Virus record (IMG/VR): IMGVR_UViG_3300027737_000005 | Coordinates: 1-41,185 of that record | Strand: one strand, 5' to 3' | Source: a virus | DNA length: 41,185 bases | Position numbers and translations under genes: made by a program | The notes under the pieces: model-generated | Seen by the model: only the letters and a program-made list of their open reading frames with translations | What the model was told of the DNA's origin: nothing | Database searches by the model: none | In this document: positions 1 to 41,185 of the stretch, one piece after another | Position numbering within the stretch: position 1 is the stretch's first letter | Layout: each line of letters begins with the position of its first letter

Positions 1-99
1 GAACCAATATAGATCCACCGTGTACCTAGAGCATAATTAACGTCTTGTGCCGTCGGAGCTCTATTTTGAAAAACAACGTTTGTAACCGCATTAGCAGGC
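1..99. repeat. terminal direct repeat copy 1 (identical to 41087..41185); contig-closure overlap of a circular or terminally redundant genome
   Basis: Read directly: gaaccaatatagatccaccg...ttagcaggc is present at both window ends, 99/99 identical and in the same orientation. Confidence 0.95.
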
Positions 100-149
100 A
101 GAGAACCAAATCCCTGAGTATATACGGGGGCGCTTGGATTGAAGACCAT
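1..149 (-). CDS. tail fibre/spike protein, N-terminal part (ATG at 149..147); continues in frame across the circular junction into 41086..38725
   Basis: Minus strand reads AGGAGtcttccATG GTC TTC AAT..., giving MVFNPSAPVYTQGFGSLPANAVTNVVFQNRAPTAQDVNYALGTRWIYIGS. The frame joins the 781-aa ORF at 41086 exactly. Confidence 0.8.
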   Translation of the reverse strand, partial: MVFNPSAPVYTQGFGSLPANAVTNVVFQNRAPTAQDVNYALGTRWIYIG

Positions 150-215
150 GGAAGACTCCTTGGTAAGTTAAAATTAAAATGTAGATAATAGTGTTTTTTT
201 TCGCTATCTTTTTAT

Positions 216-244
216 TTGCGGGAAATCCCATGTTTCCATATAAT
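216..244 (+). promoter_or_regulatory. sigma70-like promoter TTGCGG-N17-TATAAT with a GGAAA/TTTCC inverted repeat in the spacer; predicted start falls at or next to the RHH gene ATG
   Basis: TTGCGG at 216-221, 17-nt spacer, TATAAT at 239-244, ATG at 251. Confidence 0.35.
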
Positions 245-250
245 GGAGAT

Positions 251-424
251 ATGCAGAAACACGAATTGAGATTCTTAATCCCAAAAGACCTATACAAGCG
301 CTATAAGATCATCTGCACAAAGATGGATCTGTCTCTTGCAAAACAGGGCACAGAGATCATAAGAGAATTTGTAGAAATACAGGAAGAAAACCTAAAAAAA
401 ATAGAAGGAGCTAAAAATGACTGA
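251..424 (+). CDS. ribbon-helix-helix (Arc/CopG-like) transcriptional regulator, 57 aa
   Basis: GGAGAT RBS then ATG. MQKHELRFLIPKDLYKRYKIICTKMDLSLAKQGTEIIREFV fits a beta-strand plus two helices RHH pattern. The N-terminal extension in the ORF track is hydrophobic junk. Confidence 0.6.
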   Translation: MQKHELRFLIPKDLYKRYKIICTKMDLSLAKQGTEIIREFVEIQEENLKKIEGAKND

Positions 425-517
425 AACATGGATTCAAGTTCTCACAATTGTTGGATCTAATCTGGCAAGAGCTTAGCTGATGCTATCAAGGAAGAACGAT
501 TGAAAAGGGAGGGATAA
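417..517 (+). pseudogene. decayed copy of the small TM/'KDFHGRL' family gene
   Basis: MTETWIQVLTIVGSNLARA* resembles the family N-terminus (MEWMQILAIIAAN, MDWYHILGIIVGN). A shifted frame (479-517) reads DAIKEERLKREG, like the family tail DAIHKEIKDFHGRL. Confidence 0.3.
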
Positions 518-519
518 TA

Positions 520-669
520 ATGAAAAAATGGATTTTTTTGACGTTTGGGTTTTTAATTGCGACTTGGATGTGGAATACTGAGTGTGGACAAATTGCTGGA
601 TGTGTTTTGCTTTCAATATCACCTTGGCTTTTAGCAGCCGCTGCGTTTAGTTATTGGGCTAAAATCTAG
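520..669 (+). CDS. small hydrophobic membrane protein, 49 aa
   Basis: AAGGGAGGG RBS then ATG. MKKWIFLTFGFLIATWMWNTECGQIAGCVLLSISPWLLAAAAFSYWAKI has two hydrophobic segments. It is below the ORF-track size cutoff. Confidence 0.45.
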   Translation: MKKWIFLTFGFLIATWMWNTECGQIAGCVLLSISPWLLAAAAFSYWAKI

Positions 670-715
670 CGTTTACTCCATATTCTTTATTATTTAGGGC
701 GCCCATGCTTGACCA

Positions 716-2422
716 TCAGTGCTTCTGAGGCATCCTTTGAGATTTAGCTTCAAGCGCCTGTTCGGCCTCCAATACTTCAAATGCTTGCGTAGCGGTCTTA
801 AAATCGCCCTTTCTAAAGGCTTTAACACCAGTCTCCCATGTGAGAGCAAATTGCGGTTTGTCGAGTAAAAACTCGACCATTGTTTTATAGGAACCCTTAG
901 CTAAATCAAAACCAGCTTTCGCATATCCTATCTTAGGGTGCATCACATAAGCGGCCAAAGTACTCAACTTATCTCCAAATCCGGTTTTTGCAGCAACGCG
1001 GAGCATTCTATTGGCTTGTTCTGTGCTAAGTAAGTCTTTGTTAAGCTGTATAAATTGCTTAAAACCCTCAGGGCCTAGCGCGCGTTTAAAAGGAACCGTC
1101 ATCCCTTCCTTATCTAATAACTGCCGTCCCTTTTCGAATCTGATTTTGCCATTAAATATACCATCAATAAACTTATCGATGGCCTCAGCATCCATAATCT
1201 TGGTCCACTGTTCATTGGATGCTTTAAACAGATTTGCGAATTCCGTATTAGGATATTGCTCTTGAATTAGCTCAGCGATAGTCTTATTATAATCTTGAAG
1301 AGATTCGCGCTTTGCTCTATTATAAGCAAAAGACTGTCCTGGCTCATAAACTTCTTTCAAAGCCTTATTATTATTTCTATATTGAGTTACCAAATCTCTT
1401 GCAGTTATATTTTGCGTTGGAGTTTCTTGAATAAACTGCTTTATAAATTTTTTGTGTGCTTTGTCATATTCGGATGGAGTGAAACCGGTGCCCTTTTTTT
1501 GCAATATTCGGCTTACCAAACTTTTCTTTAGAGACGCAGTTGAAATTTGCCCAGGCACCTGATCGGCTAAAAATTCAACATCCCTAAATGATTGTATTGC
1601 CGCATCTTTAAAGGTTTTATCGTTTTTCAGTGCCGAATATGTTTCAGCCATAGGGCTTTCGGCAATGATTTTACCGGCAATTCCTCTAAACTGATCTTCC
1701 ACTTTTGATTCAATTTTGGCTTTTTTCCCTGCTGTTATTTCCTTAGGGGTTGTTATTTTTTCATATTGCCTTGTAGTTAATCCAGATGGTTTTTTTGCTT
1801 TGCCAATAGAAAGTCCTGGCGAGCCCTCCGGCAATCTTTTCAAGATGGCAAATGAACCTATATCAGCAGCTGCTTCTGGAACACCAATCTCTTGAAGAAT
1901 CTGGCTCGTTCCTGCGACACCTGCGCCCAAAACGGGCTTAGGCAATCCCGTTTTTAGTCCTATAAAAGTTCCTGGAGTGGGCGCTAGTTTGGTAGCTGTT
2001 GAACCTAGTCTTAATCCTTTTTGATATCGGTCTTTTGGCTCTAGTGGCACTCCATACTCTTTTTCAATGCCTCTGGCTATATTGGATACAGTTGGAACCA
2101 TTCCTAGTGATTCTTGCAGTCCCTGCATATAGCGTTCCTCATCAAAAGGAATGCCCGCTTTTTCATGAGCCAGTCTAAGTTGTGAAAGGCCTTCAGGGTC
2201 TAATGCCTCCCCCTGAGCAATCATTTGGAATAATCCTGCTGCCATTCCCGGAACTGTAGCTTCTGCTGCACCTTGCGGAATCTGAAGAGCTGTCCGCAAT
2301 GCTCTTTTCCATCCCGACTCTTGAGCTCCGGATTGCTCAGCTCGCTGCTGAAAAATATTGCCCGAAGGCGCTTTATTTTCATAGCCAAGTGCACTGGCTC
2401 TTTTCTCGAATATATTAGCCAT
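716..2422 (-). CDS. virion protein, possible internal/ejection protein (568 aa)
   Basis: Long ORF at the end of the tail/internal-protein operon. Its start overlaps the upstream stop at 2422. No motif recognised. Confidence 0.55.
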   Translation of the reverse strand: MANIFEKRASALGYENKAPSGNIFQQRAEQSGAQESGWKRALRTALQIPQGAAEATVPGMAAGLFQMIAQGEALDPEGLSQLRLAHEKAGIPFDEERYMQGLQESLGMVPTVSNIARGIEKEYGVPLEPKDRYQKGLRLGSTATKLAPTPGTFIGLKTGLPKPVLGAGVAGTSQILQEIGVPEAAADIGSFAILKRLPEGSPGLSIGKAKKPSGLTTRQYEKITTPKEITAGKKAKIESKVEDQFRGIAGKIIAESPMAETYSALKNDKTFKDAAIQSFRDVEFLADQVPGQISTASLKKSLVSRILQKKGTGFTPSEYDKAHKKFIKQFIQETPTQNITARDLVTQYRNNNKALKEVYEPGQSFAYNRAKRESLQDYNKTIAELIQEQYPNTEFANLFKASNEQWTKIMDAEAIDKFIDGIFNGKIRFEKGRQLLDKEGMTVPFKRALGPEGFKQFIQLNKDLLSTEQANRMLRVAAKTGFGDKLSTLAAYVMHPKIGYAKAGFDLAKGSYKTMVEFLLDKPQFALTWETGVKAFRKGDFKTATQAFEVLEAEQALEAKSQRMPQKH

Positions 2423-3672
2423 TAAAATTTATAGCCTTTTTGTTTTGCTATCCTCTCGGCTTTTTTCCAATCTCCTTCTGCTTCTAAGAGAATCTGGTCA
2501 ACAATCTCTCGATCTTCAGGATCGTCTAGATTCAAAGGGATATTCTTTTTATTTTCAGAATCGCGAATAATTGCTTTGTGTTGATCTAAAATCCTATTAA
2601 AAAGATAATTCAATTTAGGCGTTACTCGTTTTTCTACTTCTCTTCTAAACTGTATCGCACTTAGAGATTTCCCTTCCTCTTCGATTTCCGCTGCTGCTTC
2701 TTCCCGGAGAATATCAGCACGTTGCGTCTCCATTTGTGACAAAATAATTTGTTTCTTTTGAGTATCTGTTAAATAAATATCGGGAATCTTTCCTTCCAAG
2801 ATTTCTAATTCCTTAACTCTCGTGGCACCTGAGAAAATCGTTTTTAGATCGCTATAGTTTTGCACCAAGTCAGATTTATAAGCCACTGTCTCCTTCGATA
2901 GAAATCTCTTTCCTAAATTACCAGGAACAGCTTCCAAAAGAGCAGCATAAGAGGGATCATTTAATTTTCCTGTATTTATGCCCTCTATTAATTTTTCTTT
3001 GTTCTGGATCCCACGCCGAGCTATTTCCGCTCTTTCAGAAATCTCTTTTTTTATTGGGGCAACTTCTTGCCTGAGTGCTTCTAGTTTTTTCTCTTCAGAT
3101 TTTCTTTCCGCTTCTGATTTTGTGAACTTAAATTTTTCTTCTTCAAATGAGTGTTTCTTTTCCGCTTTTCTTCGATCAAGTTCCCCTTTAGCGATATTTC
3201 CGATGATCCCAACTTGTCCAGGCTGTCCCGCAAAACCAGCTAATTGTGTCAGATGTTCTGCAGGAATTTGATGCGCAAAGTTTTCTTGATCACCTGCAAT
3301 GTCTTGTTCTCCTCCAAATGACGGAGCTTGTGTTGATCCTCCTGTTAACTTACTAAATAAGGCCTCTTGCCCCTGGAGAGCCTTTAGCTTTTCTTCCGCT
3401 AATCTCTGCTGAGATTGCTGTAAAGGGCTCAGCTGCTGTTTTCCTGCCGACCTTAGACGTTCTACAATGGCTGCTTTTCTGTCTTCAGGAGAAAACCCTA
3501 CAAGATCTCCAAAACCGGCCTTCTCAAGAGCTGCGTTTTCTTTAGTAATTCTAGCACGATCTTCCGCTTTTCCTAATCCTTGAAGAAATCCGGCTCCGGT
3601 GCCCTGTCCAAATCCGGTACCGAATATTTCTCCGAAACTAGGTCGTCTTGGTGGTCGAATAATTTCTACCAT
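2422..3672 (-). CDS. charged coiled-coil virion protein, possible internal protein (416 aa)
   Basis: K/E/Q-rich heptad-like sequence; position after the nozzle-like gene. Confidence 0.55.
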   Translation of the reverse strand: MVEIIRPPRRPSFGEIFGTGFGQGTGAGFLQGLGKAEDRARITKENAALEKAGFGDLVGFSPEDRKAAIVERLRSAGKQQLSPLQQSQQRLAEEKLKALQGQEALFSKLTGGSTQAPSFGGEQDIAGDQENFAHQIPAEHLTQLAGFAGQPGQVGIIGNIAKGELDRRKAEKKHSFEEEKFKFTKSEAERKSEEKKLEALRQEVAPIKKEISERAEIARRGIQNKEKLIEGINTGKLNDPSYAALLEAVPGNLGKRFLSKETVAYKSDLVQNYSDLKTIFSGATRVKELEILEGKIPDIYLTDTQKKQIILSQMETQRADILREEAAAEIEEEGKSLSAIQFRREVEKRVTPKLNYLFNRILDQHKAIIRDSENKKNIPLNLDDPEDREIVDQILLEAEGDWKKAERIAKQKGYKF

Positions 3673-3680
3673 AAATCCTC

Positions 3681-4268
3681 CTAGAATAAGCCAAATCGTT
3701 TAGCTGCATATAGACCGCCAAAATTACCTCCAAATTGCCCTAGAGACGGCGCAAGGCTGCCAAAAAGCGATTCTAGGAAGCTCGGCTGATTGCCTCTTTC
3801 AGTTAAGCCATATGGTTGCTGCCCCAAAAGATTATTGGATAACGATGCAAGGTCGCTTAGACCCTGTCTTTGCAATCCTTGTCTTTGCGATTGTAACTGC
3901 TGAGCAAAGTCCATAGCTAATTGTCCTTGAGCAATATTATGCCCACTGCCATGCCTAGCCCCAAGACCCATTCCACTAAATCTATTAGAAAGCCCTGACT
4001 GAAACTCTCCCAATTGTTTCAATGCCGGCGCTTCTATCTCTCCGAAAAGAGACTGATCGCCTCCTGCTAGCCTCGACAAATAGCTTTGAGGACCAGCAAG
4101 CCCGAATAATTGCTGAAATAGATCCATCTGCTCGGGCGTGAACTGCTGAAATCGATGGTGCCCGGAAATATGCTTTTGCCTAGGATCTAAACCCCGCATT
4201 CCATTTCCTGAAGAACTTCCATATGCTGAAGATCCTGCTGGTCCTAAATTCCCCGTCAATGATGTCAT
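3681..4268 (-). CDS. Gly/Gln/Ser-rich low-complexity virion protein (195 aa)
   Basis: ORF in operon context with compositional bias. Confidence 0.5.
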   Translation of the reverse strand: MTSLTGNLGPAGSSAYGSSSGNGMRGLDPRQKHISGHHRFQQFTPEQMDLFQQLFGLAGPQSYLSRLAGGDQSLFGEIEAPALKQLGEFQSGLSNRFSGMGLGARHGSGHNIAQGQLAMDFAQQLQSQRQGLQRQGLSDLASLSNNLLGQQPYGLTERGNQPSFLESLFGSLAPSLGQFGGNFGGLYAAKRFGLF

Positions 4269-4277
4269 AATCTTCTC

Positions 4278-4751
4278 CTAAAATAGTGCTAACCACTCAA
4301 GAATAACAAATCCGCTTGTGATTGTAGGCGATCCGGCACCCTCTGTCACTTGAATATACGTAGAATCTATATAAATGTTTACCTGATTCGTCACATTCAC
4401 CACACTTACAAAAGGAAGTGGATACCAATAAGTGCCGTCCGTAAATGTTCCATATATTCTTGTAAATCCTCCAAACTCTGCGAAATCAATTCCATGAGGA
4501 TAAGGGCCTTCCCCATCAATCGGATAAATTTGTCTCAATGTCTGCTGAGATTGTGTCGAGCCTTCGATATACCATTTCTCCCCTGTGACAACAGAAAAAT
4601 TGGCTGGAAATATTCCTATAGTTCTCGTATTGACCTTATCTGCAATATCAATATAGGATCTGTCCATTTCCACGGACAAGGTCTTAAGATCCTCGTTAGG
4701 AAAATTTCTCTGAGCCCTTAGATAGGGAACTTTAAGTGGCGATATCGTCAT
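4278..4751 (-). CDS. structural protein (157 aa)
   Basis: ORF overlaps the upstream stop by 4 nt (4748-4751), suggesting translational coupling. Confidence 0.55.
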   Translation of the reverse strand: MTISPLKVPYLRAQRNFPNEDLKTLSVEMDRSYIDIADKVNTRTIGIFPANFSVVTGEKWYIEGSTQSQQTLRQIYPIDGEGPYPHGIDFAEFGGFTRIYGTFTDGTYWYPLPFVSVVNVTNQVNIYIDSTYIQVTEGAGSPTITSGFVILEWLALF

Positions 4752-7396
4752 GCTAAATGAGGTCCTGGATGTATTGTAAGCTGTATTCCATGCAATGTAA
4801 TTTCACTTGTCGCGTACGTCAGATTTCTCATCTGAGCATCACTTAATGTAATTCCTATCTGCACTGAGTCTCCGATCATACTCGCATTAAATCTATGCCA
4901 TATTTGTTCTTGCGTAGATGCCGTTGGCATCTGAAGATTGGTATTAGCCGGCGTCAATCCCAGATTTGTACTCTCAGGGCATGTGTAGAGTAATTGCGAA
5001 TACACAAGACCATTGGGAGTTCCACTATTCAATGGATCATTCCAAGCATTCGTCGAATCCTGGCTCAAATATATATTCAAGGTCACTTGACCTATTGACG
5101 TTGTATCTAGAAGATATTTTTGCAGAGCTAATCTTAACTGCTTTCCTTGTTCCCAATAAAATGGGAATTGCTTTGTCTGCAGAATGGGCTGACAAAGCCT
5201 TGTGAAAGTCCCAAGTCCAAGATATGTTCCCGATGGAAAGGAAGCGTCGATAGTAAATGTATTCGCTGTTGGGCTTGCTCTCGTTCCTGTATTCGTGACA
5301 ATCGCTATAATACCGTTCAAAGCCGTAGTTCCGAGGCATCCTTGGATATAGATATAATCGCCTACCTCTACACAATGATTGATTGATGTTATTTGAGTAA
5401 ATCCTCCACTATTGGAAATGGCCTGTATTGTACCCGACGGGGCTTCTGATGTGCTATCACCGTCTTTGATAAGCACATATCCTTGAGGATTTCCAACAAT
5501 AATATCTGTAAATAGAGGTGAGTTACTTCCGCTGTTCCAAGGAGCTCTCCATGCTAACCAACTGCTATATCCTAGTGTAAGCCAGGACTTTTTACTCTGT
5601 GGCCTGTAGCGGCCATGTGAGGTGTAATTTTCATAAAATACTGCCCATGTATTGTCTCGATAATTGAAAAGGAATGTCCTCGTGGGAAATTTCCATGAGC
5701 TATCGTTATACGGGAATGAGAAATAGATCCATTCTCTAAAGAAATCTCTGATGGCGTTAACACGTTGTACACCGAAGTTTAACGATTGAATCTGAAAAAC
5801 GCTGTCTGGGATATCCAGATCAATCCTCTGAGAACTCTGCTGATCTGTCATTGCAATTCCATATTGGCCTATATCTATCGCTCCCCTATCCAATGTGATC
5901 GATGAAAATGTTGCCGATGAAGGAAGTTCCGAATTAATCGTAAAGAAAAGAAATGGCTGTAGATCGTTTCCTGAATAGACAAATCTTGTCTTTCTTCCAT
6001 CCCCTCCGAATCCAATGATTAAAACATCTTCGTTGTTGCTTACTGTGATGATAGGTTGGGCTAATCCTGCAGATAGATAGCCGCCCTTGCCAGCCTGATC
6101 CACATAGTAGGCCGTGACATCATAAGTCTGGTTGATTGGTACTAAAGCATTATAGTATGGCGTTCCATTCCAACTCCAAATGACTACATCCTGAAGCGTT
6201 ATTGGTCCTCCTGTACTTGTCTGAATGACTGGATTTAGGAAAAGCAGTCTATCCTTAAAAGGAACGATCATGAGGCAGCCGACTAGATAGTAGATGCCGA
6301 AGGGCGTATTCTCTATAGATGTGCCGACAGCGGTCAAGGGAGGGGCAAAATTCACCCATCCAAGACCTGTACCCGTTGGCAGTCCCGTCGCACTCGTAGG
6401 ATCGCCATCATACCACCGGATTCCATCTTGTCCTGAAAGAGCACTAGTCAGCATCTGGAAGATGCCATTATTGTTTAAAGTTTCTCCAGTCGTATCTACA
6501 GGCACAGTGAATTGTGTGCTATTCAATCGAGTGATCTGAAATGCCTGAAGATTCAAAGAACTTGCGTTTGCCCCTGTAATCTCATTGAAAAATACCCAAT
6601 CCCCGGTAATGAGACCGTGTGGAGATGCTGTCTGAATCTTAGTAGGGTTTTGCTCTGTGATAATGCTAATATTCTGAAAATGAAATCCCGGATTTCCATT
6701 AGTCGCCCAAAGAGCTCCTGAATAATTCGTCGTCCAAAACTGCTGGTAATCCTGGCCATTCCATATGAAAGGATTATTCGTCGTTTTGTAGTAATTCACA
6801 TTGTAGAATAGAGGGGAGCCACCTTGATTGATCTGATAACTATACGTCGTATCAAAAGTTAGTAAAAGAGGGTATAAAGGATTTACAGTAGAAGATGGAG
6901 ACGAGAGCTTAACAAAATCTCTTAAACCCATAACCGGAAGGCCTGGATAATAGTCGAAAAATCCCGTAAGTGTACTAGAGCCTCCTCCTGTTATCGTGAC
7001 TGCTCCTGTAGCATAATTGATCGTTCCGGTACCTCCTCCGCTTCCTGTAAGCGTTCCGTCAGGTGTAGATGGGTCTGTATATGTTTGCCCTCCTACAATG
7101 AAACTAATAGTCCCAGGAACTATCGTAGATGAGCTTTCCAGCGACAAGGCCGTAATGAGATTAGCTGCTCCTACTGAAAGAGTTATCGGCCCATATTGCC
7201 ATGGAAGAGCACCCGTTGATACTATTTGAATCTGCACAGCAAGCCGTCCTAAAGGCAGCGTACCGCGCTTTTTCTTTACTCTTCCTCGCCATGCATAAAA
7301 ATTGTAAAGCAGCGGAAAAGAATTGTTATCGATGTTAAATGCTGTTCTATCAGTTTTTTGACCTCCCGAGGTTCCTATAAAGATTTGATCTGCCAT
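4748..7396 (-). CDS. large tail protein, tail tubular B/nozzle-like (882 aa)
   Basis: Size and position downstream of the capsid gene match podovirus nozzle genes. The segment PFKDRLLFLNPVIQTS recalls T7 gp12 FRNRLGFLSGENIILS. An HGLITGDWVFF module is present. Confidence 0.5.
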   Translation of the reverse strand: MADQIFIGTSGGQKTDRTAFNIDNNSFPLLYNFYAWRGRVKKKRGTLPLGRLAVQIQIVSTGALPWQYGPITLSVGAANLITALSLESSSTIVPGTISFIVGGQTYTDPSTPDGTLTGSGGGTGTINYATGAVTITGGGSSTLTGFFDYYPGLPVMGLRDFVKLSSPSSTVNPLYPLLLTFDTTYSYQINQGGSPLFYNVNYYKTTNNPFIWNGQDYQQFWTTNYSGALWATNGNPGFHFQNISIITEQNPTKIQTASPHGLITGDWVFFNEITGANASSLNLQAFQITRLNSTQFTVPVDTTGETLNNNGIFQMLTSALSGQDGIRWYDGDPTSATGLPTGTGLGWVNFAPPLTAVGTSIENTPFGIYYLVGCLMIVPFKDRLLFLNPVIQTSTGGPITLQDVVIWSWNGTPYYNALVPINQTYDVTAYYVDQAGKGGYLSAGLAQPIITVSNNEDVLIIGFGGDGRKTRFVYSGNDLQPFLFFTINSELPSSATFSSITLDRGAIDIGQYGIAMTDQQSSQRIDLDIPDSVFQIQSLNFGVQRVNAIRDFFREWIYFSFPYNDSSWKFPTRTFLFNYRDNTWAVFYENYTSHGRYRPQSKKSWLTLGYSSWLAWRAPWNSGSNSPLFTDIIVGNPQGYVLIKDGDSTSEAPSGTIQAISNSGGFTQITSINHCVEVGDYIYIQGCLGTTALNGIIAIVTNTGTRASPTANTFTIDASFPSGTYLGLGTFTRLCQPILQTKQFPFYWEQGKQLRLALQKYLLDTTSIGQVTLNIYLSQDSTNAWNDPLNSGTPNGLVYSQLLYTCPESTNLGLTPANTNLQMPTASTQEQIWHRFNASMIGDSVQIGITLSDAQMRNLTYATSEITLHGIQLTIHPGPHLA

Positions 7397-8076
7397 CAGT
7401 TACCTATAGCCGCCCAGAAAAAGCCCGTATACTGTCCTGAATTTGTGACATAAACCCACTGAAAGCTTGTATTGCTAATTGTGGACTTTCTGATATCTAC
7501 TGTAGCTTGGCTTGATGCTACTGTTCCGCTTCCAAATGGCTGCGTCCATATGTTAAAGCATGCATTAGGAAAATTAATATTCGCCGTCGCAAAAAGCAAT
7601 GTCTGGAAAGAACTTGATGTTGATGTTATAGATCCCCACTGGAAAAGAACACCACCCGGAAGCCATATATAACCATTCCCAGATAATAAAGGAGCGTCTG
7701 CTCCCGTCAATTGCGTCACAACTCCAAGGCCACTTTCATAAAAAAGCTGCTGATCCGCCGATCCCCCCGTAGGCGTCACCGTATTAGTATAAAGCTGGCC
7801 TACTCCAGAAACCACCGCCGGAGTCGTTGGATAAGATCCCTGATCATCAAAATGAATAACGTCATGATAGCCTCCTATCGTATTGTTGAAGCCTACATGA
7901 TCCACCGCAATCAGATCATTAATAGATCCCGAATTGGTTTGCATATTGATTACATCATCCCCAGGATCATTTGGTGGATTGGGAATTTGCGCAAAATAAG
8001 TAAAAGGGGAAGGCATTAGTTTTCTTCTAGCTCCTCTATTGTTTTGAAACGGTATCCGTCTCTGATAGAATGTCAA
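7396..8076 (-). CDS. tail-associated protein (226 aa; start uncertain, alternative ATG at 8016)
   Basis: ORF coupled to the downstream 882-aa gene, sharing nt 7396. Confidence 0.5.
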   Translation of the reverse strand: MTFYQRRIPFQNNRGARRKLMPSPFTYFAQIPNPPNDPGDDVINMQTNSGSINDLIAVDHVGFNNTIGGYHDVIHFDDQGSYPTTPAVVSGVGQLYTNTVTPTGGSADQQLFYESGLGVVTQLTGADAPLLSGNGYIWLPGGVLFQWGSITSTSSSFQTLLFATANINFPNACFNIWTQPFGSGTVASSQATVDIRKSTISNTSFQWVYVTNSGQYTGFFWAAIGN

Positions 8077-8114
8077 AAGTCATCAAGATCATTCTCGTTT
8101 TGGCTGTCAAGATA

Positions 8115-9329
8115 TCAGAAGGTGCTTCCGCCTATGTTGGAAAAGCCCGACTGCCCCTGGTTTATACCTTGGCTATAAATAGTTTCTGTACGAGAGTTGG
8201 CCCAAGTTCTCTGGCTTCTCTTCCACACTAAAAGTTCCTGCTCTTTGAAAAGAGGCTCGTAAAACTGGAATTGTTCGAAGTCTCCTGTATCGGAAAGAAT
8301 CTTTCTTGCGGCGCCACGAGATAGGTATTCAGCCATATATCCAAATGGAATGGCTCCTGCTGTATTCAAGAAAGCTGCTGGTGTTAAATATGCCTCAATT
8401 TCAACATAATATTGAGTGTCTGGAGGGCTTCTCAGCGTAAGTGTGTTATTGTAGAATAAAGCAGCTCTAGGAAGCCCTGTCTGGAAAAAGAAAAATACGG
8501 CGTTGATATCTATCCCAGGAGGAATGTCTGTAGGGAAAGTGACGTTCACGTCTCCAGTGAAGTAATTTACTGTGTTAGAAGTAGTGGAATAGCCTCCTGG
8601 CAGCTTCGAGTATCCAAAAGGTGCATTTCCTGGAGCCATCAGAAGACCATAATTTGGCATGTTAGCGCCACCTTGGTTTAAGAAAATGCCGCTGTCTTGG
8701 ACTACAAGTGCATTACCGTTTGCATCTGTCGAATAGATAAAAACCTGTCCGTCGATGCTTGTGCTTGGAATTACAGCATTAGGCTGTCCTAAGAATACAT
8801 CTATACCGAAAGGAGGATCGTTATTATTGCCAGTAGCAATGATACCCGCCATATCTACATGACCTCTCAAGATATAGTTTACGGGAGTATTTATAGGATT
8901 TGAGTTTCCAGGAGCTACAGGAAATGTAAATGAATATGTCGGCCCTCCATTTCCTACGGCCACTACAGGAGCTTGTTGAGATACATTAGGCCAGATATTA
9001 AGAAATTGGTTTTTCTGAGTTTGTAGAGGCACCTGAATGCCATTAATATACATCGGAGACTGGAATCCCTGATAGACTGGATACATACCGATTGATTGAG
9101 CGCCAGGCTCTGTCTGCACGTTATACAGAGGCATGTTATAGCGATCAAATCCAGGAACAGTATTAAAGGCATATTTCGTCTTTAAATCAAAAAGCTGTAT
9201 CCTAGCACTGACATCAGAAATATAGAATCTATTGATATAATCTATGATTAAATTGTCTGTTATCACAGCATTGGAAGGACTCTTTATGATCCTTCTTATA
9301 TAAGTTATTACATCATTTAGAAGAAACAT
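8115..9329 (-). CDS. virion structural protein, possible adaptor or tail tubular A-like (404 aa)
   Basis: Operon position. N-terminus LNDVITYIRRIIKSPSNAVITDNLIIDYINRFY is similar in style to podovirus gp11-type N-termini. Confidence 0.45.
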   Translation of the reverse strand: MFLLNDVITYIRRIIKSPSNAVITDNLIIDYINRFYISDVSARIQLFDLKTKYAFNTVPGFDRYNMPLYNVQTEPGAQSIGMYPVYQGFQSPMYINGIQVPLQTQKNQFLNIWPNVSQQAPVVAVGNGGPTYSFTFPVAPGNSNPINTPVNYILRGHVDMAGIIATGNNNDPPFGIDVFLGQPNAVIPSTSIDGQVFIYSTDANGNALVVQDSGIFLNQGGANMPNYGLLMAPGNAPFGYSKLPGGYSTTSNTVNYFTGDVNVTFPTDIPPGIDINAVFFFFQTGLPRAALFYNNTLTLRSPPDTQYYVEIEAYLTPAAFLNTAGAIPFGYMAEYLSRGAARKILSDTGDFEQFQFYEPLFKEQELLVWKRSQRTWANSRTETIYSQGINQGQSGFSNIGGSTF

Positions 9330-9913
9330 TAGAAGCTACCCGCTCCCATGAAAATGCTTTTTCTTGTGCTCACAGGAAGAGCATCTAACCGTTGAATAGT
9401 CGTATCAACTGCAAGAGCACCAAACATTTGCCCTACACTATTTTCTTCCGTCAACACATTTTGCTTCATAACAAGTCTATGATAGCGGCACTTCGTAATC
9501 TGTTCCGCAAGATATCTAGGACCCCATATTGGTTTTCCGGTAGGAACATTCCACAATTCCGCAGGCATTCCAGGAAATGGTTTTGTCCATATCTCGATAA
9601 TTTCTCCTATGATCTCTTTATGCTCTGCAGTGAAGTGGACATACTCTTTCTGAAAGTTGTAATGTTCTCTCCATTTTTCGTTAAACAGCTCTTTGCTGGA
9701 TATCGATCTCGCCGGCTTGAGATACAGATACTTAGATTTATCGATCTCAACCTGCGAAAGCTTTGTTTGTGGTTCTTGGTCTGCTTTCGGAGCCTGATTC
9801 ATTCTATCCAAAGTCATCGTTTGAACTTGATTATCAAGTGCTTTAAACTGTTCTTGTACTTTTTCCAGTTCTCTTTCTGCGTCTGCTGATTTTATTTTTG
9901 GTTTTTCTGTCAT
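9329..9913 (-). CDS. structural-module protein (194 aa)
   Basis: ORF sharing nt 9329 with the next gene; no motif recognised. Confidence 0.5.
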   Translation of the reverse strand: MTEKPKIKSADAERELEKVQEQFKALDNQVQTMTLDRMNQAPKADQEPQTKLSQVEIDKSKYLYLKPARSISSKELFNEKWREHYNFQKEYVHFTAEHKEIIGEIIEIWTKPFPGMPAELWNVPTGKPIWGPRYLAEQITKCRYHRLVMKQNVLTEENSVGQMFGALAVDTTIQRLDALPVSTRKSIFMGAGSF

Positions 9914-9920
9914 CTGCTAC

Positions 9921-10376
9921 CTATGCTGATATGTTTTGAAAGCTTCCAGGGATATAGGTCCCTTGATTCGTTATACCTGAATTATTTATTTGACCAAAAG
10001 ATAAATCCCCGATGGCCATGATTTGTGGAGGCGTCTGGGACTGCAATGGCTTAAACACAGGACTAGAGATAAAAAGATCAGTTCCTATCGAATTGATGCT
10101 GATAACTACTGAATTGGCAGTTGGAACCGAGAGAACATAACCTGTTTGCTCATTAAGTTGCCTGGCACCATAGGACGAGGGCATTGTGATTCTTACTTGC
10201 TGCCCTATAACATAGTTTGGAAGAACTCCATTTGTTCCACTATTCATTGTTACAGTCGTTGTTTGGCCATATGTCAAGGCAGTAATAACGAATTGACTAG
10301 GCTGAAAATTCTCTGGAGCAATAGGAATATTGCTATAAGGAGCTATTGGGCCTTGTATAACGGGATAATATGTCAT
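9921..10376 (-). CDS. small paralogue of the C-terminal half of the 391-aa protein upstream; decoration or fibre-like (151 aa)
   Basis: LPNYVIGQQVRITMPSSYGARQLNEQTG matches APHNFVVGQQITFRMPSVYGATQLNSLPD in 10439..11614. Confidence 0.55.
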   Translation of the reverse strand: MTYYPVIQGPIAPYSNIPIAPENFQPSQFVITALTYGQTTTVTMNSGTNGVLPNYVIGQQVRITMPSSYGARQLNEQTGYVLSVPTANSVVISINSIGTDLFISSPVFKPLQSQTPPQIMAIGDLSFGQINNSGITNQGTYIPGSFQNISA

Positions 10377-10438
10377 TGTACCTCAAAAATGGGTAGGAAC
10401 AAATTGTCCCTACCCCTCGCAAGAGACTCATGTCTCTA

Positions 10439-11614
10439 TTAATTCACAGGAAAATCGCTCAAAAACGCGTTCCAATAAAGAACGTTGCTTGTAACGCCGT
10501 TCATTGTTGCCGTAGTTAAAGCAGTACCTGCGCCGGACCCTAAAATGAATCCTGCCGATGTACAATTGATAAATGCACCTTGTATAGCAGGACCGTTAAC
10601 CGTTGCTGACTGGCTCAGGGTGTTTCCACCATAAATAGTCGGCGATGGATAAAGGTTTGGAGACGGAGAAACTCCCGTATAGGGATAACCACCGCTGTTT
10701 ATGTCTCCCACAGCTAATACCTGAGCAAACTTCAATCCTGGGAAAGAAGTAAACGCGGGATTAGCTACAGAAAATGCTGTATAAGAAGGGGCATTTAAGA
10801 ACGTAAACGAAGTAGCACCTGTCACCGTATTTACATAAAAGTAAATAGGCTGGCCTGGAATTGTCGTATCAGGAAGCGAATTCAGTTGAGTTGCCCCATA
10901 CACTGAAGGCATCCTAAACGTAATTTGCTGCCCTACTACAAAGTTGTGAGGAGCTGTAGTATTTACAGTCGTCACACCGTTTGTCGTAGATATGCTCCAA
11001 GGATATGCTACACCGGGCTCATACAAACTAGGATACAAGATTTGCTTAAATCCAGCAGCTCCTGTGGCTGCCGTTGTAATAGCCGTCAAATTAGCTGCAT
11101 TTCCTACCCAACCGACTGTAAATGTAGTCGTGCTACCGACAGTCAATACTTGGAACGGAATGCCAGCAATTTGCTGCATACCTGTTGTCGAGGTCTGATA
11201 CAGATTCTGAAAAATCACCCAGTTACCCGGCAATAGCCCATGCGCTGCTGCTGTAGTAACAGTAAGAACCGTCGAGCTAGTTTTCGCAATACCAGCACCT
11301 CCGGTCGTTCCCAGGAGCACCAAAGGCCCAAACTGCAACAGTTGCCCAGCTGCAAATGAACTGATACCATTTGTAGTCACCGTATCATATTGCAGATATG
11401 GTGTTGTGTTATAACCTTGGATTATCGCAGAGCCTTGTCCCATGGACACATCCCAATACCCACTAATGACGTTTTGCGACGTCGGTGTAGTACCTGCTAA
11501 TGTATAGTTCCAGAATTGGACAAAATCTGGCTGATAAGGAAGATTAATCACGATCGATGAGCCCGTAGCAGGATTTGTTACGTGCCCTTTTGCTATTCTC
11601 GAATACTCTGCCAT
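10439..11614 (-). CDS. head decoration or fibre-like protein (391 aa from ATG 11614)
   Basis: GGAGG RBS lies in the capsid gene's last codons, then ATG (MAEYSRIAKGH). Repeated AHGLLPGNWVIF and APHNFVVGQQITF modules. It directly follows the capsid gene. Confidence 0.6.
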   Translation of the reverse strand: MAEYSRIAKGHVTNPATGSSIVINLPYQPDFVQFWNYTLAGTTPTSQNVISGYWDVSMGQGSAIIQGYNTTPYLQYDTVTTNGISSFAAGQLLQFGPLVLLGTTGGAGIAKTSSTVLTVTTAAAHGLLPGNWVIFQNLYQTSTTGMQQIAGIPFQVLTVGSTTTFTVGWVGNAANLTAITTAATGAAGFKQILYPSLYEPGVAYPWSISTTNGVTTVNTTAPHNFVVGQQITFRMPSVYGATQLNSLPDTTIPGQPIYFYVNTVTGATSFTFLNAPSYTAFSVANPAFTSFPGLKFAQVLAVGDINSGGYPYTGVSPSPNLYPSPTIYGGNTLSQSATVNGPAIQGAFINCTSAGFILGSGAGTALTTATMNGVTSNVLYWNAFLSDFPVN

Positions 11615-11615
11615 A

Positions 11616-13133
11616 TTATGGACCTCCCAACGAGCTAAGTCTAGTTGAGACGATATTTCGGATAGCCGTATCTTGTGTGATTGCTTGCGCTTGCGCAAAC
11701 TTCACCGCAAGCGTCGCATTCTGAGCCATCATTCCTGAATAATACGGATCGCGATAAATCAAGTTCATGGAGTATCCATCCTGATTTATATGCGTGATGG
11801 CTTGCTTGCCTATTACTGTATTGTAATAGACATCACTGCCATTGGCAGATGCTCCACGTGCAACAGGCGCTTCTGAGCTAGTCAGAATACGGATGTTGAA
11901 CACAGAACCATACTCAGAAGGCAATGCCGAAGAATTATTTGGATAATTCCATTGGTTAATGAAACCAGAACCTGTCAGCGCGTCGAAATCGGTTTGTAGT
12001 TCCGTTGACGACAGCATGAAATATGCCGAACGCACAGGACCAGTACCGAATCTGTCCATGCCTTCGATACCCGACATGAACTTGTAAGCATTGTTCGTGT
12101 CAAGAGTCGTTGCTACCAAGCTAAAGTCAGACACTCCAAGATTAGTTGGATTGTCCCCGTTAGAGCCGCCACCAGCATTAATCTGAGAAGCTGCAGAAAC
12201 GACGTAGTCGCGCAAAATTAACAATCTGTTACCCCACTTTCGTGTGGATAGGTCATTTCTGCCTATCTCCAGACCTTTCGTCGTCTGGTTCGGACTGTCG
12301 CATCCCATTTCTGGGCCTCTTCACTCAGTCTCTCACGGTGGCCTAAAGCCTTCCGCCCTGTCGGCATGCCTTTCGGGTTAGCCTTCCAAGTCAATCAGAA
12401 GAGGTTTATCGAGGACTTAATCTTAATCCTCGGCTTGCCGCATTGCAACAGCCAGTCTTTCGCTGACCCATGCAAGTACCATTTATGCAGCAGCTAAGAG
12501 GGCGTACTCATTACCCTCCTGGTCCTGGAGAATACATTTTTGTTACTCCACATAGTGGGGACAAGTCATTTCTGCTTGTCTCTGCGACTTTCTTTATTCT
12601 CGCAGATCGGACTATCGCTTAACTTTTCAGTTCCTACCCGCTTTAGTCTCTCACGGCCTATAAACCAACAAAGCATTAAATAAGAATGATTATCAAATTC
12701 TTTCAATCTTTCTATATATTCTTTCGTAAGTTCCATAGTTCCGCCTTATCACCCTGTCGGGCTTCTAAGTCAATTAGGGCTGGTTTATAGCAGGCTAAAT
12801 TCTCATCCACCTGCTCATTGATTATGCAGCCAGTCTATCGCATAACCAATTGTTTCGGCACTGGCGACCACCGAAAAAAGCCATCTGGGCGTCTATGATA
12901 TCCCTTTGAGGGACCTGCGCGGGTGGATCTATCCCGCTGTTACCCAACTGAATGGTGGGTGGTGTTAGCGCCCTCGGGCGCATAAATCTAGCAGTCGTGC
13001 CGCCGTTTGCTGGCATACTGATCTTATCGCACACAGTGATGTAGTTCATCGTGGGCGTAGGAACATAGAGCATTGCGGGAGCTAACGATTGTAGAATGAG
13101 GGGACCTAGGTTCCCTGTAGTCGTAATCGACAT
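11616..13133 (-). CDS. major capsid protein (HK97-fold type), split by two group I introns: exon 1 is 13133..12870, a micro-exon ends at 12513 and starts between 12534 and 12550, exon 3 starts 12234-12225 and ends at 11616
   Basis: Exon 1 reads PANGGTTARFMRPRALTPPTIQLGNSGIDPPAQVPQRDIIDAQMAFFG. Exon 3 reads LLILRDYVVSAASQ...NLIYRDPYYSGMMAQNATLAVKF, which looks like a capsid C-terminus. The gap carries ribozyme cores and no ORF. Confidence 0.75.
12226..12512 (-). ncRNA. group I self-splicing intron, capsid intron 2, ORF-less (3' end at 12226, 12232, 12233 or 12235)
   Basis: In minus orientation: P1 AGGAGGGU/GCCCUCUU with a closing U-G pair, P3 CCUCUUC/GAAGAGG, R-like GUGAGAGACUG (12336..12326), P8 CCCA-GAAA-UGGG (12314..12303), J8/7-P7 GCGACAGUCCG (12301..12291), P9 CCAGAC/GUCUGG. 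Confidence 0.8.
12535..12869 (-). ncRNA. group I self-splicing intron, capsid intron 1, ORF-less, with an AT-rich ~85-nt insertion in the P6 region (3' end at 12535, 12548 or 12551)
   Basis: P1 UUUCGGU/GCCGAAA with a closing U-G pair, R-like GUGAGAGACUAA (12654..12643), P8 AACU-GAAA-AGUU (12632..12621), GCGAUAGUCCG (12618..12608), P9 UCUGCGA/UCGCAGA. Homologous to the other two introns. Confidence 0.8.
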
Positions 13134-13290
13134 GCTAACCTCATAGGTTGCATGTTATCGGGATATGGGGATCGGTGGACGACAAGCCTCCTACGTCCGT
13201 TCTCGGCCATATCTATGCAGTAACGCTACTTCTGCGAAGCGGTGCACATAACGCTTGTGCTTACGTGGAATCCATTATGCAAAAAACTAT

Positions 13291-13446
13291 TTAATTGTCA
13301 ATCTGTTCTATACTGAGTAGAGCAGATTGAAGGCGTTCGCTTGAGCAGTCCGGGTCAAATTCGTCGCCTTGATGGCATTGATATCCCAAAGAGGAGAGAA
13401 GTGTTAAGAGATGATGTTCGAGATCCGATTCGTAGATTTTAGCCAT
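13291..13446 (-). pseudogene. hsdR: 5' stub of a type I restriction R subunit gene (51 codons then stop)
   Basis: AGAGGAAAAA RBS and ATG lie 8 nt after the hsdS stop. MAKIYESDLEHHLLTLLSSLGYQCHQGDEF... matches the SE.DLE...I..L...GY pattern of HsdR N-termini. No helicase or nuclease domains follow. Confidence 0.5.
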
Positions 13447-13454
13447 TTTTTCCT

Positions 13455-14759
13455 CTATAAAACCTGAGATGCTTGCTTCTCAGCATCATTAATGGAGATC
13501 TCACCTGATAAAAGCTTGGAAAGAAGGCTATCGCGTATAGTTGCAAGGGTATGTGATTCGCGCACATTTGCTACTAGCCTTTTTCGGAATGGAAGTATTA
13601 ATTGATAGTAATGTTCTATAAGGGCACTTGGTGGGATAACAAGGTTCGTTCCCACAATAACCCTTGCGTTCATGTTGGCTTGAACTGAGCCTCCCTTTGC
13701 TCCTTCGGCATAATTCTTATAGAGGTCTGATTTCAGGAAACCATAAATAAAGTAGCCCCAAGCTTTCGATTCTGGCTTAAGACGAACAAGATATGAAGCA
13801 AAAATCGCATCCATATCCTCCTCGATAATGGCTGATTTTCCAGGGTCTGCCATTCTAGCAACGACCAAATCACCAACAGTGAGCGTGTACCTACTCTTTA
13901 AATCTCTATCAATATCGCAATGGGGTACGGTACTCCAATCAATCCAGTTCTTCTTATTGATATCCATGACTCTCAGAAACTTTGGGCCAGCATTCTCTGC
14001 ATGCGCACTCGTTGTGTAACCGTACTGAGTAGAGCAGATTTCGGATAATTTTTTTATCTTCCATCCTTTGGGGATTAAATTCAGTTTGCAATCTTCGAAA
14101 CCATCAGGGAAAAGAGCAGCTATCTCATCGCTCATGTTTAAGGGTTTGCAACTTTTAGCTTTAGCATAAACAGGATCGAAGTCGAGAAACCAGCTTTTGA
14201 AGATCACTTGGGCCATTGTATCCAGAGTTTCATTCACCTGTCTGTTGAGTTCGATCATTTCGTCCAACCTTCCCAATATTGCTGCAATGGCTTTTTGCTC
14301 TTCAATACTCTCAGGTAGACTTACTTTGAAATTTTTAAGAGCTGTTCCCGAAATTTCTTTAAAAGTAGTTCCGCCAGCAACATTTTCAATAAATTTTGTG
14401 TAAAATTTGAGAAGATAAAATAAAAATTCTGAGTTTGCATTTTTTTTGGGAATTAGGCTTTTGAAGCCTTGATTTGTTGCAAGATCCTGTCCAGCAATTG
14501 CCACATAACCTATTGGTGCGCGAGAACTAAAAAGAACAGATCCCTTCGGAAGTAAACGAGCACCGGAACTGTTCAAACCTGAAGTAGAAATGTTTCTCTC
14601 ACCAAAATAAATATATCTATTTTGATAATTTGAGAGATCTTTAGGGGTAATCCACGGTATGTTTCCTGAGAAAAAGTTGGGGTTTTTTGTACTGGGAGTA
14701 CTGCCTCCAACAATATCAGCAATATCATTTATACAAACATTTTTCCAGCCTTTACGCAT
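13455..14759 (-). CDS. hsdS: type I restriction-modification specificity subunit HsdS (434 aa, two TRDs)
   Basis: Two TRD starts (NDIADIVGGSTPST and LSEICSTQYGYTTS) and conserved coiled-coil spacers (EEQKAIAAILGRLDEMIELN and LATIRDSLLSKLLSGEI). Confidence 0.9.
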   Translation of the reverse strand: MRKGWKNVCINDIADIVGGSTPSTKNPNFFSGNIPWITPKDLSNYQNRYIYFGERNISTSGLNSSGARLLPKGSVLFSSRAPIGYVAIAGQDLATNQGFKSLIPKKNANSEFLFYLLKFYTKFIENVAGGTTFKEISGTALKNFKVSLPESIEEQKAIAAILGRLDEMIELNRQVNETLDTMAQVIFKSWFLDFDPVYAKAKSCKPLNMSDEIAALFPDGFEDCKLNLIPKGWKIKKLSEICSTQYGYTTSAHAENAGPKFLRVMDINKKNWIDWSTVPHCDIDRDLKSRYTLTVGDLVVARMADPGKSAIIEEDMDAIFASYLVRLKPESKAWGYFIYGFLKSDLYKNYAEGAKGGSVQANMNARVIVGTNLVIPPSALIEHYYQLILPFRKRLVANVRESHTLATIRDSLLSKLLSGEISINDAEKQASQVL

Positions 14760-16302
14760 ACCCGAGTCCCTCCAAGTTGCGCTGAATTTGCTTTGTTAGC
14801 TGCTGTGCTTTATCCATCTGGGCATAGAGTTTTCCTACCAGCGCCTGCATTTGGCTTTCAAATGGTATGGTATCTTCATCGCTGATCTCTGTGCCCACGT
14901 ATCGACCAGGTGTTAAGATGTGCCCATTCTGTCGCACCTCGTCAATTGTAGCTGCCTTGCAGAAGCCTGGGATATTATCGTATGTTCCAATTCCGTTTTG
15001 ACCCCGCCAGGAATGATAGGTCATCGCAATACGATTTATTTCTTCATCGGAAAAAACCTTCTGAGTTCTTGTGGCAAGTTGGCCTAGTTGACGAGCATCA
15101 ATGAAGAGGATCTCATCGCGACGGTCCTTAAGTTTGGTTTTCCCCGACTTGCCGTTAGAGCGATTCTTTGCTAGGATCCAGAGACACGCGGGAATCTGGA
15201 CTCCAAAAAACAACTGACTTGGAAGAGCCACCATACAATCGACCAGATTATTCTCTACGAGAGCTTTGCGGATCTCGCCCTCCCCGGCGGTATTTGAGGC
15301 CATTGATCCGTTGGCAAGGACAATGCCAGCTACACCATTAGGTGTAAGATGATGAATGATGTGCTGTATCCAGGCGAAGTTTGCATTGCCTTCGGGTGGG
15401 ATTCCATACTTCCAGCGAGGGTCTTCTCTTAGTAGCTCGCCCGACCATTCTTTGATATTGAAAGGAGGATTCGCTAGGACATAGTCGAAGCGAAGATCTG
15501 GTAGGGCATCTTTTAGAAGAGTCCCTTCACTATTCCAGTGAATTTCGGCTTCTACACCTCTGATAGCGAGATTCATTTTAGCAAGTTTCCAAGTGGTGTT
15601 ATTGCGCTCTTGCCCATAGATAGCAATATCGCCAAGTTTTCCCTGGTATGCCGAGATCAGTTTCTCCGATTGGACGAAGAATCCACCTGTTCCGCAGCAA
15701 GGATCATAGACACGCCCATGTAAGGGCTCTATCATTTCGACGAGGGTGCGGACAATAGAAGCAGGTGTGTAGAAATCGCCGCCGCGCTTTCCCTCTTTAC
15801 CTGCAAATTCAGCGAGAAAGTACTCGTAAATTCTACCTAAAAAGTCGAAATCTGCCTCGCTATGTGAAAGCTTGATATTAGTGAAGAGGTCAACTAGTCG
15901 CCCTAACATAGTTGGATTCAAACTTGCTTTGCCATATTCCTTGTGAAGAACACCCTTTAACGCAACGTTCTCGCTTTCTAAGGCGCGCATCGCCTCGTCA
16001 ATCTTTTTGCCAATGTCGGGCAAACGAGCTTGTGATGCTAAGGTGGACCATCGAGCAGCTTCTGGCACCCAAAAAACATTTTCAGCTTGATACTCCTCGG
16101 GATCCTCTGCGTTGGCTAAGTCGTTTTTCAAAAGTTCGGCTTGCTTCTTTTCAAAAGCTTCTGAAAGATAACGTAGAAAAACCAGTCCAAGAACAATGTG
16201 TTTATATTCTGCAGGATCCATAGCTCCTCGGAGCTTTTCTGCGGAATCAATCAAGGAAGCTTCAAGCGATATGTCCTCTTTTTGGTTCTTTCTGGTTTTC
16301 AT
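14752..16302 (-). CDS. hsdM: type I restriction-modification N6-adenine DNA methyltransferase HsdM (516 aa)
   Basis: HsdM N-terminal domain (AEYKHIVLGLVFLRYLSEAF), motif I DPCCGTGGFF, motif IV LANPPFN. The 3' end overlaps hsdS by 8 nt. Confidence 0.9.
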   Translation of the reverse strand: MKTRKNQKEDISLEASLIDSAEKLRGAMDPAEYKHIVLGLVFLRYLSEAFEKKQAELLKNDLANAEDPEEYQAENVFWVPEAARWSTLASQARLPDIGKKIDEAMRALESENVALKGVLHKEYGKASLNPTMLGRLVDLFTNIKLSHSEADFDFLGRIYEYFLAEFAGKEGKRGGDFYTPASIVRTLVEMIEPLHGRVYDPCCGTGGFFVQSEKLISAYQGKLGDIAIYGQERNNTTWKLAKMNLAIRGVEAEIHWNSEGTLLKDALPDLRFDYVLANPPFNIKEWSGELLREDPRWKYGIPPEGNANFAWIQHIIHHLTPNGVAGIVLANGSMASNTAGEGEIRKALVENNLVDCMVALPSQLFFGVQIPACLWILAKNRSNGKSGKTKLKDRRDEILFIDARQLGQLATRTQKVFSDEEINRIAMTYHSWRGQNGIGTYDNIPGFCKAATIDEVRQNGHILTPGRYVGTEISDEDTIPFESQMQALVGKLYAQMDKAQQLTKQIQRNLEGLGYA

Positions 16303-16383
16303 ATTACCTCCTTGTATTTCAACAAATTAATGAAATAGCACAACCTATTTAAATCTGATTGGCAACATGAACGAATTTCTTAT

Positions 16384-17052
16384 TCATATCCTCAGCCGAT
16401 TCTTGAGTTCTTGCATCTTCGCAAATGCATTCTTTTGCCCTGCAGGACTGAAATCTCCAGTCGCTGCATAAGGAGCAGATCCTACGCCACCAGGCTGATA
16501 ATAAGAACTTTTTTTGTTAGCATCCACTTTTTCTTGGATGGTGGATTGCTTGGTTTCAGGCTTGTGCAGACCGAGTGCCTTTATGTTCTTGTATACGAGT
16601 TTTTGCCTTTCGAAACCTTCCGGCATCTCCAAGATACTTTCAGCTAGATCGGGGTCTTTCTGCGCGAACTTTTCCGCGTGCTGCATTACTTCGTAAAAAT
16701 CAGGGTTATTCTTAATCCAGTTTTGCCGTCTTTCATCTTGTAGAGCGGCTCTAACAGCTTGCTGTATTTCCGTTTGCGTCTGTTGCCTAGTCTGCTCACT
16801 GAATTTTTTCAGAGTATTATTTAACTTTTTGTGGTCTACAAATGGTTCTGAATCATTTTCATCAGCTTCTTGAGGTTGTTGCATTCTGATAATAAGTTCC
16901 TGTGCTTTCTTTTCAGCTTCTATCCGAGCAGATCTTTCTTGCTCTAGCTGCCTTTGAAACATTTGTTCTTGTTTTCTAAAATTCAGTTCTTTATCACTTG
17001 GTTTATTTTCCTCAGGTTGTTGGAGAGGTGTTTCTTGATTCGGTACTGTCAT
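16384..17052 (-). CDS. scaffolding-like protein (222 aa, Q/E/K-rich coiled coil)
   Basis: Composition, and position between the portal and capsid genes. Confidence 0.45.
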   Translation of the reverse strand: MTVPNQETPLQQPEENKPSDKELNFRKQEQMFQRQLEQERSARIEAEKKAQELIIRMQQPQEADENDSEPFVDHKKLNNTLKKFSEQTRQQTQTEIQQAVRAALQDERRQNWIKNNPDFYEVMQHAEKFAQKDPDLAESILEMPEGFERQKLVYKNIKALGLHKPETKQSTIQEKVDANKKSSYYQPGGVGSAPYAATGDFSPAGQKNAFAKMQELKNRLRI

Positions 17053-17135
17053 GTTATCCTTTGTCCTTGACGCTGGACCGCGTTTAGATGTAATCTCATT
17101 AAAGAATAAAATAGAATTTATGGCAAGATGATGAT

Positions 17136-17615
17136 TTGGATATTCAAGTGAAACTTAATCGTCTTGAAACGCATGATCGTTACCAGCACTTCACCAAACA
17201 AACATTTGACATCGCCGAATGCTGTCAGAATATCATAGAGCGGCGCCCTTTCGGAGATCATCCATTTTATATCTTTGCCCATCCTAGAACAGATGACGAG
17301 GGTGTTCGTAAACGCCTGATATGGCAACCAAGGCTCACGAAACCACAGGCACAGGAAAACTCGATGCTTTTTAAGGCCTATCCTGGAAAGGATATTATCA
17401 AGGTTATCTGGATGATTCCCGCTAGAGAACTATGGAAACAGTACAAGAGCGGAAATGTTACCGAAAACAAGACTGTTCGTGAAAGCATTATCGCCTTTAC
17501 TACGAATCGTGAGGTCTTGGAAGCTAAAGAGGATGATGATTTAGACGATGCAACAATCGATGCAATCTATAGACAAATTAGCAGAAATGCAAAACCTTTT
17601 AAGCCACTGATTTAG
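17136..17615 (+). CDS. conserved hypothetical protein on the opposite strand inside the late operon (159 aa; TTG or GTG start uncertain)
   Basis: Protein-like ORF (LETHDRYQHFTKQTFDIAECCQNIIERRPFGDHPFYIFAHPRTDDEG) with no in-frame ATG near the 5' end. Confidence 0.5.
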   Translation: MDIQVKLNRLETHDRYQHFTKQTFDIAECCQNIIERRPFGDHPFYIFAHPRTDDEGVRKRLIWQPRLTKPQAQENSMLFKAYPGKDIIKVIWMIPARELWKQYKSGNVTENKTVRESIIAFTTNREVLEAKEDDDLDDATIDAIYRQISRNAKPFKPLI

Positions 17616-17814
17616 GAGGTGTTTTCAGTTTCTTAGGAGTTATAGCTATCATACCCATGCTATCTTCGCGCATCTTTCCTAGTTTCGCCTTTATGCCGGT
17701 TCCATAGTTATCTCCCATGCCATAGGGAGTATTTGCGGTATGGGCAAAGCGATTCTTTCCTGGCTTCTTTGGCTGTTGTCTGTTGAATGGTTGTGCATTT
17801 CCGGAAATGGGCAT
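17599..17814 (-). CDS. small basic Gly-rich protein (71 aa)
   Basis: ORF sharing nt 17814 with the upstream gene. The DNYGTGIK motif is echoed by THYGVGHR in its neighbour. Confidence 0.45.
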   Translation of the reverse strand: MPISGNAQPFNRQQPKKPGKNRFAHTANTPYGMGDNYGTGIKAKLGKMREDSMGMIAITPKKLKTPPKSVA

Positions 17815-18068
17815 TAGCCCGCCTCGCTCACTTTCATGCCCATCTTCTTTCCAAAAGGCATCGTCGACACCCTTTGCTTAGGACCACTCTCACTACCCAC
17901 TGGCGTTCTGTGCCCTACGCCATAATGCGTACCGGCATTCACAAAACAACTCGTCCTTTCATCGTACTGCGGACAAGTAAAATCCCACGGCGTATTCTTG
18001 CCGTCAATAGGATGATCTTTGGGATCTTGTTTTTTGACTGCCGTTGGATCTTTAAAACCTGACTTCAT
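17814..18068 (-). CDS. small basic protein (84 aa), distant paralogue of 17599..17814
   Basis: ORF in operon; shared xxYG(T/V)G motif. Confidence 0.45.
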   Translation of the reverse strand: MKSGFKDPTAVKKQDPKDHPIDGKNTPWDFTCPQYDERTSCFVNAGTHYGVGHRTPVGSESGPKQRVSTMPFGKKMGMKVSEAG

Positions 18069-18156
18069 TTTTTCCTACTTTCTGGTTTGTAAAAAAAGAG
18101 AAGAGAACGCCGGCCAGGCCCTTATACAGCAAATGAAGCGTCATCTCTTCCCCAAT

Positions 18157-18378
18157 TTAATTTCTCGTCCCAGGCTTATGAGGATTCCCATGAACTTTTT
18201 TCTTATTCATCTCCTGCTGGGATTTAATAGCCTCAGTAGTGTCCTCATAATGACTGAGCGCTCCAAAACCTTCTGCCGAGCTCTCCTGCTTCATTTTACC
18301 GCCAACCTCGGGCAATGGAGCATGCTTTGGACTTGCACCAACCCAATTGCTGTGGTCATCTATTCTACGTCCGCTCAT
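18157..18378 (-). CDS. small hypothetical protein (73 aa)
   Basis: ORF immediately downstream of the portal stop. Confidence 0.4.
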   Translation of the reverse strand: MSGRRIDDHSNWVGASPKHAPLPEVGGKMKQESSAEGFGALSHYEDTTEAIKSQQEMNKKKVHGNPHKPGTRN

Positions 18379-18380
18379 CT

Positions 18381-20357
18381 TTACCTCATTTGGGCCATCT
18401 GGCCCTGTTGTTGATTCTGATTATTCATACTGCCCATTATCTGTGCAATAAATCTTTTAGAAGCTTCGCTCTTCTCGATATCTTTTCGCGCATTCTTTTC
18501 TGTTTCTTCTTCGTCAAATTTAATAGAGTCAAGGTTATTAGATTGTAAGAATGTTTCCAACTCTCCAAATTTCTGAATGGTTTCCAGAAGCATCGTAAGA
18601 GCCTCCATCTTTTCTTTTGTCGCTAGGCTATGGTTCTTGCTTATCTCGCTCATACGCTCTTCAAACAATCCTACATTGCTTTCACTTCTAGAATCCCTCT
18701 CACGCGCCTGGGAGAGCAGATTATGGATCCTTGCCATAAGCTCTTTCATCTTCATTTCTTCAACAGTGTGCTTGATATTAATCTCTTCTGACTGCACTGC
18801 TTGCATCTGCTGCTCTTGTTGTTGCAAAATCTGCACAATCTCTGCTTTTCCAGTGATATTGAGCTTAGGAATAATCTGAGAAGGTGAGAACACTTCGCGC
18901 CCAAAGGCCGCATTCATATCCATCATCTGCTGAGCTTGCAAGTTTTGTTGCGTCGGAGTCAAGTCACTCTCTTCGACAATACACTGAAACTTGCTAAATA
19001 TCTTACTGTAGAAATATGGAGAAGGCTCCTCGCCTATTAACAATCCAACTTTCTCAGCACTCCAATTGTTTAAGGCTATCTGCAAAAGACGTTCTCCAAG
19101 AAGTTTATCTGAAAAGTCCCACTGATCAAAATATTTCTGAAAAACCATCAAATTAGCAGCTGATTTCAACATCATCGTCAGACTACTTATCTGCTTATCA
19201 TTTTGTCCAGACCAATTCTCGAGATTAATTCCCGCTGTTTGCCATATCAAATTACCCATCTGCTCCGCAAGAGCCATATCGCTCTCTGGTACTCCAGAAG
19301 GGATAATTTTTTCACAATCCGTCATCTCGTAGCCTTCATTGATGATGACGTCCCAGCCCTGTCCAGACTTCTTAAGATTGTCTTCATTTGCAACAGCTCC
19401 AACTTTTCGCTTCCAACCCGCATTGATTGTCGCAGCTGTGATATCGTTGTTTGTGATGATCTTATAATTATAAAGAAATTGAGGATCGCGCATAGTCCGA
19501 ATAAGCCCACGAACGCGCAGATCGTAATAATTGTTATGCGGTTCGTAGTTCCAGTAATAGGGAATGAAAGGACATCCATCGAAACCAAGAGGATTATCGC
19601 CCTGAAACATCAACTGATCGTTCAGAACCACAGCAAGTTTCCAGCACGGTGCCTCTACGGTTACTTCTTCCATGTCCGGAATACTATATAAAATCTGCTC
19701 CAAGTGGCCATCATCCCCAGCAAAGTCAAAGAATTGATTCCTAGTACGACTATAAAGCCTTTTTTTCTTCCGTTTCCATTTGTACCAGACATATGAGAGC
19801 ACCATTAAATCGTTTCTCGCCATATTGTAGTTTTCCGGAAGGAAATAAAAACTTCCGTACCTCTGAGGCGTTCCAGCCATCGGCACAATAGCCTCTAACT
19901 TATCAGGAAAACGGCTTTCCGCCTCTTTTTTGCTGATGTATTCTTGACACCATACAAACTGAGCATCGCTCATATCAGGGCTTCTAAAATATGGATCTAC
20001 CAAAAACGCATTATATTCCCACAACTTGAGCTTCAGCTCTCCTTGAGCCTGATCATCTCCTGTATAGTCTAAATATGGCTGTAGAAGTACCATACCGGTG
20101 ATCGCCGACTGTTCTTTGGCTTGCGATTTTGTCTCATGAATCATCCCTTTGTTCGCCACATGCGTAATCAATTTTGTGTACTGGTCCGTCGTCTGCGGAT
20201 CCGCCCCCTCCGTCGGCACATAACTAAAATTTTTCCGATGCTGCCTCTCACACCCCGTAAGCATATTAATAGGCTGCTGGCAGATGTTAAAGTAGTACTG
20301 CTGAAACGATGTCGTAGGGCTAAAATTGAAATACCGATTCACAAACGTCTGGGCTTT
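18381..20357 (-). CDS. portal protein, main exon
   Basis: About 650 aa with a portal-like N-region (YYFNICQQPINMLTGCERQHRKNFSYVPTEGADPQTTDQYTKL, which parallels the P22 gp1 layout) and a C-terminal Q-rich coiled coil. It lies downstream of terL. The frame is open back to 20357. Confidence 0.8.
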   Translation of the reverse strand, partial: KAQTFVNRYFNFSPTTSFQQYYFNICQQPINMLTGCERQHRKNFSYVPTEGADPQTTDQYTKLITHVANKGMIHETKSQAKEQSAITGMVLLQPYLDYTGDDQAQGELKLKLWEYNAFLVDPYFRSPDMSDAQFVWCQEYISKKEAESRFPDKLEAIVPMAGTPQRYGSFYFLPENYNMARNDLMVLSYVWYKWKRKKKRLYSRTRNQFFDFAGDDGHLEQILYSIPDMEEVTVEAPCWKLAVVLNDQLMFQGDNPLGFDGCPFIPYYWNYEPHNNYYDLRVRGLIRTMRDPQFLYNYKIITNNDITAATINAGWKRKVGAVANEDNLKKSGQGWDVIINEGYEMTDCEKIIPSGVPESDMALAEQMGNLIWQTAGINLENWSGQNDKQISSLTMMLKSAANLMVFQKYFDQWDFSDKLLGERLLQIALNNWSAEKVGLLIGEEPSPYFYSKIFSKFQCIVEESDLTPTQQNLQAQQMMDMNAAFGREVFSPSQIIPKLNITGKAEIVQILQQQEQQMQAVQSEEINIKHTVEEMKMKELMARIHNLLSQARERDSRSESNVGLFEERMSEISKNHSLATKEKMEALTMLLETIQKFGELETFLQSNNLDSIKFDEEETEKNARKDIEKSEASKRFIAQIMGSMNNQNQQQGQMAQMR

Positions 20358-20650
20358 CTGTTACTTTTGTGACCTATCTCTAGGCGGGGTTCCCTCTTCG
20401 GAGATCCCTCTCCATATTACTATGGAGTTCAGACTATCGCTTCACCTTGCGGTGTCCTCTCACTTAGTCGTTCACGGTCCCTTTCGGGTTCCGCCTTGTC
20501 TTCCCATAGGGAGGTCCAAGTCAATCAGAGAAGATTTAAACAGGGCCCAATTTTCAAAAAATTACTTAACCCTGCGTAAAATAAAGTGTCAATATTAGAT
20601 TGATTCCAGCGCTACTCACTTTATTTACTAACAGTCCCGCTTTCATATTA
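20358..20650 (-). ncRNA. group I self-splicing intron at the 5' end of the portal gene, ORF-less
   Basis: P1 AACAGUCU/GGACUGUU with a U-G pair at the splice site (U20651), 12-bp P2 GUAAAUAAAGUG/CACUUUAUUUUAC, P3 UCUUCUC/GAGAGGA, GUGAACGACUAAG (20475..20463), P8 CACC-GCAA-GGUG (20454..20443), GCGAUAGUCUG (20440..20430), P9 CUCCAUA-GUAA-UAUGGAG. Confidence 0.8.
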
Positions 20651-20692
20651 AGACTGTTCTATTGGTTGAAATTTTGAATATAAATTATCCAA
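20651..20692 (-). CDS. candidate portal exon 1 (14 codons from TTG 20692; start codon uncertain)
   Basis: This is the only frame open through the 5' splice site. It reads (RQW)LDNLYSKFQPIEQS and joins in frame to KAQTFVNRYFNFSP at 20357. The frame has no ATG. Confidence 0.3.
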
Positions 20693-20785
20693 CCACTGTC
20701 TGACGTTCCCTTGATTCGGTTCCAGAGCATTGTTCCAAGGGGGGTAATAGAAGGAAATGGCACACCTCGTTGTTAAAAAAGTTTC

Positions 20786-20932
20786 CTATGACCTTTTTAT
20801 AACATCGTATCCATATTCACTCAAGAATTCTTTGCACCACTTCAATTTATCATCTTTCCTACATTGCTTACACGCTGGTTTGAGAGCCTTTTCGCTTAGA
20901 ATCATTTCACATGAAATACATTTGTTGGGCAT
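20786..20932 (-). CDS. small zinc-ribbon-like protein (48 aa)
   Basis: TAAGGAGG RBS then ATG. MPNKCISCEMILSEKALKPACKQCRKDD carries CxxC...CxxC. Confidence 0.55.
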   Translation of the reverse strand: MPNKCISCEMILSEKALKPACKQCRKDDKLKWCKEFLSEYGYDVIKRS

Positions 20933-21024
20933 GATGTCAACCTCCTTAGTTGTCCTAATGAAATGCAAGCCAGGCGGTAGGAATCCGCTTTTCGAGTGCC
21001 CTCTAGGCTTGTGCAAACATTATA

Positions 21025-21108
21025 TCACTTTCTGTTTATCTTCCTCAACGTATTTCCAATGATCCATCCGGCGATTGCTGCCATGAACGCTACTAGGTAG
21101 GTCATCAT
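21025..21108 (-). CDS. tiny hydrophobic peptide (27 aa)
   Basis: MMTYLVAFMAAIAGWIIGNTLRKINRK lies about 40 nt downstream of polypurine array copy 1. Confidence 0.25.
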   Translation of the reverse strand: MMTYLVAFMAAIAGWIIGNTLRKINRK

Positions 21109-21143
21109 GTTCAATACTCATCCAATCCACTTATTTTCTTTCA

Positions 21144-21224
21144 TAAAACCATTGCTTTCCTTTCCCTTCCTTTCCCCTCCTTTCCTCTCCTTTCCATTCC
21201 CTCTCAAAATTATCCAAACCTCGA
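21144..21224 (-). repeat. polypurine pentamer array copy 1: TCGAGGTTTGGATAATTTTGAGAG + (ANNGG)x11 + AAAGCAATGGTTTTA (gene orientation)
   Basis: Read directly. The terminal ATG opens the mini-ORF ATG GTT TTA TGA. Confidence 0.85.
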
Positions 21225-21225
21225 T

Positions 21226-21654
21226 TCAAATTGCGTAATACTCGATTTCTTTTCGGATCAACCGCGAACTCCTGCCTAGGCGATTCAGCCAACTCTGCAT
21301 GTGCACCACCTCAGATTTTGTATCATTATCAAATTTATGCATCGGCATATTTTCCGCTTGTTTCCTTCCTCGCGCATGTTGCTTGTTGCCTCTCTTAATC
21401 CTCCTCTCCAGAGCCTGCGGAGCATCTTTCAATGGCTTTATATAAAGATTTAGGTGATATGTCTGACACGGCATTCCTTTGTCCTGATCAATGAATGCCA
21501 TCAACTGCATAATCGCACTTCGATAAGCAAGTGAGTCATAATCATGTGTACCAAACAGATCTCCCAAGATCTCTTTATCTATATGATGGTTATACTTAAT
21601 CTCTCCAACAGCACACAGTTTTTCAAATATAGCCTCTTTTTCTTTCTTTTTCAT
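21226..21654 (-). CDS. hypothetical protein (142 aa)
   Basis: ORF with a plausible start MKKKEKEAIFEKL; no motif recognised. Confidence 0.5.
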   Translation of the reverse strand: MKKKEKEAIFEKLCAVGEIKYNHHIDKEILGDLFGTHDYDSLAYRSAIMQLMAFIDQDKGMPCQTYHLNLYIKPLKDAPQALERRIKRGNKQHARGRKQAENMPMHKFDNDTKSEVVHMQSWLNRLGRSSRLIRKEIEYYAI

Positions 21655-21677
21655 AGTTGTCCTTTTCTATATAATGA

Positions 21678-21866
21678 AACAAAAAAAACTAAACGCAACT
21701 TAACATAACTAAACTGAACAAAACGTAACTCAACGCAACTTAACTTAACGAAACTTAACTTAACGAAAACTAACCTAACGAAACGGAACTTAACCTAACG
21801 AAACCAAACTCAAACTAACCAAACATAAATAAACTCAACTTAACTTAACAGAACTTAACTCAACAA
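21678..21866. repeat. G-poor tandem pentamer array (NAACN)x~38 on the plus strand, i.e. (NGTTN)n on the transcribed minus strand
   Basis: aaact aaacg caact taaca taact aaact gaaca aaacg taact caacg caact taact taacg... runs about 190 nt, is intergenic, and has only about 11 G on the plus strand. Confidence 0.85.
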
Positions 21867-21869
21867 AAA

Positions 21870-22493
21870 TTATTTTGCTTTCTTAAACTCTTCTACGCTA
21901 AACGTTCCGTAATTTCCTGTAGCCATTCCAGGTCTCAAGTCGCACAAACCATATTCATAGCCGGCTGTCTCCAAAATCATTTCCAGATCTGCTTCAGGCA
22001 ACAACTCGGTATCTAGCAACAAATTAAACTTCACTTCCCACCTATGGAAAATTGGCCTGGTTTGCACCACGCGAGCCATTCCCACTACAAGATTTTCTAC
22101 AAAAACATATGTTCTTTCCCCTTCTTCGTTTACTTCACTATAAAGCGATTCTACATTTTGTCCTTTATACGGAATCAGTGGATACCCTAAAGGTTCATCC
22201 AAAATGACCGCTTTCGTCTGCTTGCCTAATCTAAACTTCTTTGCAGACGCTTTGATGCATCCTTGAAGGCATTTCGAAGGCATATATACGCCCAATTTCT
22301 TGTCGTAGTAAAGAGCGGCCTCGAACTTTAATCTAGCCAATGCTATATGATGATCGTCTGTTTTTTTCCTAATACATGTGATTTCTTTGATCTTTTTAGT
22401 CAAAGGATGAAGTGGATTGCACGCTTTATCGCAATTCATGATAAGAGGCGTCGCCCCTTTTATATGGACACTATACTTTTTTGTGTTATTCAT
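21870..22493 (-). CDS. hypothetical protein X1 (207 aa), paralogue of 34409..35017
   Basis: Shared pattern: N-terminal hIxGxxPLxMx (VHIKGATPLIMN vs ITIRGIRPLLMH) and a C-terminal Gly-rich loop (GMATGNYGTFSV vs GRSIGMGRFEI). Confidence 0.6.
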   Translation of the reverse strand: MNNTKKYSVHIKGATPLIMNCDKACNPLHPLTKKIKEITCIRKKTDDHHIALARLKFEAALYYDKKLGVYMPSKCLQGCIKASAKKFRLGKQTKAVILDEPLGYPLIPYKGQNVESLYSEVNEEGERTYVFVENLVVGMARVVQTRPIFHRWEVKFNLLLDTELLPEADLEMILETAGYEYGLCDLRPGMATGNYGTFSVEEFKKAK

Positions 22494-22598
22494 AGGCTCC
22501 TGAAAATCGCAGTATGTCCAAATACACTACTGATTTTCATCCCATCATGTCAAGCACTGAATTTTCACATGAATTTAGATAACTGCTTGAAAACCAAC

Positions 22599-23030
22599 CT
22601 ATTTCCAAAACTCCCACCATCTTCGCCTTGAGCGCTTACCTCCTGCAACCACCTCGAGTGCCTTCACCAACAGATCTCGCATTCCGAGTATCTGGACTTC
22701 CGACCGAAAACAATGCTGTCTAACGTCTTCCAAAAATAACTTAATCTCTTCTTGCGTCTTAAATACCTCATCCAAACGTCTAAGAAACCCAGACACCTCA
22801 ATTTTTTCATTAAGCTTTTCAAGCAAGCTATTTGTGTCTGTTAAGTTTTCGACCGTTTCTTTTGTTTTTTCGTGACACTTGCGAATCGTTCTTAGGTCTT
22901 TCGCCCATGCTTCCGTCACCTCTAGAGTAATTTGGTCCAGTATTCGCATCTGCTCCTCCGTCCAATGCTGCCCTCTAGAATTCGGCCGAATCCATGGCGT
23001 CGGATCCGGCGTTTTCCTTTTTAAAACCAT
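22599..23030 (-). CDS. hypothetical protein (143 aa) whose ATG is the conserved ATG of array copy 2
   Basis: GGAAAGCAATGGTTTTAAAAAGG gives MVLKRKTPDPTPW.... The ORF-track extension upstream only reads through the polypurine array. Confidence 0.55.
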   Translation of the reverse strand: MVLKRKTPDPTPWIRPNSRGQHWTEEQMRILDQITLEVTEAWAKDLRTIRKCHEKTKETVENLTDTNSLLEKLNEKIEVSGFLRRLDEVFKTQEEIKLFLEDVRQHCFRSEVQILGMRDLLVKALEVVAGGKRSRRRWWEFWK

Positions 23031-23117
23031 TGCTTTCCTTTCCTTTCCTGTCCCTTCCTTTCCTTTCCCTTCCTTTCCATTCCCCTTCCTTCTCTCAAAA
23101 TTATCCAAACCTCGAAT
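23022..23117 (-). repeat. polypurine pentamer array copy 2, with the same 5' flank TCGAGGTTTGGATAATTTTGAGAG (here the last codons of terL)
   Basis: Read directly; ends AAAGGAAAGCAATGGTTTTA. Confidence 0.85.
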
Positions 23118-24378
23118 CGAATCGCCCTTGCATATATTTAGTGGGATTATGCTTGTATGGCTGATAAATCGCAACCTTATGGGTTGATAAACAATATCTT
23201 AAACAGTCTACCAAGTGATCATCTTTTTTGATGGGTTTGTCTTCTCCTCGCTCTGCCACTTTCGGATCCCAGCAATAGCCCTCTATCTCTCGTATCAAAT
23301 TGCGGCACTTGCTCAGAATTAGGCATTTTCCCTCTTTTACGTCGGACACCATCCTGTGGATTCCGGGAACGACCTCATTGTTAGCATCTACACAATGCAC
23401 ACCTCGCTTGCCTAGATCATGTCGCAAAGCTGCTGCGCTCGGGTCAATATACACTCCTTTAATCGCATACGGTTCCAAAAACGCAACGATATCATCTGCC
23501 AATTCGCTGACCGCTTTTTCTCTGTTTTTTACCTTGACGTCCCAAAAATACTCATCTTCTACCCACATCTGTTTACCTGTTTGTGTCTGCATTCCTGTCG
23601 ATACCCCTATAAGCACACAAGCGCAGGGATTGGACATCCCATAATCAACGCCCGCTATCCAATAATTGGCACCACAGGGAGGCTCGTCTACTACATAATA
23701 GTCTCGATCCCAAAAATCAAACACGGCGCCCTCCGCCAGGCACCATATACCCAAGTAGTTTCTTTTGTAAAAAAGCCCCGACAAACTATTTGCAAGCATT
23801 TCTTTATAATCCTTAGGTAAGTAAGGATTATCATCGATCATGAATTGCAACGCATAGTATTTAGGATCCCCTTGCTCGGCTAGATCTATTAACCCTTTGA
23901 TCTTATGCGTCGGATGCTTTGGATTCATGCTCGCAAAGCCTATGCTATGAGGCAACCTAAGCCTCGTCAATATCATTTGGAGGACGTTTTCTGGAAACAA
24001 AGTCATCTCATCAGCATAGGCAATACTGATCGTTTTACCTTGTATACGTCCTATCGAGCCTTCGTCTTTTGCTCCTATGACAGTGATCGTTTTATCGAAT
24101 ACTTTGAGCAATCCGTTGCCAGGAAACCACGTGCAGAACGGTTTGTAAATGGCAAATTGCGGTGTTTCGAATATAAGTTTTATACAGTTTTCATATACAG
24201 TTGATGACGAAAACCCAAACATATAGATCTGACTGTCAGGACATTCGTAAACAGCTTGAAGAAAGCGAAATAGCGTAGCTACCGTTTTTCCGCTGCTGAC
24301 AGGGCCGTGAGCAAAATTCCAGCCCTTTGTGCTATTAATTATAAATTCAAGTTGCTTAGGAGAAAAGGGATCTGGCAT
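23101..24378 (-). CDS. terL: terminase large subunit (425 aa from ATG 24378)
   Basis: Walker A GPVSSGKT, Walker B-like ISIAYADE, and a C-terminal nuclease-type region (WIAGVDYG..., DDHLVDCLRY). AGGAAT lies upstream of the ATG. Confidence 0.85.
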   Translation of the reverse strand: MPDPFSPKQLEFIINSTKGWNFAHGPVSSGKTVATLFRFLQAVYECPDSQIYMFGFSSSTVYENCIKLIFETPQFAIYKPFCTWFPGNGLLKVFDKTITVIGAKDEGSIGRIQGKTISIAYADEMTLFPENVLQMILTRLRLPHSIGFASMNPKHPTHKIKGLIDLAEQGDPKYYALQFMIDDNPYLPKDYKEMLANSLSGLFYKRNYLGIWCLAEGAVFDFWDRDYYVVDEPPCGANYWIAGVDYGMSNPCACVLIGVSTGMQTQTGKQMWVEDEYFWDVKVKNREKAVSELADDIVAFLEPYAIKGVYIDPSAAALRHDLGKRGVHCVDANNEVVPGIHRMVSDVKEGKCLILSKCRNLIREIEGYCWDPKVAERGEDKPIKKDDHLVDCLRYCLSTHKVAIYQPYKHNPTKYMQGRFDSRFG

Positions 24379-24390
24379 ATTCCTGATACT

Positions 24391-24768
24391 ATGAGAAACC
24401 GAGCTAAATGTAAACTCTGTTCTAGCATTATTGAAAGCTTCCATCCAACTGACTATGTCGCATGTAAGTGCGGAGAGATATCTGTCAGCGAAGGAGCTGC
24501 AATGCGTTGTGCGGCTCTCAATTGGGACAATTTTCTCCGCGTTGATGACGAAGGTAACGAAATTGTTCCTAATGTTCAGATGGCAGAGGCTGCAATTGTT
24601 CCTAGAGAAACACACTCGAAGCCTACCAAAAAAGAACTTTTAGATATGTTAGAAGAGATGATAAAGAATATAGAACGGCTTCCATCTAATGCGATGGCTC
24701 AGCCTGTGAATCATTATGACTTGGTTTCGGCGCTACTGTTGTTGTCGTCTATCTTCAAAACCGAATAG
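24391..24768 (+). CDS. small zinc-ribbon protein (125 aa) on the opposite strand between terL and the MTase gene
   Basis: MRNRAKCKLCSSIIESFHPTDYVACKCGEISVSEG has the CxxC...CxC pattern common in small phage proteins. ATG lies 12 nt from the terL ATG, and the 3' end overlaps the MTase 3' end by 36 nt. Confidence 0.55.
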   Translation: MRNRAKCKLCSSIIESFHPTDYVACKCGEISVSEGAAMRCAALNWDNFLRVDDEGNEIVPNVQMAEAAIVPRETHSKPTKKELLDMLEEMIKNIERLPSNAMAQPVNHYDLVSALLLLSSIFKTE

Positions 24769-26019
24769 ATCGAGCTCTGGTTCTTTGGCTGCTCTCAGCC
24801 GATTTTCTGCGATTTCGAAGTAATCTTCTGATATCTCAATCCCTACTGCACTTCGCCCAAGTTGCTTTGCTGCGACTATTGTAGTTCCAGAACCTGCAAA
24901 TGGATCTAGCAATACGGCTTCAGGATTAGGCGGCATTATAAGTTTTATGAGATACTGCATGAGGGCGAGAGGTTTGACCGTTGGATGAACTGATGGTTTA
25001 TCAAGCCCCGCATTACGCTCAGCTGAGGAGGCTTTCGCGCAGTAGAAGAAGCGGGATGCACCGCCGGAATCGCCGAATCCTGATTCTTGAGCAAGTATCT
25101 TTAAGCCTTTTGCATATCCAACCCATTCTTTTTTTCTCGAACCTGGCTTTCCACTTTTTAGATTCCCACTCTGCTGGTCGAGTAATTCTGCGGCTTCTTC
25201 ATCCAGAAGGAGATTAGCGGGCCAGCGGCCGGTTAGATTTTCTCCTGTGATTGTTCCGGATGGAATCGCATTTAATTGCTTGCACCCTATCCCACCACTT
25301 CCAAAAGGTCGTGCAAGTGATTCGCTTGTCCCAATCCTACACCCATCAATATTAATGCCAGCTACTCCCCATTTCTCTGCATTCTGGGCAAATGTGCCTT
25401 CGCAGGGCTTCATGGCCATTATAATTATTTCAACTGCCGGCTTTAGAGCAGTTCCGTAACCTTCAAATCCTTTAATGCCATCGCATTTTTCACACGTTCC
25501 CATTCGATTAGTTTGTGTGTTCGATTGTCCGGAAACAGTTCCAGATTCTCGATTGCATTGTTCCTGGTATTGTGATCTTTGTGATGAACCACTTCTATCC
25601 TTTGCAATATCTTGTTGAGGTGTTTGGCCATCACTAATCGATGTTCCATCACATAACCGTCCTTGCGAGCCATTATCCCCAGTACATTTGCAACCAAAAT
25701 TATGACTTTTCGGGAATCCTTGTCCGAAACACCAATAAAGGCAAGTTCTGATTTCCCATCCTGCTTGTTCAAGTGCATTCATAAGATGGTGATGAGTACG
25801 ATCACCTCCAAAAGCTAGTAGATGAGCTCCTGGCTTACAGATGCGAAAAGCTTCTTCCCAGAAGTGTTTGCCAGGAATGCCATGGTCCCAGTCTTTACCC
25901 ATGAAATGAAGGCCATAGGGAGGGTCGGTGATGATGCAGTCAATGGAGTTGGCCGCCATTGTTCGCATGGCTTCGAGGCAATCACCCTTGATTATTTTCT
26001 GTGTCGCTCTTTGGAGCAT
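24733..26019 (-). CDS. DNA methyltransferase, N6/N4 beta-class (428 aa), uninterrupted ORF
   Basis: Motif IV DPPYG comes near the N-terminus, with GFPKS, GTALKPA, GRWPAN and HPTVKP in between, and motif I DPFAGSGTT near the C-terminus. Confidence 0.85.
   Translation of the reverse strand: MLQRATQKIIKGDCLEAMRTMAANSIDCIITDPPYGLHFMGKDWDHGIPGKHFWEEAFRICKPGAHLLAFGGDRTHHHLMNALEQAGWEIRTCLYWCFGQGFPKSHNFGCKCTGDNGSQGRLCDGTSISDGQTPQQDIAKDRSGSSQRSQYQEQCNRESGTVSGQSNTQTNRMGTCEKCDGIKGFEGYGTALKPAVEIIIMAMKPCEGTFAQNAEKWGVAGINIDGCRIGTSESLARPFGSGGIGCKQLNAIPSGTITGENLTGRWPANLLLDEEAAELLDQQSGNLKSGKPGSRKKEWVGYAKGLKILAQESGFGDSGGASRFFYCAKASSAERNAGLDKPSVHPTVKPLALMQYLIKLIMPPNPEAVLLDPFAGSGTTIVAAKQLGRSAVGIEISEDYFEIAENRLRAAKEPELDLFGFEDRRQQQ
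25443..25778 (-). CDS. HNH endonuclease ORF in the +1 frame inside the MTase gene (111 aa from ATG 25778, or 76 aa from ATG 25673)
   Basis: KDGYVMEHRLVMAKHLNKILQRIEVVHHKDHNTRNNAIENLELFPDNRTHKL is a full HNH signature (HH...N...N...H). It coincides exactly with the variable linker of the MTase frame. Confidence 0.6.
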   Translation of the reverse strand: MHLNKQDGKSELAFIGVSDKDSRKVIILVANVLGIMARKDGYVMEHRLVMAKHLNKILQRIEVVHHKDHNTRNNAIENLELFPDNRTHKLIEWERVKNAMALKDLKVTELL

Positions 26020-26413
26020 TTTGAAGGGATCGGAGTTGTTCTAGAACGGCCACTGCTGCTTTCAGCGTTTCGGGTGTTACTTGGGGAGCATCATTGTGAT
26101 CTCTTTGGCCGCATCTTTGTTTACCAAGCCAAATTAACATTGATGCATTTTTTTCTTTTACGCCTAACCAATATTGCGCTTGATGAATTGTTGATTCACC
26201 ATTTTGTTTCTTTTGTTGATTAAAAGCCGTATAAGTCACGGAATTTTCTTGTTCGCATCTTCTATATAAAGTATCGGGTGAAATTCCGAGCTTATCCGCG
26301 ATGTGCGTAGTAAGGCATCCTTGTTCGATCCATTCTCCGACTTGTTTCCAATCGATGCTCGTCTTCGGTCGGCAGTTCTTTCTTTTAGGCTTGATTTCCA
26401 TTTCTGTCTCCAT
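25982..26413 (-). CDS. terS: terminase small subunit (143 aa) with an N-terminal HTH
   Basis: RPKTSIDWKQVGEWIEQGCLTTHIADKLGISPDTLYRRCEQ followed by ...IWLGKQRCGQRD is typical of HTH-type TerS. Located upstream of terL. Confidence 0.6.
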   Translation of the reverse strand: METEMEIKPKRKNCRPKTSIDWKQVGEWIEQGCLTTHIADKLGISPDTLYRRCEQENSVTYTAFNQQKKQNGESTIHQAQYWLGVKEKNASMLIWLGKQRCGQRDHNDAPQVTPETLKAAVAVLEQLRSLQNAPKSDTENNQG

Positions 26414-26459
26414 ATTATTTTATACATACTGAAAGAATGGATTAAAAGCAAGAGGGGAT

Positions 26460-26510
26460 AAAAAAAAGCCTGCATTTGGAGCGACCTCGATGCAGGCGTC
26501 GAGCTTTTTT
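26460..26510. terminator. bidirectional rho-independent terminator upstream of terS
   Basis: Minus strand: GCCTGCAT-N14-ATGCAGGC followed by T8. Plus strand: CTCGA-N8-TCGAG followed by C T6. Confidence 0.65.
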
Positions 26511-26693
26511 CGTTTCGGCTGGAGCTAGCATCCACCGTCCACATAGTATCGCGATCATGGGAACGCGCCGGGTTTGTCTAGAATTCCGGGACCCCATCTT
26601 CAGGGCCTGAGCCGCACTTTTGTACCGATGCGGCGGTGCTGGTCTTTCGGCACATTTCCTTTTTATGGGATGAGAGCCGTCCTGCCAGTAGGA

Positions 26694-26879
26694 TTAGATT
26701 TTGGGATCTGGTGTTTCCATAAGAAGTTTGTGGTGGTGTTGGAAAGTATCGCTAAGTTTTTGAATGCGTTTTGGATCTAGTGAGAATGTGTTATTGGATT
26801 TTTTGCATGGTTTATGAGGTGCTTCGAGTGTAGATTCGGCGATTGGAGCTAGAGGTGTTCGTGGGATTGGAGTGGTCAT
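26694..26879 (-). CDS. hypothetical protein (61 aa)
   Basis: ATG overlaps the stop of the 14-codon relic ORF (TAATG); MTTPIPRTPLAPIAE... Confidence 0.35.
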   Translation of the reverse strand: MTTPIPRTPLAPIAESTLEAPHKPCKKSNNTFSLDPKRIQKLSDTFQHHHKLLMETPDPKI

Positions 26880-26923
26880 TATTCTGCCTCGATTGTGCAT
26901 AATCTGCCGTGAAAATCTTGCAT
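26879..26923 (-). pseudogene. 14-codon relic of the small TM/'KDFHGRL' family (MQDFHGRLCTIEAE*)
   Basis: AAGGAG RBS 9 nt upstream. The sequence matches the family C-terminus KDFHGRLCAIEEG of 32938..33123. Confidence 0.4.
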
Positions 26924-26936
26924 GTTTGTTTTCTCC

Positions 26937-26975
26937 TTGTGTTTATAATATAGTGAATCTATATTTTCAGAGCAA
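26937..26975. promoter_or_regulatory. two fully overlapping divergent sigma70-like promoters with a central inverted repeat
   Basis: Plus strand: TTGTGT(26937)-N17-TATATT(26960). Minus strand: TTGCTC(26975)-N17-TATATT(26952). Inverted repeat AATATAG-N5-CTATATT at 26947..26965. Confidence 0.35.
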
Positions 26976-26999
26976 ACGAAAAGCTGATGAAGGTGAAAA

Positions 27000-27218
27000 A
27001 TGAGCGTGCTTGTACAGCTAGATTTTTTTAAGACAAAAGAGCAGTGTGAGATTGACACATTGAGGATAGAGTTACAAGCTGTGAAGGTATCGTCGGATAA
27101 AGTACGCAAGAAATTATTTGCGGAGAATGGAAAGCTTGTGAAAGCTACTGTAGAGCTTAGAGATAGGCTGGACATTCTGGAGAGAAATATTTGTCAAGGG
27201 AAAAACGAATCTACATGA
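27000..27218 (+). CDS. coiled-coil hypothetical protein (72 aa)
   Basis: AAGGTG RBS then ATG; heptad-like sequence. Confidence 0.4.
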   Translation: MSVLVQLDFFKTKEQCEIDTLRIELQAVKVSSDKVRKKLFAENGKLVKATVELRDRLDILERNICQGKNEST

Positions 27219-27562
27219 TGAATTTCAATCGTCAGATAATGTTCTTTGGCTATTGTTTTTTCGTAAGCGTAGTGCCATTGGATGCGATTATCGTTGTCGG
27301 CTTGGCCTGGGATATTACAGGATAGCAATACTTCACTGCAGGCGTCCCGAATCCATTTAAAACAGATTTGATTGTTGTCAGAGTCAAAAGGGCGTGGGGC
27401 GAAGCGCGTAAGTTTAACGATGTAGGGAGGCTTGCCGAGATCGTATTGGTTTAGGAAAGCTCGGACTAAAAGCTTTTGTGTTTTGTGGCGTTTGCTTTTT
27501 TTGGACCAATGTTCGCAGATGTTGGATTCGGAAACTAAGCGGATGGGGATTTTGATGAGCAT
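27194..27562 (-). CDS. RusA-like Holliday junction resolvase (122 aa)
   Basis: IPIRLVSESN...PYIVKLTRFAPRPFDSDNNQICFKWIRDAC...DNDNRIQW fits the RusA layout with a DxDN acidic cluster. Confidence 0.5.
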   Translation of the reverse strand: MLIKIPIRLVSESNICEHWSKKSKRHKTQKLLVRAFLNQYDLGKPPYIVKLTRFAPRPFDSDNNQICFKWIRDACSEVLLSCNIPGQADNDNRIQWHYAYEKTIAKEHYLTIEIHHVDSFFP

Positions 27563-27829
27563 TTCTTTTTTTTTGACTCATTTTAAGGCACTTTTTTTGA
27601 GCTAGTTTAAAAGAGCCGGCGTGGACCTTGTTGAGCGTGTTTTAATCGCTTGTAGGGGTTGCGGCCGGCCTAGATTTTGAATTTGGTGTGAAGGGATAAA
27701 AAATCTAGAATCCGAAAAACGCTTCATTTGCTCTCAGAGCTGAATTTTTAGTAAAGGTGGCCTTGGACCTGGCTTGTCTATTTTGCTTCGTCCTAGAGGC
27801 TGGAAGGTGCCAAATTTTCGATTCTGAGA

Positions 27830-28054
27830 TCATGGTTGAGTCCGGTTAATGAACATGCTGTCGCGTTCCCATTTTGCGCCTCTTGGTGCTGGTTTGCCTT
27901 TTCTATACCTGCGTTGCATGGAGTTTTGGCAAAGTCTGCAATTGGCCATGTAGCCTCGGGCACCTTTGTTGCGGTTTAGGTTGAATTCTAGCAGAGACTT
28001 GGTTTGCCAGCAACAACGACATGTTTTGGTTTGGATTTCGAGATCGTCGGTCAT
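27830..28054 (-). CDS. Cys-rich zinc-finger protein (74 aa)
   Basis: KTCRCCWQTKSLLEFNLNRNKGARGYMANCRLCQ (CxCC...CxxC). Confidence 0.5.
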   Translation of the reverse strand: MTDDLEIQTKTCRCCWQTKSLLEFNLNRNKGARGYMANCRLCQNSMQRRYRKGKPAPRGAKWERDSMFINRTQP

Positions 28055-28983
28055 TATCCTCTCTGTTTTTCGGCTTGTTTTTCATCTTGTTCTTTAGCAA
28101 ATTTTCTTTTAGCCCAGATTTTCCACCATCCTTGTGTGATTCCGTCTTGTAGATAGGCTTCTGTGAGTATTTCGCCTTGTGCGAATTTCTTTTTTTGCAT
28201 TGCATCGAACCAATCAAGGATCAAAAGCATGTCTTTGTGAGAATGTCGAGAAGACCATTGTTGGATGGATTGATTTTTGAGAGATGATCCATCCATGAGT
28301 TTGAACGTGGCGATACGGGCAAAGACGAGTTCGAGAAGCGATTCTTCGGACGTGTTCTCCGACGATAAAGACGAGGACGTAGACGGCTTGTTTGCCTTTT
28401 GTGAGAAAGGCGATTTCGAAGGCTGTGGCGAATGTTGATAACTCGCTTGCGAGTTATCAACATTTCCACAGCCCCTAAACGAACGTACGTCTTTTTTAAA
28501 GACGATCTCTTCGTCTTCATCCGTTGTTTGTTTTTTCCCAGGAAGATTGTCTCTCTTTTGTCTCTCTTTTGTCTCTCCTCTGGTCTCACTTTCTGTCTCA
28601 CTTTCTGTCTCTCCACTTTCGTAAAATCCATTCAACAATATATTGTAGACCTGTTTTTCTCGTCTCTCTTTTTGTCTCTCTTTTTGTCTCTCCAAAATGC
28701 GCCGGCTTTGCGCCGGCACATCGCCACGTACTTTTTTATGGCTGTTCAGTCCAATGAAATGATCGATAGCATGCTCGGCTGTTGATTTAGATGTTTTTGC
28801 CTCTTTAGCTATCTCTCGAACTGATTTTTGGCATTGACCTTTCTTCAAATTTGCTTTGTTCTGATCTTCGAAGGCTGTATGCCGTAAAATAGTTATCAAA
28901 ACCATTTTATAGTCATTGGAAGCTTTTTCCCACAAAACGTGTTCGAAAAGTTCTTCCGGTATTTGGGTGAATTTTTTAGCCAT
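28054..28983 (-). CDS. replication initiator-like protein with an N-terminal winged HTH (309 aa from ATG 28983)
   Basis: AAGGAG RBS then ATG. MAKKFTQIPEELFEHVLW...SVREIAKEAKTSKSTAEHAIDHFIGL, with central RQKERQKER and ETESETESETRGETKERQKRD repeats encoded by DNA iterons. Confidence 0.5.
   Translation of the reverse strand: MAKKFTQIPEELFEHVLWEKASNDYKMVLITILRHTAFEDQNKANLKKGQCQKSVREIAKEAKTSKSTAEHAIDHFIGLNSHKKVRGDVPAQSRRILERQKERQKERREKQVYNILLNGFYESGETESETESETRGETKERQKRDNLPGKKQTTDEDEEIVFKKDVRSFRGCGNVDNSQASYQHSPQPSKSPFSQKANKPSTSSSLSSENTSEESLLELVFARIATFKLMDGSSLKNQSIQQWSSRHSHKDMLLILDWFDAMQKKKFAQGEILTEAYLQDGITQGWWKIWAKRKFAKEQDEKQAEKQRG
28549..28692. repeat. iteron-like direct repeats flanking an AT-rich segment, inside the initiator gene (candidate ori)
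   Basis: TCTCTCTTTTG x2, TCTCTCCTCTGG, TCTCACTTTCTG x2, then AT-rich 28622-28658, then TCTCTCTTTTTG x2. Confidence 0.5.
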
Positions 28984-29061
28984 TGAGATCTCCTTGCGTG
29001 AATTGTGGAGATCTGCTATAACTAGAAGCAATTGTCGTAGCTTCTGCATAGCAGATCGAAT

Positions 29062-29092
29062 GGCCCGTTTCCAGCGGGCCATTTGTTTTTAT
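29062..29092 (+). terminator. plus-strand intrinsic terminator antisense to the initiator-gene leader
   Basis: GGCCCG-tttccag-CGGGCC followed by ATTTGTTTTTA. Confidence 0.45.
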
Positions 29093-29216
29093 AGCCTGTT
29101 TGATTGATTTTCCGCGAGATAATCCTAAGATCATAGTCAAATTCCTTTTTTAGTTGTTGTTAAAACAAGGAATTCTTTAGAATGAGAAGTACTGAAGTTC
29201 TCTTCTTGTGAATCCC

Positions 29217-29246
29217 CGAAAAGCCTCGCCGACCAGCGGGGCTTTT
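29217..29246. terminator. bidirectional intrinsic terminator
   Basis: GAAAAGCCTCGCC-gaccag-CGGGGCTTTTC, a GC-rich stem flanked by A4 and T4. Confidence 0.5.
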
Positions 29247-29316
29247 CACTTTCAATTCTTATCATACAAAGCCTCTTTTTTCTGGCGAATTAAATCCCTC
29301 TGGGCTAAGGTGTGAG

Positions 29317-29436
29317 ATGAGTTGCATTTTTTGCATAGCGGAGCCGGAGGCAGTGATGCTTTCGGCTTTTTGTTTTGGGAAAAAGAAGATTGTGGTACAA
29401 TGGGCATACACTCACGGTCTGGTGGTTGTCCCCTAG
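29317..29436 (+). CDS. small plus-strand ORF (39 aa) ending in a strong terminator
   Basis: AAGGTG RBS then ATG. MSCIFCIAEPEAVMLSAFCFGKKKIVVQWAYTHGLVVVP, with the stop inside the terminator stem. Confidence 0.3.
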   Translation: MSCIFCIAEPEAVMLSAFCFGKKKIVVQWAYTHGLVVVP

Positions 29437-29458
29437 GAATGTCCTAGGGGTTTTTTAT
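29430..29458 (+). terminator. strong plus-strand rho-independent terminator
   Basis: CCCCTAGG-aatgt-CCTAGGGG followed by TTTTTTATTT. Confidence 0.7.
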
Positions 29459-29523
29459 TTAGGCGGTCTGGCATGGTGAAACGACGCTTTAGAATCTCTT
29501 CTGCAACTTCTTCTGAATCCATC

Positions 29524-29946
29524 CTAGCTCGTTATGGTATGGCGTCCAGAGGGCAGATTAATTGATACGGAGATGAGGGTCTGAGTACGCCAGAGCTTTT
29601 TCCTTTCCTCATCAAATATCATTTTAAGGAGCTTTGCTTTATCAGATTTCATGAGAGCAAGTTCATATTCGAGCTTATTAATTTGAGCCATCTTCTCGCG
29701 GAAGAGTTCTCCGAAGACATCTCGAATGGCGCGATTACCTTTAGAGAGATCCTCTACTTTGGTTTTGAGTTCTTCTATATACTGAGTGAGCTTACCGCGA
29801 TTATCGTCATAAGCATCGGCTGATGCCTTGAATGACTGAGTGATGGCTTCTAACTGCTTTTCAGGCCCTTCGTGATAGCCATTCATGAATTCTCTGGATA
29901 GTTCCTCAATAGATATTTGAGGACGTACTGCAGTGCAAGCGGTCAT
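29524..29946 (-). CDS. coiled-coil early protein (140 aa)
   Basis: ORF with heptad-like K/E-rich sequence. Confidence 0.5.
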   Translation of the reverse strand: MTACTAVRPQISIEELSREFMNGYHEGPEKQLEAITQSFKASADAYDDNRGKLTQYIEELKTKVEDLSKGNRAIRDVFGELFREKMAQINKLEYELALMKSDKAKLLKMIFDEERKKLWRTQTLISVSINLPSGRHTITS

Positions 29947-30038
29947 ACTGAACCTCCTAGGTAGGTAAATTCAACATAGGCTTGCAAAAAATTACTGTAA
30001 AGATTAAGTTGAGGTTGCATTCTCCTTTTGATGGTTGG

Positions 30039-30066
30039 GCCCTCCTTAACGGGAGGGCTTTTTTTT
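30039..30066 (+). terminator. plus-strand rho-independent terminator overlapping the stop of the 92-aa minus-strand gene
   Basis: GCCCTCC-ttaacg-GGAGGGC followed by T8. Confidence 0.65.
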
Positions 30067-30324
30067 GGCGAAGTGTCTGTGAACGCAATAATGGTCAAGG
30101 TTTTTATCGTAACCTTTTAAGCACACTCCTAAATATGTGGAATTTGTTTCCAACGTGACGATATAACCCCATTGTTCTAAATCCACAAAAAATGATTCAT
30201 ATTTTAATGGTGTAAGAAAATAAGGAGAGTGTGAATGTTCGCAGAGATATTTCCATGCATCTGCTTCCAGGGGTGATTTTTTATCTAGAATAGCTAAGCA
30301 TTCTTCGCAGCAGGATGATTTCAT
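30046..30324 (-). CDS. Cys/His-rich hypothetical early protein (92 aa)
   Basis: ORF MKSSCCEECLAILDKK... Confidence 0.5.
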   Translation of the reverse strand: MKSSCCEECLAILDKKSPLEADAWKYLCEHSHSPYFLTPLKYESFFVDLEQWGYIVTLETNSTYLGVCLKGYDKNLDHYCVHRHFAKKKPSR

Positions 30325-30439
30325 AGTGGCCGAAGATCCTTTAAATAAAATAGTTTGTCAATTAAATTATCCATTATGTTACCTTTGGTGATGTATGTAG
30401 GAGTTAAACATGCGAAAAGTGATTGAAGAAATTGTGTCC

Positions 30440-30757
30440 TCAGCTACTTTTAAGATGGTTTTCAAGATTCTGGCTATCGTTGTTGGTATTTGTACTTTTT
30501 TGTTGATTGGGGCTGCTCTTTTTGTTGTTTTTCTTGGTTCTGGATAAAGTCCAGTCGGTACACTTAACGTCTCCATTAGTTGCTTCTTGGACATGCAGGG
30601 CATTTTGAAGAGATGGAAGTGTGTATCCATGAAGCCATTTTGCCATGATTGAGTAATCGATGTCTAGTTGTCTGGAAAATTTAGCGACCGAAATTTTATT
30701 GGTTTTCAGCCATAGGTGGAGCAACATTCTTGCTTTGCTGTGATATTTCTCTTGCAT
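30440..30757 (-). CDS. XRE/CI-Cro-like helix-turn-helix regulator (105 aa)
   Basis: LKTNKISVAKFSRQLDIDYSIMAKWLHGYTLPSLQNALHVQEATNGDV is an HTH pattern. The gene is divergent from the plus-strand early operon. Confidence 0.6.
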   Translation of the reverse strand: MQEKYHSKARMLLHLWLKTNKISVAKFSRQLDIDYSIMAKWLHGYTLPSLQNALHVQEATNGDVKCTDWTLSRTKKNNKKSSPNQQKSTNTNNDSQNLENHLKSS

Positions 30758-30787
30758 AAATTTTAGCCTTTTTGTTAGGATAAAGGT

Positions 30788-30811
30788 ATCTTAGCAAAAA
30801 TACACTAAGAT
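30788..30811. promoter_or_regulatory. candidate operator in the divergent early control region
   Basis: Perfect inverted repeat ATCTTAG-N10-CTAAGAT between the HTH gene (start 30757) and the first plus-strand gene (30835). Confidence 0.4.
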
Positions 30812-30834
30812 GTCAACCACAAGGAGAAAAAGCA

Positions 30835-31074
30835 ATGTACGATGAAGATGATAATTTTAGCTGGGGATGGAGCGATGAGAGAAGAGAGATTATCGAGGCC
30901 CATAAATATCAGTTTAGGGAGTTTCTGAGAGCGAAGAGAATGTATGATGCATATGTTGATGAAGAGAATGAAATGCATGAGGATGAGAAAATCGAATTAC
31001 AAGATGAATATATTAAGGAATGGCGATATAGCCTTGAGTCCGACGAATCGCTTTATGGAGGAAGTTTAAGATGA
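30835..31074 (+). CDS. acidic hypothetical early protein (79 aa)
   Basis: AAGGAG RBS then ATG; D/E-rich. Confidence 0.5.
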   Translation: MYDEDDNFSWGWSDERREIIEAHKYQFREFLRAKRMYDAYVDEENEMHEDEKIELQDEYIKEWRYSLESDESLYGGSLR

Positions 31075-31661
31075 AAGAAGAAATCAAAGAGGGATACATA
31101 AGAATATCAAGCATTTCAAGCGCTTTTGCTAATTACGGGAAAGTACCACAACATGTATTAGATCGAGCGGCTGCACGTGGCGAATGCGTGCACCGTTTGA
31201 TCTTCGATCATATCAATGATATTATGATCCCTTCCGACCGTTATGAGTTCATGGGAGATAAACTTGATGGATATTTCGAAAGTTTTCTCAAGTTTTGGAA
31301 ACGATATGAGGGAGCAAAAATCCTAATCCAAGAACAGCGCTTATATGATGATCGAGAAATGCTCACAGGAGAGCCCGATCTTCTCATTGAAACTGAAGAA
31401 GGCATCATTCTGATTGATTGGAAATGTACAAGTGCGGTAGGTAAGCATTGGATTATCCAAGCTGGTGGTTATGATAACTTGGTGATTGAGAATGGATATG
31501 GTGATATATTCAAGAGTTTATTCGTGAATTTAGACAAAAAAGGTGGGGAACCTATCATAACTGAATATGATGTGGCAAGCGCCTATGATATGTTCAATAA
31601 CGCTTTTGAATTATATAGGATTTTTTTCAGAGATCAGACATGTAACTTGGAGAATGAATAA
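31071..31661 (+). CDS. PD-(D/E)XK family exonuclease, recombination partner of the RecT-like protein (196 aa)
   Basis: GECVHRLI...GEPDLLIETEEGIILIDWKCTS carries the D...(D/E)xK nuclease motif; it lies two small ORFs upstream of the RecT-like gene. Confidence 0.6.
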   Translation: MKEEIKEGYIRISSISSAFANYGKVPQHVLDRAAARGECVHRLIFDHINDIMIPSDRYEFMGDKLDGYFESFLKFWKRYEGAKILIQEQRLYDDREMLTGEPDLLIETEEGIILIDWKCTSAVGKHWIIQAGGYDNLVIENGYGDIFKSLFVNLDKKGGEPIITEYDVASAYDMFNNAFELYRIFFRDQTCNLENE

Positions 31662-31840
31662 TGCACCCGGATGAAATATTTGATGAGGATTTACAAAGAG
31701 TTTTAGATGCATACCATGATCATATATTAGCGATGATGGAAAATACAGAAGTTGTTCCTAAAAAAACGATAGATGCTTTTGTAAAAGCTAGAGAAGAATT
31801 TAATGAAAAATATGCACCAAGTTCAAGAGAGAATGAATGA
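31661..31840 (+). CDS. hypothetical protein (59 aa)
   Basis: ATG overlaps the upstream stop (TAATG) and its stop overlaps the next ATG (ATGA). Below the ORF-track cutoff. Confidence 0.45.
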   Translation: MHPDEIFDEDLQRVLDAYHDHILAMMENTEVVPKKTIDAFVKAREEFNEKYAPSSRENE

Positions 31841-32088
31841 TGGATATTCTATTTAAAATTTCTATGTTTTTATTCGGAAGTTCTGTATTATATTTCATGC
31901 ATCATTCAATGAAACATTTTGATATATTAGATAGATATATCACAAAAGATATAACATTAGAGAGATCAGTATTAACTCAACTGGAATGTTCAGAACGTGC
32001 ATTTTTGAGACATGATGCTCGTATTGTAGAGCTAGAAACTCGGATTAAGAAAATTGAAGAAAATATAAGGGATAAAACAAATGTCTAA
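31837..32088 (+). CDS. small membrane plus coiled-coil protein (83 aa)
   Basis: N-terminal hydrophobic segment ILFKISMFLFGSSVLYFM followed by a coiled coil. Confidence 0.5.
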   Translation: MMDILFKISMFLFGSSVLYFMHHSMKHFDILDRYITKDITLERSVLTQLECSERAFLRHDARIVELETRIKKIEENIRDKTNV

Positions 32089-32896
32089 AGAATTAATCGT
32101 TAAAGAAGAAAACTTTGATCTGTTAGCTGATATTGAACTAATGCAATCAGCGGCGAAGAAACTCATGCAGACAAAACACTATCAAGCAATGGGAGAAGCT
32201 GGAATTTTTGCGATCATTCAAAAAGCAAAAAGCCTGAAGATTAATCCGATTGATGCTCTAAATGGAGGGCTTTATTTTACGCAAGGCAAAGTTGGAATGA
32301 GTGCCGAGATGATGAATACGTTAATCCGAATTCATGGGCACAGTATTCAGAAGGACTCTAGAAGTAATGACCAGATCTGTATACTGATCGGCAAGCGTGC
32401 GGATAATGGAGATACATGGATAACATCATTCAGCATTGATGATGCTAAAAGAGCTGGTATATATAATGAGAAAACTCCCTGGGGAAAGTATCCACCGAAT
32501 ATGTGTTTCAACCGGGCCCTTTCCAATTTAGCTAGGCAGCTGTTTCCGGATGTGATTAAGGGCTGCTATGAAATCGATGAATTGAAGAGTTTTGCAGAAC
32601 CTGTCAATTATAAGCAGCATATGGTCGAAGTGGAATTGCCTGAGTTGCAGAAGGATGAAATAGAGGCATTTTATAAGAATTTCAATGGGGATGAGGCATC
32701 GACGAGAGAATACGTGAAGATGTGTATGGAGAAGAAAAAATGTTCAGAGTCTAATGTGATCATCAATCTGAAAAAAGATATTGAGGCTAGCCATACGACT
32801 TATGCGAGATGGAAGGCGAAACAAAAACCTGTAGAAATCGAACCTGTAGAATCGCCGAGCATGGAAAGCGTTTCAATATTTGAGGGGGTGAAATAA
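32081..32896 (+). CDS. RecT-family single-strand annealing protein (271 aa)
   Basis: GIFAIIQKAKSLKINPIDALNGGLYFTQGKVGMSAEMMNTLI...KTPWGKYPPNMCFNRALSNLARQLFPDV resembles RecT/Bet-type annealases. Confidence 0.65.
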   Translation: MSKELIVKEENFDLLADIELMQSAAKKLMQTKHYQAMGEAGIFAIIQKAKSLKINPIDALNGGLYFTQGKVGMSAEMMNTLIRIHGHSIQKDSRSNDQICILIGKRADNGDTWITSFSIDDAKRAGIYNEKTPWGKYPPNMCFNRALSNLARQLFPDVIKGCYEIDELKSFAEPVNYKQHMVEVELPELQKDEIEAFYKNFNGDEASTREYVKMCMEKKKCSESNVIINLKKDIEASHTTYARWKAKQKPVEIEPVESPSMESVSIFEGVK

Positions 32897-32910
32897 TGGA
32901 AAGTGATATT

Positions 32911-32927
32911 GGAAAGCAATGGTTTTA
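32911..32927 (+). repeat. short copy (copy 6) of the array terminal motif GGAAAGCAATGGTTTTA
   Basis: Read directly. It lies 10 nt upstream of the ATG at 32938, preceded by only a few purine pentamers. Confidence 0.7.
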
Positions 32928-32937
32928 AGGAGGAAAT

Positions 32938-33123
32938 ATGGAATGGATGCAAATATTAGCGATTATAGCTGCAAATTTTAGTATGTTTCTTTGGTCTAGA
33001 TCCGAATCTAGGAATGATTACCGAGAAATTCGGGCTCTCATTGATGCTATTCATAAAGAAATCAAAGATTTCCACGGAAGACTTTGTGCTATTGAAGAAG
33101 GAAGAAAAAATAATGGAAAATGA
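32938..33123 (+). CDS. small TM plus coiled-coil protein, 'KDFHGRL' family member (61 aa)
   Basis: MEWMQILAIIAANFSMFLWSRSESRNDYREIRALIDAIHKEIKDFHGRLCAIEEGRK. Confidence 0.6.
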   Translation: MEWMQILAIIAANFSMFLWSRSESRNDYREIRALIDAIHKEIKDFHGRLCAIEEGRKNNGK

Positions 33124-33138
33124 ATAAGGAAAAAACCC

Positions 33139-33372
33139 ATGAATGAAAACGAGAAAGAAGAATATGTGGATAGATGCTTGAAACTAGAAAGTATTATTAG
33201 AATGGAATTGGCAAATGAAGAAATTCCAAGAGTAAGAGCGGCTGTTTTATCGACTTTGCTCACTGACGAAATAATGCATCAAGATAGATGGGAATATTGC
33301 TTAAAACAAGTAATATCTATAATCGAAAATAGATGTATTGAAGAATCTAAAAAGCCCGATATTAAAAAGTGA
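33139..33372 (+). CDS. hypothetical protein (77 aa)
   Basis: ORF in operon. Confidence 0.5.
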   Translation: MNENEKEEYVDRCLKLESIIRMELANEEIPRVRAAVLSTLLTDEIMHQDRWEYCLKQVISIIENRCIEESKKPDIKK

Positions 33373-33383
33373 GGAAAAGTCTG

Positions 33384-34049
33384 ATGGAATATCCAAAGAT
33401 ACATTCACTATATAAAAGAGAATCGCATGGAAAAAGACAACTTATTATTGGAGATCTGGCCAAAGAAGAATTCAGATCCATTATTCATTGGACAGTCACT
33501 GAAAAAGTGGACGGTACAAACATACGAATTTGTCTGGATCGCGCAACACTTATACGTGAAGGCCACAACTACATCAAATTTGGAGGCAGAACAAATAACG
33601 CTCAAATCCCTTCAAGTCTTCTGGAATATCTACAAGCCACATTTACGTACGAAAAGATGGATAAAATATTCGCAGATTCGCAATTCATCGTGTTATTCGG
33701 TGAGGGATATGGTCCAAAGATACAATCTGGTGGCTATTATCGAAGTGATGTATCGTTTATTCTGTTTGATGCATATGTGTCGGGCTGGTGGTTAGAGAGA
33801 GATAAGATCGTTCAGATAGCACACGATTTAGGCATCGATCATGTACCTTTAATTCCTTCTAGAAATGTTTTAGAGCCTGATTTATGGAATTTATATGATA
33901 TTGTCAGCCAGGTGAGATCGAAACCGCAGTCCGCGTTAGCAAAAGAATGTTATATAGCAGAGGGAATAGTCGCTCGGAGCTATCCTTTGATGTTATTTCG
34001 GAATGGAGAGCCGATTATGTTTAAGCTAAAGTGCAAAGATTTTCCATAG
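33384..34049 (+). CDS. ATP-dependent RNA ligase-like nucleotidyltransferase (221 aa from ATG 33384)
   Basis: MEYPKIHSLYKRE...WTVTEKVDGTNIRI carries motif I KxDGxN, and EGYGPKIQ follows later. GAGGA RBS lies 8 nt upstream. Confidence 0.6.
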   Translation: MEYPKIHSLYKRESHGKRQLIIGDLAKEEFRSIIHWTVTEKVDGTNIRICLDRATLIREGHNYIKFGGRTNNAQIPSSLLEYLQATFTYEKMDKIFADSQFIVLFGEGYGPKIQSGGYYRSDVSFILFDAYVSGWWLERDKIVQIAHDLGIDHVPLIPSRNVLEPDLWNLYDIVSQVRSKPQSALAKECYIAEGIVARSYPLMLFRNGEPIMFKLKCKDFP

Positions 34050-34120
34050 GAAGGGAATGGAGAGGAAAGGAAGGGATAGGAAGGGACAGGAAAGGAATGG
34101 ATGGGAAAGCAGTGGTTTTA
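34049..34120 (+). repeat. polypurine pentamer array copy 3: (ANNGG)x~13 + AAAGCAGTGGTTTTA
   Basis: Read directly. A GTG-initiated mini-ORF (VVLIRRGENG*) has its stop overlapping the start of the next gene. Confidence 0.85.
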
Positions 34121-34136
34121 ATAAGAAGAGGTGAAA

Positions 34137-34292
34137 ATGGATAAGACAAAATCGACAATGTTTTTGGAATGGATTTCAATCGTCGCCCCTGTTATTGCAT
34201 GTTCTCTTTTTCTCTACGGAGAGATAAAAGATCAAAGACAAAGAACAGATAAATTATATGAAACGATAATTGATTTAATAAAGTCTATGTAA
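34137..34292 (+). CDS. small TM protein, distant 'KDFHGRL' family-like member (51 aa)
   Basis: GAGGTG RBS then ATG. MDKTKSTMFLEWISIVAPVIACSLFLYGEIKDQRQRTDKLYETIIDLIKSM. Confidence 0.5.
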   Translation: MDKTKSTMFLEWISIVAPVIACSLFLYGEIKDQRQRTDKLYETIIDLIKSM

Positions 34293-34304
34293 ATAACTCT
34301 AGTG

Positions 34305-34385
34305 AAGTGGAATGGAAGGGAAAGGACAGGATGGGATAGGAATGGAAGGGAAAGGAATGGATGGGAAAGGAAAGCAGTGGTTCTA
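34305..34385 (+). repeat. polypurine pentamer array copy 4: (ANNGG)x~14 + AAAGCAGTGGTTCTA
   Basis: Read directly. The stop of mini-ORF VVLKNQKWKGK* overlaps the ATG at 34409 (ATGA). Confidence 0.85.
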
Positions 34386-34408
34386 AAAAATCAAAAATGG
34401 AAAGGTAA

Positions 34409-35017
34409 ATGAAACTTAAGAAAGCGACAATAACGATTAGAGGTATACGTCCTCTTTTAATGCATAAATTCAATATTTCTGTTTTGTCAACAGAACGGAA
34501 ATCGAAGAAAGGGAGTGCTGGAAATAATCCTGATGAATGGAAAGAGACCGTTTTCTGCGAAGATGATGGCACTCTTTTCATGCCTGGAGAATATTTTTTT
34601 GCATGTCTAAAGAATGGAGCAATCCATACGAAAATTGGTCGTGGGACTATCCAGAAAAAAGTGGCGGCAACTCTGCAGATCATAACAGAGAAATCTATTC
34701 TGAATCGGAAGTTACCTGGAAAATTGGATGAATTATCTGTCGAAAATTGGCCGAAAGTGGGCCAAGGTCCGGTGTACCTTGACATAAGGGGGGTGATGAA
34801 TCCTAATAGCAAAGGGCGCAATGTGCGGTATAGGGTTGCATGTACACCTGGTTGGGAATGTACTTTCGAATGTCAATGGGATGATACTATTGTGTCGTCT
34901 GATCATATGAGAGCGGTCTTTTCTGATTCAGGAATATTGGGAGGGATCGCCGATGGCAGAAGTATCGGCATGGGACGATTTGAGATTATCAGTTGCGATA
35001 TAGAAAACGTTAGATAA
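34409..35017 (+). CDS. hypothetical protein X2 (202 aa), paralogue of 21870..22493
   Basis: ATITIRGIRPLLMHKF at the N-terminus and GGIADGRSIGMGRFEI at the C-terminus; see X1. Confidence 0.6.
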   Translation: MKLKKATITIRGIRPLLMHKFNISVLSTERKSKKGSAGNNPDEWKETVFCEDDGTLFMPGEYFFACLKNGAIHTKIGRGTIQKKVAATLQIITEKSILNRKLPGKLDELSVENWPKVGQGPVYLDIRGVMNPNSKGRNVRYRVACTPGWECTFECQWDDTIVSSDHMRAVFSDSGILGGIADGRSIGMGRFEIISCDIENVR

Positions 35018-35038
35018 ATTAGATGAGAATATCGATTT

Positions 35039-35100
35039 GGAAAGGAAAGAACTGGAAGGGACAGGAAAGGACAGGAAGGGAGGGGAAAGCAATGGTTTTA
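35039..35100 (+). repeat. polypurine pentamer array copy 5: (ANNGG)x~10 + AAAGCAATGGTTTTA
   Basis: Read directly; mini-ORF ATG GTT TTA TGA. Confidence 0.85.
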
Positions 35101-35161
35101 TGAAATATAAAGAAATTTTAATTAAAGTAAAATGCCCAGAATGCTTTAGAGGAGAGAAATA

Positions 35162-35410
35162 ATGGATTGGTACCACATTTTAGGAATAATTGTCGGCAAT
35201 GCTGCGATTTTTATACCTATGTTTTTTTGGCTACGTACCGAGGCGAATTCGGATAGACGACAGATGCAGGATACGGCCGCAGCGGATAGAAGAGATCTTT
35301 TGCAGATTATAAGAGAAATTCAAGCTGAAATGAAAGATTTCCATAGCCGCCTTGAGCGAATAGATATTGAGTTCAAGGGCTATTTGATTCAAGAGGCAAA
35401 GAAGCGATAG
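35162..35410 (+). CDS. small TM plus coiled-coil protein, 'KDFHGRL' family member (82 aa)
   Basis: MDWYHILGIIVGNAAIFIPMFFWLRTEANSDRRQ...IIREIQAEMKDFHSRLERIDIE. Confidence 0.6.
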   Translation: MDWYHILGIIVGNAAIFIPMFFWLRTEANSDRRQMQDTAAADRRDLLQIIREIQAEMKDFHSRLERIDIEFKGYLIQEAKKR

Positions 35411-35420
35411 CGCCTATCAA

Positions 35421-35445
35421 AGTGGCGGTCATAACGGCCGCCACT
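35421..35445. terminator. hairpin between convergent operons (bidirectional terminator candidate)
   Basis: AGTGGCGG-N9-CCGCCACT between the plus gene ending at 35410 and the minus gene ending at 35449. Confidence 0.5.
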
Positions 35446-35448
35446 ATG

Positions 35449-35631
35449 TTAATATTCATGCGCAGAACGAGCACGCTTCTTGAGGTCTTTGGCGGCTGAG
35501 CGCGCTTCTTTTTCTTCTACTTTCTCATGCTTCTTTTTGGTACCTTTAGAATGGGCAGCTTCTTTGGAATAGTGTTTGGCATCTTTCATGAGTTTGCCGG
35601 CACATTTTTTCATTATTTTTTTGTGGACCAC
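35449..35631 (-). CDS. small lysine-rich basic protein (60 aa)
   Basis: ORF sharing nt 35631 with the upstream gene. Confidence 0.45.
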   Translation of the reverse strand: MVHKKIMKKCAGKLMKDAKHYSKEAAHSKGTKKKHEKVEEKEARSAAKDLKKRARSAHEY

Positions 35632-35867
35632 TATTTAGCCTTGTGGTGACCGTGATGATGTGGATGAGTATGGGAAGCTATCTTAGCCTTTAAAGCCATT
35701 CCTGAGTGGCTAGAATGATGTCCATGATGCTCATGGCTATGATGTCCTCCTTTAACTTCTTCTGCATGACTTAAATGATGCTTATGATGGTGTTTTGAAT
35801 GGCCCTCATCTGAGTGGTGATGTTTATGGCCTTCGTGCATATGATGCATTTTGTGTTCTTTGTGCAT
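35631..35867 (-). CDS. histidine-rich protein (78 aa, about 31 His), putative metal-binding
   Basis: MHKEHKMHHMHEGHKHHHSDEGHSKHHHKHH...HPHHHGHHKAK. Confidence 0.55.
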   Translation of the reverse strand: MHKEHKMHHMHEGHKHHHSDEGHSKHHHKHHLSHAEEVKGGHHSHEHHGHHSSHSGMALKAKIASHTHPHHHGHHKAK

Positions 35868-36064
35868 TATTTCTTCCCCTTTTTTGGAATTTTCGCGCCA
35901 GATTTTCTTGCCTCTGAAAGAGCGATCGCTATGCCCTGCTTTGGATTCGTGACCACAGGGCCCTTTTTTGAACCGCTGTGGAGCTCGCCTCGCTTCATCT
36001 CGTGCATGACCTTTTCGATCTTGGCTTTGCCTTTTGATGGCTTCTTGTGGTGTTTTTTTTCCAT
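35867..36064 (-). CDS. small basic conserved protein (65 aa)
   Basis: MHEMKRGELHSGSKKGPVVTNPKQGIAIALSEARKSG resembles a widespread small bacterial protein family. Identified from memory only, not verified. Confidence 0.5.
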   Translation of the reverse strand: MEKKHHKKPSKGKAKIEKVMHEMKRGELHSGSKKGPVVTNPKQGIAIALSEARKSGAKIPKKGKK

Positions 36065-36249
36065 TAGCCTTTTGCTCCTAGGTTCATTGGAGGGGTCGGT
36101 GAAAGTGTTTTATGCTCATATTGCTCAAAGTCTTGGAAAAGCTCTTCGCCAATTTGTTCAGTCTCCGGGACAATCTCCGGATGAGAGATTATCCATTGGC
36201 AGCCGACTGCGTATACTGCTAAAATTGCTATTGTGATGATCTTTTTCAT
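36064..36249 (-). CDS. lipoprotein (61 aa), possible spanin-like lysis component
   Basis: Signal peptide plus lipobox: MKKIITIAILAVYAVGC. Confidence 0.5.
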   Translation of the reverse strand: MKKIITIAILAVYAVGCQWIISHPEIVPETEQIGEELFQDFEQYEHKTLSPTPPMNLGAKG

Positions 36250-36452
36250 GGTTTTCTCGTTGGGTGCGGCACTTGTTCTTTCTTAATGAAAATCTGCTTT
36301 TCTGGATCGTGAGTATCTCCAATATCATCTAAGTCCGTCGGAACGATATAATGGTCTTTGGGAGGAGACCAATTATTTCCATTCATTGCTCCTTCCCATT
36401 CGATGACATTCACGACCTTTTTCGTTTCTTTATTAATAACAGCCCATCTCAT
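36246..36452 (-). CDS. small conserved phage protein (68 aa)
   Basis: AVINKETKKVVNVIEWEG...PPKDHYIVP...IGDTHD is a pattern common in small phage ORFs. Confidence 0.5.
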   Translation of the reverse strand: MRWAVINKETKKVVNVIEWEGAMNGNNWSPPKDHYIVPTDLDDIGDTHDPEKQIFIKKEQVPHPTRKP

Positions 36453-36461
36453 TGTTTACCT

Positions 36462-37514
36462 CTATGCAAATTCATAAATCCAGATTTCTCCTCTAGCACC
36501 ATTGCCGCCGGCGCCAGAATTATGTCCGTTGAGTGAACAGCCACCACCACCACCACCACCACCAGGAATACCGCCATTGCCTCCCGCTCCTGCTGCTGCG
36601 CTTAAATTTGATGCTCCTCCACTACCACCTTGACCGGCTGCTATCAATCCTCCTGTGGTAATTGCTGTACCACCAGCTGATCCATTTACACCGGCTTGTC
36701 CGGCGCCTACTGTGCCTCCTGCTGCTGCTGCGATTCGAGTATTTGTATTGCTATAATTGACCAAATAACTTCCATTGCCACCTCCATATGCAGTAGGAGA
36801 AGTACTAATACCTCCACCCCCTCCTCCTATGCCATTAGCCCCTGGACATAGTCCGGGCCCTCCTATATAACCTTCCGGAATAAGATCGGCATTATTTCCA
36901 GCTGCTCCATTGACTCCATATCCGGCGCTACTTCCGTTAAATTGGAGCTGAAATACATAATTTGAACATATAAAAGGATAAGTTCCAGATATAGAATTGC
37001 TGGAAAAGGCCCCTCCGCCCCCATATGAGAAATAATCATTGCTAGTTACATCTCCTACTAACGAATAACCTCCGGTATTGCCTCCATTCCCAGCTGTACT
37101 ATTGATCGTTATAGCTGTTCCTCCGGTTCCCCCGGCGCCTATTGTAACAGTATTGCTAACGGAAGAAAAAAGAGAAGCATCTCCCCAGTAATCTATGTAA
37201 CCAGAACCTGTTCCGCCTGCTCCTCCTGAACATGCGGTTCCAGATGCTGTCCTGCATCCCGATCCACCACCCGAACCTCCTCCCCATCCAATTATGCGAA
37301 CCATTTTGGTGTTTGTTTTAGGAGTCCAGGTTCCAGATGTTGTGTATCTTGTTATAGTTATCGTAGACGGAGGAGAATCTACATAATTAGTACCATTTGA
37401 AATTGGTACGTTTCCGCTTGCGCCAGCTCCGCTTAAAGAAGTTACGGGAACCGCGCTGAATGAACTGCTACTCGTAGATGAGTTTGGATACCCTAGGAAA
37501 AGCGTATTTGTCAA
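36462..37514 (-). CDS. glycine-rich tail-fibre-associated protein (350 aa, TTG start)
   Basis: AGAGG RBS then TTG. Long GGxGG tracts ending GGGGGGGCSLNGHNSGAGGNGARGEIWIYEFA. Confidence 0.6.
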   Translation of the reverse strand: MTNTLFLGYPNSSTSSSSFSAVPVTSLSGAGASGNVPISNGTNYVDSPPSTITITRYTTSGTWTPKTNTKMVRIIGWGGGSGGGSGCRTASGTACSGGAGGTGSGYIDYWGDASLFSSVSNTVTIGAGGTGGTAITINSTAGNGGNTGGYSLVGDVTSNDYFSYGGGGAFSSNSISGTYPFICSNYVFQLQFNGSSAGYGVNGAAGNNADLIPEGYIGGPGLCPGANGIGGGGGGISTSPTAYGGGNGSYLVNYSNTNTRIAAAAGGTVGAGQAGVNGSAGGTAITTGGLIAAGQGGSGGASNLSAAAGAGGNGGIPGGGGGGGGCSLNGHNSGAGGNGARGEIWIYEFA

Positions 37515-37523
37515 GGTTAACCT

Positions 37524-38147
37524 CTAAAGTTGAAACATTGAAAATGTTGTGTTATAGCCAAAACTTGAGCCTCCTACGGATAGAACTTTGCCAGATCCAT
37601 TGACAATTAAAACTACCTGAAAATTTAAACCTAAACCGCCATTCAAAGCCACAATTCCAGATTGACTAATGACCGAAGCATTATTTGTTGAATCGAAAAT
37701 AGCTGCAAAGTTTGCATAGGTATATTGAAAGACAAGAGTACCACTACGTTCCGTTTTTATATATCCGCTTGTATTTCCAGATAAAACACCCTGCACAACT
37801 ATCTGGACATTATATTGATAATATCCTGCTGATGGAGCCGTGAAAACACCCGTTGCAGTATTGTAGTATCCGCCATTATTAAAGTCCGTTGAATCACAAA
37901 TAAGATTGTATGATGATCCATCACCAGTCACATTTGTTTGTGTTGTGCTTAATGATGCAAAAAATCCAATATTCGGGCCACTTACAATAATCTGATTTCC
38001 TGATCCCGAAGTAGATGCGCCATTTGCACCATTTACATTCAAAACGTTTGCAGATGGAATAGCTGTTCCCGAATCTGTTACGTAGCTTGTTGCTACGTTC
38101 GATGGTACTGGACCAGACGCTTGATTAATGATGCCTGCCTGTGACAC
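37524..38147 (-). CDS. tail fibre or receptor-binding protein with a C1q/TNF-like C-terminal domain (207 aa)
   Basis: FFASLSTTQTNVTGDGSSYNLICDSTDFNNGGYYNTATGVFTAPSAGYYQYNVQIV fits the C1q globular-domain pattern. Confidence 0.55.
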   Translation of the reverse strand: MSQAGIINQASGPVPSNVATSYVTDSGTAIPSANVLNVNGANGASTSGSGNQIIVSGPNIGFFASLSTTQTNVTGDGSSYNLICDSTDFNNGGYYNTATGVFTAPSAGYYQYNVQIVVQGVLSGNTSGYIKTERSGTLVFQYTYANFAAIFDSTNNASVISQSGIVALNGGLGLNFQVVLIVNGSGKVLSVGGSSFGYNTTFSMFQL

Positions 38148-38476
38148 TAGTTCCTCACGATATATTGTGATACAACATAAATATTTCCTGTGCCGGCGCT
38201 GCCGTTCACAAAAATTTGAGTACCCTCTGGAATACCTTCAGGAGTCGGATTTCCTGATGTATCCTCATCATAAAGCCAATAACTATTTGCTGGGCATACA
38301 TCAATCGCTGTCACGCCATCTATAGAAATCGTGACCAGTGAAGTTGAGTTATTCACCATTTTTAAAATATATGAAGGATTGGCAAGAGGAACACCTATAG
38401 ATTGAAAAGAACCGTTGAGAGAAGCTGCATTGAATGTTCTCAAAGGTTCCCAGGAAATACGATTTGTATAGGCCAT
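38147..38476 (-). CDS. tail-fibre cluster protein (109 aa)
   Basis: ORF sharing nt 38147 with the next gene. Confidence 0.5.
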   Translation of the reverse strand: MAYTNRISWEPLRTFNAASLNGSFQSIGVPLANPSYILKMVNNSTSLVTISIDGVTAIDVCPANSYWLYDEDTSGNPTPEGIPEGTQIFVNGSAGTGNIYVVSQYIVRN

Positions 38477-38477
38477 A

Positions 38478-38723
38478 CTATTCCCCTGTTATAGGCTGTA
38501 TGATTGATTCTGAAAGCTGTTCTTCCTTGTTCTTAGCATCTGCTTGTGCTTTTATGTTGTCTTCGATCTGTCCTAAGAACTTTGTGAATTGAAAAAGGGC
38601 TTCTTTTGCGTAAGGTATAGGTATATCCGGATCAGCAAGAAATCGTGCTGTCCACACTTTTTTCACTTCATCGCCTTCTTTTTCTATAAATGAATATTCC
38701 AATTGGCTAAGCAATTTGTGCAT
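38478..38723 (-). CDS. small acidic protein (81 aa), possible fibre assembly factor
   Basis: ORF tightly packed after the fibre gene. Confidence 0.45.
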   Translation of the reverse strand: MHKLLSQLEYSFIEKEGDEVKKVWTARFLADPDIPIPYAKEALFQFTKFLGQIEDNIKAQADAKNKEEQLSESIIQPITGE

Positions 38724-38724
38724 G

Positions 38725-41185
38725 TTAAATCCCCATTGCTACGACGGTTATGTTGGTGACTGTTGGTGAATTTGTCCCCGCCACCTTAACATAGTAGTTA
38801 TTTGGAACGTAAGCAAAAATTGTAAAAAATGTGGCCGTTGCTACAGTAAAAGTTGGAACGGCAGTATTCGCTGTCGGAGCATTTGTGGTTCCTACTCCTA
38901 GAGTCAATGTTGCCCCTGTAGCTGCCGAAACTTGTACAACGATACTTAAAAGAACGTCATAACCGGTTGTATTTTGAGCTGCTGTACCAAGTGTCAATGA
39001 AGCTCCAAATGCACTTGTGGCGGTATTTGCTGCCACAGGAGTTGTGACGATATTACCACCGATTGTCGTAGTGGTCACATTTGTGGTCGAATTCCCGATA
39101 TTGATGGCATGGGCTGCAGCTGTACCAGTACCGATATTGATAGTCGCGGCATGTGTACCATTACCACCGGCAACAAGATTGAATGTTGGCGCTACGGTCG
39201 TATACGTACCATTAAAAATGTTTACGCTATTTGTACCACCTGTAAAGTTTCCATTGAATATATTAAAATGGTTTGTGCCTTGTGTGAGAACACCACCCAA
39301 GAAATCTGCTGTTTGGTTACCACTAGAACCAACACCACCTAAACAAACCAATGCTGTAGTAGCACCAGGAGTCGTTCCGCTCAAGATATTGACAGTTTGT
39401 GCTGCTGTGATGGATGCACCAGACGCAATATTTAGAGTCTGAGCGGATGCCGCAACACCATTTAACAAACCGACAGTCAAAGCACCTGTAGATGTACCTA
39501 CATTAATAGCTCCTGTTTGAGCAACAGCGCCTATAGTGATAACCTGGGCAGCATTGCCTCCAATACCAATGCCGATAGTGTTACCAGAGCCGGCAATGAT
39601 CGTGACAGCACCACCGGCATTAGAACCAATGTTTGTCACGTGTGCCGCACTCGTTCCTGTACCGATATTAGTTGTGCCAACGGCTGAAGCTGAACCACTA
39701 AACAAATTGAAAGATGATGCATGCGTAAATGCACCCGAAAAGATGTTAACATTAGCCGCTACTGTAGTAAATGCACCAGAGAAGATATTGACGGCATTTG
39801 TACCACCTGTAAATGCAGCATTAAATAGATTGAATGAATTGGTGCCACCTGTAGTGATACCTCCGAAGAATGTTGCGGTATTCGTTCCTTGCGAGATTGC
39901 TCCACCCTGGCAGCCAAAAACCTGGCTTCCAGCGCTACCTAAGCCGCTCATGATTGTCAATGTCTGATTAGCTGCAGGTGTTGCGCCTGCCATAATATTG
40001 ACAGCATTGGCATTGCTATTTGATGCAGCACTAGCAATCGATACCGTGTTTGCTCCGGACCCTCCAGAAATAATGACACTATTTGTGGCTGTGGAAGATC
40101 CTAGAGTAATGATACCAGTCTGTGCTGCTGCTCCAATCGTGATTGTGGCAGCTGCTGTACCTGCAATCGATGCATTTCCAGTTCCGAAAAGTAGACTTAA
40201 GGACGAAGATGATGAAACCGATCCGATCGAGATAACTTGTGCTGATGCTCCAGTACCAATTCCAATCGTATTTGTGCCGGCACCTGTACCGATATTGACA
40301 GCATTCGTCCCTGTACCTGTAACGATATTCATCGTTTTATTTCCGTTTCCAGTACCTACGTTGACTGTATTGGTACCCGTACTCGTGCCGAGAGATATGG
40401 CTCCTGTTTGAGCAGCGGCTCCGATTGTGATAGTTGCTGCAGCGTTTCCAGATATTGTTGTGTTACCACCGGATCCGGATTGTAGGGTAAGCGATGCACT
40501 TGCTGTTGTTGATCCAAGCGTAATAACGTTTGCCGCGGCATCGTTGAATAACTGGATGGTATTGCCACCACCTGTTGCTGTTATACCTCCCGCACCCGAT
40601 GCAATAGTAATTAGACCACTGGATCCTCCGATAGTCGTGGCAGCGGTTCCAGAGGCGTTTATAGATGTTGTACCAACTGATGTTAATGTTGTGAATGTGC
40701 CTGCTGCTGATGCTGTTCCTCCAATGGCCGGAGGAGATGCAAATACAGCGCTTAGATTTGAAGGTTGTACTGCAAGAGCAGTGACGCCTGGTACTGTTGC
40801 AGTTCCAGCTACAGCTTGAGCATTTGTCGCTAAATTCGTGATACCCGTCACTGTAGTTTGGGCAATGTTTGCACCAGCAAGTACTAAACTCTGGCCATAG
40901 GCGAAGACATCATTCGCAGAAGATACATATTGAGCGCTAGGCGCCGTTCCTGCCTCGGTCTGAGCAGTTGTAGCTAAATAAACTACCCCTAGATTAGTGT
41001 TAGAAGCTGGTTGGCCTTCAGGAGATGACCAATTCGAAGTGAGAGTGCCTCCAGAACTACTTTGAGACAATAGAACATATTCTCCAGAACCAATATAGAT
41101 CCACCGTGTACCTAGAGCATAATTAACGTCTTGTGCCGTCGGAGCTCTATTTTGAAAAACAACGTTTGTAACCGCATTAGCAGGC
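38725..41185 (-). CDS. tail fibre/spike protein, main part; the true gene is 38725..41086 joined to 1..149 (836 aa)
   Basis: Ala/Gly/Thr/Asn-rich beta-helix-like repeats (AAATITIGAAAQTGAISLGTSTGTNTV twice; NIFSGAFT and NIFNGNFT repeats). The frame stays open to the window end and continues at the window start. Confidence 0.75.
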   Translation of the reverse strand, partial: PANAVTNVVFQNRAPTAQDVNYALGTRWIYIGSGEYVLLSQSSSGGTLTSNWSSPEGQPASNTNLGVVYLATTAQTEAGTAPSAQYVSSANDVFAYGQSLVLAGANIAQTTVTGITNLATNAQAVAGTATVPGVTALAVQPSNLSAVFASPPAIGGTASAAGTFTTLTSVGTTSINASGTAATTIGGSSGLITIASGAGGITATGGGNTIQLFNDAAANVITLGSTTASASLTLQSGSGGNTTISGNAAATITIGAAAQTGAISLGTSTGTNTVNVGTGNGNKTMNIVTGTGTNAVNIGTGAGTNTIGIGTGASAQVISIGSVSSSSSLSLLFGTGNASIAGTAAATITIGAAAQTGIITLGSSTATNSVIISGGSGANTVSIASAASNSNANAVNIMAGATPAANQTLTIMSGLGSAGSQVFGCQGGAISQGTNTATFFGGITTGGTNSFNLFNAAFTGGTNAVNIFSGAFTTVAANVNIFSGAFTHASSFNLFSGSASAVGTTNIGTGTSAAHVTNIGSNAGGAVTIIAGSGNTIGIGIGGNAAQVITIGAVAQTGAINVGTSTGALTVGLLNGVAASAQTLNIASGASITAAQTVNILSGTTPGATTALVCLGGVGSSGNQTADFLGGVLTQGTNHFNIFNGNFTGGTNSVNIFNGTYTTVAPTFNLVAGGNGTHAATINIGTGTAAAHAINIGNSTTNVTTTTIGGNIVTTPVAANTATSAFGASLTLGTAAQNTTGYDVLLSIVVQVSAATGATLTLGVGTTNAPTANTAVPTFTVATATFFTIFAYVPNNYYVKVAGTNSPTVTNITVVAMGI
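41087..41185. repeat. terminal direct repeat copy 2 (identical to 1..99)
   Basis: Same 99 nt as the window start. Confidence 0.95.

Follow-up and report, generated by a model that had tools for sequence, protein, structure and literature searches.

Group I introns of phages and bacteria are familiar from the td, nrdB and sunY genes of T4, from Twort orf142, which has three of them, and from tRNA genes of Azoarcus and Anabaena. Action of a group I core on a foreign P1 duplex is well established in vitro through engineered trans-acting ribozymes, and natural composite introns include the twin-ribozyme introns of Didymium and the group II/III twintrons of Euglena. T4 gene 60 contains a 50-nt translational bypass gap within a mobA homing endonuclease cassette. 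Degenerate group I introns of 56-81 nt have been described in the SSU rDNA of fungi, namely Phialophora (PaSSU) and its relatives (PMC3160393). PaSSU has P1, a putative P7, P10 and an intron/3'-exon helix, PM, and ends in U; introns of this type are believed to have arisen from larger ones and to depend on flanking RNA for their activity (PMC3160393).

Here we analyse a viral sequence of 41,185 nt (the window), in which a capsid gene and a portal gene on the minus strand are interrupted by group I-type introns. A preliminary description of this DNA singled out two introns about 30 nt apart in the capsid gene as its unusual trait; we found instead that a core-less mini-intron lies upstream of each long intron.

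Exon structure of the capsid gene

The capsid reading frame is interrupted after ...AQMAFFG at U12870, a break point already recognized in the preliminary description and confirmed by the ORF and by homologue alignment, and picks up again at LILRDY (12221). Alignment with uninterrupted N4-gp56-type capsid genes revealed four intervening sequences and three micro-exons of 26, 22 and 54 nt, in place of the two introns and single micro-exon of 22-38 nt previously assigned to this gap. The uninterrupted homologues read FFG-TGCIINEQV-ILQDQEG-VLAWVSERLAVAMRQAED-LILRDY, and the gap encodes all three middle pieces; the junction peptides suggested earlier, FFG/YSPGPGG/CNR... and FFG/(W)SNKNVFSRTRR/..., are contradicted by this alignment. 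Excision of all four insertions in silico gave a 323-aa capsid protein, colinear with homologues of 322-325 aa. The features of the gene are as follows.

12870..13133, minus strand: capsid exon 1 (M1...FFG88), from the ORF and its colinearity with homologues that lack the interruptions (P0001 and others)
12835..12869, minus strand: mini-intron m1, 35 nt, no catalytic core, ending in G12835; its removal restores FFG/TGC
12853..12864, minus strand: internal guide sequence (IGS) of m1, from P1 and P10 pairing and covariation
12839..12850, minus strand: tail of m1, Px strand AUUGGUUAUGCG, from the MFE fold and a permutation test
12809..12834, minus strand: micro-exon 2, 26 nt, encoding T G C I I N E Q V (V by a split codon), from homologue alignment
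12535..12808, minus strand: group I intron A, 274 nt, no ORF, from homologue-fixed borders and our own covariance model R1
12513..12534, minus strand: micro-exon 3, 22 nt, with U12513 of GGU as its last base, encoding (V) I L Q D Q E G, from homologue alignment
12480..12512, minus strand: mini-intron m2, 33 nt, containing an in-frame UAA and ending in G12480, from homologue alignment
12426..12479, minus strand: micro-exon 4, 54 nt, VLAWVSERLAVAMRQAED, from homologue alignment
12222..12425, minus strand: group I intron B, 204 nt, no ORF, from homologue-fixed borders and R1
11616..12221, minus strand: capsid exon 5 (LILRDY...GGP plus stop), from the ORF and homologue colinearity

The correctly spliced 323-aa product scores 80.1 bits against TIGR04387, where the cut-off is 60, in a match spanning positions 23-315 of the 324-position profile, its homologues carry PF25209, and exon 5 matches PHROG 1357, major head protein. 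As judged by these profiles, the gene is a major capsid gene of the N4-gp56 family (TIGR04387/PF25209), which supports the earlier call of a major capsid gene. No match was obtained in a direct Pfam scan of the correctly spliced product, or in Pfam and PHROGs scans of exon 1 and of the product of the first junction model proposed earlier. Gene callers report the gene in three pieces (103, 56 and 230 aa). The same interrupted gene was recovered in independent assemblies, and a tblastn search of cultured phages with the capsid protein returned one record, at 29% identity. The spliced protein was not found by exact look-up in protein collections, nor the E1-E2-E3 spliced junction DNA in a metagenome scan.

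On their codon differences, the micro-exons are translated and under purifying selection. Micro-exon 2 shows 639 synonymous versus 32 nonsynonymous codon differences among loci. For micro-exon 4, which contributes its final 7 nt (CGAGGAU) to P1 of intron B as the 5' strand, a single protein sequence is encoded by 11 distinct DNA sequences, with 373 synonymous and 0 nonsynonymous differences.

The long introns and their family

Two homologous elements with R-like and J8/7-P7 motifs and covarying P8, P9 and P9.1 had been noted in the gap, and both were confirmed: R-like GUGAGAGACU(A/G) and GCGA(U/C)AGUCCG occur in each capsid element together with the covarying helices, and the combined core motif is found 2 times in the window versus 0 in 100 shuffles. 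Their reading as tandem, homologous, ORF-less group I introns is supported by fold covariation and by R1. The 5' splice sites proposed earlier did not hold: those of the long introns are CAGGU/G (12809/12808) for A and GAGGAU/U (12426/12425) for B, and the hairpins AGCAGG/CCUGCU and CGAGGA/UCCUCG, previously labelled P2-type, are in fact the P1 helices of these introns. The hairpins UUUCGGU/GCCGAAA and AGGAGGGU/GCCCUCUU, to which those 5' sites had been assigned, do exist with a U·G at the exon end, but belong to the mini-introns. By joining the long-intron cores to these P1 hairpins, the earlier model swallowed the conserved micro-exons TGCIINEQV and VLAWVSERLAVAMRQAED.

Intron A has P1 AGCAGGU/GCCUGCU, P10 AUUCUC/GAGAAU, P7 formed by GACUA (in 12637-12652) and UAGUC (in 12605-12618), and an A/U-rich insertion of about 80 nt in P6a; it ends ...AAAAAUG with terminal G12535. 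Intron B has P1 CGAGGAU/GUCCUCG, P10 UUAAUUU/AGAUUAA, P3 CCUCUUC/GAAGAGG and P7 GACUG/CAGUC, and ends ...GAUUG with terminal G12222. A third mini-intron/intron unit of this phage lies in the portal gene (20354-20650, minus strand), which was identified by a P22_portal match (E 8e-49).

20612..20650, minus strand: mini-intron m3, 39 nt; its removal makes the portal N-terminus colinear with uninterrupted relatives
20569..20611, minus strand: portal micro-exon, 43 nt, coding for RWNQSNIDTLFYAG and supplying base 1 of the following codon, from portal alignment
20354..20568, minus strand: group I intron C, 215 nt, of the A/B family, found by R1 and interrupting the P22-type portal gene

Intron C has the core variant CCGUGAACGACUAAG...GCGAUAGUCUGA and P1 CAGGGU/GCCCUG, and ends ...GAAAG. 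In all three introns, borders set independently by homologue alignment place a U·G wobble at the 5' splice site within P1.

R1 recovers A (131.4 bits, E 2e-32, although A was outside the seed), B (165 bits) and C (122.5 bits, E 4e-30), all at E<=4e-30. With 43 family members aligned, 96.3% of the cells in the P3/P7 pseudoknot, P4-P6, P8 and P9.1 are paired versus 79.1% in shuffles. Compensatory changes were seen in 24 of the 37 family-intron pairs, including 7/7 in P3 and 4/4 in P8, and one P7 pair alternates between A-U and G-C (36:7). The family occurs on more than 118 viral contigs, and in the cultured Roseobacter phage CRP-118 one member divides the gene for ribonucleotide reductase; a core-motif scan of GTDB genomes gave 6 matches, in unrelated MAGs or genomes.

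The Rfam Intron_gpI check suggested in the preliminary description was negative, with no group I match by cmscan in the whole window at gathering scores or in 11900-13200 at E<=10. Likewise, RF00028 did not match the family element in any of 20 family-bearing loci, where the sole Rfam group I match is a separate classical intron (locus L011). Because covariation and R1 support the group I fold, this null result is not counted against it. By sequence and fold, A, B and C are members of one phage-borne group I-type family, and the fold and splice-site features predict that they self-splice.

Mini-introns without a catalytic core

U12870, the last base of capsid exon 1, is the 5' splice-site U of m1. 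The exon strand UUUCGGU (12870-12876) pairs with GCCGAAA, the 3' strand of P1, with U·G at the splice site, and CCAGU forms P10 with ACUGG of the 3' exon. Both helices covary, P1 as UUUGGU/GCCAAA (L203, L207 and L213) and P10 as ACAGG/CCUGU (L208 and L209). The IGS of m2 (12496-12509) consists of GAGUAC, for P10 with GUACUU, and GCCCUCUU, for P1 with AGGAGGGU. For m3, P1 is ACAGUCU/GGACUGU and P10 CGCU/AGCG, with a terminal G; once m3 is removed, the portal N-terminus is nearly identical to that of the uninterrupted L199, L214, L218 and L110.

Across loci, mini-introns occupy five sites in two genes: capsid 264 (22 + 56 loci), 275 and 312 (12 loci), and two portal sites. The insertion is 29-63 nt long at the m1 site, in 22 IMG/VR loci and 56 metagenome contigs, and 30-49 nt at the m2 site, in 12 loci. 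One locus (L044) has a 950-nt form at the m2 site, with a LAGLIDADG ORF in the P1 loop and only 16 nt from the IGS to the 3' splice site. Borders were obtained by affine-gap alignment with correction by eye, which placed the intron of L200/L215 at about nt 396 (not 431); position 296 in L077/L049 is uncertain.

Among 28 distinct mini-introns, pairing in P1 and P10 amounts to 90.6%, versus 62.7% in shuffles (0/500 reach 90.6%), and falls to 35-50% when the partner is slid. The splice-site U·G is present in 28/28, the terminal G in all. GGU is the codon preceding the capsid mini-intron in 22/22 and 12/12 cases, compared with 63/87 and 27/93 in uninterrupted genes. Neither R1 nor Rfam detected a catalytic core (P3-P9 with a G-binding P7), and the distance from IGS to 3' splice site is 14-27 nt; since they have no core of their own, the mini-introns are not classed as complete group I introns.

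A full-size insertion follows downstream of every mini-intron, in all IMG/VR loci and in 56/56 metagenome contigs, and in 56/56 the start of a family-type intron stands at the downstream site, although many of the loci are related, so that these co-occurrence counts and the covariation counts overstate the number of independent events. The two are 26 to about 130 nt apart. Full introns without a mini-intron also exist (L110 and L066). Dozens of full-length contigs (about 40 kb), drawn from many samples, show this architecture.

A tail helix directed at the downstream intron

The tail of the mini-intron pairs with the exon stretch adjoining P1 of the next full intron, forming a helix, Px, even where that stretch is 91 to about 130 nt away; in the short micro-exons (26 nt), any tail-exon helix necessarily falls near the full intron's P1. 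The m1 tail pairs with bases 12817-12828 of micro-exon 2 (UGCAUAAUCAAU) in a 12-bp helix of the MFE fold, stopping one base short of the P1 5' strand of intron A. The m2 tail GCUGCUGCAU (12485-12494) pairs with AUGCGGCAAGC of micro-exon 4 (12433-12443), and the m3 tail GUAAAUAAAGUG (20617-20628) with exon CACUUUAUUUUAC (20576-20588), again one base short of P1, here of intron C. In the MFE folds of all three window units, P1 of the mini-intron, Px and P1 of the full intron are consecutive helices.

Other loci form the helix with their own sequences, as CUUGUCUCA/UGAGACAAG in L210 and as 8 bp in L048. Compensatory changes are seen in L202/L206, with CUCAUU/AAUGAG against CUCAUC/GAUGAG, and in L200/L215, with GAACC/GGUUC against GAUCC/GGAUC. 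The Px helix scores 7.55 at its own locus versus 4.22 with shuffled tails (within-class permutation p about 0.0005).

Proposed mechanism

Starting from the established insertions with their exact borders, the selection on the micro-exons, the covariation of P1, P10 and Px, the invariable presence of a full intron downstream and the group I fold found for the long introns, we infer that the mini-introns are removed at the RNA level by transesterification, with the neighbouring core as the agent. The capsid pre-mRNA is probably organized as two composite splicing units, with the portal as a third, in which the core of the neighbouring full intron excises a non-autonomous mini-intron. Each unit would combine a compact group I intron free of ORFs (A, B or C) with a mini-intron of 33-39 nt lying 26-54 nt upstream, which would have retained only the substrate side: the IGS for P1 and P10, the terminal G and the tail (Px). 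Arranged in series, much as P1, P2 and P2.1 are in conventional group I introns, P1 of the mini-intron, Px and P1 of the full intron would set the mini-intron's P1/P10 domain beside the P3-P9 core of the full intron.

In this pathway, the full intron, while still in the transcript, would dock the P1 of the mini-intron in its core, followed by cleavage of the mini-intron 5' splice site by exogenous G. The terminal G of the mini-intron would then occupy the G-binding site and the exons held by P10 would be ligated, after which the full intron would dock its own P1 and splice itself. Because the mini-intron's terminal G is in a loop upstream of the core and not after P9, the second of these transesterifications would need an unusual topology.

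Taken across phages, the data tip slightly toward a class of 29-63 nt non-autonomous group I mini-introns, characterized by a P1/P10 guide, a tether helix and a terminal G and excised in cis by a neighbouring core, one ribozyme serving two substrate domains around a translated micro-exon. In evolutionary terms, mini-introns would be non-autonomous elements parasitizing a neighbouring ribozyme; at least one lineage carries a LAGLIDADG homing endonuclease in its P1 loop, and the short forms would have lost the ORF. A literature search yielded no natural example in which a group I core is shared, or works on a second P1/terminal-G domain. The arrangement was not found described in publications on mini-introns of phages, on group I introns that are core-less or non-autonomous, or on bypass cassettes, a survey of incomplete coverage that leaves an earlier description possible.

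Alternative explanations

Excised full introns might instead act in trans, as free ribozymes on the P1/P10 hairpin of the mini-intron, with Px only shaping local structure. P1, P10 and the terminal G fit this equally well, the phage has three family introns able to supply the ribozyme, and group I ribozymes engineered without a guide sequence of their own can act on a separately supplied P1 duplex. We consider it unlikely, since Px targets the exon beside P1 of the next full intron, over distances of up to about 130 nt and with compensatory changes, a placement that matters only when the intron is attached, and since every mini-intron stands upstream of a full intron within the same gene.

Recognition of the hairpins by protein machinery, either an endonuclease with an RNA ligase or a LAGLIDADG maturase, would leave the neighbouring intron as a mere co-traveller. 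The homing endonuclease ORF within the L044 form is in keeping with this, and homing would co-convert elements 26-130 nt apart, which could explain co-occurrence without functional dependence. However, most mini-introns, including all three in the window, contain no ORF, and the window introns encode no endonuclease. The combination of U·G, P10 and terminal G is specific to group I chemistry, and co-conversion does not explain the tail-exon compensatory changes at the border of the full intron's P1, making this a rather remote explanation.

Could the mini-introns be autonomous minimal ribozymes, using only P1, P10 and 3'-exon pairing? The 67-nt PaSSU intron splices in vitro, and its intron/3'-exon helix resembles Px (PMC3160393). 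Autonomy is nevertheless improbable for elements of 29-39 nt that hold no P7 or G-binding site and nothing beyond P1, P10 and Px; it also leaves unexplained their strict dependence on a downstream full intron and the tail aimed at the P1 of that intron.

Translational bypass of unspliced insertions, as in gene 60, seems no more plausible than autonomy. Both capsid insertions follow a Gly codon (GGU) in a hairpin, where gene 60 has GGA, insertion lengths of 29-63 nt resemble the gene 60 gap, and one lineage is tied to a homing endonuclease. We nonetheless rejected this explanation, since take-off and landing codons, checked at all sites, are unmatched: the insertions end in UAG, AAG, AUG, UUG or ACG and never GGN, and at site 312 the sole nearby GGU is out of frame. 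No stop follows the take-off codon (m1 reads GGU/GGU, m2 GGU/AAU), and m3 in the portal gene is preceded by UCU, which is not a Gly codon. Bypass also gives no role to the covariation of P10 with the first 5-6 exon bases, the invariant terminal G or the pairing of the tail with a distant exon.

The two-intron model, with 5' splice sites at the UUUCGGU and AGGAGGGU hairpins and one micro-exon of 22-38 nt, is very improbable: both hairpins have the U·G pair, but the model drops 34 residues nearly invariant in homologues and substitutes an unrelated peptide, its spliced product (first junction version) has no Pfam match, TGCIINEQV and VLAWVSERLAVAMRQAED within the supposed introns are under strong purifying selection, and separate P1 and P10 helices serve the long introns at CAGGU/ and GAGGAU/. 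Equally hard to credit are decaying pseudogenes of a defective element, with the insertions as scars never removed, given the lack of further frameshifts or stops, the perfect conservation of micro-exon protein over 11-18 distinct DNA variants and the many samples in which full-length contigs (about 40 kb) carry the architecture.

Implications

If excision by the neighbouring core is correct, this would be, as far as we found, the first natural instance of a group I ribozyme that acts on a further substrate domain encoded apart from its own, hitherto a matter of in vitro engineering, as well as the first non-autonomous group I intron. A homing endonuclease could then enter an essential gene without a ribozyme, given a self-splicing intron within about 130 nt, and an RNA adaptor of about 30 nt would be enough for such endonucleases to colonize coding sequence. 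Mini-introns would add a layer of parasitism among mobile elements, as parasites of a selfish ribozyme. With a length of only about 300 nt, the composite units would suit ribozyme biochemistry and structural work. Annotation is affected as well: such short micro-exons (22-54 nt) and intervening sequences (30-60 nt) escape gene callers, and Rfam misses the intron family. This is probably why the capsid, portal and ribonucleotide reductase genes of many phages are listed as broken or split.

Comparison with known systems

The features that A, B and C share with group I introns from bacteria and phages are P1 with its U·G, P10, a terminal G, the P3/P7 pseudoknot, P4-P6, P8, P9 and R/S-like sequences (AGACUA...AUAGUC). 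They resemble the smallest bacterial group I introns in their length of about 200 nt, and are located in essential phage genes; several introns share one gene, as is generally known for Twort. Unlike RF00028 introns, their P4-P6 region has its own conserved sequence (UGAUUGACUUGGAAG...ACAAGGCGGAAG), and unlike known group I introns, each intron in the window is accompanied by an upstream core-less mini-intron.

Like introns of the PaSSU type, the mini-introns are very short and have lost the core, while P1, P10 and an exon helix are kept (Px being comparable to PM). The relation is one of resemblance and not membership, as the mini-introns are shorter (29-63 nt), have no P7, end in G and interrupt protein-coding genes; whereas PaSSU-type introns lie in rRNA with no neighbouring full intron, mini-introns precede one and aim their tail at its P1. 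With T4 gene 60 they share a short non-coding insertion in an essential phage gene, placed after a hairpin Gly codon (in the capsid), and a link to homing endonucleases, but the take-off and landing codons are unmatched, no stop follows take-off, and the RNA features are of the splicing type.

In contrast to engineered ribozymes, the second substrate domain here is natural, tethered in cis, upstream, and separated from the core by a translated micro-exon. The parts of twintrons, unlike mini-introns, each have, or are thought to have, their own splicing determinants. By analogy only, mini-introns recall MITEs, SINEs and satellite elements, minimal elements with recognition sites alone that depend on an autonomous relative, except that the machinery borrowed would be an RNA-splicing ribozyme and not a transposition protein.

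Splice map of the interrupted major capsid gene

A minus-strand ORF that begins at 13133 (MSITTT...AQMAFFG) loses its frame after U12870, and a second ORF picks up at ...LLILRDYVVSAAS and ends at 11616. The second half (exon 5) matches PHROG 1357, 'major head protein', and the joined halves have 1292 homologues (best E ~1e-166), mostly of 322-325 aa, several named 'N4-gp56 family major capsid protein' and some carrying PF25209. The two interrupted ORF halves encode one major capsid protein. Together they are ~33 residues shorter than the homologues, in which the stretch from FFG to LILRDY consists of TGCIINEQV, ILQDQEG and VLAWVSERLAVAMRQAED, nearly invariant. All three pieces are encoded within the gap, and the gene therefore comprises five exons and four intervening sequences.

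Exons and intervening sequences of the capsid gene
13133-12870, minus: exon 1, from homologue alignment
12869-12835, minus: mini-intron m1, 35 nt
12834-12809, minus: micro-exon 2, 26 nt
12808-12535, minus: intron A, 274 nt
12534-12513, minus: micro-exon 3, 22 nt
12512-12480, minus: mini-intron m2, 33 nt
12479-12426, minus: micro-exon 4, 54 nt
12425-12222, minus: intron B, 204 nt
12221-11616, minus: exon 5, from homologue alignment

Removal of the four insertions gives a 323-aa capsid protein, colinear with its homologues, that scores 80.1 bits against NCBIfam TIGR04387 (capsid_maj_N4), above the cut-off of 60. The preliminary description had correctly reported the frame break after U12870 and two homologous elements in the gap (72% mean column identity), whose common blocks CCGUGAGAGACU and GCGA(U/C)AGUCCGA, as a combined motif, occur twice in the window and in none of 100 shuffles. 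It had read them as two introns and one micro-exon; homologue alignment instead gives four intervening sequences and three micro-exons, and the junction peptides it proposed are refuted.

At micro-exon 4, 11 DNA variants encode a single peptide (373 synonymous codon differences, no nonsynonymous ones); at micro-exon 2 the codon differences are 639 synonymous versus 32 nonsynonymous. At the protein level, purifying selection on the capsid micro-exons is strong, and the intervening sequences must therefore be precisely removed, or skipped. An ENA contig of 41,227 bp carries an identical interrupted gene, as does an independent Logan assembly as far as its contig extends; the interruption is not an assembly artefact. 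The window, about 41 kb, resembles a complete phage genome. Directly upstream of the capsid gene, 13455-16302 (minus) encodes HsdS-like (434 aa, Methylase_S) and HsdM-like (516 aa, HsdM_N/N6_Mtase) proteins, with no restriction subunit noticed nearby; the HsdS is identical on 16 contigs from several samples.

Introns A and B belong to a group I family outside the curated Rfam model

Both long introns have a P1 helix with a U·G pair at the splice site (AGCAGGU...GCCUGCU in A, CGAGGAU...GUCCUCG in B), previously taken for 'P2-type' hairpins. Both end in G, and P10 forms with the next exon (AUUCUC/GAGAAU in A, UUAAUUU/AGAUUAA in B). The Rfam check proposed for these elements gave no match to Intron_gpI (RF00028) at the gathering score in the window, nor at E<=10 in 11900-13200. 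The family core motif has exact matches in >118 IMG/VR viral contigs, a lower bound, and only 6 among GTDB genomes.

An alignment of 43 compact members (about 180-200 nt) was folded using RNAalifold, with P7 added manually. The consensus topology across these members, P3-[P4, P5, P6, P6a]-P7-P3'-P8-P7'-P9.1 with a P3/P7 pseudoknot, is that of a group I intron. In this fold 96.3% of cells are paired, compared with 79.1% in shuffles and 32-47% with slid partners, and compensatory changes occur in 24 of 37 pairs; P3 (7/7) and P8 (4/4) covary throughout. One P7 pair alternates between A-U and G-C (36:7), at two positions that the search pattern had left unlinked. A covariance model, R1, was built from the alignment, and it revealed a third copy, intron C.

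R1 matches in the window
Intron B (intron at 12425-12222, minus): 165 bits, a member of the seed
Intron A (intron at 12808-12535, minus): 131 bits, outside the seed
Third copy (intron C; match at 20360-20541, minus): 122.5 bits, new

On the covarying fold, P1, P10, terminal G and R1 scores, A and B are therefore accepted as group I introns by structure rather than by RF00028, with self-splicing putative. The long introns are new group I members, of a family outside the curated Rfam model. An unannotated R1 match of 101 bits lies in the cultured Roseobacter phage CRP-118 (L291, OR420741.1, about 35056-35455), between two CDSs each annotated as ribonucleotide reductase, a typical site for a phage group I intron; CRP-118 could serve as a laboratory model of the family.

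The main difference between A and B is an A/U-rich insertion of ~80 nt in the P6a hairpin of A. A 56-aa ORF there (12566-12736; P6a region 12660-12736, minus) has no PHROGs match and is probably spurious. At another viral locus, L011, two intron types stand in tandem, a classical RF00028 group I intron (4783-4945, minus; 68.3 bits) lying ~100 nt upstream of a family member (4500-4681, minus).

Mini-introns form a class with P1, P10 and a terminal G

Degenerate-codon patterns that called for a 25-55-nt gap separating FFG from TGCIINEQV or ILQDQEG from VLAW matched 18 and 11 viral contigs, respectively, and the first pattern matched 56 more contigs from metagenomes. A comparison that allowed for splicing, covering about 45 interrupted capsid genes, placed mini-insertions of 29-63 nt at three sites, nt 264, 275 and 312 of the spliced CDS, and full-size insertions at >20 sites, with as many as seven insertions per gene (L217). 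The capsid family is a hotspot for intervening sequences (L217, L220, L209, L221 and others), many of them 350-1270 nt long with LAGLIDADG-type ORFs.

Every mini-insertion has an exon U before it, a G at its end and a guide sequence inside. P1 forms between the 3' part of the guide and the last 7-8 exon bases, and P10 between the 5-6 nt just before that guide strand and the opening bases of the next exon. Across 28 distinct mini-introns at the three sites, aligned on anchors, 90.6% of P1 and P10 cells are paired, compared with 62.7% in shuffles (0/500 reach the observed value) and 35-50% with slid partners, the P1 register being the best complement chosen per sequence and the P10 register being set by adjacency, unoptimised. 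Compensatory changes occur in 13 of 14 P1/P10 pairs, and the U·G is invariant. Directly before the insertion, Gly is encoded by GGU in 22/22 and 12/12 cases, compared with 63/87 and 27/93 in uninterrupted genes. Capsid genes sharing only ~45% identity with the present one (L025, L095, L067, L102) contain a mini-intron at the position matching site 264, and in them P1, P10 and the tail helix Px described below are fully covaried. One homologue (P0099, NCBI, 313 aa) is without 13 residues, AQMAFFGTGCIIN, exactly around site 264; either a natural deletion or an artefact of gene calling at an insertion could account for this.

A tail helix ties each mini-intron to the next full intron

In each mini-intron the guide sequence is followed by a tail of 14-27 nt. 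The m1 tail AUUGGUUAUGCG pairs with UGCAUAAUCAAU in micro-exon 2, which stops one base short of the intron A P1 strand; the m2 tail GCUGCUGCAU pairs with AUGCGGCAAGC in micro-exon 4, which directly abuts the intron B P1 strand CGAGGAU. MFE folds of the m1 and m2 units show consecutive helices P1(mini)-Px-P1(full) (z-scores -3.25 and -3.75). The pairing beside the full-intron P1 persists where the full intron is distant.

Tail-exon pairing at loci with a distant full intron
L210: full intron 102 nt away; tail CUUGUCUCA, exon UGAGACAAG
L048, mini-intron at site 275: 91 nt away; 8 bp
L202: 96 nt away; tail CUCAUU, exon AAUGAG
L206: 96 nt away; tail CUCAUC, exon GAUGAG
L200: about 130 nt away; tail GAACC, exon GGUUC
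L215: about 130 nt away; tail GAUCC, exon GGAUC

Compensatory changes in Px distinguish L202 from L206 and L200 from L215, and in the class with a full intron at nt 302 the exon Val codon GUU/GUC/GUA is matched by tail A/G/U. The mean helix score was 7.55 at the own locus, 6.37 with other loci of the same class, 4.31 with other classes and 4.22 with shuffled tails (maximum 4.94); within-class permutation gave p about 0.0005.

A full-size insertion lies downstream of the mini-intron in every IMG/VR locus and in 56/56 metagenome contigs, all of which, including 10 truncated ones, show a family-type intron start; R1 detects most downstream introns in the IMG/VR loci checked, some weakly. Full introns without a mini-intron exist (L110, L066), and the dependence is one-way, of mini-intron on full intron. 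In the full-size insertion after micro-exon 2 of L077 and L049, whose 5' border is uncertain (capsid nt 290 or 296), the AUAAA-P3-UGAUUGACUUGG start of the family is absent from the first 45 nt; this insertion may carry an ORF within its P1 loop or represent another type of intron.

A third unit interrupts the portal gene

Intron C interrupts a P22-type portal gene, with a 43-nt micro-exon separating it from mini-intron m3.

Intervening sequences of the portal gene
20650-20612, minus: mini-intron m3, 39 nt
20568-20354, minus: intron C, 215 nt

Mini-intron m3 has P1 (ACAGUCU/GGACUGU), P10 (CGCU/AGCG) and a G at its end, and its tail GUAAAUAAAGUG pairs with CACUUUAUUUUAC, which stops one base short of the intron C P1. 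All three full introns of the phage therefore have a mini-intron partner. With m3 and intron C removed, the portal N-terminus is colinear and near-identical with those of the uninterrupted L199, L214, L218 and L110. Given the composite unit at 20354-20650 (minus), the listed 653-aa ORF (18381-20342) is only the portal 3' exon; the true start is upstream of 20760. L037 carries a mini-intron of 33 nt at another portal site, followed 29 nt later by a full intron. The sole Rfam match in the window at the gathering score is an int-alpA RNA (20944-21013, minus; 41.3 bits, E 2.6e-5), just upstream of a 76-aa Cys-rich ORF (20786-21016).

Proposed mechanism of mini-intron removal

These structural facts are solid. 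From sequence comparison, we favour the reading that the mini-introns are spliced by the core of the neighbouring intron, which we consider fairly probable. Read from the mini-intron 5' splice site, the composite is arranged like an ordinary group I intron: P1(mini) takes the position of P1, Px that of P2 and P1(full) that of P2.1, after which come J (AUAAA) and P3...P9. In this pathway, the core of the full intron would dock P1(mini), then carry out both steps on the mini-intron with its terminal G and P10, and the full intron would self-splice afterwards. What is unusual is the topology: the terminal G of the mini-intron lies within the Px loop, on the 5' side of the core.

Px forms on exon bases that adjoin P1(full), a placement that favours action in cis, while the full intron is still present. 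Removal in trans by excised introns is possible but unlikely, as it explains this placement less well. Protein-mediated removal is a more doubtful proposal still, since most mini-introns have no ORF. Two further alternatives are, in our estimate, both very improbable: ribosomal bypass of the short insertions, of the gene 60 type, lacks a landing codon and a stop after take-off and leaves P10, the terminal G and Px covariation without a role, while autonomous minimal, PaSSU-like ribozymes are at odds with the absence of P7 and the strict dependence on a downstream intron. That the interrupted genes are pseudogenes is contradicted by purifying selection on the micro-exons and hardly credible.

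Origin of mini-introns and comparison with known systems

At site 312, L044 has a 950-nt form in which the P1 loop accommodates the extra sequence, coding for a 292-aa double-motif LAGLIDADG endonuclease (Pfam LAGLIDADG_1, LAGLIDADG_3), with just 16 nt from the guide sequence to the 3' splice site. With its ORF in the P1 loop and so short a tail, at least the L044 lineage looks like a homing-endonuclease vehicle, its own core never present or long lost. Several mini-introns of 44-49 nt retain remnants of an L044-type P1 loop, and the short mini-introns look like derivatives after ORF loss.

In the literature searched, with incomplete coverage, we found no description of phage core-less mini-introns paired with full introns. 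One of the nearest described relatives is the engineered trans-acting group I ribozyme. The other is the degenerate group I intron of fungal rDNA, 56-81 nt long, which keeps P1, P7, P10 and an exon helix (PMC3160393); it is close to the phage mini-introns, yet has P7 and no helper intron.

Follow-up and report, generated by a model that had tools for sequence, protein, structure and literature searches.

A methyltransferase cassette lies among the head genes

The window (the whole stretch of viral DNA analysed here) is 41,185 nt long. Its first 99 nt are identical to its last 99 nt, so that the assembly is complete and circular, with a length of 41,086 nt. The genome encodes a terminase, a portal and a capsid protein, and the ORFs that were scanned include no integrase. 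Between the gene in the scaffold position and the major capsid gene lies a cassette made up of (i) hsdM, (ii) hsdS, and (iii) a short ORF corresponding to the very beginning of hsdR (Table 1). As an earlier, sequence-only reading of this DNA had described, the cassette shares the orientation of the head genes: its three ORFs are all on the minus strand.

Table 1. Coordinates of the cassette, its flanks and other features of the window.
Feature	Coordinates	Strand	Description
Whole cassette	13303–16383	minus	~3.1 kb, between scaffold stop codon and capsid promoter
Upstream flank (scaffold position)	16384–17052	minus	222-aa gene conserved in 122 related loci
Left junction and hsdM leader	16303–16383	minus	RBS AAGGAGG at 16307–16313
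hsdM	14752–16302	minus	type I adenine methyltransferase subunit, 516 aa, intact
hsdS	13455–14759	minus	specificity subunit, two target-recognition domains (TRDs), 434 aa
hsdR stub ORF	13291–13446	minus	51 codons; HsdR-derived part about 13304–13446
Right junction	13274–13301	minus	capsid-gene promoter-like TTGACA-16-CATAAT, overlaps last codons of stub
Downstream flank, major capsid gene exon 1	12870–13133 (13133–12870 in coding order)	minus	N4 gp56 family, by capsid alignment
Capsid mini-element	12869–12835	minus	35 nt
Capsid exon 2	12834–12809	minus	
Capsid group I introns	12808–12535 and 12425–12222	minus	compact, conserved-core family
Capsid exon 3	12534–12513	minus	
Capsid mini-element	12512–12480	minus	33 nt, in-frame stop codon
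Capsid exon 4	12479–12426	minus	
Capsid exon 5	12221–11616	minus	
Portal-gene group I intron	20558–20352 (nhmmer); 20568–20354 (splice-site rules)	minus	
Portal mini-element	20650–20612	minus	39 nt, three in-frame stop codons
terL	23101–24615		
Second DNA methyltransferase	24733–26019	minus	beta-class N6_N4_Mtase, adjoins terL

Both complete genes of the cassette are intact. HsdM consists of the Pfam domains N6_Mtase (E=1.7e-103) and HsdM_N (E=4e-24), and is matched by the PADLOC model MTase_I (E=1.6e-185). Catalytic motif I (DPxxGxGGF) is present as DPCCGTGGF at residue 200 and motif IV as NPPF at residue 278, and of 167 columns with at least 97% conservation across 120 homologs, HsdM keeps the conserved residue in 166. 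The complete HsdM proposed earlier on the strength of DPCCGTGGFF and NPPF is thus borne out, with no inactivating change in either catalytic motif. The earlier description of HsdS as a two-TRD protein also holds: the protein contains two Methylase_S stretches (Pfam), and the PADLOC model Specificity_I matches it over its full length. The central and C-terminal conserved regions of HsdS, which would hold two HsdM, are present; the nearest solved structure is 1yf2. The two genes overlap by 8 nt.

Only a remnant of the nuclease gene is present

The stub ORF begins 8 nt past hsdS, behind a purine-rich stretch (AGAGGAAAAA). It has no match in Pfam, NCBIfam, PADLOC or PDB, and was identified only by comparison with HsdR proteins from operons linked to HsdM homologs. 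In those relatives HsdR starts MAK(V/A)YESDLE...LGY, and the stub begins alike (MAKIYESDLEHHLLTLLSSLGYQ...). When a profile of 39 HsdR N-termini was run against 1598 six-frame segments of the window, the stub was the sole match (E=1.3e-4). Against the HsdR of the three closest operons it can be aligned from residue 1, with 52–70% identity over 33 aa and pairwise E-values of 1e-9 to 1e-14 (for operon L242, 70% over 33 aa, E=1e-14). The HsdR-derived portion amounts to ~47 residues, with an apparent ~7-residue internal deletion, which agrees with the ~45-residue HsdR-like N-terminus and stop noted before.

No further part of the nuclease is encoded in the genome. Full-length donor HsdR proteins, compared with the complete genome, found nothing but the stub, aligned through donor residues 1–33, and no helicase or ResIII domain was found in the large ORFs of the complete genome. 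A full hsdR elsewhere, of which the sequence-only reading had seen no trace, is therefore absent. The HsdR fragment is a recombination scar, and no activity is expected of it.

The cassette originates in a bacterial hsdM-hsdS-hsdR operon

The closest relatives of HsdM in a collection of 5.8 billion proteins are 70–76% identical and are encoded on metagenome contigs; the HsdM proteins of operons L240, L242 and L244 are 75–76% identical to that of the window. Five of the six fetched contexts of close HsdM homologs are hsdM-hsdS-hsdR operons, and all five show an 8-nt overlap of hsdM and hsdS, as in the cassette, and an hsdS–hsdR gap of 8–13 nt (8–10 nt in the operons of the closest homologs). 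Similarity between the cassette and these donor-type operons extends to the DNA level in four stretches: (i) hsdM together with the 46 nt that precede its start, (ii) the central conserved region of hsdS, (iii) the 3' end of hsdS, and (iv) the first ~100 nt of hsdR. Homology with operon L240 begins at 16346. The HsdS of operon L242 is, at 434 aa, equal in length to that of the phage. Within HsdS, similarity to the donor protein is confined, in DNA and protein alike, to the central and C-terminal conserved regions; the TRDs differ, as expected for a different specificity. The gene spacing of the M-S-R relatives, the match of the stub and the DNA homology together support the capture from a bacterial operon that had been proposed, and place the origin of the cassette in a bacterial type I hsdM-hsdS-hsdR operon.

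Several of the donor-type operons sit on elements with integrase or primase-like genes. Among GTDB genomes, matches to HsdM reach only 52–57% identity and are spread over many phyla, archaea included. A chromosomal gene next to operon L240 had just two matches. No HsdS of more than 60% identity was found outside the phage (the best non-self HsdS, at 60%, is uncharacterised), and the analysis yielded neither a host nor a host system sharing this HsdS. Comparison of HsdM and HsdS, from which a donor lineage and a recognition sequence had been hoped for, thus gave M-S-R operons as the closest relatives and neither of the other two.

The insertion lies in a variable cargo slot

Homology to 159 related viral loci ends at ~16376–16384 and restarts at ~13302, and hsdM, hsdS and the stub occur in none of these loci. 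The cassette is bounded by the scaffold stop codon on one side and the capsid promoter on the other. The 222-aa upstream gene has no Pfam or PHROG match and is called scaffold by position alone. The capsid family was assigned from TIGR04387, which matches the C-terminal portion of the gene, and from alignment to intact relatives of 322–324 aa.

The right junction shows how the stub ends. The promoter-like site of the capsid gene matches the consensus at 11 of 12 positions and is shared with relative L188, making it part of the phage backbone; in the same comparison, a conserved capsid leader follows downstream. The final three codons and stop of the stub (ATT GAC AAT TAA) are also phage backbone. 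Since hsdR ends where the backbone resumes, the last codons of the stub are the −35 box of the capsid promoter. The sequence-only reading proposed that the restriction subunit was deleted from a captured operon. The nuclease is indeed gone; however, because the truncation coincides with the backbone junction, its gene may never have been captured whole.

In the related phages the scaffold stop and the capsid start are 167 to 4593 nt apart, and the unrelated cargo between them comprises a TROVE protein, a ResIII/DEAD helicase, an outer-membrane beta-barrel protein and many small ORFs. No clear promoter- or terminator-like site was flagged between the scaffold gene and hsdM, so that co-expression of the cassette with the head genes is plausible. 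Expression would be favoured by a strong RBS, by the head-gene orientation, and by the lack of a terminator-like site before hsdM.

The cassette-bearing phage is a circulating genotype

IMG/VR contains more than 200 relatives of the phage, with capsid and portal proteins 70–93% identical to its own. GenBank phages include no relatives at the level of DNA or capsid protein, and so there is no annotated reference phage. The same HsdS, without any difference, was recovered on at least 15 contigs in at least six assemblies. Six loci, fetched from six assemblies, match the window at 100% identity for up to 21.3 kb, except for one 15-nt indel. Samples containing the phage include ERZ27315279/292/299/316 and JGI 3300004080 and 3300027768. 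Repeated assembly of the same genotype indicates that the cassette-bearing phage is a real, circulating genome.

A second DNA methyltransferase is encoded beside terL, as had been noted from the sequence; its beta-class assignment is confirmed by matches to Pfam N6_N4_Mtase (E=2.8e-27) and PHROG 67, DNA methyltransferase (E=1e-65). HsdM-like genes are rare in known phages, being present in 32 of 50,697 GenBank phage records, the best of them 47% identical. A closer case is L245, a related phage contig of the same family (portal 76% identical), whose solo hsdM belongs to the same clade. Its HsdM is 73% identical to that of the window and 76–77% identical to those of the bacterial operons. The L245 gene differs from the cassette in lying at another locus, upstream of terL, and in having neither hsdS nor an hsdR remnant; it is an independent capture. 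That a second phage has a solo hsdM of the same clade suggests that such genes have been taken from the host gene pool repeatedly, and to some use.

Capsid and portal genes are interrupted

The capsid protein of intact relatives measures 322–324 aa, while the corresponding coding sequence of the window is split into five pieces. A 27-member intron profile finds two group I introns in the capsid gene and a third in the portal gene. Rfam, applied to the split capsid region, gave no match even at E=10; an Rfam group I match was obtained only for the capsid intron of relative L100 (79 bits).

Besides these introns there are three interruptions of 33–39 nt (Table 1). Each of these mini-elements is preceded by an exon U paired with G, has a terminal G, and contains a guide sequence complementary to the exon on either side, forming P1 with the upstream and P10 with the downstream one. 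Across 11 elements at the capsid site, P1/P10 positions are paired in 90% of cases, against at most 51% in shifted registers; this is a small set of related sequences in hand-cut constructs, namely ten mini-elements and one 712-nt intron. In four P1/P10 pairs, compensatory changes go along with synonymous changes in the exon. On the capsid leader, RNAalifold (MAFFT alignment) gave only a 4-bp helix; putative hairpins were seen by eye.

Of 105 complete capsid genes, 59 are continuous, while the other 46 have interruptions at about 20 sites. Mini-elements never occur on their own in a gene: each is followed, 21–165 nt downstream, by a core-containing intron. At one site the mini-element carries a LAGLIDADG endonuclease gene, without a ribozyme core. 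Ribosomal bypass of the 33–39-nt gaps was considered, and set aside because take-off and landing codons that match each other are absent. Most simply read, the mini-elements are non-autonomous mini group I introns, which would be spliced by means of the core of the neighbouring intron. The nearest precedent found is a set of 56–81-nt degenerate group I introns in fungal rDNA (PMC3160393). With only P1, P10 and the terminal G retained, the putative mini-introns look more novel than the methylase cassette.

Proposed function of the cassette

A type I M2S1 complex lacking HsdR cannot cut DNA. Such a complex is an active methyltransferase without HsdR, and orphan methyltransferases on mobile elements protect exported DNA (both reviewed in PMC12707154). 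Self-protective or epigenetic methylation, as the sequence-only reading had proposed, is a reasonable role for such genes. The reading that we favour, and consider rather probable, is that the cassette supplies a modification-only M2S1 enzyme, which would methylate phage DNA ahead of packaging and so protect the progeny. Under this proposal, illegitimate recombination would have carried hsdM, hsdS and the first ~50 codons of hsdR into the variable cargo slot that separates the scaffold gene from the capsid gene. The HsdM and HsdS proteins, made during infection, would assemble into an M2S1 methyltransferase and, as the phage DNA replicates, methylate its adenines within the bipartite site that this HsdS recognises. 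Any type I system of that specificity in the next cell would then take the incoming progeny DNA for self. We infer expression, assembly, methylation and benefit to the phage from the genes and their setting. EcoKI and some other type I methyltransferases methylate unmodified DNA poorly (PMC12707154); were this true of the phage enzyme, the protection would be limited.

Alternatively, the cassette could be an inert passenger: a recent, accidental capture in an insert-tolerant slot, of no benefit and bound to decay. The slot, 167–4593 nt long in relatives, does hold unrelated cargo there, and the cassette is confined to this one genotype among the 159 related loci. Because all recovered copies are identical, there is no dN/dS and no variation with which to test for selection, and a recent cassette might simply not have decayed yet. 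Nevertheless, we regard this account as unlikely, given that (i) both genes are intact, with 166 of 167 conserved HsdM positions kept, even though the neighbouring hsdR is gone, (ii) a second phage of the family retains an intact hsdM of the same clade, and (iii) the genotype is abundant enough to have been assembled repeatedly.

Another alternative is that the phage M2S1 recruits an HsdR of the same exchange family from the host, producing a restriction enzyme of phage-chosen specificity; this enzyme would cut the unmethylated host chromosome, or competing or co-infecting phages, while sparing methylated phage DNA. Type I subunits are interchangeable within a family—orphan HsdS subunits on Lactococcus plasmids work with chromosomal M and R (PMC12707154; PMC11318856)—and the phage HsdM is 75–76% identical to HsdM of complete operons, possibly ones from the gene pool of the host. 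We nevertheless hold such a hijack, and the cutting it would entail, to be highly improbable: a compatible host HsdR has no support, phage DNA that replicates unmethylated would be just as exposed to the enzyme, and the literature search returned no documented phage precedent. Finally, we give very little credence to the idea that M2S1 methylation, instead of countering restriction, modulates replication, packaging or the expression of phage or host genes: type I methyltransferases do serve as epigenetic regulators in several bacteria, and the second methyltransferase of the phage could cover protection, but there is no sequence sign of regulated targets, and the relatives live without the cassette, which is thus not part of the core phage programme.

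Comparison with known systems

A protective, modification-only M2S1 would resemble several known systems in part. T4 Dam and P1 Dam are phage orphan DNA methyltransferases, single-chain and type II-like. With these phage and plasmid orphans the cassette shares a methyltransferase on a mobile element without a partner nuclease; it differs from them in being a two-gene type I M and S pair with a predicted bipartite site. To our knowledge, phage-borne methyltransferases are almost all single-chain enzymes.

The classical type I systems EcoKI and EcoR124I likewise have an HsdM_N domain, gamma-class motifs, and an HsdS with two TRDs and two conserved regions, whereas the phage cassette lacks the nuclease/translocase subunit and keeps only 47 hsdR codons. 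The M-S-R gene order of the cassette is that of its nearest bacterial relatives. In an exchange-family comparison (IA–IE), the HsdM of the window is nearer to EcoR124II (phmmer, E=1.6e-35) than to EcoKI (E=1.3e-14), both being distant; its best match is 3khk, an uncharacterised structural-genomics HsdM.

Type I genes also travel as phage cargo in Clostridium clostridioforme LM41, whose prophages phi5 and phi13beta carry complete systems (PMC11318856). Those prophages keep hsdR and are read as lysogen defence, in contrast to the present cassette, which is without R and lies among head genes.

Phage-borne methyltransferases are a standard counter to restriction, and the cassette is a rare form of this known strategy rather than a new kind of system. 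The M and S pair with its nuclease-gene scar offers an unusually clean record of a host defence operon probably turned to counter-defence: it preserves the architecture of the donor operon, both recombination junctions, and a cargo slot that is filled otherwise in relatives. Given a methylome, the specificity of the enzyme could serve as a marker of the host.

Recurrence and completeness of the phage genome

Identical copies of the window's phage occur in at least six public assemblies. The first 99 nt of the window (positions 1–99) recur at its end (41087–41185) as a terminal direct repeat, which establishes the window as a complete circular assembly.

Interrupted capsid and portal genes

The coding sequence of the major capsid gene is split into five exons, the intervening segments being compact group I introns and mini-elements—tiny insertions that lack a group I ribozyme core. 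Each capsid mini-element is reduced to its P1/P10 guide sequences, a terminal G and, at the 5' junction, a U-G wobble. The portal gene is also interrupted, by a mini-element (pairings: P1 AACAGUCU:GGACUGUU, P10 CGCU:AGCG) and a group I intron downstream of it. Upstream of the portal gene lies an int-alpA RNA motif (Rfam RF02996), which scores 41.3 bits, above the gathering score.

Features of the window (all coordinates are window positions)
Feature	Position	Strand	Remarks
Major capsid gene	11616-13133	-	five exons
Capsid leader	13134-13273	-	~140 nt
Mini-element	12869-12835	-	capsid gene; 35 nt
Group I intron, compact	12808-12535	-	capsid gene; 274 nt
Mini-element	12512-12480	-	capsid gene; 33 nt, in-frame TAA
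Group I intron, compact	12425-12222	-	capsid gene; 204 nt
Portal gene start codon	20692	-	TTG; interrupted region 20354-20692
Mini-element	20650-20612	-	portal gene; 39 nt, three in-frame stops
Group I intron	20568-20354	-	portal gene; 215 nt, 43 nt downstream of 39-nt mini-element
int-alpA RNA motif	20944-21013	-	upstream of portal gene
Exonuclease gene	31071-31661	+	
RecT-like gene	32081-32896	+	
RNA ligase gene	33369-34049	+	PF09414

Insertions are present in 46 of the 105 complete capsid genes of related phages (IMG/VR loci L081–L239), distributed over ~20 sites. Mini-elements in these genes measure 33–93 nt, and no solitary mini-element was found among the 105: a core-containing intron always lies 21–165 nt downstream of each. 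At position 312 of the coding sequence, a ~950-nt insertion is made up of a mini-element and a LAGLIDADG gene and lacks a ribozyme core altogether.

Near the RecT-like and exonuclease genes, the window encodes an RNA ligase (PF09414, E=9e-18). T4 Rnl2, a member of this family, seals nicks in duplex RNA; that the phage ligase might be relevant to exons lying on a P1/P10 splint is pure speculation.

Upstream of the capsid gene

The capsid leader, downstream of a promoter-like site, is conserved in relatives and contains a repeated GCGTTA motif. Three putative hairpins in it appear to covary when inspected by eye; in a MAFFT alignment of the leader, the sole structure supported by RNAalifold is a 4-bp helix.

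The scaffold–capsid interval that houses the hsdM-hsdS cassette is hypervariable, ranging from 167 to 4593 nt across L081–L239. An hsdM gene is also found elsewhere: the contig of a related phage (L245; portal 76% identical to the window's) carries a full-length, solo hsdM upstream of terL (L245:2550-4091), with no hsdS or hsdR remnant found beside it. Its product is 73% identical to the window HsdM and belongs to the same clade. The closest bacterial hsdMSR operons (metagenome loci L240, L242, L244, L246, and L247) lie in surroundings that resemble defence islands, with Mrr_cat/DUF8426, DUF4357, AbiEi/AbiEii, Z1, and SIR2_2 genes as neighbours; integrase or DUF3987-primase genes also adjoin them.

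Cargo in the scaffold–capsid interval of the related phages includes a TROVE protein, a ResIII/DEAD helicase, a weak GmrSD_N-like protein, numerous small cysteine-rich ORFs, and an outer-membrane beta-barrel protein, the last of which hints at a diderm host.

Follow-up and report, generated by a model that had tools for sequence, protein, structure and literature searches.

The window, that is, the whole stretch of 41,185 nucleotides that was analysed, is soil-phage DNA and carries a portal gene on the minus strand, on which all the features described below are also located. The portal matches Pfam P22_portal (E = 8e-49), and a protein search yielded 2395 portal homologues, most of which are 700-720 aa long. 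When cultured phage records were searched at the DNA and protein levels, no close relative was found, the best portal matches being those of Ralstonia and Pseudomonas phages with 21% identity. In a preliminary description of the locus, a single 293-nt group I intron was placed at 20650-20358, at the 5' end of the portal gene. Splicing from U20651 to G20358 was predicted to give ...IEQS^KAQTFVNRYF (the caret marks a splice junction); alternatively, the intron was placed in the 5' UTR, with translation starting at GTG 20342.

Spliced protein-to-DNA alignment was applied to the 5' regions of 106 non-redundant portal genes, taken from IMG/VR and from JGI/ENA metagenomes. In the window, the alignment contains a 39-nt interruption after a Ser codon and a 215-nt interruption within the next Ser codon (U^CC), i.e., comparison with the intron-less homologues gives two insertions and not one of 293 nt. 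Exon 1 (20651..20758) comprises 36 codons from an ATT at 20758 and reads (M)SFYYPPWNNALEPNQGNVRQWLDNLYSKFQPIEQS, which is 100% colinear at the amino acid level with the intron-less homologues P0002, P0006 and P0027. Its open frame (...PIEQS) ends at 20651 and is followed by the 39-nt insert UAAUAUGAAAGCGGGACUGUUAGUAAAUAAAGUGAGUAG (20612..20650), which contains three in-frame stop codons. The same frame resumes 3' of this insert, inside the previously described intron, in a 43-nt mini-exon (20569..20611; CGC UGG ... GCA GGG U) that encodes RWNQSNIDTLFYAG and the first base of a Ser codon. After the 215-nt intron (20354..20568), the U^CC junction rebuilds this codon to give FYAG-S-QTFVNRYF as in the homologues, and exon 2 (18381..20353; CC CAG ACG ... 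to the stop codon) is supported by the Pfam match, the spliced translation and the homologues. The intron-less homologues read ...PIEQS-RWNQSNIDTLFYAGS-QTFVNRYF, their N-terminus being MSFYYPPWNNALEPNQGNVRQWLDNLYSKFQPIEQS-RWNQSNIDTLFYAGS-QTFVNRYFNFSP, and the spliced portal of 707 aa, compared with 700-720 aa in these homologues, is colinear with them throughout. Judged by sequence, the supposed 293-base intron is a 39-base core-less mini-intron, a 43-base coding mini-exon and a 215-base group I intron.

Several elements of the single-intron proposal are real. The motifs quoted for it were all found on the minus strand at the places given, including GUGAACGACUAAG at 20475-20463, GCGAUAGUCUG at 20440-20430, the P3, P8 and P9 helices listed below and the hairpin formed by AACAGUCU and GGACUGUU; the P1 and the long second helix exist, and a junction of 20651 with 20357 is in frame. 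However, such splicing would lose RWNQSNIDTLFYAGS, which does not vary among the homologues and whose codons lie in frame at 20611-20569 and diverge only synonymously; in total, 14 residues that are invariant in all homologues would be removed, and neither P10 nor colinearity supports the junction. The P10 part of the guide pairs with CGCU at 20611 and not with 20357. The P1 at U20651 is a conserved helix, but it guides the 39-nt mini-intron and not the ribozyme-bearing intron, whose 5' splice site is U20569; likewise, the "12-bp P2" is real and conserved, but it is a pairing of the mini-intron tail with the mini-exon, which we named Px. Colinearity with the homologues places the 3' splice site at G20354 and not at G20358. 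Direct joining of 20651 to 20353 would be out of frame (UCU CCC AGA CGU UUG UGA). On homologue colinearity we rejected the splice sites of the single intron together with both start codons proposed with it, and we regard the one-intron reading, in either form, as highly improbable.

As already noted in the preliminary description, exon 1 contains no ATG. The upstream Zn-ribbon ORF stops at TAG 20788-20786, in the frame of portal exon 1, and no ATG, GTG or TTG is present between this stop codon and 20692, where a TTG had been proposed as the best candidate start. That TTG does not hold as the start, given that ATT 20758 sits exactly at the aligned start position of the relatives, 4 nt downstream of a Shine-Dalgarno sequence GAGGTG (20763..20768); in the relatives, GGAGG is found upstream at the same place in nearly all cases. 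The codons at the aligned position in the 106 non-redundant relatives include TTG (32), ATT (28), ATG (13), ATC (10), GTG (8) and ACG (8). From its alignment position and the Shine-Dalgarno sequence, ATT 20758 is predicted to be the portal start codon, and weak or near-cognate initiation seems to be a property of this portal family. A start at GTG 20342 would eliminate about 50 conserved N-terminal residues, which are under purifying selection in the insert-bearing genomes, and the P22_portal alignment of the ORF truncated in this way begins at profile position 46.

The 215-nt intron has the elements of a complete group I ribozyme. Its P1 is formed by GCAGGGU in the mini-exon (20575-20569) and the guide GCCCUGU (20546-20540), with U20569 at the 5' splice site paired to G and with an L1 hairpin at 20563-20549. 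These elements are followed by P3 (20534-20528 with 20461-20455; UCUUCUC/GAGAGGA), J3/4-P4 (20527-20516), P5, P6 (20494-20474), P7 (GACUA 20469-20465 with UAGUC 20436-20432), P8 (20454-20443; CACC-GCAA-GGUG), P9 (20427-20410; CUCCAUA-GUAA-UAUGGAG), P9.1 (20408-20387), P9.2 (20384-20373), the conserved GUAACAG (20364-20358) and the terminal G at the 3' splice site (20354). In all 16 family members, a P1 of 7-8 bp is formed with the intron's own exon and ends in a U.G pair; P10 of the full portal intron is just 2 bp long. The 3' splice site in the relatives lies 4-5 nt past GUAACAG, at the G that restores the homologue sequence. Since this spacer varies (4 or 5 nt), only sites of the form U^...G^ rebuild the homologue sequence, which is a further argument against a single intron ending directly with GUAACAG.

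Fifteen full-length copies of the intron, three of them from the window, were aligned, and a consensus structure with P3, P4, P5, P6, P8, P9 and P9.1 was obtained, to which the P7 pseudoknot was added. Over P3-P9 and P9.1 (40 pairs in eight helices), 97.5% of the cells are paired, and compensatory double changes occur in 28 of the 40 pairs; none of 500 shuffles matched these values, and in slid controls 40-46% were paired. With the intron profile, nhmmer found exactly three copies in the window, at 20562-20349 (E = 4e-50), 12430-12218 and 12802-12533 (the three E-values being 4e-50, 6e-43 and 2e-38). This bears out the earlier assignment of the portal element as the third member of the capsid intron family, the homology extending across the whole ribozyme. 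No group I match was obtained with Rfam in a scan of the whole window at the gathering score or in a 9-kb scan at E <= 10. In a search restricted to 351 nt, RF00028 matched 20592-20410 below threshold, with 27 bits against a gathering score of 50 (E = 4e-5 for this 351-nt search only), so that the full portal intron falls short of group I assignment by that score; the capsid copies were not detected with RF00028 even at E <= 1. We read the sub-threshold score as reflecting a divergent family and the limited sensitivity of the model. The element at 20568-20354 is probably an ordinary group I ribozyme, for which self-splicing is predicted. It is another member of a known intron class, and the novelty lies in the composite unit; the group I introns of bacteria and phages have been reviewed (PMC3984707).

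The 39-nt mini-intron carries the substrate signals of a group I intron. Its P1, of 8 bp, is formed by AACAGUCU (20658-20651), the last 8 nt of exon 1, and GGACUGUU (20637-20630), with U20651, the 5' splice site of the mini-intron, paired to G; the strands are separated by a loop L1 (20650-20642). The guide as a whole extends over 20641-20630, its first four bases, AGCG (20641-20638), lying immediately 5' of the wobble G and forming a canonical P10 of 4 bp, contiguous with P1, with the CGCU that opens the mini-exon. The tail of the mini-intron contains the 5' strand of Px, GUAAAUAAAGUG (20628-20617), and the element ends in a terminal G (20612) at the 3' splice site. A catalytic core of its own (P3-P9 with the G-binding site) is absent, and nhmmer found no core in the 39 nt. 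Consequently, this element is not a self-splicing group I intron, although the group I substrate signals are present.

Homologous mini-introns of 31, 32, 34 and 35 nt are inserted at the same portal codon boundary in relatives and likewise carry stop codons; inserts of 31, 32, 34, 35 and 39 nt with stop codons make read-through impossible. Two further portal sites were found in relatives, one after the first base of a Trp codon (U^GG) and the other between FQP and IEQ. Every mini-intron begins after a U that is wobble-paired to G and ends in G. P1, P10 and Px were scored in 13 of the 15 distinct units, that is, in all except the two of L024. At all five sites represented, the scored mini-introns form on their own junction a P1 of 7-9 bp and a contiguous P10 of 2-7 bp, with sums of 10-15, compared with a mean of 4.0 and a maximum of 8 in cross-site controls, none of which (0 of 118) reached 10. 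Compensatory changes are also observed in P1, where CCUCCGU/GCGGAGG is replaced by CCUCCAU/GUGGAGG and AACAGUCU/GGACUGUU by AACAGGCU/GGUCUGUU, and in L108, where GUCU/GGAC is replaced by GGCU/GGUC (exon GGCU, guide GGUC). Short candidate remnants of core sequence are found inside some mini-introns (AUGCGAUAG in capsid mini-intron 1, UGAUUGA in the class between FQP and I, and AAGUGAG in the portal mini-intron). These matches of 7-9 nt hint at an origin by internal deletion, a suggestive observation that is not significant by itself (nhmmer E = 4.3).

We also considered whether the mini-introns might stay in the mRNA and be passed over by the ribosome, through programmed translational bypassing of the T4 gene 60 type. 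In favour of this are the small size of the insert (31-39 nt), the UAA directly after the last sense codon UCU, and a hairpin (20658-20630) that spans the take-off site. A stop codon and a hairpin are, however, also typical of phage group I 5' splice sites and do not discriminate in favour of bypassing. The take-off codon UCU is confronted with UAG, AAG or AUG before CGC, so that matched take-off and landing codons are missing, and sister mini-introns of the same architecture split the Trp codon U^GG, which hopping cannot rebuild and which only RNA joining can restore. Moreover, bypassing assigns no role to P10, to the invariant terminal G or to the U.G pair and does not explain why a downstream ribozyme should be needed. 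The unmatched landing codon and the Trp codon split in the sister class led us to reject ribosome hopping, which we consider very improbable.

Units consisting of a mini-intron and a full intron also occur twice in the capsid gene of the window. The first comprises a 35-nt mini-intron (12835..12869; P1 UUUCGGU/GCCGAAA, P10 ACUGGC/GCCAGU, terminal G), a 26-nt mini-exon encoding TGCIINEQ(V) (12809..12834) and a 274-nt full group I intron with an insertion in P6 (12535..12808). The second comprises a 33-nt mini-intron (12480..12512; P1 AGGAGGGU/GCCCUCUU, P10 GUACUUG/UGAGUAC, terminal G), a 54-nt mini-exon encoding VLAWVSERLAVAMRQAED (12426..12479) and a 204-nt full group I intron of the same family (12222..12425). 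When the mini-introns and full introns are removed, the layout of the capsid protein is identical to that of intron-less capsids. The core-less mini-introns and the internal mini-exons, in the portal gene as well as twice in the capsid gene, had gone unnoticed in the preliminary description.

Including those of relatives, 15 distinct units were found at five sites, and each of the 15 mini-introns is followed by a full intron 26-55 nt downstream. Full introns occur alone (L023, L030, L115 and L116), mini-introns never. A scan of IMG/VR with the core motif revealed at least 120 introns of the family in diverse contigs. We then used a protein-blind detector, for which a mini-intron P1 with U.G, a P10, a Px abutting the full-intron P1, and an ORF that becomes continuous only upon removal had to be present. 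It identified three further units among 88 unrelated family introns and none at 264 decoy positions; two of these units lie in distant capsid homologues and one in another capsid-like gene. One of the distant capsid homologues, L280, has the same capsid mini-intron site with an adapted Px, and its full intron is located at a different downstream position.

Px joins the two parts of the unit. In the portal gene, the tail of the mini-intron pairs with the 3' part of the mini-exon (CACUUUAUUUUAC, 20588-20576), right beside the P1 of the full intron; Px begins directly after the mini-intron guide. The best duplexes between tail and mini-exon in the 13 scored units have 8-19 bp and -7.6 to -19.2 kcal/mol, with z-scores of -2.3 to -6.6, and their 3' end is always situated 6-7 nt before the 5' splice site of the full intron, abutting its P1. 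In agreement with this, the minimum-free-energy fold of 20662-20536 contains three abutting helices, namely the mini-intron P1, Px and the full-intron P1. Covariation is seen in all three helices, P1, P10 and Px, and in Px it goes along with synonymous changes in the mini-exon codons for Thr-Leu-Phe-Tyr. Among five insert-bearing genomes, eight of the 14 codons of the portal mini-exon vary, all by synonymous changes. In the capsid mini-exons, 6-7 of 27 nt and 15-18 of 54 nt are different from those of intron-less relatives, while the amino acids are almost unchanged. Judged by these codons, the mini-exons are translated.

These observations also bear on the possibility that the portal and capsid genes are simply broken by insertions, in a defective phage or an assembly artefact, with the helices being incidental. 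In-frame stop codons are indeed present, a canonical start codon is absent, and gene callers shorten the portal to 627 or 587 aa. On the other hand, three independent metagenomes contain the stretch 20800-20330 in identical form; the same units have been retained in diverged relatives, the changes in them being compensatory and only synonymous; and many members of the family have ATT or another near-cognate start codon at this position. Because of the identical independent contigs and the selection pattern, a pseudogene or an assembly artefact was rejected, and we give this explanation hardly any credence.

Directly visible in the sequence analysis are the arrangement of the exons, three helices (P1, P10 and Px), the terminal G, the fold of the ribozyme and the fact that a mini-intron is always associated with a downstream full intron; removal at the RNA level by group I chemistry, the action of the neighbour in cis and the order of events are what we infer. 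As the mini-intron has group I substrate signals and no catalyst, while a core lies immediately downstream and is tethered to it by Px, the core of the neighbour is proposed to act on the mini-intron. We consider it likely that the 5' end of the portal gene harbours a composite two-part group I intron, in which the neighbouring ribozyme splices the mini-intron in cis. With somewhat less confidence, we favour the general proposal that elements of 31-55 nt are core-less "satellite" group I introns excised by the downstream ribozyme, with one core and two guides carrying out two ordered reactions and Px enforcing the order, mini-intron first.

According to this model, the mini-intron would have kept only what a group I substrate needs, that is, a guide for P1, P10 and the terminal G. 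Px would stack directly between the mini-intron P1 and the full-intron P1, so that the former would occupy, with respect to the core, the position that P1 has in introns with P2 and P2.1. First, the mini-intron P1 would be docked by the core of the downstream intron, which would catalyse both transesterifications on the mini-intron: guanosine would attack at U20651, and exon 1 would be ligated to the mini-exon after G20612. With the tail lost, Px would dissolve and free the full intron's own P1, and the full intron would finally splice itself out to give ...PIEQS^RWNQSNIDTLFYAG^SQTFVNRYF.... The predicted junctions are AACAGUCU^CGCUGG (UCU^CGC) and GCAGGGU^CCCAGACG (GGGU^CCCAG), and the predicted portal protein would span IEQSR/WNQSNIDTLFYAGSQTFVNR and FYAGSQTF. 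Docking of a second P1 and a second terminal G in one core is plausible.

Group I cores are able to act on P1 substrates that are supplied separately, examples being the Tetrahymena L-21 ScaI ribozyme and engineered trans-splicing ribozymes. Hence, the mini-intron might instead be removed in trans, by any of the three ribozymes that this genome encodes, in free or unspliced form. These ribozymes are closely related and are located in late-gene transcripts, the mini-intron P1 forms a hairpin by itself and might be docked like an external substrate, and cis and trans action are not separable from sequence alone. Nevertheless, we regard action in trans as unlikely: it leaves unexplained the spacing of 26-55 nt upstream of a full intron in 15 of 15 mini-introns as well as the pairing of tail and mini-exon that always lies beside the neighbour's P1. 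It is also at odds with L280, in which the same capsid mini-intron site is coupled through an adapted Px to a differently placed full intron.

We are aware of no natural precedent for a group I ribozyme excising a second intron without a core. In a literature search of incomplete coverage, we came across neither core-less group I mini-introns nor a ribozyme that serves two introns, and the composite unit appears to be a new variation in group I intron organisation. If spliced as predicted, the mini-introns would be the smallest natural introns that use group I chemistry, and the full introns would provide, to our knowledge, the first known natural group I ribozyme processing a second, core-less intron. 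A satellite intron of this type would stand midway, in nature, between introns that splice themselves and introns that need catalytic RNA from elsewhere. It would also show, in a living system, how the work can be divided between an intron that is only a substrate and an RNA that is the catalyst; such a division has otherwise been proposed for group III introns and for the origin of spliceosomal splicing. For annotation, it is important to mention that gene callers are blind to inserts of 30-50 nt, to introns and to near-cognate start codons, and that they shorten the capsid and portal genes of uncultured soil and peat phages that form a widespread clade (2395 portal homologues). The dual-guide design tethered by Px may be of interest to engineers of group I ribozymes, e.g., for circular RNA production and trans-splicing.

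Among known systems, Landthaler and Shub are said to have described, in 1999, three introns and exon skipping in orf142 of Staphylococcus phage Twort. As in orf142, several related group I introns are clustered in a phage gene with only very short exons between them, no homing-endonuclease ORF is present inside the introns, and the splice sites follow the rules of the U.G pair and the terminal G. Whereas the Twort introns each have a core of their own, the upstream partner described here has 31-55 nt, lacks P3-P9 and is tethered by Px to the P1 of its neighbour. The full element (204-274 nt) resembles the Azoarcus and Anabaena tRNA introns (about 205-250 nt) in being compact and in having P3-P9, GNRA loops on P8 and P9, and peripheral P9.1 and P9.2; unlike these introns, it has no P2, is found in protein-coding late genes of phages and scores below the RF00028 threshold.

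The group III introns of Euglena chloroplasts are degenerate mini group II introns. Like them, the mini-introns have lost most of the catalytic structure, have kept the splice signals and are thought to depend on catalytic parts from outside; the class and the chemistry are different, however, and the mini-introns are smaller and physically coupled to a specific neighbouring ribozyme. With the 50-nt bypass element of T4 gene 60, the mini-introns share a short non-coding insert in a phage ORF, a stop codon after the last sense codon and a hairpin at this place, but they have no matched take-off and landing codons, include codon-splitting relatives, carry P1, P10 and the terminal G, and are associated with a ribozyme. 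In trans-acting and engineered trans-splicing ribozymes (PMC3895272, PMC6155759), a group I core likewise acts on a P1 that does not come from the 5' end of its own intron. In contrast to these laboratory constructs, in which the guide is that of the ribozyme (PMC3895272, PMC6155759), the mini-intron is natural and carries its own guide. Finally, the twin-ribozyme introns of Didymium, with DiGIR1 and DiGIR2 (PMC3679873), are also composite group I introns with more than one functional RNA module; whereas two ribozymes are contained there in one intron, here one ribozyme apparently serves two introns.

In this clade, introns are concentrated in a hot spot that covers the initial 150 nt of the portal gene. 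Full group I introns (those carrying a ribozyme core) occupy at least four sites there, after the codons for DN(L), NQS, NID and YAG, and the predicted core-less mini-introns were located at three sites within the same 150 nt. Some genomes accommodate two mini-introns and two full introns inside these 150 coding nucleotides. The loci that define the hot spot are L022/L110, L024, L030, L058, L078, L088, L107, L160 and others.

The start codon of the portal gene was also compared within the phage family, and ATG was found to be rare at this position (20758 in the window; loci L001-L165 in related contigs). Among the 106 non-redundant portal 5' regions of the relatives, the aligned start codon is TTG in 32, ATT in 28, ATG in 13, ATC in 10, GTG in 8 and ACG in 8, and a strong GGAGG sequence precedes the aligned start codons. 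This distribution of start codons behind a strong GGAGG suggests that portal initiation is deliberately weak, with the near-cognate codons AUU, AUC and ACG included. Further upstream, a 48-aa Cys-rich ORF (20932-20786) precedes the portal gene in the frame of portal exon 1, and directly upstream of this ORF the Rfam int-alpA RNA motif (RF02996) was detected on the minus strand at 20944-21013, with a score of 41.3 bits (gathering score, 35.8).

A second type of insert, distinct from the mini-introns and absent from the window, was identified in portal genes of the relatives. These inserts of 45-55 nt are located between the EQS and RW codons in L038, L039, L087, L101, L109, L155 and L161, and between the TF and VN codons in L116; they have no intron nearby. 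They are GC-rich, show compensatory changes and fold into a near-perfect hairpin of 16-18 bp (-31 to -40 kcal/mol), but do not obey the U...G rule. Their length is often not a multiple of three, and they are flanked by an imperfect direct repeat. Possibilities for reading the ORF across the insert are hopping or other RNA processing.

Repeats of other kinds can be observed elsewhere in the window. At 21686-21868, about 36 imperfect copies of a pentamer (AAACT/AACTT) form an intergenic array, which can also be read with a period of 15, 20 or 30 nt and separates the ORFs 21226-21654 and 21870-22493. The ORF 28054-29082 contains a perfect inverted repeat (28431-28464), whose 16-nt arms, AATGTTGATAACTCGC and GCGAGTTATCAACATT, are 2 nt apart.

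On the minus strand, the capsid gene is separated from the genes for head assembly by two genes of a Type I restriction-modification system, hsdM (14752-16302) and hsdS (13455-14759); no R subunit was seen. This block (13455-16302) looks like an inserted cassette, because the distance from the portal to the capsid start is 5.2 kb in the window and about 2.1 kb in the relatives.

Two additional units consisting of a mini-intron, a short coding mini-exon and a full intron were found on the minus strand of the window, at 12222-12869 in the capsid gene. The first comprises mini-intron 12869-12835, mini-exon 12834-12809 and full intron 12808-12535; after an exon at 12534-12513, the second comprises mini-intron 12512-12480, mini-exon 12479-12426 and full intron 12425-12222. 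When all four intervening elements are removed, the capsid gene is colinear with its intron-less homologues. Units of this composite type were also detected, without protein information, in other IMG/VR contigs (L178, L196 and L280); two of them are in distant capsid homologues and the third in a different capsid-like gene. The mini-intron of L280 is at the same FYG|T site as in the first capsid unit, but the distance to its downstream full intron is 50 nt rather than 26-27 nt.

Follow-up and report, generated by a model that had tools for sequence, protein, structure and literature searches.

A tract of 36 gap-free pentamers of the form GTTNN, lying between two genes of a tailed phage, is most probably a guide-RNA (vrRNA) tract, which together with the vipr gene preceding it (X1) and a vap1-like gene following it would make up a VIPR (Viral Interference Programmable Repeat) system; we estimate the probability of this reading at roughly 0.9. 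It is founded on the identity of X1, which by sequence and predicted structure is a homologue of Vipr, on the array itself, which has the grammar of a vrRNA, and on the fact that arrays of this kind accompany vipr homologues. The DNA that was analysed, here called the window, comprises 41,185 nucleotides and is a tailed-phage genome. Systems of this kind have already been described in preprints of 2026, and the locus adds variant features to it, namely a GUU scaffold, a long tract without a tail and a second system in the same phage.

VIPR was described in 2026 (bioRxiv 10.64898/2026.04.26.720920 and 10.64898/2026.04.26.720927). Its parts are Vipr, which is a RAMP protein encoded by the phage, the accessory gene vap and the vrRNAs (10.64898/2026.04.26.720920, 10.64898/2026.04.26.720927). 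Vipr proteins, such as those of SUSP1 and P. fulva, are RAMPs with a single RRM, a thumb and a glycine-rich loop. A characterised vrRNA contains 9-16 pentamers, each made up of a conserved GGY and an NN that is hypervariable, and ends in an invariant tail (10.64898/2026.04.26.720920). Vipr polymerises along the repeat RNA and forms a helical filament with one protomer per repeat (10.64898/2026.04.26.720927). Vipr flips out and buries the GGY bases and leaves NN on display; the successive NN dinucleotides of the filament pair with a double-stranded DNA target, of which every third base is skipped, and competing phages, prophages or satellites are thereby silenced at the level of transcription (10.64898/2026.04.26.720920, 10.64898/2026.04.26.720927). 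Seven VIPR types are distinguished, the consensus is given as 'GGY/NN or a related consensus' with NNNGG, YNNNG and NNNNG as alternatives, and array layouts vary, with staggered, ribozyme-interspersed and tail-less variants among them (10.64898/2026.04.26.720920). No self-target is reported for natural VIPR systems (10.64898/2026.04.26.720920, 10.64898/2026.04.26.720927).

The array fills the space that separates the X1 stop codon from the ribosome-binding site of the next gene, which encodes 142 aa. On the plus strand, NNAAC pentamers stand back to back from position 21685 without any indel. The minus strand is the sense strand for both flanking genes, as a preliminary description of this DNA had assumed when it took this strand to be the relevant one, and here the array reads (GTTNN)36 from 21864 to 21685, with 33 GUU and 3 UUU units. 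Two degenerate units, TTTTG and TTTCA, prolong it to 21675; the count of about 38 units given earlier is therefore fair (36 clean units and two degenerate ones), and the limits of 21678-21866 have to be corrected to clean limits of 21685-21864. The core, too, had been written differently, as NGUUN, and is in fact GTT followed by two free positions. Counted over 37 units, position 1 is G in 33 and T in 4 (1.5 bits) and positions 2 and 3 are T in 37 of 37 (2.0 bits each), and at positions 4 and 5, with 0.23 and 0.16 bits, 13 different dinucleotides are used. The sense strand of the array contains 11 C per 185 nt, which equals the approximately 11 G that had been counted on the plus strand. Within the 36 contiguous units (180 nt) no internal boundary is visible in the sequence.

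An independent call by Tandem Repeats Finder gave a period of 5 with 36.6 copies at 21686-21868, and higher-order periods of 15, 20 and 30 nt as well. We also scanned the window for phase-locked repeats, a hit being defined as 8 successive slots of 5 nt of which 6 or more hold one and the same trinucleotide. The scan found the GTTNN array and five polypurine arrays in the window and no array in 20 shuffles of it; the GTTNN array lies far beyond chance. The kinship that had been noticed between the two kinds of array is confirmed, the polypurine arrays having the form (GGANN)9-14. A stretch of 300 nt with the array inside (window positions 21600-21900) recurred with 100% identity in five metagenome contigs, each assembled independently and from a different sample, so that the array is no artefact of assembly and is stable within the phage. 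Metagenomes in which the phage occurs include JGI 3300004082 and ENA ERZ27315279. As RNA, the array folds no better than shuffled sequence (z = +1.58), and such an unstructured RNA fits the expectation for a protein-coated guide. A CRISPR array was not recognised: no period other than 5 nt and multiples of it is present, no repeat-spacer organisation was found, and there were no Cas families among the neighbour genes scanned.

The vipr gene (X1; 21870-22493, minus strand) encodes 207 aa with a predicted RAMP fold of the Cas7/Csm3-like kind. In a PDB sequence search the sole strong match of X1 was 36pp, the 'SUSP1 Vipr protein', with E-values of 6e-30 (single sequence) and 8.7e-49 (family profile); identity to SUSP1 Vipr is 33%. 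The AlphaFold2 model, calculated with 24 homologues as input, had a pLDDT of 92, and its top Foldseek matches were Csm3 and type VII Cas7 (E down to 6e-6, TM about 0.5). X1 belongs to phrog_4652, for which the function is unknown, and a Pfam search with X1 and the 142-aa protein returned no family. Judged by these sequence and model comparisons, X1 is a Vipr homologue. The preliminary description had singled out X1 as the protein to test against the array RNA, a choice that this homology justifies, and had read the strict 5-nt phase as the mark of a protein oligomer with one unit per subunit, which would fit the Vipr homology and the mechanism of the preprints. The oligomer it had in mind was a ring (TerS, TRAP or HutP), and this part has to be given up, as X1 is a Cas7-like RAMP protein and Vipr forms a helical filament (10.64898/2026.04.26.720927).

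Residues with which SUSP1 Vipr, by mutagenesis or structure, contacts the RNA or the skipped base (10.64898/2026.04.26.720927) are kept in X1: R138, D177, R179 and K33 of SUSP1 correspond to R146, D185, R187 and K36. The SUSP1 residue H17, which contacts G1, is replaced by N20 in X1 only and is H in all relatives. W178, which stacks on G2 in SUSP1, is replaced by leucine (L186) throughout the GUU clade, and the G-loop of this clade is 5 residues longer than that of SUSP1; homologues associated with a GG scaffold have W, Y or F at the W178 position. The leucine and the longer G-loop would suit a changed second scaffold base, a hint taken from the alignment; the link between G-loop residue and scaffold base is weak because it reflects essentially one evolutionary split, within the X1/SUSP1 family. 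In the second Vipr family, to which we return below, the link is absent, and G or A stands at this position whatever the scaffold.

The accessory gene (21226-21654, minus strand, 142 aa) lies directly after vipr, and a vap-like gene of 136-157 aa follows vipr at every locus examined. Pairwise BLASTP of the 142-aa protein against SUSP1 vap1 was not significant. The link to vap1 comes from profile-profile comparison only, in which hhalign aligned the family of the 142-aa gene with a family including SUSP1 vap1 over 115 columns (94.9% probability, E 4e-8); on this comparison the gene is almost certainly a remote homologue of vap1. A back-translated pattern search of IMG/VR with the 142-aa protein found no relatives.

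Relatives of X1 were accompanied by similar arrays. Three IMG/VR relatives (72-86% identity) have GTTNN arrays in the same gap between vipr and vap, with lengths and NN content that are wholly different. Loci L001-L004 and L024-L026 carry GTTNN arrays ahead of vipr, in the gap separating it from vap and/or beyond vap; in L024, L025 and L026 (70-81% identity) all three places are occupied. In the more distant L004, L006 and L007, vipr and vap abut without an intervening array. The two genes overlap in L004 (54% identity), where three arrays follow the second gene, each with a hairpin-containing conserved tail. Homologues at 30-35% identity, from GC-rich Proteobacteria, have GGCNN or GGYNN arrays within about 1.3 kb. 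When 239 units of seven low-GC relatives were pooled, G/T/T carried 1.5-1.9 bits and positions 4 and 5 only 0.04 and 0.02 bits, with all 16 NN dinucleotides in use. Nearly all arrays of these seven relatives (22/23) are on the vipr sense strand, and arrays in relatives contain 7 to about 29 units, the window array 36.

The vipr-vap module and its arrays occur in very different genome neighbourhoods among phages. In L024, L025 and L026 the module has recombination or tail genes as its neighbours and is distant from the terminase gene; the L004 arrays lie just upstream of terminase genes. Conservation in relatives had been proposed as the check on a function of the array, with hypervariable length or sequence counting against it. 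Length and sequence indeed proved to be hypervariable, but the criterion is inverted. Hypervariability is the signature to be expected of a guide RNA, given that the arrays conserve their GTT scaffold, their 5-nt phase, their strand and their adjacency to vipr.

We found no conserved sequence 3' of the inter-gene arrays in the window, L001-L003 and L024-L026. As to a structured tail after the window tract, only a weak U8/purine helix was predicted, over the ribosome-binding site of vap. Tails are visible at other arrays: a hairpin after each array in L004, GGGCTA in L024, and the tails of the GGANN arrays in the window. In several relatives GTTGCGTT recurs close to the 3' ends of arrays; the idea that it is a minimal tail was rejected, as it is not universal.

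The region between X1 and the 142-aa gene contained no recognisable terminator. A possible, weak promoter of the vipr operon may be located at 22524-22553 on the minus strand (TTGACA, an 18-nt spacer and TAGTGT). It failed a consensus scan and is proposed by its likeness to the boxes of three relatives, which have TTGACA-N17-TATTAT upstream of the first array (L025) or TTGACA boxes (L024 and L026). The surroundings include genes for the large terminase (23101-24615), a P22-type portal (18381-20342) and a DNA methyltransferase (24733-26019), all on the minus strand. A blastn search with window positions 20500-24700 against INPHARED phages gave no match.

The window contains a second, divergent vipr gene (X1b; 34409-35017, plus strand, 202 aa), which would belong to a separate VIPR system outside the GUU locus. 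The only PDB sequence match of X1b was again 36pp, SUSP1 Vipr, with an E-value of 1.2e-3 and the G-loop D-x-R and GRF motifs aligned, and in the alignment of its family G12, P15, the thumb R and the D and R of the G-loop are invariant. X1b has about 490 homologues, some of them from Bacillus and Kroppenstedtia; in IMG/VR, a back-translated pattern search with the second Vipr found no relatives. Three of the polypurine arrays surround this gene on the plus strand: array C, (GGANN)12 with the tail GCAGTGGTTTTA, at 34049-34120; array D, (GGANN)14 with the tail GCAGTGGTTCTA, at 34304-34385 immediately upstream of the second vipr; and array E, (GGANN)10 with the tail GCAATGGTTTTA, at 35039-35100 immediately downstream of it. 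The remaining two flank the first system on the minus strand and also end in GCAATGGTTTTA, array A, (GGANN)11, at 23022-23088, being a candidate vrRNA of the second system, and array B, (GGANN)9, being located just after vap at 21144-21200. Each polypurine array is followed by the invariant tail GCA(A/G)TGGTT(T/C)TA, and the GGANN arrays thus resemble the published vrRNA layout of 9-16 repeats plus tail. Their NN positions are A-biased (about 0.6 bits), and their information content is therefore lower. One sampled genome (L071) has a 3-unit deletion in array A. The link of the second Vipr to pentamer arrays is supported by two homologues that are flanked by arrays, an 82% relative (L075) with (GGNNN)8-11 arrays ending in GCAGAGGTTT and a 54% relative (L076) with GTTNN arrays.

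For target searches, the NN series were converted to (xNN)n patterns following the rule of a 1-nt skip given in the preprints. When all arrays of the window were compared with the window itself, the best self-target scored 18/24, as did the shuffled null, and against all fetched loci the best scores of the window arrays likewise equalled those of the shuffled null. GTTNN arrays of the seven relatives gave no excess over the null in the window and the relatives. Exact seeds of 8 units (units 1-8, 9-16, 17-24, 25-32 and 29-36) in IMG/VR and of 9 units (units 9-17) in JGI metagenomes produced 13 to more than 120 matches each, all at chance level and none extending. The IMG/VR and JGI seed searches demanded a perfect block of 8-9 units, by which imperfect targets could be missed.

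Following the SUSP1 preprints, the array tract would be transcribed with the vipr operon. One Vipr protomer would then cover each pentamer, with the three conserved bases flipped out and buried and NN displayed, and the resulting filament would read double-stranded DNA through successive NN pairs, skipping each third target base. Binding to DNA may repress transcription of a competing phage, prophage or satellite, and the vap1-like protein, presumed to bind DNA, may enhance this repression. The tract of this locus is probably cut or loaded as several guides, because 36 units are too long for one characterised vrRNA (9-16).

Could the tract bind Vipr and still be no guide? It might act as a sponge or store that buffers free Vipr, or as an autoregulatory leader, where Vipr coating the RNA beside the ribosome-binding site of vap would set the vipr:vap expression ratio. 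Lacking a 3' tail, the tract abuts the Shine-Dalgarno sequence of vap; it is more than twice as long as a characterised vrRNA; distant relatives manage without an array between vipr and vap, so that the intergenic position is not essential; and the searches that were run found no target. All this would be compatible with a sponge or leader. Against it, positions 4 and 5 vary as freely as those of genuine guides and are wholly different among relatives, a freedom of which a pure scaffold or sponge has no need. Moreover, tail-less and 'staggered' arrays are published as natural variants (10.64898/2026.04.26.720920), and we consider a sponge or leader improbable. Still less probable, and close to refuted, is a functionless, neutral product of microsatellite-like slippage in a spacer. 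Array length does range widely, from 7 to about 29 units in relatives and 36 here, one neighbouring GGANN array has a 3-unit indel, and Tandem Repeats Finder reported periods of 15, 20 and 30 nt. However, slippage yields homogeneous units, and in the window as in the 239 pooled units three positions are near-invariant and two are random; the arrays are strand-locked to vipr and track it across genomes and GC contents, with the motif shifting accordingly, and there was zero variation of the array in five samples.

A role as DNA element had been put forward in the preliminary description, which thought of packaging at a pac site, of an origin or of site-bound recombination. The location of the array between the large terminase and portal genes, the location of the L004 arrays just upstream of terminase genes and the strand-asymmetric, AT-rich tract would suit a pac site for the terminase small subunit, an origin, an unwinding element or a recombination hotspot. 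This was not supported, as the arrays travel with vipr and vap into different neighbourhoods. The module of L024, L025 and L026 is far from the terminase gene, two or three array copies flank each module gene, L004, L006 and L007 do without an array between vipr and vap, and the arrays associate with vipr and not with packaging or replication genes, which leaves a DNA element with hardly any probability. An attenuation leader of the TRAP or HutP kind, in which a ring protein of host or phage on the GUU triplets would control read-through or translation of the 142-aa gene, is about equally hard to credit. A triplet with a 2-nt spacer formally equals the architecture of a TRAP site, but no competing terminator or antiterminator structure was found, 36 units are far above one 11-mer ring, and the eight proteins scanned (18381-26019) gave no TRAP or HutP family match; in addition, Vipr, a dedicated binder of pentamer repeats, is encoded immediately upstream. 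Several further ideas were dropped when X1 was identified, namely that the tract might be an anti-Rho spacer poor in C, serve in R-loop or origin priming, supply linkers for recombination on the flanks of gene cassettes, act as a sponge for CsrA or Hfq, or be a series of sites for RNase E processing.

Under the preferred reading as a vrRNA tract, the special features of the locus could together define a VIPR subtype with a re-specified scaffold, in which Vipr reads G-U-U, with a long tail-less guide tract inside the operon that has its own rule for loading or cutting, and with the scaffold trinucleotide serving as an address label that prevents cross-loading between the two systems. We offer this combination tentatively, as a conceivable model and not as the probable one. 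In this uncultivated low-GC phage lineage GUU coincides with the substitution at the G2 contact, and the locus thereby offers a natural experiment on the reading of the scaffold by Vipr. The long tail-less array raises the question of how the ends of guides are defined, and the presence in one phage of two VIPR systems that differ in their scaffold bears on orthogonality and on the stacking of weapons against competitors. For annotation, strictly phased pentamer tracts beside genes of the phrog_4652 type should be called vrRNA arrays and not simple repeats. VIPR itself has been proposed as an ancestor of the RAMP effectors of CRISPR and as a programmable platform of very small size for DNA binding.

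Known repeat RNAs resemble the array in part. In ToxI arrays of type III toxin-antitoxin systems, structured repeats of about 36 nt are cut by the toxin. Like ToxI, the array would be a tandem-repeat non-coding RNA beside the gene of its protein partner, binding by Vipr being predicted here, and both kinds are often found on mobile elements; unlike ToxI, its unit is 5 nt long and unstructured, and the partner is a RAMP protein and not a ToxN or AbiQ nuclease. TRAP sites in the Bacillus trp leader consist of (G/U)AG triplets with spacers of 2-3 nt, and each unit is bound by one subunit. TRAP is an 11-mer ring for which the RNA is a regulatory target, and the spacers carry no information. The array shares with TRAP sites a conserved triplet and a short free spacer, and differs in its GUU triplet, in 36 units that greatly exceed one ring, and in the lack of a TRAP gene among those scanned.

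The protein side points to the Cas7/Csm3 filaments of Class 1 CRISPR systems, with which X1 shares the predicted RAMP fold, the thumb and the glycine-rich loop. As with Cas7/Csm3 on crRNA, one protomer would cover a fixed number of nucleotides with periodic flipping of bases (for VIPR, 10.64898/2026.04.26.720927). The period is 5 nt in VIPR, with 3 bases flipped and 2 read, and 6 nt in Class 1 CRISPR, with 1 flipped and 5 read. Unlike Class 1 CRISPR systems, the locus has no repeat-spacer array and, among the neighbour genes scanned, no Cas1/Cas2 or Cas6, and in VIPR, unlike CRISPR, specificity is spread over the repeats themselves.

The closest known system is type II VIPR of Escherichia phage SUSP1, the fetched locus of which contains vipr followed by vap1, with (GGTNN)12-16 arrays upstream and downstream that each have a leader and a tail. 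The scaffold is GUU in the window and GGU/GGC in SUSP1, and therefore falls outside GGY; among the consensus forms listed above, GUUNN is not spelled out and matches YNNNG only if phased as UUNNG. The window tract has 36 contiguous units, as against 12-16 in SUSP1, beyond the 9-16 repeats (RNA of less than about 100 nt) of characterised vrRNAs, and it is without a recognisable tail or pseudoknot and without a repeated leader. It lies between vipr and vap, unlike the SUSP1 arrays, which are upstream of vipr or downstream of vap, and the protein differs from SUSP1 Vipr by L in place of W178 and by a G-loop longer by 5 residues. With the SUSP1 system the locus nevertheless shares a homologous, phage-encoded Vipr, a gene of the vap1 family directly after it, the absence of a self-target above the shuffled null, and intergenic pentamers on the sense strand in which three positions are conserved and two are hypervariable.

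Five arrays of the (GGANN)9-14 class, each made up of pentamers followed by a 12-mer tail, were found in the window: A (23022-23088) and B (21144-21200) on the minus strand, and C (34049-34120), D (34304-34385) and E (35039-35100) on the plus strand. All five have a purine-rich sense strand and are closed by the invariant 12-mer GCA(A/G)TGGTT(T/C)TA; their NN positions are biased to A (~0.6 bits), and A and B have a 25-nt 5' flank, ATCGAGGTTTGGATAATTTTGAGAG, in common. The five arrays fit the published layout of vrRNAs, the pentamer-repeat RNAs of VIPR systems ("9-16 repeats plus tail"). Comparison with L071, another sampled copy of the same phage, revealed a 15-nt (three-unit) deletion within array A (window 23064-23078), the sole difference over 6.6 kb among five sampled copies. 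The deletion is a repeat-tract length polymorphism that keeps the pentamer phase.

Arrays D and E lie on either side of a second, divergent vipr gene (34409-35017, plus strand), whose 202-aa product has the Vipr protein of Escherichia phage SUSP1 as its sole PDB sequence match and ~490 homologues, with Bacillus and Kroppenstedtia among the sources. As this gene is flanked by GGANN arrays, the phage carries two VIPR systems with different scaffolds. Short ORFs start shortly 3' of the tails of arrays B (~27 aa, about 21040-21110, minus strand), C (~51 aa, 34138-34293, plus strand) and E (~82 aa, 35163-35411, plus strand); judged by eye, all three contain a hydrophobic, apparently membrane-spanning stretch. 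The early region also contains two blocks of 12-nt-period tandem repeats (28547-28692; TGTCTCTCTTTC and GTCTCTCTTTTT), which bear no relation to the pentamer arrays.

Near the first vipr-vap locus, the Rfam int-alpA RNA motif (RF02996) was detected at 20944-21013 on the minus strand (41.3 bits vs a gathering score of 35.8); the motif overlaps a 76-aa ORF rich in cysteine (20786-21016) at its start region. The ~440 nt between this ORF and the portal gene (20343-20785, minus strand) contain no sense (minus)-strand ORF of at least 40 aa, are overlapped only by mechanical ORFs of the opposite strand, and may harbor a further non-coding RNA. Within this stretch, TGGTTGGATAATTT partially duplicates the 5' flank that arrays A and B have in common.

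Among relatives of the first vipr gene, X1, the vipr-vap pair of L006 (160-1212; X1 identity 46%, GC 34%) had no pentamer array detectable nearby, and its Vipr has A and K at positions D177 and W178 (SUSP1 numbering) of the glycine-rich loop; this system may be decayed or re-purposed. A single array of opposite orientation, with AAC on the vipr sense strand, was found in L026 (6532-6586), upstream of the vipr promoter and adjoining divergently transcribed tail genes. In L004 (X1 identity 54%), three GTTNN arrays lie 3' of vap (11077-11620), each closed by a conserved tail consisting of GGTTTTATACGG, a GC hairpin and CCTTACAAGTGAAT. The GUU scaffold can therefore co-occur with a tail architecture like that of SUSP1.

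Follow-up and report, generated by a model that had tools for sequence, protein, structure and literature searches.

We analyzed the 41,185 nucleotides of IMGVR_UViG_3300027737_000005 (positions 1-41,185, hereafter the window), in which an intact DNA methyltransferase gene of the N6_N4 (beta) class carries the remnant of an HNH endonuclease gene one base out of frame. The methylase ORF was reported as uninterrupted in the initial annotation, and this was borne out: it encodes 428 aa, matches PF01555 (E=2.8e-27), contains the motifs DPPYG (residues 32-36) and DPFAGSGTT (residues 372-380), and has homologues that number in the thousands. An alternative start is present at M18 (25968), and the AlphaFold2 model of the methylase core outside the insert has pLDDT values above 90. 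The gene lies between a small-terminase-like gene, whose HTH_7 match (PF02796) is weak (E=4.7e-4), and a large terminase gene whose Pfam domain starts at Met 24330. A close cultured relative was not found when the methylase gene (blastn) and the HNH remnant (tblastn) were searched against 50,697 phage records. The features of the locus are as follows.

23101..24330, minus strand: large terminase gene, downstream of the methylase (PF03237 Terminase_6N, E=6.2e-13).
24733..26019, minus strand: intact host N6_N4 (beta-class) DNA methyltransferase, 428 aa (ORF list and Pfam).
25443..25673, minus strand: remnant of the HNH catalytic core, read in the +1 frame and comprising 76 codons from an internal Met to TAA (PF13392 and tblastn).
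25468..25692, minus strand: cassette remnant read as methylase sequence, ∼75 codons (C110-G184), boundaries accurate to about 2 codons (empty-site allele and homologue linkers).
25483..25494, minus strand: 3' Cys pair, C176-E-K-C179, in the methylase frame (7-sequence alignment).
25672..25677, minus strand: deletion junction GAT/AAT, methylase D115/N116 (comparison with the relatives L001, L002, L005, L006, L075, and L076).
25674..25778, minus strand: first 35 codons of the 111-codon ORF, with no HNH homology (window and seven relatives translated in three frames).
25684..25692, minus strand: 5' Cys pair, C110-K-C112, in the methylase frame (comparison across cassettes).
25982..26413, minus strand: small-terminase-like gene with an HTH, upstream, its 3' end overlapping the methylase start (ORF list and Pfam).

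The 111-codon ORF at 25443..25778 on the minus strand occupies the +1 frame of the methylase and matches PF13392 (HNH_3) with E=1.6e-7 and 31.2 bits against a cut-off of 24.8, in agreement with the HNH assignment and frame relation first proposed; HNH_3 was its only Pfam match, with none of the PF01844 type (HK97 gp74-like). The ORF also ends where conserved methylase sequence had been said to resume, its TAA (25443-25445) falling within the codons of the GTALKPA motif. The same annotation described a complete nuclease of 111 codons, and this part did not survive comparison with homologues. The HNH homology is confined to 25479-25673, which corresponds by tblastn to residues 99-163 of the 164-aa full-length HNH of L075 (90.8% identity), and the first 35 codons of the ORF (25674..25778) are conserved methylase sequence plus the 5' cassette edge read out of frame. 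The core remnant runs from a conserved internal Met, as MARKDGYVMEHRLV...VVHHKDHNTRNNAIENLELFPDNRTHK..., to the TAA. In an alignment of 59 HNH sequences the Met at 25673 is nearly invariant, Glu10, His11, Arg12, His31, Asn39, and Asn43 are invariant, and His53 is nearly so; His31, Asn39, Asn43, and His53 are all present in the window. The 76-aa core was modeled by AlphaFold2 with a pLDDT of 88.6. A Foldseek search with this model gave I-HmuI as the best PDB match, which was not significant (E=1.5), and a PDB sequence search with the full-length HNH returned no meaningful match.

The nature of the truncation became apparent from comparison, at the nucleotide and protein levels, with L001, L002, L005, L006, L075, and L076, which carry a full-length HNH of ∼165-180 aa at the same methylase site and in the same +1 frame. 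At the junction about 95-150 codons of these relatives are absent from the window, including the HNH start codon, the CxxC...CxxxC zinc finger, and the NPAWKGG motif (∼98 of 164 residues), so that the start and the zinc-finger/DNA-binding regions present in all of these relatives are gone and the C-terminal 65-76 residues, the catalytic core, are retained. The deletion preserves both reading frames. Sequencing error or an undetected indel, which the initial annotation had named as a way in which its reading might fail, is contradicted by nucleotide identity of the sequence in three independent assemblies and by the occurrence of the exact protein on 20 contigs. Because all cluster members of the window copy are identical, polymorphism within the cluster leaves the deletion undated. 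We conclude that the window copy is a 5'-truncated HNH remnant and not a complete gene.

Read in the methylase frame, the cassette remnant is inserted between SHNFG and FEGYGTALKPA. The empty-site allele (P0023/L084) has SHNHFGLPGYGTALKPA at this position, and most methylase homologues have a linker of 9 or 14 aa (9 aa in about 75 of the 120 best homologues). The insert peptide is hydrophilic, rich in Gly, Ser, Gln, and Thr, and contains Cys, consistent with the low-complexity, Cys-containing stretch originally noted; it matched no Pfam family and is predicted to be disordered, with block-mean pLDDT values of 36-47 over residues 101-170 and 62 at residues 171-180 (AlphaFold2).

The full-length relatives place the HNH start inside the insert. 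Each has its own conserved ATG about 30 nucleotides into the insert (in L075 within ...TATAACCATGAAAAA), preceded by an A/T-rich leader that directly follows the 5' cassette edge. The absence of a Shine-Dalgarno (SD) sequence at the candidate HNH ATGs of the window was correctly noted at the outset but is uninformative, given that four confirmed starts (two methyltransferase candidates, terS, and one other ORF) likewise have SD-less, partly A/T-rich leaders. A series of deletions can be arranged from the full-length form through the window copy (core only) to L074/P0020, where just KDHNTRNNAIENLELF remains, with the methylase frame kept open throughout. The L074 remnant has lost the catalytic His pair and is near-identical in its residual sequence, and P0015 is a second short remnant. 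In all 37 of the 37 IMG/VR loci with an HNH at least 44% identical, the host frame is open through and far beyond the HNH, with spans of 386-896 codons of which the shortest are limited by contig ends; more distant HNHs (L041-L067 and L069) are free-standing. Of the 120 closest homologues of the methylase, about 22 contain the cassette. Stand-alone 62-75-aa "MARKDGYV..." mini-HNHs in the databases were also considered, and in the examined loci these proved to be pieces that gene callers had cut from nested full-length HNHs.

Two sets of measurements distinguish which frame is under selection. Across 32 related loci the nested copies contain 0 stops in 4557 host-frame codons and 336 stops in the same number of codons of the other alternative frame. 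The frame equivalent to that of the host contains 187 stops in 2047 codons (9.1%) in free-standing relatives; at this rate 77 open codons would arise by chance with a probability of ∼6e-4, in line with the earlier assertion that the overlap is not fortuitous. In an alignment of the core shared by 7 sequences, which contains no gaps, 20, 8, and 49 of 61 columns vary at HNH codon positions 1, 2, and 3, respectively, and dN/dS is 0.01-0.09 in the HNH frame and 1.6-13 in the host frame. Five invariant C residues at HNH third positions are the exact sites where a change to T would give a TAA stop in the methylase frame. From the constraint in the HNH frame and the stop-free but freely evolving methylase frame, we conclude that the HNH gene is merely read through by the methylase. 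With dS at least 1, synonymous sites of the HNH are saturated, and divergence alone does not demonstrate recent horizontal transfer. Within the window the core frame is open, all catalytic residues are kept, and 6-7 of 10 window-specific substitutions are synonymous in the HNH frame; therefore, either the deletion is recent or the core is still selected.

The distribution of the cassette was examined on a neighbor-joining tree of methylases built without the insert, which is poorly resolved. Occupied alleles are scattered among empty ones, and the nearest methylase relatives of the window, P0023 (71.9%) and P0014, have empty sites; by these sequence comparisons the pattern is as would be expected for a homing element. 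No group I or group II intron was detected anywhere in the window by Rfam, either at gathering thresholds or at E<=1, so that the proposal that the HNH mobilizes ORF-less introns in trans finds no support. Likewise, tblastn with the intein of related methylases found no match to Hint blocks in the window. The insert is ∼75 aa and ends ...IKG/FEGY, and intein blocks A, B, F, and G and the terminal (H)N are not found in it. As the window has no Hint splicing domain, the mature methylase would keep the insert. The same HNH clade does occur out of frame inside inteins, both in other methylases and in terL, where the intein-hosted inserts of relatives span 285-347 aa. The Hint domains of the methylase inteins L008 and L029 were missed by Pfam and found by BLASTP against the ShiLan gp65 intein. 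Wherever located, the HNH relatives are nested in methylase genes or inteins, and the L001 methylase is not beside a terminase. These locations are at odds with the suggested role as a terminase-assisting HNH, and the position beside terS and terL appears, from the gene context of the relatives, to belong to the methylase gene.

Cysteine pairs flank the insert in the methylase frame. The 5' pair (C110/C112) lies upstream of the HNH start in full-length relatives, and the 3' pair (C176/C179) coincides with the part of the HNH ORF that encodes its dispensable C-terminal tail. This CxC...CxxC arrangement brackets most intein-free cassettes: the 3' CxxC was found by script in 15 of 18, and the 5' CxC by script in 11 and by eye in two more (L028 and L035). 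No intein-hosted cassette has the paired CxC...CxxC. The T of the C176 and C179 codons is an HNH third-position base and is invariant (7 of 7 sequences), though 49 of 61 third positions vary. The quartet, placed at the base of the loop, may tie the ends of the insert together, putatively by binding zinc. AlphaFold2 confidence is low at C110/C112 and reaches a pLDDT of only ∼62 around C176/C179, and for this reason the model lends a zinc clamp no structural support.

A comparable arrangement has been published for the ShiLan domain, an HNH concealed out of frame within gp65, a mycobacteriophage DNA methylase (Arsenault, Gosselin & Gogarten 2025, Genes 16:178, PMC11855218; earlier report in Gosselin et al. 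2023, PMC9957025), where read-through of an out-of-frame endonuclease gene was described for a handful of mycobacteriophages (PMC11855218). ShiLan gp65 belongs to the same methylase family, and its DPPYG, GFPKS, GTALKP, and DPF.GSG motifs align with those of the window methylase. In both systems the insert brings no methylase-frame stop, no intron or intein signature is present, reading in frame gives a disordered product, the insert is disjunctly distributed, and the alternative-frame HNH has zinc fingers, although the window copy has lost its own. Homology between the two HNHs is distant (27-30% identity, E down to 6e-8). The ShiLan insertion follows GTALKPSYEP with its HNH in the host+2 frame and duplicates about 11 aa of a flanking strand, whereas the window family is inserted between HNFG and GYGTALKPA, uses host+1, and is bracketed by CxC...CxxC. 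The window family is found in uncultured phages and has SD-less, partly A/T-rich leaders, in contrast to the GTG or leaderless start in mycobacteriophages, and the window copy is truncated, unlike ShiLan. Judged by this alignment evidence, the window family is a second variant of the published ShiLan-type element at another site and in another frame.

Inteins in which the homing endonuclease is out of frame or antisense provide another comparison (Gosselin et al. 2025, bioRxiv 10.1101/2025.01.02.630785; for a cyanobacterial dnaX intein, bioRxiv 10.64898/2026.09.14.751524; and Gorbalenya 1998, as cited there). Like the window family, the out-of-frame intein endonucleases overlap an open, unconstrained stretch of host frame, with low dN/dS in the endonuclease frame and inflated dN/dS in the host frame. 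The published examples are EndoVII-like or LAGLIDADG enzymes, whereas the window family is HNH_3, and the window has no Hint domain. HNH homing endonucleases of phages include I-HmuI, mobE within nrdA of Aeh1, and mobA with the T4 gene 60 bypass. These, like the window family, are HNH homing enzymes aimed at conserved phage genes; they reside in introns, split the host gene in two, or depend on ribosomal bypass, whereas in the window the host frame reads straight through.

Taking the observed anatomy, frame relation, selection pattern, truncation, and scattered distribution together, we consider it likely that the stretch is what remains, after decay, of a mobile "hidden HNH" cassette that the methylase reads through. 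A homing-endonuclease gene would have invaded the methylase surface loop between GFPKSHNFG and GYGTALKPA and would persist there without an intron or intein. The intact cassette encodes an HNH_3 enzyme of ∼165-180 aa, composed of an N-terminal zinc finger, the NPAWKGG motif, and the C-terminal catalytic core, which would be translated by internal initiation at its own ATG, one base off the methylase frame. The cassette DNA has been purged of methylase-frame stops, such that the methylase would be made as a single polypeptide with a hydrophilic, disordered loop. The endonuclease presumably cuts cassette-free methylase alleles of co-infecting phages, and repair of the cut allele would copy the cassette in. 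In the window, an in-frame deletion has taken the first ∼60% of the HNH gene, with its start codon and presumed DNA-binding part, and the methylase has remained intact. The window copy is probably decaying, and the remaining 76-codon core can most likely no longer act as a homing enzyme on its own. Of the two readings first offered, dual coding or capture of an HNH gene as a linker, capture with the methylase frame kept open is therefore the part that holds, and the description of a complete gene is the part that does not.

The main competing view is that the window copy continues to function as a dual-coding gene, yielding a 76-aa or 111-aa HNH from the ATG at 25673 or 25778 and serving as a small nuclease, such as a nicking enzyme, a terminase helper, or a borrower of the DNA binding of the methylase. 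The intact ORF with its family-invariant residues, the confident AlphaFold2 fold, the nearly invariant Met at 25673, the mostly synonymous window-specific changes, and the locus between terS and terL all favor such a gene. We nevertheless regard it as unlikely: the native start region, zinc finger, and NPAWKGG are gone, the apparent stand-alone HNHs of similar size are gene-caller fragments in the examined loci, and the HNH_3 relatives reside in methylases and inteins, not beside terminases. Moreover, conservation of a remnant is no proof of function, because the L074 remnant is near-identical despite the loss of its catalytic His pair. That the methylase-frame peptide is itself the functional domain (e.g., a DNA-recognition zinc ribbon), with the HNH similarity secondary, seems very improbable. 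Its Cys codons are conserved against the degeneracy of the HNH frame and the CxC...CxxC recurs in most intein-free cassettes, but beyond the Cys residues and the absence of stops the peptide is unconstrained (dN/dS above 1 versus 0.01-0.09 for the HNH), has no Pfam match and low pLDDT, and is replaced by just a 9-aa linker in most homologues.

A programmed +1 ribosomal frameshift, also raised in the initial annotation, would fuse the N-terminal domain of the methylase to the HNH core, and the frame is indeed open from 25778 into the core such that a shift anywhere in residues 81-115 would produce the fusion. It found no support in the relatives: the full-length HNHs start at their own conserved ATG with an A/T-rich leader right after the 5' cassette edge, inspection by eye noticed no conserved slippery or stall motif at the junction, and in intein-hosted relatives such a shift would join the HNH to half an intein. 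We therefore give this mechanism hardly any credence, and the same slight weight falls to removal of the insert before the methylase acts, whether by an unrecognized intron, an intein, or translational bypass. Related HNHs do lie inside bona fide inteins of other methylases and of terL, and Cys is the first residue of the insert, but Rfam detects no intron at E<=1, Hint blocks are lacking, and 75 codons fall well short of the 285-347-aa intein-hosted inserts. The 0 stops in 4557 host-frame codons would also be pointless under RNA splicing or bypass, and the published ShiLan analysis was likewise negative (PMC11855218). An assembly or sequencing artifact, in which a one-nucleotide error masks either a split methylase or an HNH inserted in frame, has nothing in its favor beyond prior plausibility. 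It was rejected and its probability is negligible, with the identical assemblies and 20 contigs joined by the same frame relation in more than 30 diverged loci.

A broader idea that builds on the read-through cassette can be put forward tentatively, and we would sooner doubt it than accept it: this HNH clade may have evolved a splice-free lifestyle within essential-looking genes, in which a stop-free alternative frame lets any host read through and, where no intein is available, its own CxC...CxxC zinc clamp pins the loop ends as a "structural splice". The clade would alternate between intein-hosted (methylase and terL) and clamp-hosted (methylase, two sites) states, and the truncated core of the window may even now be expressed and active.

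Introns and inteins are regarded as the shelters that let homing endonuclease genes persist in conserved genes, and the read-through described for ShiLan added a third route. Its occurrence here in at least 37 IMG/VR loci, and in about 22 of the 120 nearest homologues of the methylase, suggests that this route is widespread in uncultured phages. The window family shows a full series of decay and connects the forms of one endonuclease clade that live with and without an intein. It also exposes a systematic mis-annotation, as gene callers break such loci into spurious half-methylases and mini-HNHs.

The DNA methylase gene of the window was found to be open in two reading frames across one stretch of minus-strand DNA. 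An ORF listing showed a single open methylase frame without interruption, which matched PF01555 (N6_N4_Mtase) in a Pfam search with E=2.8e-27, and a second ORF lying one base out of that frame matched PF13392 (HNH_3) with E=1.6e-7 and a score of 31.2 bits (curated cut-off, 24.8 bits).

Features of the locus in the window.
24733-26019 (-): methylase ORF, 428 codons
25443-25778 (-): 111-codon HNH_3 ORF, of which the first 35 codons are methylase sequence read out of frame
25443-25445 (-): TAA stop of the HNH frame, within the codons of the conserved GTALKPA motif
25479-25673 (-): retained HNH core
25672-25677 (-): junction GAT/AAT

In the methylase frame the stretch yields a peptide of 77 residues, six of them cysteines, in which G, S, Q, T, and D predominate and hydrophobic residues are nearly absent. 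The identical nucleotide sequence was recovered by independent assembly in three other samples and the exact protein was found on 20 contigs; a sequencing frameshift is therefore excluded, and the coordinates and two-frame reading of the initial annotation were correct. Nearby, an ORF for DUF7695 (PF24749, E=2.3e-11) occupies 24391-24768 (+) between the methylase and terL and shares 36 nt with the 3' end of the methylase gene; in independent assemblies it is called as an 88-aa gene. The terL frame (23101-24615, -) is open for ∼95 codons upstream of Met 24330, where the terminase domain starts, and this open stretch, which overlaps the DUF7695 ORF, is probably non-coding.

We surveyed the linker between GFPKS and GTALKPA in the 120 best methylase homologues. 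In about 75 of these the linker is only 9 aa long (HNHFGxEGY) and in 11 it is 14 aa long; about 22 carry an insert of 166-236 aa at exactly the point used in the window, always with the methylase frame open. The +1 frame of seven insert-bearing relatives whose DNA was compared codes for an HNH protein of roughly 165-180 aa.

Parts of the full-length HNH protein in the relatives' DNA.
Start: own ATG ∼30 nt into the insert
N-terminal part: CxxC...CxxxC zinc finger
Motif: NPAWKGG
C-terminal core: ...MARKDGYVMEHRLVMAKHLxRILQRxEVVHHKDHNTRNNxIENLELFPDNRTHK...

The window keeps the C-terminal core only, which by tblastn corresponds to residues 99-163 of the 164-aa protein of L075, a full-length relative, with 90.8% identity; the same query found no second HNH copy in the window. 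The junction stands in place of about 95-150 codons of the relatives. Because the window holds this core alone, preceded by out-of-frame methylase codons, the earlier description of a complete HNH nuclease was wrong. A shorter remnant (L074/P0020) has KDHNTRNNAIENLELF alone left, the catalytic His pair being gone, and the methylase frame is preserved at each step of the deletion series from full-length element to window to L074.

IMG/VR was scanned with a full-length HNH as query, and 68 loci were returned. For all 37 loci with an HNH identity of at least 44%, the frame that starts two bases downstream of the HNH frame has no stop within the HNH and stays open for 386-896 codons, the shortest spans being limited by contig ends. 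This open frame is the host frame, and the HNH therefore lies at host +1 in the 37 loci. The more distant HNHs (L041-L067 and L069) are free-standing and have no such open frame.

Stop codons by frame.
Nested copies, host frame: 0 in 4557 codons
Nested copies, other alternative frame: 336 in 4557 codons
Free-standing relatives, frame equivalent to host: 187 in 2047 codons

At the free-standing rate (9.1% per codon), the chance of 77 open codons is ∼6e-4 and that of 160 is ∼2e-7; the two-frame observation is genuine and not at all likely to be a chance effect. In a gap-free, seven-sequence alignment of the 183-nt shared core, variable columns at HNH codon positions 1, 2, and 3 numbered 20, 8, and 49 of 61, and dN/dS was 0.01-0.09 in the HNH frame (dS saturated) and 1.6-13 in the methylase frame. 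Thus, the HNH frame is the constrained one, and the methylase-frame peptide is a passenger, required only to stay open. Five HNH third positions, in His/Asn/Asp codons before AA-, are invariably C, and T at any of them gives TAA in the host frame; these bases show in the alignment how that frame stays open.

We consider it fairly probable that the window copy is a decaying remnant within an intact methylase. That the core is still expressed and useful is unlikely: although its HNH frame is open with the conserved catalytic residues present, its 76-aa predicted model is confident (pLDDT 88.6), and 6-7 of 10 window-specific substitutions are synonymous in the HNH frame, it is without the start region and ∼60% of the protein, among it the portion presumed to bind DNA, and a more decayed sibling is known (L074). 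The element in the window is probably on its way out; all database copies of the window phage are identical and thus give no date for the deletion.

When 60 methylases were placed in a neighbour-joining tree (insert columns left out), insert-bearing alleles were scattered among empty ones, and the closest relatives of the window, P0023 (71.9% identity) and P0014, are both empty. The empty allele reads SHNHFGLPGYGTALKPA, compared with SHNFG(CKC...IKG)FEGYGTALKPA in the window. This disjunct distribution is the pattern expected of a homing element; homing itself we infer, because resolution of the tree is weak and saturation has been reached at synonymous sites.

Other readings of the locus fared less well than capture of an HNH gene while the methylase frame stayed open, on which the initial annotation was right. 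Its idea of introns mobilised by the HNH lacks support, as neither the gathering score nor E<=1 gave any Rfam intron in the window, and an intein is very unlikely, the window having no Hint blocks. The sole window Rfam match above gathering score is an int-alpA RNA (RF02996) at 20944-21013 (-), with 41.3 bits and E=2.6e-5. A role as terminase helper is likewise unsupported: instead of adjoining terminase genes, this HNH's relatives are nested in methylase genes or inteins, and the host methylase of L001, a full-length relative, does not adjoin a terminase, so it appears to be the methylase gene that accounts for the position between terS and terL. In six of six full-length relatives examined, the 5' edge of the cassette is followed by a conserved ATG whose leader is A/T-rich; the enzyme would thus be made most simply by internal initiation, which leaves the suggested frameshift fusion unnecessary and without support. 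The missing Shine-Dalgarno sequence had been noted but is uninformative, because none is present either at the four confirmed starts examined (two methylase candidates, terS, and one other ORF). Leaders of the window starts 26019, 25968, 26413, and 27562 have no Shine-Dalgarno and some are A/T-rich (window GC content, 42%); such leaders suggest a host that may initiate without this pairing.

The insert is flanked in the methylase frame by CKC (C110, C112) and CEKC (C176, C179). In full-length relatives the HNH start comes only after the 5' pair; the 3' pair overlaps the final few HNH codons. The codons for Cys123, Cys176, and Cys179 each begin with a T that occupies a third position of the HNH frame, in one case a four-fold degenerate Arg site, and all three are invariant in seven of seven sequences, whereas 80% of third positions are variable. 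Scripted counts gave the 3' CxxC in 15 and the 5' CxC in 11 of 18 intein-free cassettes, and by eye L028 and L035 have a 5' pair further upstream; the paired CxC...CxxC arrangement occurred in no intein-hosted cassette among those compared. Since the intein-free cassette of L030, which has the paired arrangement, is inserted elsewhere in the methylase, upstream of GSGFPKS, the cysteines seem to travel with the cassette. A putative zinc-ribbon-like clamp formed by them would hold the loop ends together. AlphaFold2 pLDDT was >90 for the methylase core, 36-47 for most of the insert, and only ∼62 around C176/C179.

Database "HNH proteins" of 62-75 aa start at MARKDGYV, and the three whose contigs were retrieved all adjoin methylase fragments. 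They are no evidence for a stand-alone core, since ORF listings of two showed gene-caller fragments of full-length HNHs nested in whole methylase ORFs (L077, 2177-2722 within 1888-3561; L080, 138-641 within 41-1441). At these loci and at P0183 and P0185, gene callers overlook both full-length genes and report instead a spurious "HNH" gene of 62-111 aa together with the C-terminal half of the methylase. Many small HNH_3 entries starting MARKDGYV are probably such artefacts.

Members of this HNH clade are also nested out of frame in Hint inteins of related loci, both in methylases and in terL.

Out-of-frame HNHs in methylase Hint inteins.
L008, L011, L013, L020, L021, L025-L027, L029, L031, L037: +1 frame, IMG/VR
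L073 (LR756508.1): +1 frame, 484-kb uncultured phage

The intein site in these homologues is VYG/CLSEDTEILT...GAFVARRNGKIFITGN/SGFPKS (VYG/C...GN/SGFPKS), the same as that of the published ShiLan gp65 intein, with which splicing blocks are shared (E=3e-14 and 3e-5); the latter holds LAGLIDADG, whereas in the relatives the out-of-frame HNH fills the place usual for an in-frame endonuclease domain. Large-terminase inteins of L068 and L070 (IMG/VR; GFG/CVPP...THN/C) nest a distant HNH relative (27% identity) out of frame with the host frame open; in L068, which was tested, Hint is backed by Pfam PT-HINT/Intein_splicing. In L071 (IMG/VR, ∼3001-3204) an 802-codon DNA polymerase I-like ORF runs without a stop through a short stretch resembling HNH (34% identity, same relative frame, host-frame motif ESRLEGR) that may be an intein-free cassette remnant.

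The kind of element is already published. An out-of-frame HNH makes up the "ShiLan domain" of mycobacteriophage methylase gp65, where the methylase frame has no stops and there is no intron or intein; its distribution is disjunct and the product read in frame is disordered (Arsenault, Gosselin and Gogarten 2025, PMC11855218). Both methylases belong to the same family, and the hidden HNHs are 27-30% identical. The elements differ in that the ShiLan insertion follows GTALKPSYEP rather than lying between SHNFG and FEGYGTALKPA, its HNH is at host +2 rather than +1, and it duplicates ∼11 flanking residues (PMC11855218) where the window family has the Cys quartet. Inteins with out-of-frame endonucleases, EndoVII-like or LAGLIDADG, have also been described; an out-of-frame HNH_3 inside an intein is not among the architectures listed in the published descriptions consulted. 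We conclude that the window family is a variant of a kind of element described only recently. What is new at the family level is a second site and frame, a bracket of cysteines, a series of decay stages, and alternation of forms with and without a host intein.

Follow-up and report, generated by a model that had tools for sequence, protein, structure and literature searches.

VIPR (Viral Interference Programmable Repeat), first described in 2026, is a CRISPR-related, phage-encoded system for RNA-guided DNA silencing (bioRxiv 10.64898/2026.04.26.720920, 10.64898/2026.04.26.720927). According to these two preprints, its guide RNAs (vrRNAs) consist of 9–16 pentamers, each with a conserved trinucleotide and a hypervariable dinucleotide (NN), and end in an invariant 3' tail. 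Each repeat is bound by one protomer of Vipr, a minimal protein of the RAMP family with an RRM core, a G-loop and a thumb, and the targets in the published systems are usually competing phages, prophages or satellites. Other marks of a VIPR system are an accessory vap gene beside vipr, vrRNAs of ~100 nt that co-purify with Vipr, and an NN code that fits natural DNA targets without self-targeting. VIPR has been proposed to be ancestral to CRISPR and to offer a very compact platform for programmable DNA binding. In the solved complex from Escherichia phage SUSP1 (PDB 36pp), the residues described as contacting the RNA are H17, R138, D177, W178 and R179, and K33 contacts the target. The pocket for position 3 of the repeat is said there to exclude purines, leading to a GGY code (bioRxiv 10.64898/2026.04.26.720920, 10.64898/2026.04.26.720927), and repeats of a "related consensus" (NNNGG, YNNNG and NNNNG) are allowed for other types.

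The window (the whole stretch of 41,185 nt that was analyzed) comes from an uncultured podovirus-like phage with a genome of 41 kb. A preliminary description, made from the letters alone, had drawn attention to phased pentamer arrays within it that close on a conserved terminal motif. Our analyses indicate that this pattern is real and functional, but of a known kind, in that the arrays most likely represent the vrRNA genes of two VIPR systems.

The window has several traits in common with the type II prototype (SUSP1 and a Pseudomonas fulva prophage; PDB 36pp). These are a single phage-encoded Vipr RAMP of ~200 aa, 9–16 tandem pentamers of fixed trinucleotide and variable NN with a constant 3' tail, and arrays on both sides of vipr on the same strand. 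It differs from the SUSP1 prototype in its handle words, which instead of GGY are GGA, with a purine as the third base, or GTT, with only one G, and in its short tail (~12–15 nt, core GGUUUUA), for which no pseudoknot is predicted. In addition, the six vrRNA-type elements are distributed between two regions of the genome, and a single 41-kb genome contains two divergent Vipr paralogs whose repeat words differ. The NN positions are A-biased, and there is no recognisable DNA-binding vap gene. The backbone of Class 1 CRISPR-Cas complexes (Cas7/Csm3 on crRNA) resembles VIPR in its RAMP fold, in having one protomer per fixed RNA segment and in periodic base flipping by the thumb. In contrast to Class 1 systems, VIPR has no repeat-spacer array, no Cas6, Cas5 or large subunit and no adaptation genes, and its period is 5 nt with three bases sequestered, rather than 6 nt with one flipped; its guide information is non-contiguous.

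Pentamer Arrays in the Window

The motif AAAGCARTGGTTYTA was found six times in the window with no mismatches, versus 0.47 occurrences expected, and none of 100 shuffles reached six. Its plus-strand sites are at 32913, 34106, 34371 and 35086, and its minus-strand sites are at 21144-21158 and 23022-23036. The preliminary description was accurate on the pattern itself, as five of the copies follow 9–13 strictly phased GGA-NN units, and on its orientation, as all copies are intergenic and co-oriented with the flanking genes. Repeat anatomy could be established directly. On the plus strand, vrRNA candidate c3 (34049..34120) has 12 units in register from the motif (from 34049) and the tail GCAGT GGTTT TA. 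Candidate c4 (34309..34385), directly 5' of a gene for a 202-aa protein, has 13 units (from 34309), the tail GCAGT GGTTC TA and an internal duplication of six units (30 nt). Candidate c5 (35039..35100), directly 3' of the same gene, has 10 units (from 35039), the third of which is deviant (GAACT), and the tail GCAAT GGTTT TA. On the minus strand, candidates cA (21144..21223) and cB (23022..23114) have nine (21200) and 10 (23083) units, respectively, with their tails at the motif sites given above. Both are preceded by an identical 23-nt leader box (CGAGGTTTGGATAATTTTGAGAG; 21201-21223 and 23092-23114) that was absent from the preliminary description. The remaining copy, c1 (32911..32927, plus strand), is considered a solo tail because it has a single unit only (GGAAA, then GCAAT GGTTT TA). 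Lacking a guide tract, it probably represents a remnant.

Across the 54 GGA-NN units, positions 1–3 carry 2.0, 1.87 and 2.0 bits of information, and the A-biased positions 4 and 5 carry 0.71 and 0.62 bits. GG is kept in 53 of the 54 units and A at position 3 in every one. At position 4 of the window's GGA arrays 72% of bases are A, position 5 is without C, and there are 4–7 distinct NN per array. The longest perfect period-5 run in the window extends over 16 units, compared with at most five in 100 dinucleotide-preserving shuffles, and the tail GCA(A/G)T GGTT(T/C) TA is identical in all six copies.

A second type of array, (GTTNN) repeated ~36 times, lies on the minus strand at 21686..21868, directly 3' of a gene for a 207-aa protein, and had been missed previously. 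Its positions 1–3 carry 1.58, 2.0 and 2.0 bits and its NN 0.2 bits, and it is likely to comprise at least two vrRNAs.

No structure is predicted for the repeat tracts, as would be expected for RNA held extended by a protein. In the tail no pseudoknot was predicted, just a weak 5-bp hairpin; there was no stable fold, and z-scores were mostly within noise. Scans for sigma-70 promoters and intrinsic terminators around the arrays gave nothing above shuffle expectation. The Rfam search returned int-alpA RNA only, with no match to the arrays and no CsrB/RsmZ-type family. There were no tRNA genes in the window, and megablast of positions 30000-41185 against GenBank phages gave no match.

Two Vipr Proteins beside the Arrays

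The gene between c4 and c5 (34409..35017, plus strand), whose Cas7-like identity the preliminary description had overlooked, encodes a 202-aa Cas7/Csm3-like RAMP that presumably pairs with the GGA-NN vrRNAs. The second gene (21870..22493, minus strand) encodes a 207-aa protein of a SUSP1-like clade, which presumably pairs with the GTT-NN array. For both proteins, presence and predicted fold were shown in the window itself. Matches to PDB 36pp_D ("SUSP1 Vipr protein") were obtained both with single sequences (E=1.2e-3 for the 202-aa protein, E=6e-30 for the 207-aa protein) and with clade profiles (9.9e-11 and 9.2e-49, respectively). Both proteins also matched phrog_4652 (E=7.5e-13 and E=9.8e-42), and hhalign linked the two clades with 99.2% probability. 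AF2 models had pLDDT values of 88.5 (202-aa) and 89.7 (207-aa). The best Foldseek matches were Csm3/Cas7 (~1e-8) for the former and Csm3/Cmr4/Cas7 for the latter. Judged from these sequence comparisons and models, both array-adjacent proteins are Vipr homologs with a predicted Cas7/Csm3-like fold.

In the alignment, R138, D177 and R179, which contact the RNA in SUSP1, are conserved, as H17 and K33 mostly are. The 202-aa protein has H19, R142, D182 and R184, with SUSP1 H17 thus kept, and Gly in the W178 column. The 207-aa protein has R146, D185 and R187, Asn in the H17 column and Leu186 in the W178 column. These changes in the H17 and W178 columns would fit the altered repeat words.

Conservation of Arrays and Vipr in Other Genomes

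We scanned IMG/VR with the pattern (GGANN)7GGA and divided the loci into those with at least six distinct NN and those with simpler repeats. Vipr was encoded in the fetched stretch at 10 of the 13 loci of the first kind versus none of the 107 of the second (Fisher p=2e-12; 2e-10 after de-duplication). The arrays in these loci are co-oriented with vipr and abut it, as do c4 and c5 at the 202-aa gene and the GTT array at the 207-aa gene in the window. Arrays also flank a co-oriented vipr in L042, L104, L061, L062, L055, L113 and L135-L140. That array and vipr occur together and in the same orientation in unrelated genomes is a direct observation, as is the pattern of a conserved scaffold with variable NN. 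In the L138 ortholog, whose Vipr is 82% identical, comparison with c4 showed GG in 16 of 16 units and the tail and gene start kept, with NN the same in only ~6 of 16. Orthologs of the 207-aa protein (70–81% identity) have kept GTT and have different NN.

Irrespective of the repeat word, tails throughout the 202-aa clade share the core GGTTTT(A/T), and sister loci of the same architecture have GGC, GGT, GTT, GTC or GCA repeats. Tails in relatives read GCAGAGGTTTT, AACGGTTTTA or CAAGGTTTTA, and the ATG/GTG of the window's motif is not conserved in them (GAGG, ACGG, AAGG). In relatives, many arrays are followed by another array with no ORF between them, and L055 has 17 arrays. The exact terminal motif GGAAAGCARTGGTTYTA had 10 matches in IMG/VR, which we judged to be chance as none has an array upstream.

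The anatomy of the phased pentamer arrays fits the published definition of a vrRNA, and on the combined evidence we consider it highly probable that they are VIPR guide-RNA genes. By analogy with the SUSP1 and P. fulva systems of the two preprints, each GGA-NN array would be transcribed from the strand of its neighboring genes into a short RNA of 9–13 pentamers. The first three bases of each pentamer (GGA) would serve as a constant handle, the last two (NN) would carry the information, and the constant tail GCA(A/G)U GGUU(U/C) UA would close the guide tract at its 3' end. The 202-aa Vipr, a minimal Cas7-like RAMP, would polymerise on this RNA with one protomer per pentamer, hiding GGA and presenting NN. 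Jointly the NN dinucleotides would then read a dsDNA target with every third base skipped, and binding would block transcription of the target. The 207-aa Vipr and the GTT-NN array, both on the minus strand, would make up a separate system of their own. Filament assembly, 1-nt-skip DNA reading and transcriptional silencing are each carried over in this scheme from the preprints. Several observations count against it, namely the purine at position 3 of the handle, the A-biased NN, the failure to find a convincing target, a canonical promoter or a terminator at the arrays, the lack of a predicted tail pseudoknot and the lack of a recognisable vap gene.

Target Searches and Alternative Explanations

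The searches for targets used exact 11-unit patterns under the 1-nt-skip rule, compared with matches of at least 80% in the preprint, and are therefore insensitive. There were no exact 11-unit matches in IMG/VR for c3, c4, GTT units 25-35 or GTT units 9-19, and none in metagenome contigs, which were searched with c4 and GTT units 25-35. Within the window, no self-match exceeded the control skip rules, of which skip 3 trivially recovers the arrays themselves. The search of 596 Gb of genomes, with c3 only, gave one match (L142) in a Lys-rich, AT-rich ORF of a mouse-gut Clostridia MAG. We rejected it as a target and regard it as probably a chance match. This is because 0.07 matches are expected under uniform composition, with a rate per site ~10 times higher where DNA is AT-rich. 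Moreover, the match lies in coding sequence that is Lys-rich and of low complexity, codon position 2 is where its skipped bases are located, and the mouse gut is an implausible habitat for the phage of the window.

That no match was convincing is one of several points in favor of arrays that are vrRNA-like but are not sequence-specific guides, for instance decayed relics, assembly or titration sites regulating free Vipr, or cis-acting leaders by which Vipr would control the small genes downstream. The low-complexity, A-biased NN of the window's GGA arrays are unusual for guides, one of the six copies consists of little more than the tail, c4 is internally duplicated, and small TM-protein genes lie directly after four of the six copies. 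We nevertheless think such a role unlikely, as the intact units and identical tails argue for ongoing selection, the NN of the L138 ortholog are more diverse at the corresponding positions, and the target searches, limited to exact matches, were insensitive.

The preliminary description had also offered a translational start cassette, in which tandem SD-like GGA sites recruit the 30S subunit and a mini-ORF opening with Met-Val-Leu (MVL) couples translation to the gene downstream. Genes do have GGA/GGAGG-like purine runs upstream of them, and the MVL mini-ORFs are present exactly as described. Short ORFs begin at the ATG/GTG of the motif, some of them overlapping the start that follows. In relatives, however, the start codon is absent from the tails, sister repeats are not SD-like, arrays often have no ORF after them, and the presence of arrays tracks vipr and not gene starts. 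A start cassette is consequently very improbable, and the comparative data largely refute it; the accompanying statement that the arrays are not coding was correct. The suggested likeness to the start-associated sequences (SAS/ESAS) of mycobacteriophages extends to a repeated intergenic motif, oriented with transcription, near phage gene starts. SAS is a 13-bp motif directly before start codons and has no pentamer array. In the window, by contrast, the conserved part is an RNA tail with an unconserved ATG, and the elements track the vipr gene.

We give almost no credence to a DNA-level element (H-DNA, a two-tetrad G4, microsatellite slippage or, for which we found no evidence, a recombination boundary for cassette shuffling), because, although the GGA arrays in the window form polypurine tracts 45–65 bp long and small TM-gene paralogs give several arrays a cassette-like look, relatives lose the polypurine character (NN can be any base, including pyrimidines, and GTT, GTC and GGC words occur), three strict and two free positions are not a product of slippage, and the array strand is always the vipr strand.

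The preliminary suggestion that came closest to the vrRNA interpretation was a multivalent, TRAP-like target for an RNA-binding protein. TRAP binds the trp leader (11 GAG/UAG triplets with 2–3 nt spacers) by triplets ~5 nt apart with one oligomer subunit each, and CsrB-type sponges are multivalent RNAs whose GGA is the CsrA core motif. One protomer per pentamer agrees with the published VIPR stoichiometry; the partner would instead be a phage Cas7-like RAMP filament and the RNA a guide, not a sponge. Regulatory RNAs of the TRAP or CsrA type carry their triplets in a leader that controls a terminator or an SD. Our scan of window proteins adjoining the arrays gave no TRAP (MtrB) or CsrA-family member, and there was no terminator after the arrays. 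In VIPR it is the variable spacer bases that function, by recognising DNA, and the result is targeting of DNA instead of attenuation or sequestration. The arrays had also been said not to be a CRISPR array, and we agree. A CRISPR array has direct repeats of ~25–40 nt with unique spacers of similar length between them, usually near cas genes; here the repeat units are only 5 nt, and the proteins scanned near the arrays contained no Cas family except the Vipr RAMP.

Handle Words and Candidate Specificity Residues

As position 3 is A in all 54 units, the systems of the window were not assigned to the SUSP1 GGY code. The 202-aa protein has G178 at the SUSP1 C173 column, and Gly or Gln occupies this column in seven of eight GGA-type loci versus none of 38 others. 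Such a residue would open the position-3 pocket to adenine. Two loci (L161 and L162) have Gly at this column and no clear array. Ala at the same column was rejected as a discriminator of repeat type, as it occurs in both a GGA-type (L174) and a GGY-type (L149) locus. All 13 clade members with Leu in the W178 column have GTT-NN arrays, Leu is found there in 13 of 13 GTT-type loci, and loss of the G2-stacking aromatic (W178 to Leu186 in the 207-aa protein) would go together with loss of the second G. Homologs with 32% identity beside GGA arrays (L042, L104) had raised the idea that the 207-aa Vipr binds GGA arrays, which was rejected because all its close orthologs carry GTT arrays only.

It is possible, and we suggest it tentatively, that this phage has two orthogonal VIPR systems that tell their own guides apart by handle word, GGA-NN with the 202-aa and GTT-NN with the 207-aa protein, with one or two residues of the pocket determining the code. 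The GTT-NN code, in which G1 is kept and G2 lost, may in that case lie outside the repeat classes given in the preprint, and natural orthogonal Vipr/vrRNA pairs and handle-reprogramming residues would be in hand.

The window adds a phage with two divergent VIPR systems side by side, whose handles, GGA and GTT, differ from the structurally characterised GGY. The C173 (Gly/Gln) and W178 (Leu) columns are testable candidates for handle-specificity residues and, if confirmed, would make it possible to multiplex orthogonal Vipr/vrRNA pairs within a single cell. In genome annotation, a phased pentamer array that has two free positions should be recorded as a vrRNA gene and not as low-complexity sequence or spurious ORFs.

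Genes Adjoining the Arrays

In two relatives (L138 and L062) a tRNA lies directly 3' of the tail, which raises the possibility that tRNA-processing enzymes generate the vrRNA 3' ends of this clade. The GTT array is followed by a gene for a 142-aa protein (21226..21654, minus strand), a candidate accessory (vap) gene on synteny. A database search with this protein returned only itself; in L135 and L136 its place is taken by homologs with 27% identity. Beside the 202-aa vipr there are only small TM proteins and no comparable gene. The neighboring 142-aa and 143-aa proteins and the small TM proteins had no Pfam, PHROG or NCBIfam family match, and the family search of array-adjacent window proteins gave no recognisable vap gene (DNA-binding, nuclease or helicase). 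Solo tail c1 is followed by a gene for a 61-aa TM-plus-coiled-coil protein (32938..33123, plus strand), paralogs of which follow c3 (34131-34292) and c5 (35162-35410). The ORF lists call a 41-aa and a 52-aa ORF across arrays. Homologs of the 61-aa protein adjoin GTT arrays in L135 and L137.

Phased Pentamer Arrays and Their Conserved Tail

The phased pentamer arrays of the window are most likely the vrRNA genes (pentamer guide plus 3' tail) of two VIPR (Viral Interference Programmable Repeat) systems. The 15-mer AAAGCARTGGTTYTA that closes the GGA-type arrays was found in six copies without a mismatch, at 32913, 34106, 34371 and 35086 on the plus strand and at 21144 and 23022 on the minus strand. 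The chance expectation was 0.47 copies, and six were reached in none of 100 shuffles. Directly 5' of five of the six copies, and read in register from the motif, were strictly phased pentamers beginning with GGA. These arrays were c3 (from 34049, 12 units), c4 (from 34309, 13 units, upstream of the 202-aa vipr gene) and c5 (from 35039, 10 units) on the plus strand, and cA (from 21200, 9 units) and cB (from 23083, 10 units) on the minus strand. The plus-strand copy at 32911 (c1) was classed as a solo tail because only a single GGA unit precedes its motif. Over 54 GGA units, positions 1–3 carried 2.0, 1.87 and 2.0 bits of information and positions 4–5 carried 0.71 and 0.62 bits, with adenine as position 3 of the handle, the constant trinucleotide, in all 54. 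The longest perfect period-5 run was 16 units; none of 100 shuffles that preserved dinucleotides gave a run longer than 5. Based on the copy number, the bit content and the period-5 run, the pentamer pattern reported in the preliminary description is real, non-random and located where that description placed it.

Two features had escaped that description. A 23-nt leader box, identical in both cases, lies 5' of the two minus-strand GGA arrays, and an array of ~36 strictly phased GTT-NN pentamers (NN being the variable dinucleotide) occupies 21686–21868 on the minus strand, abutting the 3' end of the 207-aa vipr gene. In three of its units, TTT replaces GTT. Adenine is abundant in the GGA guides and their complexity is low. 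At 34309–34372, c4 was observed to consist of a duplicated 6-unit (30-nt) block (TRF: 2.1 copies, 91% match), which would mean either that the target is tandemly repeated or that the array grew via duplication. Scans around the arrays found no canonical promoter or terminator bracketing them, and the vrRNAs may be processed out of longer transcripts.

The ATG or GTG within the motif had been taken as a start codon opening short Met-Val-Leu reading frames. Relatives, however, read GAGG, ACGG or AAGG at that place, and because the codon is not conserved, these mini-ORFs are best regarded as by-products of a conserved RNA tail.

Vipr Proteins Accompany the Degenerate Arrays

The two vipr genes encode proteins of 202 aa (34409–35017, plus strand, between c4 and c5) and 207 aa (21870–22493, minus strand, just upstream of the GTT array), both of which match the functionally uncharacterized family PHROG 4652. 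The profile of the 207-aa clade matched chain D of PDB entry 36pp, "SUSP1 Vipr protein", with E = 9.2e-49 (6e-30 for the single sequence), while the 202-aa protein matched it with E = 1.2e-3 and its clade profile with 9.9e-11. Homology of the two clades was supported by an hhalign probability of 99.2%. AlphaFold gave confident models of both (pLDDT 89.7 for the 207-aa and 88.5 for the 202-aa protein), whose closest structural neighbours in the PDB were Csm3/Cmr4/Cas7 RAMPs from CRISPR effectors of types III and VII.

A scan of IMG/VR for (GGANN)7GGA returned >120 loci, most of which were plain microsatellites; in a subset, NN was degenerate and each locus held several arrays. When all window proteins were compared with these loci by tblastn, only the 202- and 207-aa proteins recurred, directly beside the degenerate arrays and co-oriented with them. 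Profile HMMs detected a Vipr within the fetched stretch at 10 of 13 loci with at least 6 distinct NN versus none of 107 loci with simpler repeats (Fisher p = 2e-12, or 2e-10 with duplicates removed). Three orthologs of the 207-aa protein, of 70–81% identity (L135–L137), have GTT-NN arrays both upstream and downstream, with differing NN and no GGA arrays, and GTT-NN arrays were present in 13/13 clade members in a wider sample.

Two very long super-arrays were also seen, each adjoining a divergent Vipr gene. One (L055, 10500–11778) consists of 17 tandem GGA-NN arrays, most of them split by a linker ending in AACGGCTGTA(A/G)T, and the other (L113, 612–2406) of 9 arrays with the linker GGCAGGCGC. 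Eight high-GC viral contigs of IMG/VR (L015, L022, L032, L085, L109, L115, L120 and L123) carried a conserved GAGGGCTCGACGAGGCCTCACCCCC box followed by 8–9 polypurine GGA(A/G)(G/A) pentamers. Their fetched stretches had no Vipr ORF. These phased GGA repeats seem to form a separate class, as yet unexplained.

Comparison with Published VIPR Systems

VIPR systems are described in two 2026 preprints (bioRxiv 10.64898/2026.04.26.720920 and 10.64898/2026.04.26.720927). As reported there, Vipr is an early-branching RAMP of ~20 kDa that binds vrRNAs of 9–16 YNNGG repeats, in which GGY is conserved and NN hypervariable, and an invariant 3' tail closes the tract. The complex is a right-handed filament with one protomer per repeat and the GGY bases sequestered; NN pairs with double-stranded DNA, every third target base being skipped, and transcription is repressed upon binding. 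Competing phages, prophages and satellites make up most of the natural targets. Of the Vipr loci, some 670 have been published. Seven types are distinguished, and alternative repeats (NNNGG, YNNNG and NNNNG) as well as staggered and ribozyme-separated arrays are described.

The arrays of the window appear to fit this definition feature by feature. The preliminary interpretation found only partial support: its notion that each pentamer is bound by one protein subunit was right in spirit; the other roles proposed, such as ribosome standby sites, G-quadruplex or triplex structure and recombination boundaries, were not supported. In a relative whose Vipr is 82% identical (L138), the array upstream of vipr retains GG at 16/16 compared units, the tail (as GCAGAGGTTTT) and the gene start, but only ~6/16 NN positions agree with the window. 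Across 58 IMG/VR loci of the 202-aa clade, the arrays, read on the strand of the gene, had GGC, GGT, GGA, GTT, GTC or GCA as their fixed word, and a GGTTTT(A/T) tail core was recurrent, with L174 carrying AGCAATCAATGGTTTT. The window loci add to a recently described kind of system and have variant handle words.

There are, however, several differences from the SUSP1 prototype. The GGA handle has a purine at position 3, whereas the SUSP1 pocket for that position (E71, M72, C173, T175 and R179), as described in the preprints (bioRxiv 10.64898/2026.04.26.720920, 10.64898/2026.04.26.720927), excludes purines. The GTT handle of the 207-aa clade is without the second G. The window tail is short, its only fold being at best a weak hairpin of 5 bp (AAAGC/GUUUU), and structure prediction on the window tails gave no pseudoknot. 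Lastly, the handle words of the two Vipr paralogs in the window phage differ, and this suggests that one phage carries two orthogonal VIPR systems.

Candidate Specificity Residues

The column of SUSP1 C173 in the alignment of the 202-aa clade (G178 in the window protein) was Gly or Gln in 7/8 GGA-type loci versus 0/38 loci with other words, position 3 of which was a pyrimidine in all except one GCA-type locus. A blind prediction of GGA from Gln in this column held for L199, whose arrays are GGA-dominant; a second blind prediction, for L161 and L162, gave no score, as a clear array was not found there. Ala in this column was ambiguous as to repeat word. The column of W178, which in SUSP1 is the Trp stacked on G2, was Leu in 13/13 GTT-type members of the 207-aa clade, an aromatic residue in seven GG-type relatives at greater distance (L210–L212, L042, L104, L067 and L039), and Asn, Met or Lys in three divergent GGA-type loci. 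We hypothesize that these residues contribute to handle specificity, the correlations resting on alignments and counts that are not phylogeny-corrected. The chief interest of the window lies in this putative natural orthogonal pair and in the candidate specificity residues.

Targets of the Guides

Exact-match searches under the 1-nt-skip rule found no DNA target of the window guides. The single exact 11-unit (22-base) match for c3 lies at 2102–2133 of L142, a Clostridia MAG from mouse gut, within an ORF for a DnaB-like ATPase. Chance is the probable explanation of this match, given that its AT-rich and Lys-rich site is out of wobble phase.

Genome Context and Neighbouring Genes

The window comprises all or most of a phage genome. 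Its genes include those for a terminase large subunit, DNA methyltransferases, an exonuclease/RecT pair, an RNA ligase and a P22-type portal. A near-identical metagenomic contig of 41,227 bp is known, and megablast of 30000–41185 gave no nucleotide match among GenBank phages. Downstream of the 207-aa vipr gene is a 142-aa gene that is syntenic in relatives and whose product matched nothing known in family and database searches. Four of the six GGA elements are followed by paralogous small proteins with an N-terminal transmembrane helix and a coiled coil (plus strand, 32938–33123, 34131–34292 and 35162–35410; minus strand, ~21025–21105). These had no family match, and homologs adjoin the GTT arrays in L135 and L137.

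In two related loci, a tRNA-Gly(UCC) gene (L138, 1340–1429) and a tRNA-like gene (L062, 6870–6956) start 0–2 nt after the tail variant GG(T/C)TCAC. This spacing suggests that tRNA-processing enzymes form the vrRNA 3' end in loci of this type; tRNAs are not mentioned in the VIPR preprint text (bioRxiv 10.64898/2026.04.26.720920, 10.64898/2026.04.26.720927).

Elsewhere in the window, an int-alpA RNA (Rfam RF02996) was detected at 20944–21013 on the minus strand, ~130 nt downstream of cA (41.3 bits versus a gathering score of 35.8). At 13455–16302 (minus strand) are hsdM (516 aa) and hsdS (434 aa), which belong to type I restriction-modification, and there is at least one further DNA methyltransferase, at 24733–26019. 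A 78-aa ORF at 35631–35867 (minus strand) is extremely His/Lys-rich (MHKEHKMHHMHEGHKHHHSDEGHSKHHHKHH...) and could encode a metal-binding protein. At 28547–28692, in or beside a 342-aa minus-strand ORF, are tandem repeats that are CT-rich and have a period of 12 nt (TGTCTCTCTTTC, ~5.7 copies, and a second block).
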